A stretch of 39,082 bases of DNA from the IMG/VR virus record IMGVR_UViG_3300027653_000032, positions 1 through 39,082 of that record; one strand, 5' to 3'. A program made the position numbers and the translations under genes. This DNA comes from a virus. Lineage: Duplodnaviria > Caudoviricetes. Of the stretch, positions 1 to 39,082 are shown one piece after another (the first letter of the stretch is position 1; each line of letters opens with the position of its first letter). Under the pieces are notes generated by a model that ran no database searches, had not been told where the DNA came from, and was given only the letters and a program-made list of their open reading frames with translations.

Positions 1-34
1 CCTCCGTTCACTAATTCACTCCGACTACTATCCG

Positions 35-241
35 CTAAATACGCCCTTCCCGTCTAGCCTGCGCCTTACGCTCGTCATATTCATCGAGCAAGCTCCGCAA
101 TCTATCGTCGCGGCGAAATACCCACATCCGGTTGCCTGTCCGATGATGAATATCCGCGTATTCATAACGCAAGCCGTTCGCCTTTAAGAAGTACATTAAT
201 GTCGTCGAATAGCAATAGAATAAGTCGTTATCTTTCTCCAC
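35..241 (-). CDS. small phage protein, DUF5659-like
   Basis: 68-aa ORF with GGAGG RBS; pattern FYCYS..L..FL...G..Y....H..T....W.F resembles DUF5659 phage proteins (recalled, not searched). Confidence 0.5.
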   Translation of the reverse strand: MEKDNDLFYCYSTTLMYFLKANGLRYEYADIHHRTGNRMWVFRRDDRLRSLLDEYDERKAQARREGRI

Positions 242-283
242 ATAATAACCTCCGTTTACTATTCCGCATAATAAATAAAACGC

Positions 284-306
284 AAAAAGAGCCGGCCGAA
301 GCCCTC
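284..306 (-). terminator. possible intrinsic terminator
   Basis: imperfect GC hairpin (gag-cc-ggc-cgaa-gcc-ctc) followed on the minus strand by a T run. Confidence 0.35.
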
Positions 307-317
307 TCTTATTCTTT

Positions 318-488
318 CTATTCTCGATTATTATTCCTTCTCGAAATAGTCCGCCTGAAATCCTTCGGCTTATAATCCGCTAAATCTTCCGCATCCATGC
401 CGGCTTTCGCTAATAACAACATACCTGACGCTATTTCCGCCGTTGTCGACAGCGTATTATTCGCTAACTCTTTCGCTCGTTCATTCAT
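318..488 (-). CDS. 56-aa hypothetical protein (not in ORF track)
   Basis: ATG at 488 with GGGAGG RBS; MNERAKELANNTLSTTAEIASGMLLLAKAGMDAEDL...; stop TAG at 320-318. Confidence 0.6.
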   Translation of the reverse strand: MNERAKELANNTLSTTAEIASGMLLLAKAGMDAEDLADYKPKDFRRTISRRNNNRE

Positions 489-513
489 TCTTTAATATTC
501 CTCCCGCTTGCCT

Positions 514-705
514 TTATTCGTCAAAATAAGCGCGTTCTAGGCGTTTTAAGCCCGTAACTGCTTCCTCTACGTCTGCCGTAATACTAATCGTCAAATCTCC
601 GAGAGGAGGTTCTATCCCTTCGTCGCAATAACAAATTCCTCCGCCCTCAACTTCCCGGTAACATCCGCAAATTGGTTGAAAATCTCCGCGGTTATTTTCC
701 GCCAT
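514..705 (-). CDS. 63-aa hypothetical phage protein
   Basis: AGGAG RBS; Cys-rich N-terminus, C-terminal LGDLTISITADVEEAVTGLKRLER. Confidence 0.6.
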   Translation of the reverse strand: MAENNRGDFQPICGCYREVEGGGICYCDEGIEPPLGDLTISITADVEEAVTGLKRLERAYFDE

Positions 706-845
706 GATTATCGACTCCTTTTAATAAATTATTTTAGAGGAGATCTCTTCTCACAGATTATATAAATGGCTAATCGGCGATATTGTGCTACCGATTTAAC
801 CTCCGAATAGTATCGTAATGCTACGAACTAATTGCCTTTATTGTG

Positions 846-1451
846 CTACGTATTTTCGATAAATAGACGTAATTCATCGAGCGCTCTATTAGATATACGA
901 CTAATTCTCGATCTATCTACGCCCATCCTTTCCGCTGTTTCCGCTTGCGTCATGCCGTCTTTATATAACGATAAAATAACGCTATACTCCCGCTCGGTTA
1001 ATATCTGGCGTAAGAATACGTCCCAATCTACCGCCTGCTCATTTTTATTAATAGGCGATAGTAGCACGTCCCTAGCGCCCGTTGTCGTATTACTTACCGT
1101 GCCTATGACGTCCTCTTGCGGGTACTCGACGTCTTTAAGCGTCGTATTGCGCTCAAAATATCGCCCTGTCTGCCCGTAGCTCATAATCGGATACTCCTCG
1201 CGCGCCATTTTGTCCGGATGGCTGTCGGATAATGTATCGAGCAATATATACGTCGCTAAACGGCTTAATACGCTCGCTGGCGGTCTTTTGCCGTTAATCT
1301 CGACGTAATGCTCTACGATAGCGTCGGCGCTCTCTATGCGCTTATTTGGCGGGATTGAATCCCCCGCCTTTTTAGCGTCGTAATAAGCGTCAAATAGCGT
1401 CGTAATGTCGTCGTGTGCTTGCTGTGGTGTGTATGGAGTGCATGTCGTCAT
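846..1451 (-). CDS. sigma-70 region 4 HTH-containing phage transcription factor
   Basis: C-terminal LTEREYSVILSLYKDGMTQAETAERMGVDRSRISRISNRAL is a typical sigma region 4 HTH; ATGA-coupled to upstream MTase. Confidence 0.75.
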   Translation of the reverse strand: MTTCTPYTPQQAHDDITTLFDAYYDAKKAGDSIPPNKRIESADAIVEHYVEINGKRPPASVLSRLATYILLDTLSDSHPDKMAREEYPIMSYGQTGRYFERNTTLKDVEYPQEDVIGTVSNTTTGARDVLLSPINKNEQAVDWDVFLRQILTEREYSVILSLYKDGMTQAETAERMGVDRSRISRISNRALDELRLFIENT

Positions 1452-2383
1452 CTAATCGCCCGCCTTTCGTTTACGGCGTCATTTATTCGCCTTTCTGCGA
1501 TATTGTAGTATTTATCGTCCATCTCGATTCCCGTAAACCTCCGCCCTGCTTTAACGGCTGCGACGCCTGTGCTTCCGCTACCCATCGTCAAGTCTACGAC
1601 GAGGTCGCCTTCGTTCGAGTATGTGCGGATTAAGTCGTCGAGTAATGCGACGGGCTTTTGCGTCGGATGATAGCCGTCATAGTCCTTTTTATAGCGTAGT
1701 ATGTTCGACTTGTATTTTGCGTCGGGCGGAAGGTTGAATACGGATGGAGCATATCGCCTATCTATCGCCTGCAATTCGTCGTAAGCCTTAAATTCTGGCA
1801 TCTTATCGATATTATAAACGTCGATAAGCTCGGCGTATGTTTCCTCCGTACATAACGATAATTGCGTGCTTGTTATATAAAATGAATGTTCCGCTCTCCT
1901 ATGACCTAGCCGCTTGTTGATAGATGATAACCCCTCGCCTATATAGTCAAGTACCTTCGAGAAGTACTCCCGCAACGGATGCAGTCCGTCCGTATCATAC
2001 GTCTTATTAAACACAAGGATATCCTCGTAGTAACTAACGGGGGCTTTCTTCGCTATTAAACTGTTCGCGAAATGGTCTTTCTCCCAAATCATCCGATAAT
2101 TAAACGGTAAATTCGAAATAGCCTCCGTAATTAATCGGCTCGTATACGGCTCTTGCGAGAATAATACAAGCTTGCCATTTCGCCTTAATATACGGTTAGA
2201 AATCTCGAATAAGTCCGAAGGCTCTAACGCCATATCCCACGCCGTGTTAGCGTTATCCCAACCATCAAGTTGCGCACCTCTCATCGTACCATATGGCGGA
2301 TCGCATAAAATTAAATCAACACTACCGCTCTCAATTCGCTCATGCTCCGTCAAACAATCGCCTTTATAAAGTAAATACGTCAT
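1448..2383 (-). CDS. DNA amino-methyltransferase (N6A/N4C, beta class)
   Basis: DPPY near N-terminus, HPTQKPV and DLTMGSGSTG SAM-binding motif near C-terminus. Confidence 0.9.
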   Translation of the reverse strand: MTYLLYKGDCLTEHERIESGSVDLILCDPPYGTMRGAQLDGWDNANTAWDMALEPSDLFEISNRILRRNGKLVLFSQEPYTSRLITEAISNLPFNYRMIWEKDHFANSLIAKKAPVSYYEDILVFNKTYDTDGLHPLREYFSKVLDYIGEGLSSINKRLGHRRAEHSFYITSTQLSLCTEETYAELIDVYNIDKMPEFKAYDELQAIDRRYAPSVFNLPPDAKYKSNILRYKKDYDGYHPTQKPVALLDDLIRTYSNEGDLVVDLTMGSGSTGVAAVKAGRRFTGIEMDDKYYNIAERRINDAVNERRAIR

Positions 2384-3684
2384 TCTATCGCCTGCCTTTC
2401 GCTTGTTTCCGCCTCTATTCCGGTTCTCGCCTCGATAATCGGAATATACTCCTCCGTAAGCTCTACGCCGATAAAGCCGAATCCCTCGCGCTTGGCCGCT
2501 ACTAGTGTCGAGCCGCTGCCCGCGAAAGGATCAAGGACTGTCCCGCCGGCTGGTGTGACCAGCCTTACAAGCCACGCCATGAGGTCGGTAGGCTTTACGG
2601 TTGGATGATTATTACGATTAACCGTATTAAACCGCTCGAAACCCTTACTATTCTGTAGGTTGCCATGACCTGTAGGAGCTTCTTCCAATCCAATTTCCTC
2701 GCCCTTCCAGTCGCTATTGCGGTCTTTCTTGCTCGCCTTTTTCGATAGCTCCTCCGGGCTAACATTCGGCTGCGCCTCATGCGCTGTCGCAACATTAAAA
2801 TACTTCGAATAGAACTCGTCAGAATCTAGCGTTATGCAGTTAGCGGGGAAGCGTCCGTTGTTTTCTCGCGATTTAAAAGCATTATACTTATTCGCGTCAT
2901 ATTTCCCGCCGACGTACCCATCCGCCTGCCAACCGCTTTTTGCTCGCCGTGTTTCATCTTCCGTAGCAATCCTACTCGCATCAATATTAATAGCGCCCGT
3001 GCCGTACTTCTCGACGCAATCAACTACGGTTAGCTTGCGCCCTGTATCTGCGTCGATTAACGGCTTTCTAACGACGATAATCGGCTCGTGGGCGGGCTTT
3101 AGCGCCGTTCCCCATCCGTCCCATTTCTTCGCGAGTTCGGTTGCTGGGGCGGTTATAGCGTTATTTTCACCGGGGTTAAATAATGCTTCGTCGTTATTGT
3201 TCGCATAAGATTTCTTATCTCCTATCCGGATACGCTGTCCGATAACCTCCCTTTCCGCTCCTGCACGCCTATCAAACGCCTTACTTACGTCATGCGACTT
3301 AGGGAAGCCGCTAAAATAGATCCACTCGATAACGTCACGTACTTCAAAGCCCGCTAAGCGTAAGCTAATCGTCATTAAGTCTTGTGTACGAGTTCCCGCG
3401 AATACTAACGCATGGCCTCCCGGCTTTAATACGCGGTAAACCTCGCGCCATAATGAAGGAGGAGGAACGAACCCGTCCCATTCCTTTGACATAAATCCTT
3501 TACCATCAGGAACGAACGAGGCATCCCCGCTGACCCATTCCGACAATACTTTCGTAATATCCGGCTCTTTGGATAGTCCATATGGAGGGTCGCATACAAC
3601 TGAATCAATGCTATTATCCTCCAGTCCCTTTAAAACTTCCGTTGACTCCCCGTGAATTAGCATTTCCGTTATGTTACTCGTCAT
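2380..3684 (-). CDS. DNA amino-methyltransferase (N6A/N4C, beta class)
   Basis: DPPY, GFPKS, HPTVKP and DPFAGSGST motifs; start moved to ATG 3684 behind AGGAG RBS. Confidence 0.9.
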   Translation of the reverse strand: MTSNITEMLIHGESTEVLKGLEDNSIDSVVCDPPYGLSKEPDITKVLSEWVSGDASFVPDGKGFMSKEWDGFVPPPSLWREVYRVLKPGGHALVFAGTRTQDLMTISLRLAGFEVRDVIEWIYFSGFPKSHDVSKAFDRRAGAEREVIGQRIRIGDKKSYANNNDEALFNPGENNAITAPATELAKKWDGWGTALKPAHEPIIVVRKPLIDADTGRKLTVVDCVEKYGTGAINIDASRIATEDETRRAKSGWQADGYVGGKYDANKYNAFKSRENNGRFPANCITLDSDEFYSKYFNVATAHEAQPNVSPEELSKKASKKDRNSDWKGEEIGLEEAPTGHGNLQNSKGFERFNTVNRNNHPTVKPTDLMAWLVRLVTPAGGTVLDPFAGSGSTLVAAKREGFGFIGVELTEEYIPIIEARTGIEAETSERQAIE

Positions 3685-3686
3685 AT

Positions 3687-3818
3687 TTAAACACACTCCT
3701 CTATGATGTTTAATAACGCATACTCCCCAAAAAGATCTTTGGCGGCATTGTTATACGCTTGAGCAGCGTCTTTTTCGCTCTTACCTGAATTATTATTAGC
3801 GGTAATATATGCCGTCAT
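3687..3818 (-). pseudogene. 43-aa remnant of an AP2-domain (HNH-AP2 homing endonuclease-type) gene
   Basis: GGAGG RBS; EKDAAQAYNNAAKDLFGEYALLN matches the AP2 C-terminal helix, but beta strands and HNH domain are missing. Confidence 0.6.
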
Positions 3819-3882
3819 TAAATCGCCTCCAATAAGTCGTTAATCTTGTCCGCCTTTTCCCAAGCAAACTCGTCCCGCCCAT

Positions 3883-4170
3883 CTATTCGCCCTCCTTTTC
3901 ATTTATTCCTCCGCCGCCGTCAACAAACACCTGCATATAAGCGACCGCAATCGCCGCGCCTATCGCATGGGCCGCCTGCTCGTCCGTAAGTCCGGGATAA
4001 TCTCGCTTTAAAGAATCCGCGTTATATTCAACGCCATTTAAAGCGCCCGCTGGCGAATCCTGCCAAATATCGAATTTTATATCGAGCTTGGTATCTACGG
4101 CTAAATCTAGCATTTTGCTCGCAGTCGCTGGCGGATATTCCTCGAAAAATACCTCGAAACGTTTCGCCAT
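3883..4170 (-). CDS. hypothetical protein
   Basis: 95-aa ORF abutting upstream MTase stop, RBS AGGAGG. Confidence 0.65.
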   Translation of the reverse strand: MAKRFEVFFEEYPPATASKMLDLAVDTKLDIKFDIWQDSPAGALNGVEYNADSLKRDYPGLTDEQAAHAIGAAIAVAYMQVFVDGGGGINEKEGE

Positions 4171-4671
4171 TTACTCCGCCTCCTTTTCGATATAATTCTC
4201 CATCGCCGACAACCGCGGCATCCCTTCCGCCCGCGCTTGCCCGTCCTGCATATCCCAAACGACGACCGCGCTCGGAAACGGCGCGCTATTCTTGCCGTCG
4301 CCAAACCGCAGCCTGCCTTTGACGAGCCGTATCTCATCCGCCCGCATCACGTAATCGTGCCAATATCGCGTATCGGTACGGGCCGGAATAAGCGCCACCA
4401 CCTGCGCGCCTTTCCTCGATTCTTCGTAAGCTTTCGCAATCCAATCGCCGATAACTCGCCCATAAGGCGGATTCATAAATACGCGCTCGGGCGCCCAATC
4501 TTGCGCCAGCCCGTCGTCTGCCTCCGTAAAATAGCGGCGGCATTTTGCGTTGGTATCGTCCGCGCATGGATCTAGCGTAAAATCAAACTCGCTGTCCAAA
4601 CGCTGAAAGAACGAGTCAGGCGTTGCCCATTGGTCCGTTTTTGACGAGTAGTGTACGTCCATATTCTTCAA
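4171..4671 (-). CDS. phage N6-adenine DNA methyltransferase (phage Dam-like family)
   Basis: W.TP..FF..LD.EF.FTLDPCA, DGL.QDW, NPPY, PARTDT.YWH, GRL.F motifs. Confidence 0.9.
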   Translation of the reverse strand: MKNMDVHYSSKTDQWATPDSFFQRLDSEFDFTLDPCADDTNAKCRRYFTEADDGLAQDWAPERVFMNPPYGRVIGDWIAKAYEESRKGAQVVALIPARTDTRYWHDYVMRADEIRLVKGRLRFGDGKNSAPFPSAVVVWDMQDGQARAEGMPRLSAMENYIEKEAE

Positions 4672-4913
4672 TCTGTCGCCTCCTCTGCGTTCATGCCTTC
4701 GAGATATAGCTCGTTAATTTCGTCCGCATTATCTACGCTATTAATAGCCTCGCCGACGACTTCTAGCTCGTATTGAAAATCCGCAGCCTGTTCGGCCTGC
4801 TCGATTAACCATTCGAGGTCGCTGTCGCTGATTCTGTTCGGCAGGCCGTGCTTGATGGCGTAAGCATATTCCGCCTTAATGTCCGCAAGTCTTTCTATAT
4901 CTGATAAACTCAT
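4668..4913 (-). CDS. small phage protein of the 'WLIEQAE' family
   Basis: 81-aa ORF, SDLEWLIEQAEQA shared with ORFs at 11107 and 11741. Confidence 0.65.
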   Translation of the reverse strand: MSLSDIERLADIKAEYAYAIKHGLPNRISDSDLEWLIEQAEQAADFQYELEVVGEAINSVDNADEINELYLEGMNAEEATD

Positions 4914-4958
4914 AAAATCATTCCTTTCAAAGATATTTAAATTTCTTTTCTTTTTCGC

Positions 4959-4987
4959 TTGACTTTCGTTTAAAAATCGTTTATACT
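4959..4987 (+). promoter_or_regulatory. sigmaA promoter
   Basis: TTGACT(4959-64)-N17-TATACT(4982-87), AT-rich upstream. Confidence 0.8.
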
Positions 4988-5041
4988 TTTAAGTAGAAGG
5001 TCAGAGAGACGACCAAACAAATTATAAGGAGATTGATAAAA

Positions 5042-5299
5042 ATGACAGTAACAGCAATTAACTTTAAGGAAATGACCGCTAAAGAACTTCGCGAGGTAAC
5101 GTTAAACTATTCGGAGCTATCCCCGATGAGCAAGGCAATGCTTGACGGAGTTGATCGCGTCGTATTTAACGGCCAGTTCCTAGACGCTTATAAGGACGAT
5201 ACTCGCGTTTACCAGTTCGGATATACCGAATATATTGACGAGGAATACTTCGACGGCAACGTTAGCGGTTATGTACAGTACGGAATAGAATTAGAATAA
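5042..5299 (+). CDS. small acidic hypothetical protein (counter-oriented cassette)
   Basis: AGGAG RBS at 5027-31, ATG 5042, downstream of sigmaA promoter. Confidence 0.75.
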   Translation: MTVTAINFKEMTAKELREVTLNYSELSPMSKAMLDGVDRVVFNGQFLDAYKDDTRVYQFGYTEYIDEEYFDGNVSGYVQYGIELE

Positions 5300-5319
5300 G
5301 TAAAAGGAGACGATATAAT

Positions 5320-5529
5320 ATGAATTTAGCGAAAATGGGACGGATTGAATTTGTCGAAACATTACAAGCGCATGAGGCGCGAATGGTAAGAAACGGATGC
5401 GGCCGAGATTTTACGGTCAATCATACGAATAAATTGCTAGATGAAATTATAGCCGACGAAAGCCAGCCGGCAAATCTTCGTGAGAATGCCCGATTTTATA
5501 AGGCGGCAGCCGTTCGGATAAACGAATAA
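5320..5529 (+). CDS. hypothetical protein (counter-oriented cassette)
   Basis: AAAGGAG RBS; 69 aa; followed by terminator. Confidence 0.75.
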   Translation: MNLAKMGRIEFVETLQAHEARMVRNGCGRDFTVNHTNKLLDEIIADESQPANLRENARFYKAAAVRINE

Positions 5530-5537
5530 AACAAGCG

Positions 5538-5563
5538 AGGCGGCCAATACGGTCGTCTTTTTT
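5538..5563 (+). terminator. intrinsic terminator
   Basis: aggcggcc-aatac-ggtcgtct hairpin plus T run between convergent genes. Confidence 0.7.
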
Positions 5564-7127
5564 ATTCGCCTGCTAATAATTCCGCGCCATCTATCTCGCC
5601 AAATTCCTTCGCCCGCAATTCCGCCGCAAACTCTCGCGCCCCTTCATCGCTTGCCTGCTCGCCCTTGCTCGGTATCCATGCGAAATACTGGCCAGCGATA
5701 TAGTTAAGCTTATCTAGTAGGTCTTTCCGCTTGAACCATATATGAATATTTCCGTTAAGGAACATTCGAAATCTTAACGTATTATTTTCGTAAGAATTAT
5801 CGCCGATAAATTCGAAGTCGTCCTCTACCGTCGGATCGATTAATTGAAACGCCTTTATAAGGTCGCCCACGAAGTCGCCCAGCCTTGTATATCGCAAGCT
5901 CGACCATTCTCGGCCGAAGTCCCAGCTTTCGAAACCGCCTCGATTAATCGGAATAATAATCTTCTCGTTTATCCGGTAAGCGTCGTTAGTTTTCCATCCA
6001 TTATAATAGTGTATATTCGTCGAGTATTCGTTCATATGGTACGTCGTAATCCGCTCGAACATCCGTACGATTGACTCGATTAACATATCGTCCTTATTCG
6101 AATACATCGCCATAAGCAGCGTCTTTATATTCGCAAAATTGATTTCCATCGCATTGGCGGCGCTTAATTGTCTTTGCAATCGCTCGCGCCCGTCGCTCGT
6201 TAAATGCTTGCGGAAATCGTCCGTATCTAATATAAGCGCCCAATATTCACGCCTTAGGCGGTCAATCTCCGCCTTCAAGCTCTCGCCGGTGTAATCGGAT
6301 TGGTCTACGTAATTAAACGGTCCAGTAACGTCACCTTCGCGTTTATTAACCTCGCTAATATAGCTGAGGAATGACGCCTTTTTCATCTGCGCCTCGAACG
6401 CCTCTTTGATAAGCTCGCAAGCCCGTTCATATTCGACGACTAGTCGTTCAATATCGTTCATTTTTTCGGACAGCTCGCTCGCTTCGAGATGCGTTGATAA
6501 AGCCGTTTCCGTTTCGTTTAATGCCTCGCCATCGTTTGTCGCGTGTATTACAAGCGATTGATATAGTGTCTTGCCTCCGAAGTCTTGCGTGATATGCACG
6601 CGAATAATCGCTACCTCGACGTTTGTCTTGCGCTGACTATCTGAGCCAGCGAAAGCGCTTGATACGTATTCTATTTCCGCGTCCCAGCGCTCCAGCCGGC
6701 GCTTTAATTCCTTCCGCTTGTTCGAATACGGATTTGTCAACGTCTCTTTATTGATGATGGCGTATATCTGACAATCCGTGAGCTGGTTTTCCGCTATATC
6801 TAACGCCTTAGATAGATGATCGGCGTCAGCGCTAAAGGGCGGATTCATAATGATATAGTCGTATTCCTTGAAGGTTTCATACGTCAGAAAATCGTCCCAT
6901 ACGACGTTGTAGCCTGCGCCCCGCAACGTATTAACGAGGTCGGGGTCGTTTTCAATGGCATCTATATCGTAATAATCGCGTCGGCCCATACGTGCCTTTA
7001 TATACTCGATCATATCGCCCTTGCCGGCACTTGGTTCGAGGATCTTGCCGTCAAGTCTCGTACTATAACCGATTAGTCTGTCGAATAAAGCCTTTGGCGT
7101 CGGATAGAAATCCGGATTATTTAGCAT
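5562..7127 (-). CDS. N6-adenine methyltransferase with DUF4942-like C-terminal region
   Basis: DFYPTP, LEPSAGKG, DDFL, IIMNPPF motifs in the N-terminal third; helical C-terminus with GWKTN and F.NGN.H motifs. Confidence 0.8.
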   Translation of the reverse strand: MLNNPDFYPTPKALFDRLIGYSTRLDGKILEPSAGKGDMIEYIKARMGRRDYYDIDAIENDPDLVNTLRGAGYNVVWDDFLTYETFKEYDYIIMNPPFSADADHLSKALDIAENQLTDCQIYAIINKETLTNPYSNKRKELKRRLERWDAEIEYVSSAFAGSDSQRKTNVEVAIIRVHITQDFGGKTLYQSLVIHATNDGEALNETETALSTHLEASELSEKMNDIERLVVEYERACELIKEAFEAQMKKASFLSYISEVNKREGDVTGPFNYVDQSDYTGESLKAEIDRLRREYWALILDTDDFRKHLTSDGRERLQRQLSAANAMEINFANIKTLLMAMYSNKDDMLIESIVRMFERITTYHMNEYSTNIHYYNGWKTNDAYRINEKIIIPINRGGFESWDFGREWSSLRYTRLGDFVGDLIKAFQLIDPTVEDDFEFIGDNSYENNTLRFRMFLNGNIHIWFKRKDLLDKLNYIAGQYFAWIPSKGEQASDEGAREFAAELRAKEFGEIDGAELLAGE

Positions 7128-7185
7128 TTATATCGCCCACCTTTCGAATTATTTTAAATCCTTCTGACAAATAACATCATATCGC

Positions 7186-7214
7186 TTGACTTTCGTTTAA
7201 TACTCGCGTATAGT
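7186..7214 (+). promoter_or_regulatory. sigmaA promoter
   Basis: TTGACT(7186-91)-N17-TATAGT(7209-14); 19 bp identical to 4955-4973. Confidence 0.8.
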
Positions 7215-7247
7215 ATTATATAGAATGAAGCGAGAGGGAGATGTTAT

Positions 7248-7493
7248 ATGTTATCAAAATACGAAAATATTATTAAAGAGAACGGATTACAGGAAGCGAG
7301 CCTAAGTGAGTGGAAAGACGGACTAATCACTATTTATTACAAAAAGAATATGGCAGTCATTAACTCTGAAAAAGATTTAATTGAATTTTGTAGGAAATAT
7401 AAAAATTACGTGGCGCCTAAACCTATTCCGTTAACGCCTTTCCAAGAACAGGCCGAAAGAGTTACGATAAATACATGGAGAAGCGGGAAATAA
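7248..7493 (+). CDS. hypothetical protein (counter-oriented cassette)
   Basis: 81 aa, GGGAG RBS, AT-rich, own promoter and terminator. Confidence 0.75.
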   Translation: MLSKYENIIKENGLQEASLSEWKDGLITIYYKKNMAVINSEKDLIEFCRKYKNYVAPKPIPLTPFQEQAERVTINTWRSGK

Positions 7494-7508
7494 TCTCGCT
7501 TCTTTTTT
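7479..7508 (+). terminator. intrinsic terminator
   Basis: agaagcggga-aataa-tctcgcttct stem plus T run. Confidence 0.75.
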
Positions 7509-7528
7509 ATTTTGCAGGTATAAACCGC

Positions 7529-7557
7529 TTGACTCGCGCGTATACTACTTATATAAT
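7529..7557 (+). promoter_or_regulatory. sigmaA promoter
   Basis: TTGACT(7529-34)-N17-TATAAT(7552-57). Confidence 0.8.
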
Positions 7558-7591
7558 CGTTTTATAATCGCTTCCTAAGGGGGTTATTCCG

Positions 7592-7969
7592 ATGAAACAA
7601 TCTACCGCGATTCTTGACGGCTTCGAATTCGTGCCAGCCGTTGACGCGCCCGCCCTGACGCTCGACAAATATTATCGCCTGTATATCAACCGCTCGACGC
7701 GCCGTTTGCTCGGCGTCAGCCCGTATGACCGCCTCGCCGTCGCCTATCGCCCGGATCGAAGCGAGCTTGCTATCGTCAAATCCAACGCCAAACTCGGCGG
7801 CCAATTACAGGCCGAGGCGTTAGCGTCCGTCTTTGCCGTCGATAAGCGTTATTATCTGCACCTGCGCGTCATGGCCCGACTATATGCGATTAAGCCCGCT
7901 AAATTCGTCTATGACCGCGGCGCGTCTGACGGTACTATTTTCGTATTTAGGCGTCAAGATTCGCCTTAA
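7592..7969 (+). CDS. hypothetical basic protein
   Basis: 125 aa, AAGGGGG RBS, near-consensus promoter upstream; 3' end overlaps metK 3' end. Confidence 0.7.
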   Translation: MKQSTAILDGFEFVPAVDAPALTLDKYYRLYINRSTRRLLGVSPYDRLAVAYRPDRSELAIVKSNAKLGGQLQAEALASVFAVDKRYYLHLRVMARLYAIKPAKFVYDRGASDGTIFVFRRQDSP

Positions 7970-9041
7970 ATTCCGCCAGCCGCGGCGTCTGCTCCCACTC
8001 GAATTCAGCCCATCCGAAATGCCCGCCCGTTGCCGTCGCCGCGAATATAGGCTTATCGAGGCCTAGCTCGCGGATAATGCCCGCCGGCGTTAAATCGAAC
8101 GTCTTGCGGATTGCCCGCTCGATATTAGCGTCATGTTTACCGTCTGTATTAACGGTAATACTTACCGGCTCGGCGACGCCTATCGCATAAGCAAGCTGTA
8201 TCTCGCATTCATCGGTAGCGCCCGCCTCGACGATATGATTTGCGATATACCTCGCCATATATGCGGCTGAGCGGTCGACCTTGGTCGCATCTTTTCCGCT
8301 GAACGCTCCGCCTCCATGCCGCGCCCAACCCCCGTAAGTATCAACGATAATTTTTCGCCCAGTCAATCCGCTATCCGCCAGCGGCCCGCCTAGTACGAAA
8401 TTGCCCGCGGGATTAACCAAGATTCGCGGCGGTTTATTCTCGTCAATATATTCGTAAAGTTCCGGCCTAATAACGAAAGTTTCGACTATCGCCCGAATAT
8501 AATCGAGATCAATATCCGCGGAATGTCTGACTGACATTAGAACGGTATCGAGCCGAGGTTTGTCCCCGCTATAATCGACGGTTACTTGCGACTTTGCGTC
8601 GGCTTTTAATCCGTCTGTATGCGGGTAAATCGCTTCGTATCGCCTTATTAATCGATGCGCTAGTGCAATCGGCAAGGGCAAGCGTTCAGGCGTCTCAGTC
8701 GTCGAATATCCGAACATTAAGCCTTGATCGCCCGCGCCGCCGTCCGCTATGCCTGCCGCAATGTCGGGCGACTGCTCGACGAGGTTATTGCGGAATTTAG
8801 CCTGCGCCTCGTATTCCGGATCTATCTCGCGGATTGCCTGTCGGATGGTTTCCTCGTAATCAATTTCGGCCGTTGCCGTAATTTCTCCGCCAATGATTAT
8901 TTCGCCCGCGGTCAGAAAAGTCTCGCAAGCTACCCGCGCGGTTGAATCTTGCGCGAGCGCTGCGTCGAGTATTGTATCGCTGATTAGGTCGGCCATTTTG
9001 TCCGGATGGCCTTCGCTTACTGATTCGCTCGTGAAAAGCAT
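7947..9041 (-). CDS. metK: S-adenosylmethionine synthetase
   Basis: FTSESVSEGHPDK, GAGDQG, DAKSQVT, GLTGRKIIVDTYGG, GGGAFSGKD.TKVDRSAAY all intact. Confidence 0.97.
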   Translation of the reverse strand: MLFTSESVSEGHPDKMADLISDTILDAALAQDSTARVACETFLTAGEIIIGGEITATAEIDYEETIRQAIREIDPEYEAQAKFRNNLVEQSPDIAAGIADGGAGDQGLMFGYSTTETPERLPLPIALAHRLIRRYEAIYPHTDGLKADAKSQVTVDYSGDKPRLDTVLMSVRHSADIDLDYIRAIVETFVIRPELYEYIDENKPPRILVNPAGNFVLGGPLADSGLTGRKIIVDTYGGWARHGGGAFSGKDATKVDRSAAYMARYIANHIVEAGATDECEIQLAYAIGVAEPVSITVNTDGKHDANIERAIRKTFDLTPAGIIRELGLDKPIFAATATGGHFGWAEFEWEQTPRLAEFKANLDA

Positions 9042-9042
9042 A

Positions 9043-10500
9043 TCAATCGTCCGCCTTCGTAATAAGCGGAATTAATCGCTCGCCTATCGCTTCGATAACG
9101 CTAACCGTGACGGCATTGCCCGCTTGCTTATAGCGTTGACTGTCCGATATACCCGCTTGCTTGACAGCTTCATGCGTCTCGTCCGGGAATCCTTGAAGTC
9201 GCCAACATTCGAGCGGCGTTAATTTACGGATGCGATAGCGCGGTCGGACTTCTTGCTCTTCCGCAATCTTAGGCTCTCGATGGCCTCCGCCCATTGTCGT
9301 TAGAGTTGGCGGGATACCTTCCGTTGAGTACGTGCGTTTTATCGAGTCGTTTCCTTTTATGTCGACGTGACCGAGCATCTGCGGTTCGGCATAGACTATC
9401 GGCAATGAGGCTGTCTTAAAGCCTTCTGGACGCGTCGTCAACGTTGGGCATATGCCGTCTTTTAAATGTTGTCGATTGTAGGCTTGAATCATATCACCGT
9501 GGTTTTTCGCCTGTTCCGATTCATTGAATGTTTCGATTGCTTGCCGGCTCATACGCTCATTTGGATTCTTGGCTTCTAACTGTGACACCAACGTCGCCGT
9601 CTTTTCTTCGTCTAAATAATACTTCTCATCGACTTCCTTTTCGAGAATATCGCGTAATCTTGTCGTTACCTCGCCTTGTTCCGGCCAGTCGAAGTTGAAT
9701 ACGTTCGCCCATTCACCTATACGTCGCTTGCCTTTCGGAACAATCGTCTGCCCTGTCGTCGATTCTTCGCTGAACGGTTCGGCTTTTATCAAGTCCTCAC
9801 GGATAGCAACGATAAAGATTCGCTCGCGATTCTGCGGTACGCCGAAGTATTTCGAGTTTAGGACGTCGAAGTCTACCACGTAGCCGATTTCGTTTAATGT
9901 TTCGATCATCACGTCAAGCGTTCGCCCTTTATCGTGATTAACAAGTCCTTTTACGTTCTCCAAGAGCAACGCTTTCGGACGCTTTTCTTTCGCAATCCTA
10001 GCAATCTCGAAGAATAATGTGCCGCGCGTATCTTCGAAGCCTTTGCGTTTGCCCGCCACGCTGAAACTCTGGCAGGGAAAGCCACCGACAAGCAAATCGT
10101 GGTCTGGAACGTCCTTAGCGTCAATCTGCGTAATATCGCCCTCCGGCATATGTCCGTATAGTGTTTCGTAAGCCTGTGCTGCAAACTTATCAATCTCGGA
10201 TGCAAATACGCAAGTTCCTCCGAGCTTGTTTAGCGCTTGCTCAAATCCGCCTATACCACTGAATAAACTAACGTAAGTGAAATCATATTGCTCGTCTGCG
10301 CCGTATTGCTTAATTAATTCTGACAAATTATCGCTCTCCTTTTCGTTGTCATATATAATTACCTTAGTTTCCGTACCTCCCCCACCTCCCGCAGTTAATG
10401 TGGGCGAGATTCCATCAATTCTATAAACTCGCCTAATCGACTCATGACGTTTATCCCAAGGCCCACCACGCATTATAGCTCCTACTTCTAAATCGTACAT
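9043..10500 (-). CDS. C5-cytosine DNA methyltransferase, probably multispecific
   Basis: LFSGIGG (I), GFPCQ (IV), ENV (VI), QNRER (VIII), R.LTP.E..RLQGFP (IX), YKQAGNAV (X); repeated G..PTLT TRD-like units; second start TTG 10326 with AGGAG. Confidence 0.93.
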   Translation of the reverse strand: MYDLEVGAIMRGGPWDKRHESIRRVYRIDGISPTLTAGGGGGTETKVIIYDNEKESDNLSELIKQYGADEQYDFTYVSLFSGIGGFEQALNKLGGTCVFASEIDKFAAQAYETLYGHMPEGDITQIDAKDVPDHDLLVGGFPCQSFSVAGKRKGFEDTRGTLFFEIARIAKEKRPKALLLENVKGLVNHDKGRTLDVMIETLNEIGYVVDFDVLNSKYFGVPQNRERIFIVAIREDLIKAEPFSEESTTGQTIVPKGKRRIGEWANVFNFDWPEQGEVTTRLRDILEKEVDEKYYLDEEKTATLVSQLEAKNPNERMSRQAIETFNESEQAKNHGDMIQAYNRQHLKDGICPTLTTRPEGFKTASLPIVYAEPQMLGHVDIKGNDSIKRTYSTEGIPPTLTTMGGGHREPKIAEEQEVRPRYRIRKLTPLECWRLQGFPDETHEAVKQAGISDSQRYKQAGNAVTVSVIEAIGERLIPLITKADD

Positions 10501-10501
10501 A

Positions 10502-11110
10502 CTACCGCCCGCCTTTCGCTTTAATCTCGCTCATAATCTCGTCAACCTGTCTCTCTAAATCGTTTATATCGCCGTCATTTACAATCGTATAATCGACGTC
10601 AAATTTATCGACATATTGCTCGGTATCATGCGCTAAATCATCCTCGCTAAAGCTATCGCCCGCTTGCTTAGCTCGCTCTAGGCGCATTGTCTCGCTTGCC
10701 TCGACGCGTATAATAATAAAGCCGTTAGCGCGCGCCCATTTATACTCGTTAGGCTGGCGCAAGTCGTCGATAACAATGCCGGCTGTTGAGCGTCTATCCG
10801 CTTCAAAACGCGCCATCGCTTCCGCACGTCTTATCCATACTTGAGGATCAATCTCGCGCATCTTTTGTCCGATATCTTGTAGTAATCGGCGCGGCTTGCG
10901 ATATGATTCGACGTATTCGCCGCCGAACGGGCAAGGCCGTTTAATAGGCTCGTACATATGTTCGAAATAAGTATCGGCCAGTAAATTAATGCCGTCCGCG
11001 AATGATACCCGCTCGAAGTCGTATTTAAATTCAAGCTCGCGTGCTATTGTCGACTTGCCTGACCGCATCTTGCCCGTTAAAGCTATGAGCGGTATTCCGT
11101 AAGATTTCAC
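10502..11110 (-). CDS. deoxynucleoside monophosphate kinase-like P-loop protein
   Basis: GKMRSGKST Walker A, SFAD, R.LLQ.IG..MR, IDDLRQPNE. Confidence 0.85.
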   Translation of the reverse strand: MKSYGIPLIALTGKMRSGKSTIARELEFKYDFERVSFADGINLLADTYFEHMYEPIKRPCPFGGEYVESYRKPRRLLQDIGQKMREIDPQVWIRRAEAMARFEADRRSTAGIVIDDLRQPNEYKWARANGFIIIRVEASETMRLERAKQAGDSFSEDDLAHDTEQYVDKFDVDYTIVNDGDINDLERQVDEIMSEIKAKGGR

Positions 11111-11370
11111 TCTATCGCCTCCAATGCTTCGCGTGCAGTTCTACCTCTATCCCCATCTTGTATTGCGGGTTGAACAATCATTCCGAAATCTCTTTCCTTG
11201 TAGTTCCTTTCGTCTGCATAAAACTCCAACGCTTCCCGATAACGTTTGTTTTCTTCTTCCAACTCTTGCGCTCGTTCGGCTTGCTCGATGAGCCATTTAA
11301 TATCGCTTTGAGTGTACTCATCTAATGACTCCATTCTCGAATAGTATTGCTTTATCTCTTCTAAACTCAT
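11107..11370 (-). CDS. small phage protein (WLIEQAE / NKRYRE family)
   Basis: 87 aa, ATGA-coupled; SDIKWLIEQAE and EENKRYREALEFYAD. Confidence 0.75.
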   Translation of the reverse strand: MSLEEIKQYYSRMESLDEYTQSDIKWLIEQAERAQELEEENKRYREALEFYADERNYKERDFGMIVQPAIQDGDRGRTAREALEAIE

Positions 11371-11744
11371 TCCGAATCCTCCAATAACTCTAGATTTTCG
11401 TATATGTTTCCGACCACTTTCCCGTTGCGGATATATCCGCCGGTTATTACCATGCCTTCCGCATAATATCGCCCATTGTTTTTATCCCATTTGATTATCG
11501 AATTTCTTTTTGGTTGGTCAGATACTACGAATCCCACACTGAAATCATCGTGCTTAACAATATCGCCTTCATAAATCTCAAAACCGTTTTTGTCTTTTAG
11601 TCCTGTGTATTGCATCAGGATTGCATCTACTAATCTCATCTCTGGATCATCATTAACGTATACGTCACCATTTTCAGTAACGACAAAACCACTGATAAAT
11701 TGTTCATCCGACTCATCCCATGCCCTATATTTAATCTCTCTCAT
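11367..11744 (-). CDS. YopX family protein
   Basis: MREIKYRAWD, LMQYTGLKDKNG.EIYEGDIV, VVGNIYEN.ELL. Confidence 0.9.
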   Translation of the reverse strand: MREIKYRAWDESDEQFISGFVVTENGDVYVNDDPEMRLVDAILMQYTGLKDKNGFEIYEGDIVKHDDFSVGFVVSDQPKRNSIIKWDKNNGRYYAEGMVITGGYIRNGKVVGNIYENLELLEDSE

Positions 11745-12094
11745 TCCTCACCCTCCAAATAAATCAGACCTCTAATATGTCTGGCTAAGCCATAAATGTC
11801 CTCATCTGTTTCTCCTGCTTTTTCTAAAAGGTAATCAATCCTTTTTAGTAAATCGCGATAGCGTTTGTTTTTTCTGAATTCATCGATAAGCTCGTCGTTA
11901 ACTTGATTATTCTCTTTTGTGAGGATTAAATATCTCTTCCTTAATTCTTGAAATTTCTCGGCTTGTTCTTTTACATGTTCGACAAGCCATTCAAAATCTT
12001 CGTCTGGGATTGTCACCAACGGTTTAGGCGGTCTGGTTAATAATGCTGTCCTTTCCGCCTTGTATATGACTTTGTCTAATCTTTCTTTGCTCAT
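11741..12094 (-). CDS. small phage protein (NKRYR family)
   Basis: 117 aa; MSKERL, EDFEWLVE, KNKRYRDLL. Confidence 0.7.
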   Translation of the reverse strand: MSKERLDKVIYKAERTALLTRPPKPLVTIPDEDFEWLVEHVKEQAEKFQELRKRYLILTKENNQVNDELIDEFRKNKRYRDLLKRIDYLLEKAGETDEDIYGLARHIRGLIYLEGEE

Positions 12095-12279
12095 ATTCTA
12101 CCCGCTTTCCTCTCTTCCATTTCCCATTCGTACATACGTTGCTCCCATTCCATTTCTTCTTGCACCCTCATTTCGTGATGGTAACAACACTCTTCACAGC
12201 ATAATTCATTTCCTATTTTCTCCATGTTTTTTAGCTTCGTTTCTTTATTGCAAATTGCACATTTTTTTAACTCTCTCAT
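12091..12279 (-). CDS. small Cys-rich hypothetical protein
   Basis: 62 aa, CAIC...CCEECC, ATGA-coupled on both sides. Confidence 0.65.
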   Translation of the reverse strand: MRELKKCAICNKETKLKNMEKIGNELCCEECCYHHEMRVQEEMEWEQRMYEWEMEERKAGRI

Positions 12280-12500
12280 TCCTCATCCTCCAATGCTTTA
12301 TCAATAATACCTATCGCTGTATCTAATCCATCTAAATAACCATCCTCATATCCATAAGTGTTAGCGTTTCTGACGTAATTTTCTTTATATACTTGTTCTA
12401 TTATTTCTCGTGCTTCACGATAGCGTTTGTTTTGTTCTAATAACTCGGAAACATATTGCTTATTATCTTCTATCGACTTAATCCGGTCGTAATCGCTCAT
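12276..12500 (-). CDS. small phage protein (NKRYRE family)
   Basis: ATG 12500 behind AGGAGG; EQNKRYREA. Confidence 0.7.
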   Translation of the reverse strand: MSDYDRIKSIEDNKQYVSELLEQNKRYREAREIIEQVYKENYVRNANTYGYEDGYLDGLDTAIGIIDKALEDEE

Positions 12501-12511
12501 TGAATCACCTC

Positions 12512-13093
12512 CTATATCCATCTAATAACCGGCTCAGCGCCGGCTTTTCGCTTATCCCACACGAACCATGCGTAACATTGCGTAGTAGCCCACCGCTTGC
12601 CGTTTTCGTCCGTAGCCTGCCCGCCCCTCCACATCGGCTGACGATCGCTAAATACGTAAACATAAGACGGCGGATATGCGTCAAATAGCTCGCGCCTTTT
12701 CGCGCTTTCGAGCAACTGTATCCGCGCAAATATGACGACCTTCTCTCGCGCTAATTCCAACGCTCGCTCGATAAATTCTTTAGCCAGCGCGAAAGGCGGA
12801 TTCGTGATAACATTATCGAACTGTCTGCCGTAGTTATGCTCGAGAAAATCGATACCGCCCTCGCCATATCCTCGGTCGATTAAGTCGGTCGATATGATTT
12901 CGCTGTCCGGATAGTAGCGGCGCAATTCCTCGCTGATATGACCCTCGCCGCAAGCCGGCTCGAGAATGCTGCCGGATAATTCTACGCGGTCGAGAATGGC
13001 GCGGGTAGTTTCCGGCGGCGTGGCGTAATAATCGTTAGCGACGCGGCCTCTTGCGCCTGATGCTCCGGCTAAGTTTCGCCCTTTAATCGTCAT
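12512..13093 (-). CDS. small N6-adenine DNA methyltransferase-like protein
   Basis: DYYATP, LEPACGEG, IDFL, ITNPPF, YAWFVW motifs. Confidence 0.85.
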   Translation of the reverse strand: MTIKGRNLAGASGARGRVANDYYATPPETTRAILDRVELSGSILEPACGEGHISEELRRYYPDSEIISTDLIDRGYGEGGIDFLEHNYGRQFDNVITNPPFALAKEFIERALELAREKVVIFARIQLLESAKRRELFDAYPPSYVYVFSDRQPMWRGGQATDENGKRWATTQCYAWFVWDKRKAGAEPVIRWI

Positions 13094-13547
13094 TTCGAAG
13101 ATGCTCCGTCAATTCTTCCGCAAATGTTTCGATATCGGCAGCGTTCATTCTCGTTTGAATTTCGACCGCTTTGAGCCGACGATGTTGCCTCACTACTCTC
13201 GACGTTAACGTCGCAAGGATGGAAAGTATTTCGTTATATAGTTCGGCGGAATCCGCTTCTTTTTCCGTGGCACAATCGTAGCAAACTAACGCCTCATACT
13301 TGCCCACCTTTTCGAGCGATAATTCTCCGCCGCAAAATTCGCAAGCCTCGTCTTCGTCGTAAACCATTTCGAACAAATGCTCGTTATCTCGATATATTAA
13401 CCACGGTATACCTTCGTCATTATATACGTAAATTAATCCGTCTTTATTAACGACTTTATAAACCTCGCCGACTTCGAGCGGACTTTCCTCTCCGCCTAAG
13501 AATTGGACTTTATCGCCTGTTTTCAATTCCTCGCTATTTACCGTCAA
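13083..13547 (-). CDS. hypothetical protein with central zinc ribbon
   Basis: 154 aa, CEFC...CYDC, GGAGG RBS. Confidence 0.65.
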   Translation of the reverse strand: MTVNSEELKTGDKVQFLGGEESPLEVGEVYKVVNKDGLIYVYNDEGIPWLIYRDNEHLFEMVYDEDEACEFCGGELSLEKVGKYEALVCYDCATEKEADSAELYNEILSILATLTSRVVRQHRRLKAVEIQTRMNAADIETFAEELTEHLRNDD

Positions 13548-13548
13548 T

Positions 13549-14109
13549 TCAATCGCCTCCCCTTTCGATTATTTCAACCTCGGCCGCCTGCCGTCCTAAC
13601 CGCCGCGCGTCCGATTTAGTTTCGACTAATACGTCAATCCTTCGCCCCTTAATCGCTCCTCCGATATCCTGCGCCGTAGCCTCGAATTCTTGGCCGTTTT
13701 CTAGCCGCACATGGACGACGCTGCCTAGCGGAATAACGTTCGGATCAACGGCTATAATCCGCTTGCCGGCATGCCATACCGTCTGCCTGACATCGACGCC
13801 TGTTCGTGTAATTCCGCTGCAGCCTTCGCAGCGGGCGGTATAAAACGTCGCCTCGACCTCGATTAATTCTGCTTTATTCTCTGCCATATCTCCGTTAGTT
13901 TCTGCCGCGCGATTATCGACCATAGATACATGCCGAATATCTCCGCCTTTATCCTTCGCAATGGCCGGCGCCTCCTTTCGCTTGATATTCGTCTGCTTGA
14001 ACTCGACTGTTTGGGCAGGATATTCGGGCGGAGGCTTGTCGTCGGTATCGCTCGCCCCGCCACCTCCGAATAAAGCAATCGCTGATAATATCGCTATAAT
14101 AAAACGCAA
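13549..14109 (-). CDS. secreted 3D-domain (peptidoglycan lytic) protein
   Basis: N-terminal signal peptide; ATFYT..CEGCSGIT.TG, IAVDP.VIPLGS, QDIGGAIKG.RIDV with the three Asp residues. Confidence 0.9.
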   Translation of the reverse strand: MRFIIAILSAIALFGGGGASDTDDKPPPEYPAQTVEFKQTNIKRKEAPAIAKDKGGDIRHVSMVDNRAAETNGDMAENKAELIEVEATFYTARCEGCSGITRTGVDVRQTVWHAGKRIIAVDPNVIPLGSVVHVRLENGQEFEATAQDIGGAIKGRRIDVLVETKSDARRLGRQAAEVEIIERGGD

Positions 14110-14844
14110 TTAATCGCCGTCCTTTTCGTTAATCCCTGTCGAGCCAAATCCGCCCGCGCCTCGCTCGGTATCGTCTAGTTCGCCCTCGATTTCGTAAGCC
14201 TCGACGGCTGGCAGCGGCTGAATAACGAGCTGGGCTATGCGGTCGCCTTTGCGGATTAGGTACGAATTCCCCGTAACTTCGTATTCTTCTTGTATACGCT
14301 CCGCACCTCCGTCAACGGTTAACGCGTAATCAATCGTTATCCCCGGATAATCCAACGTATTGTCAACGATAACGCCAATCTCTCCGCGATAATCTTGGTC
14401 GATCGTGCCGATCTGTACCCGCAACTTCGTTTTCGCCGTCACGCCCGAGCGAGGACGGACTTGCGCCTCGTAGCCCGGGGGAAGCTCGACGGCAATGCCC
14501 GTCTTAACAACCGCCGTCTCGCCCGGTTCGATGATGACGTCCTCGCTTGCGTAAAGGTCAAAGCCGGAATCTGTCGCGTGTGCTTTCGTCGGGATGGTCG
14601 CGTCGTCGGATAGTCGTTTAAAGCCTACCCGCGGCTTTATTTTATCCGTTTCCCAGGCGTTAGCGGTCGGATTTTCGCCTTGAGATTTCTCAAGCAAATC
14701 GTCGAGCGTATATTTAGCGTCAAAATGTTCGCTCATGCTATCTTTCTCCTCCTCCTCCTCGTTTGCTAGTCGTCTCAATACGTCATAATGCCGATTTACT
14801 ATCCGGTTTAAAATCCGTTCAATCTCCTGTCTCCTCTTTGTCAT
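14110..14844 (-). CDS. dut: trimeric dUTPase
   Basis: SGFDL, RPRSG, GTIDQDYRGEI, DRIAQL, RGAGGFGSTG; true start may be ATG 14736. Confidence 0.93.
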   Translation of the reverse strand: MTKRRQEIERILNRIVNRHYDVLRRLANEEEEEKDSMSEHFDAKYTLDDLLEKSQGENPTANAWETDKIKPRVGFKRLSDDATIPTKAHATDSGFDLYASEDVIIEPGETAVVKTGIAVELPPGYEAQVRPRSGVTAKTKLRVQIGTIDQDYRGEIGVIVDNTLDYPGITIDYALTVDGGAERIQEEYEVTGNSYLIRKGDRIAQLVIQPLPAVEAYEIEGELDDTERGAGGFGSTGINEKDGD

Positions 14845-15233
14845 TCTCGCTCCTTCTTTCGCTCGTTCGGCTGTATTTCGACTACCTTGCCATAGTCGTT
14901 AAAATCCATCGCATGCCTGCCCGCTATTTCCTCGACTTCCGGGAAATGCGGTTCCCTACCGTCCGCAATGATTTCGAGCAAGCGTTTAAAATCTCGACGT
15001 ATCTTTCCGTTACGGATTTTATTTGGATGTTCTTTTCGCCTTAAATATCCGCCATTCCCTTTCGAATAATTTCGTTTCTTCATCGTCCATAACCCCCCCC
15101 CGTAATTTGCTAATTGAATCATCCCAATAGCGTCGTCTTTAATGGTTTGTTCTTCGGCATCGTAAGAAGATAAATCGTGTGCTAACCCGATTCCTAGTCG
15201 AAACTGTTCTCTCCTCCGTGAAAAGTTAATCAT
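14841..15233 (-). CDS. hypothetical protein (possibly two genes joined at a G9 tract)
   Basis: 130-aa ORF with internal ATG 15083 behind a G9 run. Confidence 0.5.
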   Translation of the reverse strand: MINFSRRREQFRLGIGLAHDLSSYDAEEQTIKDDAIGMIQLANYGGGLWTMKKRNYSKGNGGYLRRKEHPNKIRNGKIRRDFKRLLEIIADGREPHFPEVEEIAGRHAMDFNDYGKVVEIQPNERKKERE

Positions 15234-15420
15234 CTTTTGTCAAATCTTTCGCATAATACCCTTCTTCGAATTCGTCTATCTCTCCGATATACTCAACGCT
15301 CCAAGGCGCGCCGTATTCCTTCTCGGAAATCGCGTTATTTACCGCTTGAAGCGAGTGTGTCTTAGTAATTACATAACTCTCGCTTAGTTGAAACTTTCTA
15401 CGAATTTTCCATAAGTGCAT
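15226..15420 (-). CDS. hypothetical protein
   Basis: 64 aa, GGGAGG RBS. Confidence 0.65.
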   Translation of the reverse strand: MHLWKIRRKFQLSESYVITKTHSLQAVNNAISEKEYGAPWSVEYIGEIDEFEEGYYAKDLTKDD

Positions 15421-15447
15421 ATTATCCCTCCCTATATCCCTCTACTC

Positions 15448-15479
15448 TATATACCGAGTTTTATTCGTTAATTGCGACA
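15448..15479 (-). promoter_or_regulatory. putative phage-specific promoter (variant copy)
   Basis: TGTCGCA-N17-GGTATATA, resembling the elements at 25733-25778 and 32398-32443. Confidence 0.4.
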
Positions 15480-15480
15480 A

Positions 15481-15666
15481 TTATTTAAGGAATCTATCGT
15501 TCCTATGTTTTTCACGTAAACCAACGGCAACGCCGACGGTTACAAACGCGGCATAAATAACGAGCGACACAACTAACGGCAATAATACGAAAAGCCAGCT
15601 CCAATCGATAGCGCCCGTCAATTTAAGGACGATAAAGACAAGCGTTAATAACTCGAGAAAGCCCAT
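15481..15666 (-). CDS. small two-TM membrane protein
   Basis: MGFLELLTLVFIVLKLTGAIDWSWLFVLLP, a common phage membrane-protein pattern. Confidence 0.8.
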   Translation of the reverse strand: MGFLELLTLVFIVLKLTGAIDWSWLFVLLPLVVSLVIYAAFVTVGVAVGLREKHRNDRFLK

Positions 15667-15902
15667 TAATCGTTATCTCCCTTCAGACCTCTAATATAGA
15701 CACTTTTGAGACAGTCGAGACATCTATAAACGGAATAATTCCGTCCGCTGCCCGGCTCTTGATAATGCTCAAGAAATTCGCGATTATCATGCTCGCAAGC
15801 GTCTCTTATTTTCTGAATTTTTAAATTTAATCGATTATATTCCGTATAAGCGCGCCGCGCCCCATCGAGCAGCCGCCTCATACGTTTAGCATTTTCATTC
15901 AT
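15666..15902 (-). CDS. hypothetical protein with C-terminal zinc-binding motif
   Basis: ATG 15902 behind GGGGGAG; CEH...YRCLDC. Confidence 0.65.
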   Translation of the reverse strand: MNENAKRMRRLLDGARRAYTEYNRLNLKIQKIRDACEHDNREFLEHYQEPGSGRNYSVYRCLDCLKSVYIRGLKGDND

Positions 15903-15997
15903 TCTAACTCCCCCCAATCGCTTTTATTGAAATTCAATTGTCAATCGCCTGCCCGATTACTTAGGCAGGTAACCGAGCAAGGCGATTACCTTATCGT

Positions 15998-18448
15998 TTA
16001 AATTCCGCACTCTAACTGTGTCCCGCAGGTATCGCATGTGTTACATCCGCCTTGCTCCATAACGCGCCCATCGCGACAAATCGGACAAATATCGCCGACC
16101 GATGTTCCTACTTCGTTCGTCTCTTTTACTTTTGACTCGTCGTCCGGTTGCTTATCGTCTTTGCCGAGAGACAGGACCTGCGAATCTCGAGAGCCGTCGA
16201 CATAGACCGTCCCGCCTTTTGCTCCTCCGTCATATAGTCGCTCATAGATACGCTGAACATTTTCGACTGAATAGCCTTCCGGAGCGTTGACCGTTTTCGA
16301 GATCGAGCTGTCTACCCAACGCTGAATAGTCGTCTGAACGTCCGCGTGCGCTTCCGGCTCAAGCTCCATCGCTGAAACAAATTCCGGTGGTAAATTATTT
16401 GGATCGACGCCTATTTCCTCGACAATATCCGCGTTTACTTCGATAAATTCGCCTAACCGACCGCTGCGGAAATATTTAAACGCAAAGTAAGGCTCCAAGC
16501 CGGTCGATACCCCGACCATTGTGCCGGTCGAACCTGTCGGAGCTACTGTCAGCAAGTGTGAGTTCCGGATGCCGTGCTTGAGGATACCTTCGCGGATATC
16601 GCGCGGCATTCTTGCCATGTAGCCGGACGAAATAAAGTTGCGACGTCTTTCCGCCGTATGCTTATCGTTGTCGAAGTCAGGTAAAGGGATTCGCGATTCT
16701 AAAAATGGAAAGCTACCTTTCTCCTTTGCTAGTTCTATTGATGTGCGGTATGCCGTTGTTGCTATAGTCTTAAAAACTTCGTCTACGAGCTTATTTGCCG
16801 ATTCGCTGCCATAGACCTCTCCGCAATATATAAGCAAATCATGCAGGCCCATAACGCCCAAGCCTAGCCTACGCTCGCCTAACGCTTGTTTGCGGTTTTC
16901 TTCTAAAAAATATGGAGTAGCATCAATTACGTTGTCCATTAAACGGACGCCCGTTCTCACCGTTTTCTTTAACTTATCGTAGTCTACCGTCTTATTTTCT
17001 TTATCCGCCATATTTGCGAGATTAATAGCCGCTAAGTTACAGACGGAATAAGGTGCTAAAGGTTGCTCACCGCATGGATTAGTTGCGACTACTTTGTCTC
17101 CGTAAGCGATAGCGTTCGTCATATCGTTAGCTGTATCAATGAAGAATACGCCCGGCTCTGCCGAATAAGTCGCACATACGTTAATTAAATTCCACAGCTC
17201 TCTCGCCCGGATTTTGCGGTATGTTTTAACCGCCATGCCCGTCGCTTCCCATTCTCGGACATCCCCGTATTCGTGCCAACTTGCGTTATAAGTCGCCATA
17301 TCCTGCTCGCAATAGTTTTCGACGTCGGGGAAGCGTAGCTCGTATTCTTCGTCATTTTCTACCGCTTGCATGAATTCGTCCGTGATTGCTACGGATATAT
17401 TGGCGCCGGTCAAGAAGTCCGGATTATGGACGGAGTAGCGTCCGCCATCTTCGAGCAGGTCAAGCGCGTACTTAGTTATCTTTTTCAAATCCGAATATTG
17501 GGCCGCGTATCCTAAAGCAATCCGCTCGTGATCGTCTAAAGGCTCGAATTTCAGTTTTTCTTGCGCAATTCGTTTAATCTGCTCGTCCTTCGTCGTATTA
17601 ATGATATGGCGTAAGATATTCGGATTCTGCATTTTCGAGATAATAAATTCGATAATATCCGGATGCCAGTCCGCTAACATAATCATTTGCGCGCCTCGCC
17701 TGCTTCCGCCCTGCTCGACTAGATGCGTTAATTGGGCGATATCATTAAGCCAGCTGACCGCTCCGGACGATTTACCGTTGACGCCTCGAGCGAGTGTGTT
17801 ACGAGGCCTTAACGTTGACCCGTTCGTTCCCACGCCTCCGCCTCGGCTCATTATCTCCATAACCTCGCCTCGGTGTTCGGCGATGCCTTCGCGGGAATCT
17901 TTCGGGAACGGCATGACATAGCAATTAAAGAACGTAACGTCCGTATCACTGCCGGCCCCATACAGTACCCGTCCGGCGGGAACGAAATTAAGCGATGATA
18001 ATTCGTGATAAAATTCGTTCAATACTTCCGCCTGCTTACTCGAATCTTCCTCGACTTCCGCAAGCCCTGCCGCCACCCGCGCGGCAATCTGCTCGTAATA
18101 TAATTCGAGAGGCTTGTCGATTTCGTCGATAGAGACCTCGATTTCTTCCGCGCCGGCCGTTCCGACATATTCCTCGTCAATCTTGACAGTCACTTTATCG
18201 TCTTTGATTTCGGACACATAGCCGATGCCCCGCGCAGGAAATACCGGATCGTATTTAACGGTTAAAAGCACTAAGTCGCCTATTCCTAGCGTTTTCTTTT
18301 CCGTATCCTTAAAAGAGTACCGGTCAAGCATAACGAGCCTAGAAACGCCTTCAAACCGCTTTTTCATGCCCGCCTCAATCGGATTAACTTGCGGGAAATT
18401 CCGAATATCTCCGTTCAATTTTTCGATTAATTTTTCGTCATAACTCAT
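15998..18448 (-). CDS. nrdJ: class II (adenosylcobalamin-dependent) ribonucleotide reductase
   Basis: PAGRVL, FNCYV, GGGVG, GGSRRGA, TNPCGEQ, CNL, VAPTGS, DSSISKTVN, C-terminal Cys cluster; no beta-subunit gene adjacent. Confidence 0.9.
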   Translation of the reverse strand: MSYDEKLIEKLNGDIRNFPQVNPIEAGMKKRFEGVSRLVMLDRYSFKDTEKKTLGIGDLVLLTVKYDPVFPARGIGYVSEIKDDKVTVKIDEEYVGTAGAEEIEVSIDEIDKPLELYYEQIAARVAAGLAEVEEDSSKQAEVLNEFYHELSSLNFVPAGRVLYGAGSDTDVTFFNCYVMPFPKDSREGIAEHRGEVMEIMSRGGGVGTNGSTLRPRNTLARGVNGKSSGAVSWLNDIAQLTHLVEQGGSRRGAQMIMLADWHPDIIEFIISKMQNPNILRHIINTTKDEQIKRIAQEKLKFEPLDDHERIALGYAAQYSDLKKITKYALDLLEDGGRYSVHNPDFLTGANISVAITDEFMQAVENDEEYELRFPDVENYCEQDMATYNASWHEYGDVREWEATGMAVKTYRKIRARELWNLINVCATYSAEPGVFFIDTANDMTNAIAYGDKVVATNPCGEQPLAPYSVCNLAAINLANMADKENKTVDYDKLKKTVRTGVRLMDNVIDATPYFLEENRKQALGERRLGLGVMGLHDLLIYCGEVYGSESANKLVDEVFKTIATTAYRTSIELAKEKGSFPFLESRIPLPDFDNDKHTAERRRNFISSGYMARMPRDIREGILKHGIRNSHLLTVAPTGSTGTMVGVSTGLEPYFAFKYFRSGRLGEFIEVNADIVEEIGVDPNNLPPEFVSAMELEPEAHADVQTTIQRWVDSSISKTVNAPEGYSVENVQRIYERLYDGGAKGGTVYVDGSRDSQVLSLGKDDKQPDDESKVKETNEVGTSVGDICPICRDGRVMEQGGCNTCDTCGTQLECGI

Positions 18449-18452
18449 ATAT

Positions 18453-18602
18453 TCAATCGTCCCCTTTCTCTTTCTCTGCCTCGCGTATTTTAAGCTGCTT
18501 ATAAAGACGGAAGCGTTCGGACTGTAATCGCCCGATGTCCGCCCGCTTACTTCTAATTTCCGCCTTATTTTTGTTTAACTTACGATGTATATCCCGCGTC
18601 AT
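18453..18602 (-). CDS. 49-aa basic coiled-coil protein (not in ORF track)
   Basis: ATGA-coupled; MTRDIHRKLNKNKAEIRSKRADIGRLQSERFRLYKQLKIREAEKEKGDD fills the gap before nrdJ. Confidence 0.6.
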   Translation of the reverse strand: MTRDIHRKLNKNKAEIRSKRADIGRLQSERFRLYKQLKIREAEKEKGDD

Positions 18603-18922
18603 ATCTCGATATCCTCGTCTTCATCTTCGCTTAGAGCCTCTATAAGCTCGTATAATTCCTCGGCCTTGCGGCGATCCATTTCGTCCTGTACCGCGTTAAA
18701 TAGTAAATAACCGCCAAGCAAGACGACATTAGCGACGCCTATCCATGCGGTAATATTCGAAAATAATTCCGTTGATATGCCGAGCTTATTGCCGGTAAAT
18801 TCGCCAGCAACATAGCCTATATAATAAAAGGCGTATATGTTAGCGATTAATAGCCCGATAGTTATGATAATAACCGTTAAAAAAGCGATCAAGCTTCCGA
18901 TAAATTTTCCGATTGCTTCCAT
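18599..18922 (-). CDS. membrane protein
   Basis: two hydrophobic helices and an acidic tail. Confidence 0.7.
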   Translation of the reverse strand: MEAIGKFIGSLIAFLTVIIITIGLLIANIYAFYYIGYVAGEFTGNKLGISTELFSNITAWIGVANVVLLGGYLLFNAVQDEMDRRKAEELYELIEALSEDEDEDIEI

Positions 18923-19456
18923 TTATTTCGGCCCCTCCTTTTCGATACATCCTTCTTGCATCGCCCACGCCAGTCCGATTGCTACGGCGTCTGCCCTATC
19001 GTCTAGCAATCGCCCACGAGGCGTATATAGCTCCGATTTAACGTCGTCGCCTAATATTCGGATAACGCCCTTGGCGACCTGCTCCTTCGACGCCCAGCCG
19101 CTGCCACCGACGAAATTCTTGACGCGAGAGGCGACTATTTCGTTGGCCTCCGGAACCTCATAATCAAATACGGCAAGCGCCCGATCAACGCTCGCCCATG
19201 CGCCAAATACGAGCTGAGTACCGCGCTTGCTACCGCCTTTAATAAACTTTTCTCGCACAATAGCGTCAATATTGTCGTAGCCGTGTCGGTATATAAAGTC
19301 GGTAACAAACGCCTGTATCAAGTCAAAGCGCTGGGCGTCCGATAAGTCAGCCGATGTTTCGAGATGGTCGACGGCTAGGAGCTTAGGCCTACCGTCCTTA
19401 ATTTCGAGCAAGGCGACGCCCGGCGAGGCGCTGATGTCAAAAGATAATATACGCAA
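18923..19456 (-). CDS. RuvC-like Holliday junction resolvase
   Basis: ILSFDIS...G.A, IVRE, VK.FVGG.G.ASKEQV, DDRADAVAIG. Confidence 0.85.
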   Translation of the reverse strand: MRILSFDISASPGVALLEIKDGRPKLLAVDHLETSADLSDAQRFDLIQAFVTDFIYRHGYDNIDAIVREKFIKGGSKRGTQLVFGAWASVDRALAVFDYEVPEANEIVASRVKNFVGGSGWASKEQVAKGVIRILGDDVKSELYTPRGRLLDDRADAVAIGLAWAMQEGCIEKEGPK

Positions 19457-20455
19457 TTATTCCGCCCCTTTCCGTAATTCCTCGATTTCCTCTAGCGCCC
19501 GCACGTAGCCGTTTATCTGCCATTGCGGTAGGCTAGAATACTTCGCCCGCTCGACTTGCTGGCGTAATTTCTTGACTTCTTCCTCCGATAAATCGCGGGC
19601 GCAAGCCTCTTTGAAATTATTAAACGTCCAGCCGTCAAGATTGAGCTTAGGCGGATTGTTTTCGCGAACCGCGCGGGTAACCTCGACGGCCTTGCTAAAT
19701 ACCTCGCGCTTATGCTCGTCTGTTATACGCGCACAGAACGCTCTAATGTCGGGCGTCTTTTCGTATTCTTCTTCCTTCATAAACCAGCGTTGCTTAGCGT
19801 AGTTAACGTACAGGATAACGTAATAATCTACGTCATACATATGAGCATAAGCGACTACTTGGCGGGCGTGCGATTGATCCGGCGCCCTCATCGTATGCAA
19901 GGACGTCTGTGCCGGCGTAGTCTGCTTGGATTTAATCTCGAGGCCTACGCGGATAATCTCGCCATCGTCCGTGATATATTCCATAATTCCGTCCGGCGCC
20001 CCGTAAAGGTAAAAGCGTTCGCCATCTTGCTCAACGAGTTTATTCGTTTTCGCAAACTCCTCGAACATCGGCGTCCCATCGCTATTACGTACAAATCTAA
20101 AGCGCGGCTTATTACCAGTTAATCGCTCGTAATTACGTTCAATCGCAAGCAATTCGCGCTGGATAAGGTCGCCGCCAAGTGTTCCTAGCTTTTGCCAGCG
20201 CCCTTGATGAGGTTGATTGCGTCGCTTATCCTTGACCTTATTGCCGTACTTGGCTTTGATGTAAAGCTCGCGAGGGCAAGCGCCTAATGCCGACGGGCTA
20301 AAATACAGATAATCTCGCTTAGGCCAAACTTGCGGTGGATTAGCGTACCATTGCGCTATTTGTGAGTCTAGCTCGTTATCCCACGTTTCGGGCAAGCTAA
20401 ACCAGTCGTCCAATAATGCGATTAAATCTCCTTCGATCTGCGTTGATAAGTCCAT
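19457..20455 (-). CDS. Cas4-like / PD-(D/E)XK exonuclease
   Basis: FSPS..G.CPRELY, G.PDG, GLEIKSK, H..Q...Y; ATG 20455 behind AAAGGAG. Confidence 0.75.
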   Translation of the reverse strand: MDLSTQIEGDLIALLDDWFSLPETWDNELDSQIAQWYANPPQVWPKRDYLYFSPSALGACPRELYIKAKYGNKVKDKRRNQPHQGRWQKLGTLGGDLIQRELLAIERNYERLTGNKPRFRFVRNSDGTPMFEEFAKTNKLVEQDGERFYLYGAPDGIMEYITDDGEIIRVGLEIKSKQTTPAQTSLHTMRAPDQSHARQVVAYAHMYDVDYYVILYVNYAKQRWFMKEEEYEKTPDIRAFCARITDEHKREVFSKAVEVTRAVRENNPPKLNLDGWTFNNFKEACARDLSEEEVKKLRQQVERAKYSSLPQWQINGYVRALEEIEELRKGAE

Positions 20456-20474
20456 TTTATCGTCTCCTTTTTGT

Positions 20475-22670
20475 TTATAGTCCCGGAACAGGGGTCCCAT
20501 TTAAATACTCTTCGGCGGTAATACTCTCGCCCCATCGTCGCTGTATCTCAATATCAGACGCATTATCTACGCCATCCAACAAATAGCTTTGCGTCATGAT
20601 ACGGTCAATTTCCGCTATGTCTTCCGCCGATAAATCATCGCCGGTATAAAGCACTATCTCGTCATGTATGGGCGCAAACCATTGCCAGCCGCGAGCCTTT
20701 ACGAGTTTATCAAGCTCAATCATCGTTACCTTAGTTTGTATCGCCGCCAATCCCTGTACCATCGCGTTAGGCGCCTGTCTCATAGCTTGGCTTATTGCGC
20801 TATTATGCTTACGGTCGTCCTCGTACTCATCGCTCCAATACTTGCCGTAAGGTATGCGCTTAGGTCGTTTGCGGGCGTCCGGCAATCGTCTCTTACGCGC
20901 CTTATCGCCAATCCATACGAAGCCGTTACGCTTGGCAAATGCCTGCGCCTTATCGATAAATGCGCCAATCTTTTTATACGTGTCAAAGAACGTCTGCCTA
21001 AACTCCTCGGCTTCGTCTACGCTTATACCAAGCGTCCTCGATAGTCCGAATTTAGATGCGCCGTACATGCTCGATAATAGTACGACCTTCATTTGCGACC
21101 TTTCGGGCGTATCCGATCCGTCAGGCAGCTTGTAGCACTCCTCGTAAGGCTTACCGAAAAATCGGCTTGCCAGCGTCGCATAAGCGTCAACTCCCCGAGC
21201 AAATGCGTCGAGCAGTACTTCTTCCTGCGATAGGCTTGCGATAATACGGACTTCCTGCGCGGCAAAGTCGGCATTGACGATATAGTGTCCCGGCGGCGCT
21301 ACGAACATCTTGCGGGCATCGCCCGACTGATTTTGTATATTAAACGATCCGCCCCCGCCCGAGCTAAACCTGCCCGTCTTTGCCCCGTTCTGATTAAGGC
21401 GCGTATGTATACGCCCGGTTTTCGGATTAATAAGCTGAGGCAAAGCGTCGTAGTACGTCGATAATAGCTTAGTAATCTCTCGGTACTCTAGCAGGTCGGC
21501 TATAACCGGAAACTCCTTGGCGAGTGGCTTTAGCGTATTTTTGGCGTTAGTATCCTTGATAGAGCGTCCAATATGCTCCTCGATAGCACCTTTTAACTGC
21601 GCCGGACTATTAAGGTTTATATCGCCCAAGTGCTTAACGACGTTGTCATGCGCTTTGCTTGCCTTTTTGCGTAACTCCTCGGCATATCGTTTAGCATGAT
21701 CAGTATCAATATCGTAGCCTCTAAGCTCAATATCGCTAACAATCGCCATTAACGGCATTTCGACGTTTAAGAAGTAGTCGAGTATATTGCCGTGCTTAGC
21801 GAGATGGTGTCGCTGGAACTTGTAAAGCCTGTACGTCAAATCGCCGTCTTTAGCGGCGTAAGCTAAGGCTGTCTCAAGGTCTATCTCGTTAAATCCGACT
21901 TGTCCGAATAGCTCGCCGTAGGTATATGAGTTATCTCGCAGGTACTTGGTAGCTAACGGCTTTAGAGCATAGCTTGGCTCATTTTCGTTGAGCAAGCGCA
22001 TAGCCTCTATCGTATCCCAATACAAGCCTTTTAGTTCGATGTCTAGGTCGTTTTTAAGCATTTGAATATCGAATTTAGCGTTATGCGCAATCTTTTTAAT
22101 CGTCTTATCTTCGTAAATGCTACGCAATTCCTCCGCCACATAACCTCGTTCTAATTGCGGTATGCTTGAATCATCGTGATCGGTAGGCACATAATAATGA
22201 TTATCGGCGCTTGTCGCTGATAATACGTGTCCTACGATTTTATCGGAATAAACGTCCGTGCCGGTCGTTTCGACGTCAAAAACGATTTTGTCTTCTTCAT
22301 TCAAATATTCTATAACTACCTCGAGTTCCTTTTTATTCGTAACTAAAACGTATTTATCCGGCATGTTATCGACAAGTTCTTTTAGTCTATTGCGTCGCTC
22401 TAATTCTTCTAATTCCGCCCATAGGCGCAAAGCCTCCGCCTTGCTAAAGCGCTTGCCCGCGCTTCCCGGCTCTCGTCCGATAACGCCGTTTTCCATAGCT
22501 TGTTTTACGGATTTTAGGCGGGTCTCGTCCGTCGGGCTGTTTTTCATATTAAATATCCGTATCCACGCTTCCTCGATTGTTTCCTTGCTTTGACGGCGCT
22601 TAGCCGCCGCTTTGCTCAGGCTCTTATCCTTGTTAGGGCGCGGATTGTTAAGCCTTATGTTTTTGCCCAT
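20475..22670 (-). CDS. polA: family A DNA polymerase with 3'-5' exonuclease domain
   Basis: FDVETTG, HNAKFD, YAAKD exo motifs; TGRFSS, ADFAAQEVR (A), R...K...L...YG (B), IHDE (C). Confidence 0.95.
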   Translation of the reverse strand: MGKNIRLNNPRPNKDKSLSKAAAKRRQSKETIEEAWIRIFNMKNSPTDETRLKSVKQAMENGVIGREPGSAGKRFSKAEALRLWAELEELERRNRLKELVDNMPDKYVLVTNKKELEVVIEYLNEEDKIVFDVETTGTDVYSDKIVGHVLSATSADNHYYVPTDHDDSSIPQLERGYVAEELRSIYEDKTIKKIAHNAKFDIQMLKNDLDIELKGLYWDTIEAMRLLNENEPSYALKPLATKYLRDNSYTYGELFGQVGFNEIDLETALAYAAKDGDLTYRLYKFQRHHLAKHGNILDYFLNVEMPLMAIVSDIELRGYDIDTDHAKRYAEELRKKASKAHDNVVKHLGDINLNSPAQLKGAIEEHIGRSIKDTNAKNTLKPLAKEFPVIADLLEYREITKLLSTYYDALPQLINPKTGRIHTRLNQNGAKTGRFSSGGGGSFNIQNQSGDARKMFVAPPGHYIVNADFAAQEVRIIASLSQEEVLLDAFARGVDAYATLASRFFGKPYEECYKLPDGSDTPERSQMKVVLLSSMYGASKFGLSRTLGISVDEAEEFRQTFFDTYKKIGAFIDKAQAFAKRNGFVWIGDKARKRRLPDARKRPKRIPYGKYWSDEYEDDRKHNSAISQAMRQAPNAMVQGLAAIQTKVTMIELDKLVKARGWQWFAPIHDEIVLYTGDDLSAEDIAEIDRIMTQSYLLDGVDNASDIEIQRRWGESITAEEYLNGTPVPGL

Positions 22671-22688
22671 AGTAACACCCCTTAAGGT

Positions 22689-22853
22689 TTAGAGATATTT
22701 AAAATCTCCGTAATTGTCCCTGAATATTTCGACCGCAAAATCGAACCCTTGCCAATTATCAACACCGGCAGCCTCTAATGATTCAAAGAAGTTTTGCACC
22801 TCTTTTAACATTTCGTACTCATTTTTACTAATGGTAATTTTGTTTTCGGACAT
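22689..22853 (-). CDS. small conserved-looking phage protein
   Basis: ATG 22853 behind AGGAGG; LEAAGVDNWQGF. Confidence 0.65.
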   Translation of the reverse strand: MSENKITISKNEYEMLKEVQNFFESLEAAGVDNWQGFDFAVEIFRDNYGDFKYL

Positions 22854-22870
22854 ATTTGTCCTCCTCCTTC

Positions 22871-23071
22871 TCACTCGATATTCATATTCCAATAATAATC
22901 GCAGACAATCTCGATATTAGCGTCCGCCCACTCGTAAAAACACGTCTTGTCGCAAAAATACTTCTCACTATATTCGTCCCAATACAGATTGTCGTAGTAT
23001 TGCTCCGAGCCGCAATTGTCGCAATTTACGAGCGGTTCCTCATGCAGTTCGGGCGGTCTAAACCTGTCCAT
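22871..23071 (-). CDS. small zinc-binding protein
   Basis: CDNC...FCDKTC; 66 aa. Confidence 0.65.
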   Translation of the reverse strand: MDRFRPPELHEEPLVNCDNCGSEQYYDNLYWDEYSEKYFCDKTCFYEWADANIEIVCDYYWNMNIE

Positions 23072-23125
23072 CCTCGACGCCCCCTTCTAACGAATGTTGG
23101 GTCTCGTCAGGTACCGCAAAGACCC

Positions 23126-23530
23126 TTAAATTTCGTAAAATATCTCCGTCCATTTATCTCTCACCTCGCTCGCCTTTACCCAATATTCGCGCAATCCCTC
23201 GTTAGGGAACATGAATACCCGCCCCTGCCATACGGCTATAAAGCTATCTACCTCGTCTGGCGGATACGGCTTACCGCTTGCTGGCACGCCTCTTACGACT
23301 AAATAGGCGTCGCCATACCGTCTTATATCCTCGTCCGAGTCGCGTAAATATGCCGTCTTAACCTGTACATACATCGTTTCTCTTGTCGTCGGATTACGCA
23401 CGGCAAGGTCGAAAGGCTCGGGCGCTATCGGCTCTAGTACGGTATATCCGTTAGCTAATAGCGCCGTCTGCGCAAGTAGTTCAGCATGCTTGCCTTTTTC
23501 TGTCGTTGTTAATGTCGTCAAAGCCTCCAA
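23126..23530 (-). CDS. PD-(D/E)XK endonuclease (group I intron-associated type fold)
   Basis: KG..AEL, L..GY.V..P, PFDL, VQVKT. Confidence 0.75.
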   Translation of the reverse strand: MEALTTLTTTEKGKHAELLAQTALLANGYTVLEPIAPEPFDLAVRNPTTRETMYVQVKTAYLRDSDEDIRRYGDAYLVVRGVPASGKPYPPDEVDSFIAVWQGRVFMFPNEGLREYWVKASEVRDKWTEIFYEI

Positions 23531-23548
23531 ATAATCGCCCGCCCTTCG

Positions 23549-24268
23549 TTAAAAATCGTAATCCTCGTACTCTTCCTTGCTCGCCCCATCCGCTTTTTCG
23601 GGCGCCTCTAGTCCGACCAAGCTAATATCAAAGCCCGCTTTAATAAGGTTTTCGACTTGTTCGTCATAGCTGGCCTCGTAGTTAATGCCTTCGAATTTAG
23701 AATGGTCAAACTCTTCGGGTGCTTTTTCGAGGTTGGCGCGTTGCCCGTCCGTTAAGTCCTCGTCCGGAAACATGACCGGCGTTAATGATACGGTTGTTGA
23801 CGTACCTTTGCCCGTTTTTGCAAGCTCAAAAGCCATCTTGTCTAATCGTCCGCTAAATTTTTTAATTACGCCGTGGATTGCTTGGGCTTGGTTTTTTGAT
23901 ACGTCAATAACGATTTGCTCGCCGCTTGTTAAATCGTAAAAGCCCATTGCAAAGCGTAGTCTAGCGCGGTACTTACTCGCCTCCTGCGAATGCTCGTCCG
24001 TCCAATCCGTCGACTTGTCTTTATGATACTTGTAGGCTAAGTCCCAAGGCGTCAAGTCGTCGATAGGATTGCCGTATTTGTCCCGCTTAGGCTGTTTTTC
24101 CGGCACAAAGCTATTGACAACGTTAAAGATGCCGTAGGAATAGAACGGCTTAATGTCCCGGTCGCCTAACACCTTTACGTAAAACTTACTACCGCTTTTA
24201 AACGAGGTAAACTCGTTATTTGTAGCGCTAGAATTATCCGCATATAAAAGGTCTAAAACGTCTGCCAT
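23549..24268 (-). CDS. single-stranded DNA-binding protein (phage type)
   Basis: ATG 24268 behind AAGGAG; K.GKGT.T...L.P motif and acidic C-terminus ending YEDYDF; located in replication module. Confidence 0.7.
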   Translation of the reverse strand: MADVLDLLYADNSSATNNEFTSFKSGSKFYVKVLGDRDIKPFYSYGIFNVVNSFVPEKQPKRDKYGNPIDDLTPWDLAYKYHKDKSTDWTDEHSQEASKYRARLRFAMGFYDLTSGEQIVIDVSKNQAQAIHGVIKKFSGRLDKMAFELAKTGKGTSTTVSLTPVMFPDEDLTDGQRANLEKAPEEFDHSKFEGINYEASYDEQVENLIKAGFDISLVGLEAPEKADGASKEEYEDYDF

Positions 24269-24309
24269 CTTATCAATCTCCTTTAATATTATTAATAAAA
24301 GACGGAATC

Positions 24310-24493
24310 GCGTAAGGTGCGCATATCTTACGCTTGGCCCGCGCTCGCGAAACGCATGGCTTATCCGCCTTAAACAACGTCCTACGTCGTTGCTCACCGC
24401 TTTCCAGTCCGTTAGGATATATAATCCCCGCCAACTAGCGCGCATTATTGCTCGGTAGGGCGTTGATTAAGGCGGGCGACCATTTAGACGGTC
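24310..24493 (-). ncRNA. putative structured leader RNA upstream of ssb
   Basis: 21-nt arms 24365-85 and 24455-75 pair at 19/21; extra hairpins at 24310-33 and 24341-55. Confidence 0.45.
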
Positions 24494-24494
24494 G

Positions 24495-25007
24495 CTATCC
24501 GCTAATTACCTCTATCGCTCTTTCTTTCGCCTGCCATTCGTCTGTGAGGCGCTCGATTCGGCGCGCTACTCCGTCAGCATACGCCTGCTTGTCGTTTATC
24601 CTGCCCTCGATAAGCTCGCGTATTTTAGGATTACGAGCCTTTGCCCGATTAACCGCCATTTCGCCGATTTCCTTCAAAGCCTCCGCATATTCCAGCTCTA
24701 GCTCGCGAATGGTGCGGGTATATTCTCGCTTTAACTTGCGTAATTCTCGCTCCAGCGTCGGCTTTAAAAAGTCCGCGCTCAAAGCGTCGTATACTGTAAT
24801 GATTGCGTTAGTCATACCGTCGATTACTAGCCTAATATCGTCGACTTGATAGATAAGGCCGTTTTTGCCGTTAGAAGCGATATATTTAGCCTTGCCCATC
24901 AAGTCGTTAAACCAGCTCGCCGCGCTTTCGGGCGCAATGCCAAAACGTAGCTCGGCGCGCTCGATCGCGTGCGCTGTCGGCTGGTATTTATGCGTTAGAG
25001 TATCCAT
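24495..25007 (-). CDS. hypothetical protein, N-terminal T.HA.ER...RF domain plus coiled coil
   Basis: 170 aa, GGAGG RBS. Confidence 0.7.
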   Translation of the reverse strand: MDTLTHKYQPTAHAIERAELRFGIAPESAASWFNDLMGKAKYIASNGKNGLIYQVDDIRLVIDGMTNAIITVYDALSADFLKPTLERELRKLKREYTRTIRELELEYAEALKEIGEMAVNRAKARNPKIRELIEGRINDKQAYADGVARRIERLTDEWQAKERAIEVISG

Positions 25008-25147
25008 ACTACCGCCTCCTCTAAAGCCTCAAACGAGGTTAGCACGTTATTAGCATCGTCGTCATATTTACAGCCGTGATATAATTCATATGTTTCCTCT
25101 ATGATTTCGGCGTTAGTTTTTATTTTATCGTTGGTTAAATCTGTCAT
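24995..25147 (-). CDS. 50-aa acidic hypothetical protein (not in ORF track)
   Basis: GGAGG RBS; MTDLTNDKIKTNAEIIEETYELYHGCKYDDD... Confidence 0.55.
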   Translation of the reverse strand: MTDLTNDKIKTNAEIIEETYELYHGCKYDDDANNVLTSFEALEEAVVWIL

Positions 25148-25189
25148 TGTATAAAGTCCTCCAATCGTGCTATACTATAAATAGGCTTT

Positions 25190-25726
25190 CTAAATAGCCT
25201 CCGCGATATATTCGCGGCAATCAGCTCGGAAACGTTGGATAAATTTACGATGCGATTCGGGATTTCCGCCAATCGATTGCGCCAACAATCGGGAAATCTC
25301 CGAGTTATTATCGTTGCCTAGCGTCCAACTTCCGACTATCATTTCTTTGCGACGGTCGTCCTGCGCCAACAGGGCGGCCGTTTCTTTTGAAATTACCTCG
25401 CCTTCGACGTCCGCCAAAACGTCCTCAGGCTCAAATTCCATCTCCTCGCCATCGTCGCCAAGCGTGGCTAGTGTCGTAAATAATTCGGCATCTTCCTTTT
25501 TGCCTCGGCGCCGGTAATCTGACGCCTCCTGCTGGATAAGTCGCTCGATGTAATTTCGGTGGCTTGTCCGATTTTTGCCTCCGCTGAGATAGCGTGCTAC
25601 CCTATTTATGCAGCGCTCCTCGAACTTGGTTTGGTCGACTACTGCGGTCCTAAGTCCGTCAGCCACTTCGTAAATCCTTCGAATGATCCACTCATTCTCG
25701 TAAACTATTAAACTAGTATTTATCAT
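25190..25726 (-). CDS. putative sigma-factor-like phage transcription regulator
   Basis: 178 aa; acidic linker (GEEMEFEPEDVLADVE) and C-terminal HTH-like helices; first gene of the leftward operon. Confidence 0.5.
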   Translation of the reverse strand: MINTSLIVYENEWIIRRIYEVADGLRTAVVDQTKFEERCINRVARYLSGGKNRTSHRNYIERLIQQEASDYRRRGKKEDAELFTTLATLGDDGEEMEFEPEDVLADVEGEVISKETAALLAQDDRRKEMIVGSWTLGNDNNSEISRLLAQSIGGNPESHRKFIQRFRADCREYIAEAI

Positions 25727-25732
25727 ATTTCT

Positions 25733-25778
25733 ACCTCCCTAATACATATCCCCCATTAAGTTGTTACTTCTGGGACAT
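25733..25778 (-). promoter_or_regulatory. conserved leader / putative phage-specific promoter
   Basis: ATGTCCCA-N17-GGGGATATGTAtTAGGGAGGT, same spacing as copy at 32398-32443. Confidence 0.6.
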
Positions 25779-25817
25779 GATTTCTAAAAAATATTTTTGT
25801 TTGTCTATTTATATCTT

Positions 25818-25897
25818 ATTATACCTACTTTAAGTTGTTTGTCAACTGTTATATTCAGACTATTTAAGTTGACTAAACACCTTAATTTTGATAAGAT
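25818..25897. promoter_or_regulatory. divergent sigmaA promoters with repeated TTAAGTTG operator-like sites
   Basis: minus TTGACA(25845-40)-N16-TATAAT(25823-18); plus TTGACT(25869-74)-N17-TAAGAT(25892-97) with TG; TTAAGTTG at 25756, 25830, 25864. Confidence 0.7.
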
Positions 25898-25916
25898 TAA
25901 ATCGGGAGGTGAAAAT

Positions 25917-26153
25917 ATGTCCATATCATACGAGAAACTCCATAAAATCCTAAATAAGAAAGGATACTCAATCGGTTATTTGATAAGTAACGGAATTATA
26001 GGCGACTTTTCGGGTCGTAAATTAAGAAGGGGCGAGCCTGTCGACTTGAAATATATCGACAACATATGCCAATTCCTACAAGTACCGATAGAGCAGATAG
26101 TCGAGATCAAGCTTGATGAGCCGAAGCAAGACTCGGACATTCAAGCAGACTAA
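25917..26153 (+). CDS. Cro/CI-type HTH repressor
   Basis: ATG 25917 behind GGGAGGT; MSISYEKL...V.L..ID.IC..L...IE.IVE pattern. Confidence 0.85.
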   Translation: MSISYEKLHKILNKKGYSIGYLISNGIIGDFSGRKLRRGEPVDLKYIDNICQFLQVPIEQIVEIKLDEPKQDSDIQAD

Positions 26154-27099
26154 TTCGCTTAGCGTTATCAAACACGCTATTTAATCTTTGGATGCCGTCG
26201 GGGCTAAGTAAAGCCTCGTTGGCATCTTTTTTATTGCCGTAATCAATCAGGTAAAGATCGACATAGCCTCGCAAAGCCTCGTAAGCCTGCCGATTAAGCC
26301 TGCGTCCCGCCTCGTCATTATCGCCCGCTAAATAAATCGTCTTAATCGGGCTGCGCTTTATCATCTCTACTTGCTCGCGACTTATGCGAGCGCCATTTAC
26401 GGCTAGCGCGGGATAGCCCAGCGTCTCCCAGCTTAAAGCGTCGATAAAGCCCTCGTTTAGGATTGCGTAATCCTCTGTTAAGTGTATGCCGTATAGTAGT
26501 TGGTTTTTAGGCAAGCCTTCGCGGTGGTAAAAGAATCGCTTATCATTAAAGCTACTGCGCCGATAAAATACGCTCGCCAGCTTGCCCTCGGCGGTAAATA
26601 TCGGAAATGCCGTAAATCCCTTATATTGCCTATCGTAGCCTATGCCGTAAAGTTCCTGGACCTGTGCGCTAATGCCTCGCCTAACTAAGTATGGGCTAAC
26701 CGCTTGCTTGACGGGATTTGCCAGCGCCTTAAATCGCTCATTTAAGCGCAGGGCAGGCTTTTTAAGCCGTATAGGCTCGTCGGGCTTATGCGCCTGTCCT
26801 ATGTCGTATTTGTCGATTAAATAGCGCTCAGCGTCCTCGATCGGTATGTCGTCAAGCAAGGCGATAAGCTTTGCGAAATTACCGCTTGCCATATCGTCAC
26901 TTATTGCGCCGCTGTCCGCCCAAGTGCCCGCGTACTCGCCCGCAAGGTTAACGAAAAAGCTCGGACGGCTTTCGTCGCGGAACGGGCTGTTAGCGATTAA
27001 TTTATCGGGTTGCCAGCGGGCGTTGTCGAATTGGTATGCGGAAAGCTCCTCCTCGATGTCGACTAGTAGTTCTTGACCGCGGATTTTAATTGCTTGCAT
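26107..27099 (-). CDS. DNA primase (TOPRIM)
   Basis: SPFR....PSF, YL..RGI, NEGFIDALS, LAGDNDEAG, KDANE; start ATG 27099. Confidence 0.88.
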   Translation of the reverse strand: MQAIKIRGQELLVDIEEELSAYQFDNARWQPDKLIANSPFRDESRPSFFVNLAGEYAGTWADSGAISDDMASGNFAKLIALLDDIPIEDAERYLIDKYDIGQAHKPDEPIRLKKPALRLNERFKALANPVKQAVSPYLVRRGISAQVQELYGIGYDRQYKGFTAFPIFTAEGKLASVFYRRSSFNDKRFFYHREGLPKNQLLYGIHLTEDYAILNEGFIDALSWETLGYPALAVNGARISREQVEMIKRSPIKTIYLAGDNDEAGRRLNRQAYEALRGYVDLYLIDYGNKKDANEALLSPDGIQRLNSVFDNAKRISLLECPSLASAHQA

Positions 27100-27439
27100 T
27101 GTCCAACAGCTCCGGATTTTCGTAAATGTTCCCAACTACTTCAAAATCAAGTCCGGACTCTTGAAACATCATAAAGTATCCGTCCAATGACTCTATACCA
27201 ATCTCAAAATAACGTTCTGTAACAATCCAGTACTCATTCGGTCGATACTCAACTATGTCACCTTCATAAACATAATTTCCATTTAAATCAAAAGCCCATA
27301 AATGTTGCATTACTATAAAATTCTCTTTATTTTCCCACTCTCCGTTACTAATTTTGATTACATTTTCACCCACGAAATCTAAATCTACCATTTCTTTATT
27401 TTCTTTATCCCATGCTCTAAACTTAATTTCTCTCATCAA
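27086..27439 (-). CDS. YopX family protein (second copy)
   Basis: MREIKFRAWD, YEGDIV, EVVGNIYENPELL; AT-rich insert between helicase and primase. Confidence 0.88.
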   Translation of the reverse strand: MMREIKFRAWDKENKEMVDLDFVGENVIKISNGEWENKENFIVMQHLWAFDLNGNYVYEGDIVEYRPNEYWIVTERYFEIGIESLDGYFMMFQESGLDFEVVGNIYENPELLDNASN

Positions 27440-28770
27440 AAATCAAACCCTTCCAAGGCTTCCTCGCCCGTTTCTAATTCTTTTATGATTCCGTATTGCG
27501 GTAAATAAAGCACGTTAGACACGTCGCCCTCTCCGCCGTCGCGCCCCTTCATATTTCCGACAATAGCAAGTCCTTGCTTATAATCGGAATCAATGCCGAT
27601 AAGCACCGCCGCATCCTCAAGCAATGCCTTAGTTTTTTTAACGTCCTCTCGTTCGGGCAATCGTAATTCCCTCGTCCCCTCGTCCGATGTCCCCGACTTT
27701 TTGACGTCAGATTGCGTAATAGCTACGGTAACAACGCCAAGCCTGCCCGTCATCAGCCGTAACTTATTTGACGTATTAGCGGCGTCTCCGCCCGTTGTTC
27801 GGCTCGTATTGCGCTCATACTCAAGGTAATAAAACGGGTCAATCACGACAAAATCTATATCGTGTTGTTTAATATCCGCCTCCAACGTTCGTAAGCTTTT
27901 ACGCTCAGCGTCCTCGTCATCTACGGCTCTTACGATAATATTGCCCGCGATATACTTGTCGATATTACGGACAAAATCTCGGAAAGCCTGCTCGAACCCG
28001 TCGCCTAGCTTACCTATTCGTAGGCTATTAGCGTCAAAGCCTGCGTCCATGTCGACGCCCTCATAGGTAATCCGCGTAACGCCTTGGTCGCCGGAAATGC
28101 TCGTATATATCCGCACCATTACCTCGAACCAGCCCATCTCCTCTGCATAAATAAGGACGTTGGCGCCTTGCTGGGCGGCGTAGATGGCGTCCTCTAGCGT
28201 TAGTACGGACTTGCCTCGACCGCTCTCGCCGTACACCGTATATAAATTACCGCTTATATAGTTGCCCACGGCGCTATACTTCGATTTCCAAACTTTAAAA
28301 GACTTGCCGAGCTTGCGTCGCTCGTATTCGTCGAGAAACTTATCAATGTCTTTTTTGACGTCTGTTCCCGTTTTATTACGAACGCTTGTTCTCATTTTAA
28401 TATCGTCGACAAAATTTGTCAACCAGTTATTAAACTCCGTTGCCGGCATTTCGTTAAGCCTGCGCTCAAACTCACCCGAATTATGGACGTCAATAATCGC
28501 CTGCTTTGCGGAGTAGTCTTTTATTTGCCGGGCTAGATATTCGTAAGAGTCGCTAACGTCCGGAATATATTCGTAGCCCTCAATCTCGGCGGCTACCGTC
28601 GCATAGCTCGGCGCTTGTCCGTTATTTTGTTCGGCATATTGCTCGATAAAACGGTATATACGCCGATCATTATCGGTATGCATATCTTGAAAATCGATAT
28701 TGTAGCGAGCTAATGCGCTGGCGTCTCCGCTGTCTATTACCTTGTTTAAAAAGAGCTTAGCGTAATGCAT
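27436..28770 (-). CDS. DnaB-like (SF4) replicative helicase
   Basis: GESGRGKS Walker A, EM, VVIDPFY, ITQ, LLEDA, KGRDG. Confidence 0.9.
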   Translation of the reverse strand: MHYAKLFLNKVIDSGDASALARYNIDFQDMHTDNDRRIYRFIEQYAEQNNGQAPSYATVAAEIEGYEYIPDVSDSYEYLARQIKDYSAKQAIIDVHNSGEFERRLNEMPATEFNNWLTNFVDDIKMRTSVRNKTGTDVKKDIDKFLDEYERRKLGKSFKVWKSKYSAVGNYISGNLYTVYGESGRGKSVLTLEDAIYAAQQGANVLIYAEEMGWFEVMVRIYTSISGDQGVTRITYEGVDMDAGFDANSLRIGKLGDGFEQAFRDFVRNIDKYIAGNIIVRAVDDEDAERKSLRTLEADIKQHDIDFVVIDPFYYLEYERNTSRTTGGDAANTSNKLRLMTGRLGVVTVAITQSDVKKSGTSDEGTRELRLPEREDVKKTKALLEDAAVLIGIDSDYKQGLAIVGNMKGRDGGEGDVSNVLYLPQYGIIKELETGEEALEGFDF

Positions 28771-29182
28771 TATCGTCCACCATCCCGCCTAATTGCCTTT
28801 TAATCTCGCCCATACGCTTGATAATATCGCGGCCCTTGCCGCTATCCTTGCCGTAAACTTGTAGCATTGTCTGGCAGGAACGGAGTTCGTCGAGTAAGTC
28901 GTCAACTATGTCGGCTGTTATAAGGTCATGGTCCGGATGTTTAGATGATTTGCCCGGATTAGCGCTCTCTATTACGGTAATATCCTCTAGCTCGGCGTAA
29001 TAATTGCGCTTATCTCGTAAATCTAGCGCCTCTATCTCGGCAACCTCATACTCCATCTCTAAGTCGATATAATGCGTACGTGTTATCGAGATTATTTCAA
29101 ATCGTCGCTTGCCATATCCGTCGATATGTACGATGTCGCCAACGTTGATATTGTCGTTATTGTCCCCGTTTATTGTCGTCAT
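28757..29182 (-). CDS. hypothetical protein
   Basis: 141 aa, VGDIV.IDGY N-terminus, DDLLDEL C-terminus. Confidence 0.7.
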   Translation of the reverse strand: MTTINGDNNDNINVGDIVHIDGYGKRRFEIISITRTHYIDLEMEYEVAEIEALDLRDKRNYYAELEDITVIESANPGKSSKHPDHDLITADIVDDLLDELRSCQTMLQVYGKDSGKGRDIIKRMGEIKRQLGGMVDDNALR

Positions 29183-29188
29183 GTTATC

Positions 29189-29755
29189 TCATCCCCTCTC
29201 TAAAGCACCGTTTCCGATAATTTCTAAAGCTTGTAAAACATCCTCTCCCGAAACTCCTCCGCTGTATTTGTTTATATCTGTTATAACGATTCCGTTAGCT
29301 ATTCTATTCCGAGCTATTAGCGCTTTTATGACTAAATCTCTTTTAGAAGGATGCTCACATATTACATGTTTTCTTATAAACGCCATATCATCCCCGGCGA
29401 TAGTGGTTATCCCTCTATTATTTGTTTTTCTTGAGTTAAAAATAGGTTTTAGAATTTTAATTATTTCGTACTCTATCTCCGGGTCTCCTTTTACGATAAT
29501 TACCGCATGTACGAAGTCCATGAAAATAGAAGAGTTTGTTCTGTACTCAAAATGACTATTCAATCTGTTAGCGAGATTATTTGTTCGCCCTACATACAAG
29601 GCATCCCCTTTGTCGGTCACCAGAATATAAATCCCCTCAAATTTGCATTTACTTAAATTTAATTCTTGTCTAGGTATTGCCCACGCACCCTGTATTCTTT
29701 TTTCTGTTTTAATTAACTCTATTACCCTATTTCTTATTCTCCTGACGTGTTTCAT
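29189..29755 (-). CDS. free-standing GIY-YIG endonuclease
   Basis: GIY...LYVGRT.NL..RL.SH, E..II....P.FN; AT-rich; TAATG-coupled to dnaC. Confidence 0.8.
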   Translation of the reverse strand: MKHVRRIRNRVIELIKTEKRIQGAWAIPRQELNLSKCKFEGIYILVTDKGDALYVGRTNNLANRLNSHFEYRTNSSIFMDFVHAVIIVKGDPEIEYEIIKILKPIFNSRKTNNRGITTIAGDDMAFIRKHVICEHPSKRDLVIKALIARNRIANGIVITDINKYSGGVSGEDVLQALEIIGNGALERG

Positions 29756-30483
29756 TATCTCATCCCCCTTTTGCTCTCGCCGGAAAAATGTATGACTGCG
29801 CACATATCGCGCATACGATCGTATAGCCTATCGTCAAATACCTGCGCCATATCCTCGATAGGCAGGTTTGACGTAAACACAGTAGGTAGTCCGTTAGTAG
29901 TACGGTGGTTAATTATTGCGTGCAAATACGATCTAAATGCTTCGCTCGCCCCACGGACTCCTATATCGTCTAAAACGGCAAAATCAACGCTTTGTAGCCG
30001 TTTTATGTCCGCGCCAATCCTTTTTATCGCGTCCTCATCGCCCGTCATCGTAGCGATGTTATATTGCGTCTGCCACTCGTTTACGTCGAGGAAGAGGGCG
30101 GGCGTCTGTTGCGGTTGCTTGCCCGCCTTTAAGGCGTTTAGGTAATCATGCGCTATATATTCGGCAAGCAAGGCGCTCGCTGTCGTAGTCTTTCCCGTTC
30201 CCGGCGATTCGCTCCAAAGGTATATTGACTTGGCTCGCTCGCCACCCGCTAAATGACGCTTAAATGTCGAAACATATTTCTCTAGCAAGCGATAAGCCTT
30301 CGCCTGTCCCTCTCGTGCGGACGAGTTGGCAAGCGTTATGCCGCGGTAGTCTGCGGGCAGGCCGGCGTTGCCTAGCCGTCCCGAATTGCCGTCCAAGCCT
30401 TCGAGGGCTATTCGGTGGGCGCATAAATTATCGCAATTGGCGCATTTGTCCTTTCGGTAGTTTTGTAATATACATGCCGACAA
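29755..30483 (-). CDS. DnaC/IstB-like helicase loader ATPase
   Basis: PGTGKTT, VLDDIG, IIN.R....LPT.FTSN, RLYDR. Confidence 0.9.
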   Translation of the reverse strand: MSACILQNYRKDKCANCDNLCAHRIALEGLDGNSGRLGNAGLPADYRGITLANSSAREGQAKAYRLLEKYVSTFKRHLAGGERAKSIYLWSESPGTGKTTTASALLAEYIAHDYLNALKAGKQPQQTPALFLDVNEWQTQYNIATMTGDEDAIKRIGADIKRLQSVDFAVLDDIGVRGASEAFRSYLHAIINHRTTNGLPTVFTSNLPIEDMAQVFDDRLYDRMRDMCAVIHFSGESKRGMR

Positions 30484-30696
30484 TTATTTCTCTCCCTCCA
30501 ATTCATCACTAACTAATTCATATATTTCAGCCTCTCGACAATCATCGTACCTTGTCATTTCTTTTATTTTTTCGAGCAGCTCACGATAGCGTTTGTTTTG
30601 TTCCGCTCTCTGTTCATAGGCTATTTTGTTCTCTTTTGCTATAAATCTAAGTAGTTTGTTTTCTCTTTCTATTTGCTCCAACCGTTCTTTACTCAT
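30484..30696 (-). CDS. small phage protein (NKRYRE family)
   Basis: MSKERLEQI...EQNKRYRELL. Confidence 0.7.
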   Translation of the reverse strand: MSKERLEQIERENKLLRFIAKENKIAYEQRAEQNKRYRELLEKIKEMTRYDDCREAEIYELVSDELEGEK

Positions 30697-30959
30697 TCCG
30701 ATTCCTCCGTGTGTGAATTTTTGTGACTAATAAGTTCGTGGATGCGTCGTCTGTAAGGTGCTGTAATTATGTTTATCAACCATTGTGGGTTGCGAATAAT
30801 CATTTCTTCGAGGATATAAAACCCCTCGCATCTATCACAGTTACTGCACTCCATATGCCCGCTATAATCGCCCATATACACGCTAAACAAATCCTCGCCG
30901 CAATGCGGGCAGTATTTAAAATTAATTACATCACTTTCGTCAAATACATAGTGTCTCAT
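30693..30959 (-). CDS. zinc-ribbon hypothetical protein
   Basis: FKYCPHCG...CSNC. Confidence 0.7.
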   Translation of the reverse strand: MRHYVFDESDVINFKYCPHCGEDLFSVYMGDYSGHMECSNCDRCEGFYILEEMIIRNPQWLINIITAPYRRRIHELISHKNSHTEESE

Positions 30960-30974
30960 TATTACTCTCCCCCC

Positions 30975-31406
30975 TTATAACCATTCACTCAATTTGTCGT
31001 AATCCTCCGTAGACATTTCCGCCTGTTTGCCGCGCTCATCCCACTTTTCTTTCGCCGCCTGCTCCGCCTCTATTCGCTGTAAAATATTGCGTCGGTACGA
31101 GTATAGGAATCCGAAATTAGTGCCAGGGTATTGAGCGGTAGGCTTGTACGACTTAAAGCCCTCGTCGATAAACGCCTTGACCGTCGCCTTATTATGCGTA
31201 CCCTCTTTCGTCCGAGTACCGATAAGCCTGCCAATCATTCCTTGCTCGGTCGCCCACCTGCCTCCGAATGGTACGTACTCGCATCCGAATAGCTCGCGGT
31301 GCTTGTCCCGTAAATATTCCGTGAATGTCGTCGTGTTCCAGTCCTCGATATTTCTCGCCCGCCAGTCGTTTGCTGGCGGTAGTTTTCGCGTAGTCTTTTT
31401 AGTCAT
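30975..31406 (-). CDS. hypothetical replication-module protein
   Basis: ATG 31406 behind AAGGAGG; upstream of dnaC. Confidence 0.7.
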   Translation of the reverse strand: MTKKTTRKLPPANDWRARNIEDWNTTTFTEYLRDKHRELFGCEYVPFGGRWATEQGMIGRLIGTRTKEGTHNKATVKAFIDEGFKSYKPTAQYPGTNFGFLYSYRRNILQRIEAEQAAKEKWDERGKQAEMSTEDYDKLSEWL

Positions 31407-31584
31407 TCGTATCATCCTCCTTAAAAAATTCCGCTGCACAGTCTTCACAAAAATATGATCCGTAATGTGTTACCGGCTTATCGCACTCTACGCATAGCCC
31501 GTCCCTGCTCTTATCATCCGACATATCCCGCACCTCCTTAACAATATTGCCTACCGCTTGTAAAATCGTCTTAATGCCTGCCAT
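31399..31584 (-). CDS. small zinc-binding protein
   Basis: CVEC...FCEDC; alternative ATG 31524 behind AAGGAGG. Confidence 0.6.
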   Translation of the reverse strand: MAGIKTILQAVGNIVKEVRDMSDDKSRDGLCVECDKPVTHYGSYFCEDCAAEFFKEDDTND

Positions 31585-31689
31585 ATATTAGCCCCCTTGT
31601 AAAATGCGTTTAAATGCGTTTTAAAGCGTGTTTTAAGATCGTTCGATAATACGTCTAGTTATCGCCCAAAGCTCGCTTAAATACGTTAT

Positions 31690-31779
31690 TTAGCCCGTTA
31701 TTATGGCTGATGCGTAGGCAAATATTAACGATAGGATAAATAATACAAGCATAACGTAATCCTCCAATTTGTATCGCAT
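31690..31779 (-). CDS. 29-aa single-TM peptide (not in ORF track)
   Basis: AAGGAGG RBS; MRYKLEDYVMLVLFILSLIFAYASAIITG. Confidence 0.55.
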   Translation of the reverse strand: MRYKLEDYVMLVLFILSLIFAYASAIITG

Positions 31780-31961
31780 GTGTATCGCCTCCTTGCCGCG
31801 CGTCCGGCGCGGAAAACTTTTTTATTATTAATTTTTTGAAAGGAAATACTTGCCGACATATACACCTAAGAGATAACTTGTTTATATCCAACTATATCTA
31901 TATACGGAGATAAACATAATGGCCGATTCCGACGAATGCGCAAGCATGAGTCGGTATCTTT

Positions 31962-32067
31962 TCTATGGTATAGTAATCTATGGTAGTCTATGGTATAGGT
32001 ATTATCATTTTGATAACATATAAGCATTATCATTTTGATAACATCTAGCACTTTATCAATTTGATAA
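31962..32067. repeat. iteron cluster, putative replication origin
   Basis: ATTATCATTTTGATAACAT at 32001-19 and 32026-44, variant at 32053-67; TCTATGGTA at 31962, 31977, 31987. Confidence 0.7.
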
Positions 32068-32385
32068 TTTAGACAACGTTTTATAATTTACGGCATACCA
32101 CATTGTCCTATCATAAGATCGTTTATTATAGTTGCCGGTAATAATTAAGTCGGCGTCCTTTAGTCGTTTAAATATCCGAACTATTGTCGGTCTGCTCCAA
32201 AACGGAAATTGTTTTTGCCAGTCGTCATAAGAGTTATAAACCCACTTGCGGCCGTCTATCTCGTTATCACTAATTGTCGATAAAAAGTGTACTTGCTGTA
32301 ATACGATCGCCTCGTTAAGTCCGATTTTAGTGGCTAAAGTCGGCGGCACTAATAAAGGCCTCTCGTTTATAATTAGCTTGCTCAT
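32056..32385 (-). CDS. phage replication initiator, N-terminal winged-helix domain only
   Basis: MSKLII.E.PL...P.LA..IGLNEAIVLQQ.H, W.YNSY..W..QFPFWS..TI.R, D.T.WY..NY. Confidence 0.8.
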   Translation of the reverse strand: MSKLIINERPLLVPPTLATKIGLNEAIVLQQVHFLSTISDNEIDGRKWVYNSYDDWQKQFPFWSRPTIVRIFKRLKDADLIITGNYNKRSYDRTMWYAVNYKTLSKLSN

Positions 32386-32397
32386 AGTCGGGCAATC

Positions 32398-32443
32398 ACC
32401 TCCCTACTACATATCCCCAAAAATGTTATAAAAATTGGGACAT
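32398..32443 (-). promoter_or_regulatory. conserved leader / putative phage-specific promoter
   Basis: ATGTCCCA-N17-GGGGATATGTAgTAGGGAGGT upstream of initiator gene. Confidence 0.6.
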
Positions 32444-32480
32444 AAAAACATAAGTTTAAATTTTCGGAAAATACAATCGA

Positions 32481-32510
32481 TTGCAAAACGACGACATGCT
32501 GATATATAAT
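32481..32510 (+). promoter_or_regulatory. sigmaA promoter
   Basis: TTGCAA(32481-86)-N18-TATAAT(32505-10). Confidence 0.55.
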
Positions 32511-32533
32511 TGGATAAAAAAGGAGATGGTATT

Positions 32534-32860
32534 ATGAGGAAAATCGAAGTTGTTGAGGTGGAGTTACCTAAACTAAGGATAAAAGACGTAGTCAAAACGG
32601 CAGGAGGTCTGATAGGTCTGCTTATGGTAATCGTTGGCGCCATAATGCTGCCCACGATCATTTTAACATTGCCAGGCATTGGCTTATTTTTGACGGGCTT
32701 TTTAGTAATGTATGCGGCCGCGCCGAGCGCCAAGCTGACTTGCACGGCTTGCGGACTTGAGGCCAAGGCTAAGCTGCGGGCCAAAAACGTAAAATGCCCA
32801 AGCTGCGAAACCGTTATACCCCTACGCTGGATCAAGTCAAATAAAAAAGAGGCCGCGTAG
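32534..32860 (+). CDS. membrane protein with C-terminal zinc ribbon
   Basis: AAAGGAG RBS; two TM helices then CTAC...CPSC. Confidence 0.75.
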   Translation: MRKIEVVEVELPKLRIKDVVKTAGGLIGLLMVIVGAIMLPTIILTLPGIGLFLTGFLVMYAAAPSAKLTCTACGLEAKAKLRAKNVKCPSCETVIPLRWIKSNKKEAA

Positions 32861-32880
32861 GCCTCTAATTTTTTTTTTTT
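32843..32880. terminator. bidirectional intrinsic terminator
   Basis: A run + agaggcc-gcgta-ggcctct + T run between convergent genes. Confidence 0.8.
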
Positions 32881-32882
32881 GC

Positions 32883-33878
32883 TTAAAAACGGAAATCTAA
32901 ATTTTTAACGGGACTAAAGCGCTCATGTGCCTTTTTTACCTCGTCGCTAAACAAGTTGACATAACGTCTAACCATATCGAGCGACTTATGCCCGAGTATC
33001 TTTTGCAGCTCGAATATATTGGCGCCATTCTGCACGCTCATTTTAGCGAATGTATGGCGAAAAGTATGCGGACTACATCTTACGTTATCAATACCAGCCA
33101 TGCGTCCATATTTCGCAATTCGACGACGGACGCTATCGCGATTCATTTGCTCGTCATATTGCGTAATAAAAAGCCAATCGACGGGCGAATCGCCTCTTGC
33201 CTGCAAATAATTACGTAAGATTTGACCAACTTGGCGCTGAAAAGGGACAAGCCTCGGCTCGCGGTTTTTGCCGTTCAGCAAGATTTGGCGGTCATTAAAT
33301 CGGATATCATCGACGGTAATCTCGCAAAGCTCTCGTACACGGGCTCCGGTCTCTAATAACGTAGTCATAATCGCAAAGTCGCGATAGCCTATAAACGTCT
33401 TTAGGTCGGGCTGCGAAAGTATGTCGAACAACTGCTCGCGGCTGAACGTTTCGACCGGACGAGCCTCCGCCTTATATATCGTAATATCTTCAAAAGGACT
33501 ACGGCTAATAATTCGCTTCTCTGTCGCCCAATTGAGAAAGGCGCGCAATGCTCGCAGGCCAGCGTTCGTTGTAGCGTGTTTGACGCCGTATTTATCTTGT
33601 CGATACCTAACGTACCCGCTACGGATTAAATCGGCTGTAATCGCCCTTAAATTAGTTTTAAGACGCTGTTCCTCGAAGGATTGTCGGAATTTTCCGAGTT
33701 CTTTACGATAAAATTCGATTGTGCCTGCCGCTCGATTTCGTTCGTATTTAAGCACGTCCAAAAATTCGGCAAGGCATTCGTCAAAGCTATCGTCTCGTCC
33801 GGATATTTCTTCCGTATTGAAATCGACCGTTTGAAATTGTCGGGATTTGCCGCGTCTGATTTGCCTGTTTTTGCGCAT
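32883..33878 (-). CDS. int: tyrosine recombinase / phage integrase
   Basis: TGARVREL, GK, HTFRHTFA, LGH, RRY catalytic residues; N-terminal SAM-like domain; adjacent half-tRNA. Confidence 0.95.
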   Translation of the reverse strand: MRKNRQIRRGKSRQFQTVDFNTEEISGRDDSFDECLAEFLDVLKYERNRAAGTIEFYRKELGKFRQSFEEQRLKTNLRAITADLIRSGYVRYRQDKYGVKHATTNAGLRALRAFLNWATEKRIISRSPFEDITIYKAEARPVETFSREQLFDILSQPDLKTFIGYRDFAIMTTLLETGARVRELCEITVDDIRFNDRQILLNGKNREPRLVPFQRQVGQILRNYLQARGDSPVDWLFITQYDEQMNRDSVRRRIAKYGRMAGIDNVRCSPHTFRHTFAKMSVQNGANIFELQKILGHKSLDMVRRYVNLFSDEVKKAHERFSPVKNLDFRF

Positions 33879-33922
33879 AAAAATAGCCTCCTTTCTGCGA
33901 TGATATTTCGCAAAAAGAAGGC
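33879..33922 (-). terminator. 15-bp hairpin plus U tract overlapping the integrase RBS
   Basis: GCCUUCUUUUUGCGA-aauauca-UCGCAGAAAGGAGGC-UAUUUUU-AUG. Confidence 0.7.
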
Positions 33923-34006
33923 CGATTAATCGTCAGGACTAGACCGCTAAAAATCGTCCGTCCCGTCCGCTGTCTTGAGCGCTATAAACCCGCGCCGTTG
34001 ACGTAA

Positions 34007-34067
34007 CGGAGAGCGAGGGATTTGAACCCTCGAGACCACGGTAGTGGCCTACGCGAGTTCCAGTCGC
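34007..34067 (-). tRNA. 3' portion of tRNA-Ser(GGA), putative attP core (not a complete tRNA)
   Basis: GCGA-CTGGAAC-TCGC anticodon arm, long variable arm, GAGGG-TTCAAAT-CCCTC T arm, GCTCTCC-G acceptor strand; D arm and 5' acceptor strand absent. Confidence 0.85.
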
Positions 34068-34075
34068 CATAAAAT

Positions 34076-34104
34076 ACTTTATCACGGGAAAAGACGAATG
34101 TCAA
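34076..34104 (-). promoter_or_regulatory. sigmaA promoter reading into att core
   Basis: TTGACA(34104-099)-N17-TAAAGT(34081-76) with extended TG. Confidence 0.7.
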
Positions 34105-34666
34105 GCGCTAAATTCGGGAAATCGAGACGGACGATTTAACGCTGGTCTACAAGATTACGATACAGCCTTGTTTTGCGTCATCGCCCTTATTATAATACGA
34201 CGGTAATTTAAGAAAGTCAATCGAAAAGGATAATTCGTTTATTTAGGCGATATCTGTCGCATATTTCCGTCAACTTTTTCGCTCGATATTCCGAGATGGT
34301 CGCCCATATAAGTTCGGGATTTCCGTTTAATAAATCGAAAATCCGTGCGTACTTTTTTATTTTGCCGGCATTTGTGCGCATGGTTTGACGATAATCTGCC
34401 TCGATAAATATCGGATTTTCCTCCCGCCAAAATACGGCGACAGCGATTAATTCGGTTTTTCCGCGGATTCTAACGGGTGTTTCATTCTGCCAAGACTTCG
34501 GCATATTTAACTTGATGTAGGCGTTATTACGTATGAGCGTATGATTTATCCTATCGCGGCTTAAATTGCCTCTATCGCTCGCTATTTGCTGTCTGCCCGC
34601 ATGATTGACGAAATAGACCTTTGCCTCGCGCCATATACTCGAAATAAAAAGAATTTATTAAATAGC

Positions 34667-34696
34667 TTGACAAGTAATGATAAGTCATGATAAGAT
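34667..34696 (+). promoter_or_regulatory. sigmaA promoter with T(A/C)ATGATA direct repeats in spacer
   Basis: TTGACA-N18-TAAGAT with TG; TAATGATA 34675 and TCATGATA 34685. Confidence 0.75.
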
Positions 34697-34730
34697 ATAT
34701 ATATAGTTAGAAAATAAAGGAGGAAACAAA

Positions 34731-35150
34731 ATGACAATAAGAGAATTTTTTAAGGTTTTAAAAAGGGAAGCAGAGGAATTATTAGAGGAAGGGTACATCG
34801 TAGGAATCCGATTTGAGGAGCTCGAAAGAAAAGCAGGCGACGTAATCACGGAAACAAGCCGACACAATCTCGACCGAGAGGACGAGCGAGACTTTCCCGA
34901 ATATGGCACGGAAGAATATTTCGAACTATTCGAATTTGATGGCGTATCCGCTTATGACGTCGAGAGTTTCGAAAGAGTAGTTACGCCTCCATTCGGAAAA
35001 GAAAATTTTCTCGAGCGAGATGCTCAAAGAGAATTTCTCGCAAGCAAGGCGTACATCATTTACGGGGACGATACCGCAAATGAGGACGATGTTTTAGACG
35101 AGGGCGAGATCGTGATGGTCGAGCCGACGGTTCATAAGCGAATATTTTAA
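34731..35150 (+). CDS. highly acidic hypothetical protein
   Basis: AAAGGAGG RBS; about a quarter of residues are D/E. Confidence 0.8.
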   Translation: MTIREFFKVLKREAEELLEEGYIVGIRFEELERKAGDVITETSRHNLDREDERDFPEYGTEEYFELFEFDGVSAYDVESFERVVTPPFGKENFLERDAQREFLASKAYIIYGDDTANEDDVLDEGEIVMVEPTVHKRIF

Positions 35151-35164
35151 AAGGAGGAAACGAT

Positions 35165-35314
35165 ATGAGCAAAAAAGACGTAGCAATCCAAGTCAAACTA
35201 ACGCGAGAGATGCGCGAGGAGTTCCAACGGGTAGCAGCCGACAATATGCAAAACCCGTCGGTGCTTATCCGATATTGGATCAAGAAATATATAGAAGAAA
35301 ATAAAGAAAAATAA
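35165..35314 (+). CDS. 49-aa ribbon-helix-helix DNA-binding protein (not in ORF track)
   Basis: AAAGGAGG RBS; VAIQVKL beta strand, TREMREEFQRVAADN helix, NPSVLIRYWIKKYIEE helix. Confidence 0.8.
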   Translation: MSKKDVAIQVKLTREMREEFQRVAADNMQNPSVLIRYWIKKYIEENKEK

Positions 35315-35321
35315 AAAAGGC

Positions 35322-35351
35322 TTGACATATCATGATGTATCATGATATACT
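35322..35351 (+). promoter_or_regulatory. sigmaA promoter containing a 22-bp palindromic operator
   Basis: TTGACA-N18-TATACT with TG; ATATCATGAT-gt-ATCATGATAT at 35327-48. Confidence 0.8.
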
Positions 35352-35400
35352 TTTAAGTAGAAGGTCAGAGAGATGGCCAACAAAAAAGGAGGAAGATTAA

Positions 35401-35613
35401 ATGGAAAGATTAACAGTAGTTGTACAGGATGATTTGCAGGCAATTAAGGCAGTGGAGGTAAGCAACAAGGAACAGGCAAAAGAGACAGCGGAAAGGCTAG
35501 CAAAGGAACATAACGACAAGCAAGTATTTATCGAGTACTTTAGAGAGTCAGACGGACAACGAGGATACATCAACAAAGACGGATTTGCACTAACAGGTAA
35601 AAGTTGGGCATAA
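35401..35613 (+). CDS. small hypothetical protein
   Basis: 70 aa, AAAGGAGG RBS. Confidence 0.8.
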   Translation: MERLTVVVQDDLQAIKAVEVSNKEQAKETAERLAKEHNDKQVFIEYFRESDGQRGYINKDGFALTGKSWA

Positions 35614-35719
35614 AAATAGGGCGGTTGATCGGACCGCCCCACCCTTTCCGTATCGGAAAAATTTTAAACTTAATTTCAATCCACTCACTTAATGGTGAGA
35701 CAAACCGAACGGAGTCGGT
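35612..35719 (-). ncRNA. putative crRNA-like small RNA
   Basis: TTGATT(35754-49)-N17-TATCTT(35731-26) with TG; 5' ACCGACUCC; internal CRISPR-like repeat; terminator hairpin 35619-39 plus U tract. Confidence 0.6.
35673..35701 (-). CRISPR. solitary type I-C-like CRISPR repeat (no array, no cas operon)
   Basis: GTCTCACCATTAAGTGAGTGGATTGAAAT = GT + CTCAC/GTGAG hairpin + TGGATTGAAAT handle typical of I-C repeats. Confidence 0.75.
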
Positions 35720-35768
35720 AAATAAAAGATAACATATCGACTCCTAAAAATCAATAGGAGGAAATAAA

Positions 35769-36188
35769 ATGATTTTAACTTATAACGATCGGCATGTTAG
35801 GGACATTAAATTTGATGAAAGTTTGAGCGTAGAGGAGGTTATCGAGAATATCGACTTAGAAGAAATTAGAGACGTCCTTGGTTTAGATAATTTAGATAAT
35901 AGTAAATTTAAGTTAATTGCTTTATCTAATAAAGAATGGGTTGGTAACAAGTACACGGTAAAAGTAAGAGTTAATGATATGAGTATATATAAAGGGCTTA
36001 AAAACTATGTTATTGATGCGGTATATAAAGAAAAACCTGACGTAATAGTGGGCGGTGGATTTCCGCAATTTACGGAACAAGTGATAGAAGCAATAGAAGA
36101 ACTTAAAAGTGAAGATGTTGATGAGTGGGTGGAAAGACGATTAAAAGAAAATGAGGATTTTATGAGGAGTAGATGGCCTTTCCAATAA
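35769..36188 (+). CDS. acidic hypothetical protein
   Basis: 139 aa, TAGGAGG RBS. Confidence 0.8.
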   Translation: MILTYNDRHVRDIKFDESLSVEEVIENIDLEEIRDVLGLDNLDNSKFKLIALSNKEWVGNKYTVKVRVNDMSIYKGLKNYVIDAVYKEKPDVIVGGGFPQFTEQVIEAIEELKSEDVDEWVERRLKENEDFMRSRWPFQ

Positions 36189-36273
36189 AAAAAGGCGAGT
36201 GATCAGCCTCGCCCCACCAACCCCAAACACCACGCCAAAAGGCGACCATGCAATTAAGCAATATGGAGTCGGT
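36187..36273 (-). ncRNA. second putative small RNA, paralogous ends
   Basis: TATAAT(36285-80), 5' ACCGACUCC at same 6-nt spacing, terminator 36194-213 plus U7; no clear -35. Confidence 0.5.
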
Positions 36274-36303
36274 AAATACATTATAATAAAAGGAGAATGT
36301 AAA

Positions 36304-36522
36304 ATGATTAAAGTAAAAAACGATTGGACATGGGTAGTAGAAAGAGTCAATCGGGAGTTGAACGGTAATACGGAGTTAGAGGAAAAGGTTTATCAGTACA
36401 TGGACGAAAAAAACATTGACTTAGATAGAGTTAAAGAAATGTATCAAGACGGAATAGAGCATGGTGAGGAAAACGGAAAGTATCTAACTTTTGAAAATTG
36501 GTTTAATGAATTTACTAATTAA
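36304..36522 (+). CDS. small acidic hypothetical protein
   Basis: ATG 36304 behind AAAGGAG; 72 aa. Confidence 0.75.
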   Translation: MIKVKNDWTWVVERVNRELNGNTELEEKVYQYMDEKNIDLDRVKEMYQDGIEHGEENGKYLTFENWFNEFTN

Positions 36523-36616
36523 TAAGATTTAAAAAATGAAACAGGGAGAGGGAGCAGGCGATAAAGCCTAGCTCCTAAAGTAAAAATTAGGAGGAAAAAG
36601 AAATGGGAGTGTTATT

Positions 36617-36781
36617 TTGAAAGAAGAGTTAAGAAAATCAAAAGAAAGGGAAAAACATTACAGAGAAGCCCTTAAAGAAATAAAATACATCTCCAGTCAC
36701 AGCAACAAAAAAGACGAAAGACTAGAGATGATCCAAAGAGTAACAACAGTTGCATTAAATACATTTAAAGAGCAGGCATAA
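36617..36781 (+). CDS. 54-aa hypothetical protein (not in ORF track)
   Basis: TTG start behind GGAG, overlapping stop of mini-ORF MGVLF (36603-20); contains EKHYREALKEI. Confidence 0.5.
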   Translation: MKEELRKSKEREKHYREALKEIKYISSHSNKKDERLEMIQRVTTVALNTFKEQA

Positions 36782-36798
36782 CAGCCCGCTCTTTTTTT
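36767..36798. terminator. intrinsic terminator between accessory locus and endolysin
   Basis: aaagagcaggc-ataaca-gcccgctcttt plus T run. Confidence 0.7.
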
Positions 36799-36801
36799 GT
36801 T

Positions 36802-37779
36802 TTACAGCAAATCAGACTTGCGTACCCAGCTGTACAACTCTTTAATAAGCACATCGTTTTTGCCGACTTGCTGAATTGTGTACGACTTGTTTTTGTACTT
36901 GCTCGGGATCGTCACGTTTGCCCGACTATATTTTTTAGCGGACTGTTTAATCTTAACCTTTTGGCCAACTTTAAATGATTTTTTAGGCTTGGTTGCTTTA
37001 CTGTTTGTCTTTTTGCCACGTAAAGCATTTAACAGACGTGTATTTTGACTTGCTGTACCTTTATAATTTTTAATCCCGTGCTTAGACGCTAGTTTTTTGC
37101 GGTGTGCAAATGATGATGGTTGTCCGATAGATTTTAGGTAATCAACTATACTGCCGCCTGTATATGTCGATTTACTTGATGATTTAGTAGTACTTGATTT
37201 AGTCGTTGTTTTGTTTGTTTTTTTACGTAAATTAAAGTAACGAGCAATAGCATCAGCTATATTTTTGCCTGCTCGGTTTAACACTTTATTGTCACGTAAC
37301 TTTTTGATGTCAATCGTGCTATCCATAAAACCGCCCTCGATTAAAATGGCGGGCATTCGAGATTCTCTTAACATATGGAAATTAGCGCTCTTGATACCTC
37401 TATCTCTTAATCCATATGCTTTAACAACACTTGGATGTATCGCTTGAGCAAGTTGCTTTCCTTTCGTTGACCCAGGATAGTGATAGGTTTCTGTTCCCGT
37501 CCAGTTACCCCATTTGCCCGTGTTAGCATTATGGTGACAGCTAACAAGAATGTCTGCATTAGCGTTGTTTGCCTTGTTTGTACGCTCCCTCAAAGGCACA
37601 TCACGTTTACCAGTCGGATCATCTAATCTTACGGTTTTAACACCTCTATATTTTTTAAGATTATCAATAATTGATTGAGCAACAATAGAGTTAAAGCTCC
37701 ACTCTCTCTCATCGTCCGGTGTACGCTTGCCAGGTGTATTAATCCCATGCCCTGCATCAATAGCAACTACTTTTGTCAT
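36802..37779 (-). CDS. endolysin, N-acetylmuramoyl-L-alanine amidase (Amidase_3) with C-terminal cell-wall binding domains
   Basis: IDAGHG, E, S.H.NA, ILIE.GFMD; SIVDYL...SSF..R..LA...GI..Y.GTA.QN module. Confidence 0.93.
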   Translation of the reverse strand: MTKVVAIDAGHGINTPGKRTPDDEREWSFNSIVAQSIIDNLKKYRGVKTVRLDDPTGKRDVPLRERTNKANNANADILVSCHHNANTGKWGNWTGTETYHYPGSTKGKQLAQAIHPSVVKAYGLRDRGIKSANFHMLRESRMPAILIEGGFMDSTIDIKKLRDNKVLNRAGKNIADAIARYFNLRKKTNKTTTKSSTTKSSSKSTYTGGSIVDYLKSIGQPSSFAHRKKLASKHGIKNYKGTASQNTRLLNALRGKKTNSKATKPKKSFKVGQKVKIKQSAKKYSRANVTIPSKYKNKSYTIQQVGKNDVLIKELYSWVRKSDLL

Positions 37780-38168
37780 TACTTATCATCTCCTTTTAAT
37801 GTATCAACTGCCCTACGTAAAACATCGGGAATAGGTAAGTCCGTCTTAGCTGCTGTTTCCAAAATACTCAAAAGCTCGTTAGCAATGTAGAAAAAGATAA
37901 CCGTATCCCTAATGAGTGACTTGTCACCAATTACCATATCCACGTGATGGGCTACCGCAACAAGTACTAAAATAGCGACCTTTTTAGCAATCCCACGAAA
38001 TCCTATGCGACTATTTAACTCTCCGTATGCACCTGCCACAAAGATAGCAAATACATAATCTAATACGATAAACATCACTAAAGTTTGTACCAATGCAGAC
38101 CAACCTCCCCATAAAAAAGAGGCTAGTCCGCCTCCAAATCCAACAAGTATTTTTATTGCATTATCCAA
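37779..38168 (-). CDS. phage holin (toxin-secretion / Phage_holin_4 type)
   Basis: GGW, LDY, LNSRIGFRGIAKK, FYIANE.LSILE. Confidence 0.92.
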   Translation of the reverse strand: MDNAIKILVGFGGGLASFLWGGWSALVQTLVMFIVLDYVFAIFVAGAYGELNSRIGFRGIAKKVAILVLVAVAHHVDMVIGDKSLIRDTVIFFYIANELLSILETAAKTDLPIPDVLRRAVDTLKGDDK

Positions 38169-38195
38169 CTTTAAACCTCCTCATAAAAAATAAGC

Positions 38196-38348
38196 CTACT
38201 CGGCTTTTTCTTCTTTCATCTCTTTCAACTGTTTATTTAGTTCGTCGTTCAGCGCCTGTTCTTGCGCTAATTGTATTTCTAAATTGGCGATTTTACTCGC
38301 TAAACGACCAATAACTTGATTAGCGTCCACATTTACATTTCGATTCAA
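38196..38348 (-). CDS. 50-aa coiled-coil protein (not in ORF track)
   Basis: TTG start behind GAAAGGA; VDANQVIGRLASKIANLEIQLAQEQA. Confidence 0.6.
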   Translation of the reverse strand: MNRNVNVDANQVIGRLASKIANLEIQLAQEQALNDELNKQLKEMKEEKAE

Positions 38349-39082
38349 TTTCGTCAATCCTTTCTTTTAAATCTCTTACAATCGGTAATAATAAAGTCCA
38401 AAGCCTTTCATACTGAACACCGTCAACATTCCCTTTATCGTCATAGGTAACAAACTCACCTAATCCTGCTTCTTCTACTTCCTCGGCAATTAAGCCCGGA
38501 ATTCTTTCAAGGTGTTCTACCTCATCAAAACTTACTTTTTCGCCATTATATTGTCTGGTTAATAGCTCAGCAATTTCTTCTGTGTTTTTCTTATCATACC
38601 AACTTTTAGGACTTAATTTTAAGATGTTATAAGGATCTGATTTCACGTCTTCTATTGCGAGTTTATAGCGTTTGGAAGAAGATACAAATCCAAACCTTCC
38701 GGTAGTAGCTCCTACCGCTGCACGACCAGCCCAGGTAACAGGATTATCTCTAGTAGGAATTGATATGATTTCACCACTGTTATTTAATTGAAAATCATCT
38801 CTATAGCTACTTTTATTGTTGTGACTTCTTATTGTAAATACCCTACCGGTCGCCCTATTTCCGTAAATGTAAAGGTAACCATTATTCGAGCTCTCCGAAA
38901 TCATATGCCCACTTGGAAATTCAAGTGCGTTAGATGTGCCCGATGCATTTTCTAGTTTGAGTGAGCCAGAAACATCTACGTGCCCATTTAAATCTATATC
39001 GTACGCCACTATATCTATCCACTCATAGCCCTCATAAGAAAAAATACTTAACCATCCGCTGTCCGACAAACTAATTCCGCTT
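38320..39082 (-). CDS. tail fibre/spike C-terminus with intramolecular chaperone (peptidase S74-like); 5' truncated by window edge
   Basis: SS.RYK..I, GLIAEEV, V.YERL..LL...V..L coiled-coil end. Confidence 0.85.
   Translation of the reverse strand, partial: SGISLSDSGWLSIFSYEGYEWIDIVAYDIDLNGHVDVSGSLKLENASGTSNALEFPSGHMISESSNNGYLYIYGNRATGRVFTIRSHNNKSSYRDDFQLNNSGEIISIPTRDNPVTWAGRAAVGATTGRFGFVSSSKRYKLAIEDVKSDPYNILKLSPKSWYDKKNTEEIAELLTRQYNGEKVSFDEVEHLERIPGLIAEEVEEAGLGEFVTYDDKGNVDGVQYERLWTLLLPIVRDLKERIDEIESKCKCGR

Follow-up and report, generated by a model that had tools for sequence, protein, structure and literature searches.

The window analysed here, a stretch of 39,082 nucleotides taken as a whole, comes from a temperate phage, likely one of Bacillaceae. 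Between its attP and its endolysin gene lies a cassette (34667-36794) of six plus-strand ORFs, with the late genes on the opposite strand (Table 1); the six small plus-strand ORFs reported in an earlier note on this DNA are all present (34731-36781). The attP core resembles the attP region of phage Mgbh1, and related contigs in the sequencing runs X2, X8 and X10 continue at 34066-34067 as the 5' part of the tRNA; its best match in 401 genomes reached only 87%, and a scan of the window with Rfam and ARAGORN found nothing. The cassette adjoins the lost 5' half of a Replic_Relax-like gene, the frame of which is open and has no start ahead of the cassette.

Table 1. Features of the cassette and of its borders (positions are those of the window).
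Feature	Position	Strand	Basis
attP core, 3' part of tRNA-Ser	34008..34067	-	sequence
Replic_Relax-like gene, 5'-truncated	34217..34655	-	PHROG 2190 positions 94-192 of 197, E 2e-17
Promoter P1, with TCATGA-type repeat 10 bp apart (34675-34690), predicted RHH operator	34667..34696	+	
ORF1, 139 aa, unannotated family with a predicted ADP-ribosyltransferase fold of R-S-E type	34731..35150	+	
ORF2, 49-aa ribbon-helix-helix (RHH) protein, predicted Aca-like autorepressor	35165..35314	+	Pfam (weak), PHROGs, homologues
Promoter P2, with TCATGA-N4-TCATGA repeat (35330-35345)	35322..35351	+	
ORF3, 70 aa, orphan cargo	35401..35613	+	
Two hairpins and U-tract, end of antisense RNA 1	35612..35659	-	
Guide-like stretch, ~16 nt, directly after repeat	35657..35672	-	position as in host CreR-like guides
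Shortened 29-nt type I-C repeat, 5-bp stem, intact 11-nt handle	35673..35701	-	
Putative promoter of antisense RNA 1 (extended -10/-35, weak) and leader, with start predicted near 35719	35702..35754	-	inspection
ORF4, 139 aa, acidic orphan cargo	35769..36188	+	
Antisense unit 2: -10 box, terminator, leader shared with unit 1, no CRISPR repeat (family D5)	36187..36287	-	
ORF5, 72 aa, acidic four-helix cargo	36304..36522	+	PHROG 38299, E 7e-11
Hairpin, strong RBS, 5-codon minigene overlapping ORF6 start	36550..36620	+	
ORF6, 54 aa, basic, TTG start	36617..36781	+	
Hairpin separating cassette from convergent endolysin	36767..36794	.	sequence

Several of the ORFs had been described as strongly acidic, and this had been taken as an argument for anti-CRISPR (acr) genes. 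Three of them do have a pI below 5 (4.33, 4.66 and 4.50), but ORF3 is at 5.33 and ORF2 and ORF6 are basic; since 18/41 small ORFs of the whole window also fall below pI 5, acidity is no Acr signal and the argument was abandoned.

The two plus-strand promoters, both with a TG, are among the best of the region (P1, at 34667, scores 10/12 and P2, at 35322, 11/12), as proposed earlier, but two minus-strand sites also reach 10/12 and the total of 11 promoter sites in the region is at chance level (11.1 ± 2.7). With regard to the features by which acr-aca loci are recognised, operator-like repeats overlap both promoters, at least three TCATGA motifs occurring in only 13 of 2000 shuffles, and a small DNA-binding regulator is co-encoded. 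The match of ORF2 to the RHH fold is weak in Pfam (E 0.03, below the cut-off), but it is backed by CopG in PHROGs (8e-4) and by homologues, which upholds the earlier assignment as an RHH regulator. Homologues (31-52%) were found in 13 of 246 genomes, and the closest retain the promoter-gene-RHH-promoter layout with matching operators: L246 (52%) has TCATGA-type repeats in both its promoters, and L240 (43%) is arranged as promoter, Gp111-like gene, RHH gene, promoter, cargo and Cas8c fragment, with one operator common to both promoters. RHH homologues with another strand sequence have another operator, and the partner cargo of the family varies between loci. When viral contigs were searched directly, neither the RHH protein nor the integrase brought up a relative.

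ORF1 belongs to a family of 216 representatives without Pfam or NCBIfam match, in which R27 (127/127), S or C73 (125/127), D123 (125/127) and E126 (127/127) are conserved. In its model (pLDDT 95.6) R27 lies on strand 23-29, S/C73 on strand 72-76 and E126 on strand 126-129, in the order seen in ADP-ribosyltransferases (ARTs). By their titles, 29 of the 50 VIA structure matches, and 13 of the top 14, have the ART fold, some of these labels being ones that we take to denote it. Row by row the similarity is weak: the best Z is 5.0, with rmsd 6.8 over 96 aligned residues, and Arr reaches Z 4.5, with rmsd 3.8 over 83 residues. Foldseek against the PDB gave no match at E ≤0.001, and the atlas gave none. 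From the model, ORF1 is predicted to resemble an enzyme of the ART fold. The domain is also found at the C-terminus of two long proteins, read by eye as phage portals, and fusion to portals is typical of phage ARTs. As for its distribution, a counter-defence-type neighbour was recognised in 7 of 28 distinct loci with ORF1 homologues (ArdC twice, a Csx16-like gene twice, a Cas8c fragment, a solitary Cas8c and a solitary type I-C repeat), with none in the other 21; at three loci (L024, L032 and L034) the neighbour is specific for type I-C. Cas8c is encoded by 7 of the 9 hosts of ORF1 homologues, against baselines of 33/201 and 34/201 (~16%; Fisher p ~1e-4), in a comparison of nine non-independent genomes in which the baseline order may not include all nine.

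On the opposite strand, both antisense units fold better than shuffled sequences (z -3.8 and -3.5) and end with a hairpin and a U-tract, and in unit 1 the 11-nt 3' handle of type I-C arose in only 4 of 2000 shuffles. The repeat, a single intergenic copy in the window, is regarded as shortened and not as intact because it has 29 nt and is identical to two I-C-type repeats at only 27/32 and 25/32 positions. Both promoters are weak: that of unit 1, an extended -10 with a poor -35, falls under the threshold of the promoter scan, and that of unit 2 has a perfect -10 and no -35. The antisense small-RNA units postulated previously are borne out as predicted folds with terminators, the CRISPR repeat being a shortened one. 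In related contigs the handle is retained together with the initial 8 to ~15 letters of the guide, with differences in the stem or in the later guide, and in X2, X3 and X8 a single changed letter at 35689 extends the stem to 6 bp. Among the compost runs in which the phage occurs, X8 also has a contig of 207 nt with the same guide start, a candidate host CreR. A contig in X2 joins across the repeat and ORF4, so the RNA may be non-essential or may move together with ORF4.

A comparable layout occurs in hosts, where an antisense, terminator-ended shortened repeat with a guide lies upstream of cas5c in 23 of 66 type I-C loci. Host regulatory repeats have 24-28 nt and array repeats 32 nt. In 20 of the 23 units the same upstream region contains a TTC-flanked target of 11-18 nt, often mismatched at position 6, and the same target pattern is found in published I-C crlRNAs (bioRxiv 10.1101/2024.12.27.630466). 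Shortened I-C repeats of independent origin, each followed by a terminator of its own, occur in two other phage loci, L032 and L098.

For the phage guide, a TTC-flanked target was looked for without success in 66 cas loci, in 69 Cas8c-positive genomes, in 401 genomes at the order level and in the phage, the true host lying outside this set. The best agreement of its PAM-proximal bases with a host CreR spacer or cas promoter in the 66 loci was 8 nt, at the level of shuffles, where at least 9 were sought; as the true host is outside the genomes searched, the missing 9-base match lowers membership in the Cracr class and does not bear on the mechanism. The 69 Cas8c-positive genomes contained 33 guide matches, fewer than the reversed control and none near cas8c, and the 401 genomes 19, none within 1.5 kb of Cas5c, Cas8c or other queried cas frames. 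Within the phage no TTC/TTT-flanked match exceeded 6 nt, and a 10-nt match near 32452 was rejected as a target because it is without PAM. For the guide of L032, the genome of its own host likewise gave no exact match to PAM plus seed. Searches for relatives of the unit were similarly sparse: the repeat-plus-guide pattern had no host copy in 246 genomes, recovered from metagenomes only the record of the window itself and two chance matches, and gave one match, in coding sequence, in the viral scan; of nine matches to the leader-plus-repeat pattern eight were apparently coding or chance, and the ninth (L042) is an unrelated solitary repeat. With an ATTA-loop repeat pattern, a stem of at least 5 bp was found in three of 120 viral loci (of ~150 estimated), L098 and L141 being identical copies of one real unit and the third likely chance, and 44 genomes gave one chance match.

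The remaining ORFs appear as a variable set of cargo genes. ORF3 has only two homologues and no family or PDB match, ORF4 only four and no family, PDB or atlas match, near-identical in both cases. In phage AP45 the ORF5 homologue, beside the endolysin, is fused to a predicted HTH and adjoins a Gp111-like gene (both by eye); fold comparison of ORF5 was uninformative, and the searches gave no functional lead for ORF3, ORF4, ORF5 or ORF6. Joints between intergenic units were seen in several runs. Of the near-perfect ribosome-binding sites noted earlier, the strong AGGAGG ahead of ORF6 serves the minigene (36603-36620), the stop of which overlaps the TTG at 36617. A frameshift or an assembly error at this point is ruled out because a contig in X1 covers 36550-36797 with one different letter and no gap, and in contigs of X1 and X10 a complete RBS immediately precedes the TTG.

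Among known systems, the putative antisense RNA 1 is closest to the Cracrs (bioRxiv 10.1101/2024.10.29.618823) and to the I-C crlRNA/CreR RNAs (bioRxiv 10.1101/2024.12.27.630466), with which it shares a repeat-like unit, an 11-nt handle, a short guide and a 3' hairpin, and with the viral ones also a position outside a cas locus; I-C Cracrs are predicted in Bacillota (bioRxiv 10.1101/2024.10.29.618823). It differs in its antisense position inside a protein cassette, and the searches brought up neither a host CreR nor a promoter target to match it. RacrIC1, found with AcrIC5, is likewise a type I-C repeat standing alone in a counter-defence locus of a phage (PMC10651486), but it follows a known Acr at 11 nt on the same transcript, whereas the present repeat is antisense, of 29 nt and below 90% identity to the two repeats compared. 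SRUFinder counts as a Racr a repeat that agrees with one of 17,823 known CRISPR repeats at 90% or more, in identity as in coverage; the comparison here covered two I-C-type repeats. ORF1, as a small phage protein of predicted ART fold in an acr-type locus, recalls AcrIF11 (PMC12421852, PMC8120803), the structure of which (PDB 6KYF) is among the matches of the model at Z 2.5. AcrIF11, however, has H-H-D residues, targets the type I-F Cas8f and comes from Proteobacteria, whereas ORF1 has conserved R, S/C and E of the R-S-E type and an I-C-linked distribution in Bacillota, and a PDB sequence search found no match between the two at E ≤5. ORF2 can be likened, by description, to Aca14 (PMC13551039), an RHH repressor with repeats over promoters and predicted control of more than one operon, although the hosts differ and the cassette has direct, 10-bp-spaced repeats of a palindromic hexamer. 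Lastly, AcrIB4 is a tested type I-B inhibitor that copies the Cas8 C-terminal domain (bioRxiv 10.1101/2023.06.24.545427); Cas8c equivalents of it go with this slot and this RHH family in related prophages, and differ in lying outside this window and in being candidates against type I-C and not I-B.

These Cas8c fragments are the outcome of the guilt-by-association search suggested in the earlier note, in which homologues of the RHH gene and of the slot proved to be linked to Cas8c C-terminal fragments: a Cas8c-C-terminus/HTH gene occupies the equivalent position between attP and endolysin in phage Mgbh1 and lies beside the endolysin in the prophage loci L241 and L242. Literature searches found no description of Gp111 with anti-CRISPR or of phage Cas8c C-terminal HTH fusions. 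The combined anti-CRISPR island against type I-C proposed in that note is retained on guilt by association and not on acidity or on named Acr families, none of which was matched by the window ORFs and neighbours in Pfam and NCBIfam or by ORFs 1, 3, 4 and 5 in the PDB; a picture of DNA mimics and a repeat sponge gives way to an ART-fold model for ORF1 and to an RNA built like a guide-bearing regulatory crRNA. We therefore consider it fairly probable that this modular accessory cassette is a self-repressing early counter-defence locus directed against type I-C, with a predicted ART and a predicted crRNA-like antisense RNA as its two recognisable weapons. On entry of the DNA, P1 and P2 would fire unrepressed, until the RHH protein binds the TCATGA repeats and dampens both. 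ORF1 would modify a defence protein of the host at the expense of NAD+, with a subunit of the I-C Cascade as the likeliest target, as AcrIF11 does for type I-F. Host Cas5c would cleave on the 3' side of the shortened stem in the antisense RNA, after which Cascade would load the handle and the ~16-nt guide in competition with real crRNAs; in a host with a TTC-flanked match, the loaded guide may silence a cas or defence promoter. As the RNA is antisense with a promoter of its own, it could stay on in the lysogen, where the RHH protein keeps the other products low, and ORFs 3-6 would be the exchangeable cargo of the slot. A bolder version, in which ORF1 founds a widespread R-S-E ART family disabling I-C Cascade, together with a hijacked CreR-type guide RNA that directs host Cascade to its own or another defence promoter and a new RHH Aca family with operators co-varying with the recognition strand, appears unlikely; literature searches found no enzymatic Acr class against type I-C.

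The strongest competitor, which comes somewhat short of an even chance, is a cassette for early host takeover or anti-defence in general, with CRISPR as the concern of the RNA alone; ORF1 would then modify some other target, such as RNA polymerase, nucleic acid, or a protein of a toxin-antitoxin or restriction system. RNA polymerase and MazF are substrates of the phage R-S-E ARTs Alt and ModA, the neighbours of ORF1 include ArdC and many unrelated genes, two of the nine hosts are without Cas8c, and the portal-like fusions suggest a general injected effector; the Cas8c enrichment of the hosts and the three loci with I-C-specific neighbours argue against it. It is possible, but rather doubtful, that the RNA is a pure Racr, that is a repeat decoy tying up Cas5c and Cas7c in an aberrant complex, the stretch after the repeat having no DNA target. 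This agrees with the absence of a guide target in any search, with the mere ~11-16 nt free ahead of the hairpin, with the published I-C Racr adjoining AcrIC5 (PMC10651486) and with the rule of the Cracr authors that a unit without a 9-bp CreR match is likely a Racr (bioRxiv 10.1101/2024.10.29.618823). Against it, the repeat has the reduced length seen in host regulatory repeats and is not near-identical to array repeats, the guide start is retained in contigs with a different stem, and the true host is outside the genomes searched.

Morons often adjoin lysis genes, and an ART beside an RHH gene resembles a toxin-antitoxin pair, so a lysogen-expressed moron against other phages, with ORF1 as an NAD-consuming or modifying toxin checked by the RHH protein and the crRNA-like RNA letting host Cascade supervise it, was considered, the more so as host I-C crlRNAs control defence genes (bioRxiv 10.1101/2024.12.27.630466). 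It seems improbable, given a guide with no adequate flanked match in the phage, an RHH-like gene beside ORF1 in few of the 28 loci (L008, L010) and an RHH family paired with varied cargo. Slightly less credible still is a repeat left over from a host CreR that the phage picked up passively, the antisense units being only recombination or termination scars between cassettes; the joints between intergenic units and the weak promoter would fit, but the stem-restoring variant, the conserved guide start and the independent units of L032 and L098 speak against it.

Type I-C is a compact system in use for genome editing, and the cassette, read as a counter-defence locus, gives three leads: an unannotated ART-fold family with more than 200 diverse members, a phage RNA copying the layout of a host Cas-regulating RNA, and an RHH marker gene leading to Cas8c-fragment cassettes in Bacillaceae prophages. 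If the reading is true, off-switches could be made from an enzymatic inhibitor of I-C or from a minimal guide scaffold, and RNA-based anti-CRISPRs would be extended to temperate phages of Gram-positive bacteria.

The cassette contains the six small plus-strand ORFs (ORF1 to ORF6), the RHH regulator and the two strong, in fact near-consensus, promoters (P1 and P2) that the earlier note had described, together with two interleaved antisense hairpin units, one of which carries an I-C-like CRISPR repeat. Several ORFs had been called strongly acidic; three do have a pI below 5, but so do 18 of the 41 small ORFs of the window. ORF6 starts at a TTG (36617) and is coupled to a 5-codon minigene. The plus-strand cassette, in a window with a majority of minus-strand genes, is flanked by a tRNA-Ser-type attP on one side and the endolysin on the other, and adjoins a 5'-truncated Replic_Relax-like gene; in Listeria temperate phages, the lysin and integrase genes flank acr loci. 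The record (39 kb, 62% complete, classed as virus) encodes a DNA polymerase and an integrase closest to those of Sporosarcina and Bacillus phages (Lietuvens, KLEB27-1, phi18-2, Mgbh1), and on this sequence evidence its host probably belongs to the Bacillaceae. Among metagenome runs, ten from five studies (compost, manure, soil or unspecified) contain half or more of the words sampled from the locus, one of them possibly being the window's own source. In contigs from such runs (X-numbers), joints matched on their short side by 20-35 letters at 85% likeness skip between intergenic units (35643 to 36221 in X2; 36286 to 36572 in X1 and X10; 35748 to 36280 in X8). These joints may derive from other phages and, whichever phages they come from, modules share these intergenic units as their borders.

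Elsewhere in the window, the methyltransferase-like genes are consistent with heavy anti-restriction investment, and two further small cassettes, without Pfam or NCBIfam match, likely form a second early regulon: their promoters have a common TTGACTTTCGTTTAA start and no TCATGA, and the 4958-5529 cassette has about 39 nt of leader in common with P2. The PHROG 1706 gene is presumably a Cas4-like phage nuclease.

Coordinates of the cassette and of related features (L-numbers, loci from other genomes or viral contigs)
Feature	Location	Strand	Remarks
Cassette	window 34667-36794	+	
ORF1	window 34731-35150	+	139 aa
RHH gene (ORF2)	window 35165-35314	+	
P1; P2	window 34667-34696; 35322-35351	+	
Unit 1 repeat	window 35673-35701	-	29 nt, I-C type
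Unit 2	window 36187-36287	-	
Two further small cassettes	window 4958-5529; 7186-7493	+	within methyltransferase region
DNA methyltransferase-like genes	window 1448-13093	-	at least six within 12 kb
PHROG 1706 'CRISPR/Cas system associated' gene	window 19457-20500	-	replication module
ORF1 homologue, distant paralogue, Cas8c	L024:284-4184		viral contig
Counter-defence neighbours at ORF1 loci	L013, L018; L014, L021; L034		ArdC; Csx16-like; Cas8c fragment
Further counter-defence neighbours at ORF1 loci	L024; L032		full Cas8c; 30-nt I-C solitary repeat
Conserved host CreR-like I-C autoregulatory RNA	L172-L238		upstream of cas5c, Bacillaceae-type genomes
Other phage-borne shortened I-C repeats	L032:5120-5210; L098:2501-2590		30-31 nt, ATTA-type loop; T-rich stretch, terminator next; beside endolysin
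I-C repeat, spacer-like stretch, degenerate second repeat	L004:3001-3090		Streptococcus-type phage-related element, upstream of integrase
Solitary I-C repeat	L042:3001-3055		viral contig, between repressor gene and Abi-like gene (labels by eye)
Phage Cas8c C-terminal (Cas11c-like) proteins	L003:6368-6826; L241:4792-5241; L242:4887-5336; L034:6406-6876; L240:4920-5234		mostly HTH_17 fusions; lysin-flanking or RHH cassettes

Five TCATGA sites occur in the window, three of them in P1/P2 and arranged as 10-bp-spaced pairs; three or more such sites turned up in 13 of 2000 shuffles. We infer that the RHH protein represses P1/P2 through these repeats. Among 246 genomes of one host family, 13 encode RHH homologues; contexts were inspected for 10 of the 15 returned loci and additionally for L240, which accounts for one more. 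At L246 (52%), a promoter precedes a Gp111-like gene and the RHH gene, and a second promoter precedes the cargo, the whole being convergent with the endolysin; both promoters carry a TCATGA-type repeat like that of the window. L240 (43%) is laid out likewise but differs in recognition strand and in the operator that its promoters have in common. This family, with its co-varying operators, appears to be a new element. The two weaker homologues inspected (L252, L255; 33-35%) are of greater length and have other gene neighbourhoods. The guilt-by-association search through the RHH gene, as proposed earlier, also recovered a Cas8c C-terminal fragment (104 aa) in the L240 cargo. Cas8c-fragment/HTH fusions occur in Mgbh1, L241, L242 and L034, adjoining the endolysin on the opposite strand in the first three, and such proteins are candidate type I-C counterparts, by analogy, of AcrIB4. 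In the RHH genes of L246, L249 and L260, Trp-Ile-Glu codons reproduce the I-C handle sequence and give false solitary-repeat calls in coding DNA.

ORF1 belongs to a family with 216 representatives in a profile search. In an alignment of 127 sequences, fusions and fragments left out, three residues never vary (R27, G71, E126), S or C fills position 73 in 125 and D123 is kept in 125. In the predicted structure (pLDDT 95.6), R, S and E sit on successive strands. Foldseek gave no significant match in the PDB; its one match in BFVD was a phage protein of uncharacterised function. The structure prediction suggested earlier, with DNA mimicry in mind, led instead to weak ART-fold matches: in an exhaustive search (best Z 5.0), ART-fold proteins, among them Arr, 6b, PARPs, Scabin and AcrIF11, account for 29 of the 50 rows and for 13 of the top 14, by our own reading of the row titles. 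The helical ORF5 model gave no informative match; an ORF5 relative is fused to a predicted HTH adjoining the endolysin of phage AP45, and ORF3 and ORF4 have near-identical relatives only. Among P0158, P0175 and P0162, the ORF1 domain forms the C-terminus of two portal-like proteins (623 aa and 650 aa, read by eye) and lies inside a third protein of 1387 aa. R-S-E is the signature of the cholera-toxin clade (PMC8120803) and phage ARTs are often C-terminal on portal proteins (PMC9503650). An ART fold is probable for ORF1; catalytic activity is rather less certain but more likely than not.

Of the 31 ORF1-homologue loci collected, 28 are distinct; seven have a counter-defence-type neighbour and none was recognised at 21, the commonest neighbours being AP2/zinc-ribbon and Gp111 genes. 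At L024 (5.7 kb), the homologue adjoins a distant paralogue (hhalign probability 92.8%), and the locus also encodes a full-length Cas8c; none of its other ORFs was recognised as a cas gene. Cas8c is present in 7 of 9 ORF1-homologue host genomes vs 33/201 and 34/201 in two baseline samples (Fisher p ~1e-4), the nine being non-independent and the baseline order perhaps not covering all of them. This R-S-E ART-like family linked to I-C hosts would be a new element. The I-C Cascade is a possible target of ORF1, at less than even odds. No named Acr family was matched among 126 proteins (Pfam) or 76 (NCBIfam), and neither the ORF1-type ART family nor this RHH family is described in the open-access literature searched.

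On the minus strand, unit 1 comprises a weak extended -10 promoter, an 18-nt leader and the repeat, in which the stem has 5 bp and the 11-nt handle is intact. An AT-rich, guide-like stretch of about 16 nt follows, and the unit closes with two hairpins and a U-tract. Unit 2 has its leader start in common with unit 1 and no repeat. The layout of unit 1 is that of antisense regulatory units at host I-C loci, which serve as its positive control. In 23 of 66 such loci, a lower bound since a few more are visible but missed by the pattern and none could be seen where cas3 lies directly upstream, an antisense shortened repeat (24-28 nt wherever its ends could be set by script) is found upstream of cas5c at a distance of at most 520 nt and leads into a short guide and then a terminator. 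For 20 of the 23, the same upstream region holds a TTC-flanked match of 11-18 nt, each above all 200 shuffles and often with a mismatch at position 6, and the arrangement agrees with that described for I-C crlRNAs (bioRxiv 2024.12.27.630466).

Cas5c probably processes the unit 1 RNA. What the RNA then does can be read in two ways, guide-dependent silencing or action as a pure decoy. The stem is extended to 6 bp in a variant from X2, X3 and X8; in one X8 contig it differs while the handle and about 15 guide letters are the same, and in one X1 contig the first 8 guide letters are kept and the sequence diverges afterwards. These variants suggest selection on the guide seed. Searches of the 66 I-C loci, of 69 genomes with Cas8c, of a further 401 genomes and of the phage itself gave no guide target, and therefore unit 1 falls short of what the Cracr preprint (bioRxiv 2024.10.29.618823) asks of such guides. 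Guide-directed silencing is a tentative reading at somewhat less than even odds, and a pure decoy is a little less likely still.

Each cassette element has a precedent: Racr (PMC10651486), Cracr (219 candidates in that preprint, I-C and Bacillota among them), AcrIF11 (PMC12421852), the RHH protein Aca14 (PMC13551039) and AcrIB4, a Cas8b C-terminal homologue with tested inhibition (bioRxiv 2023.06.24.545427). The unit 1 RNA could already be among the published Cracr candidates or in the Racr tables. The earlier observation holds with corrections, and its anti-CRISPR, type I-C reading is partly supported and sharpened: by analogy, the cassette would work like an acr-aca locus with an added RNA arm, and as such it fits no single family.
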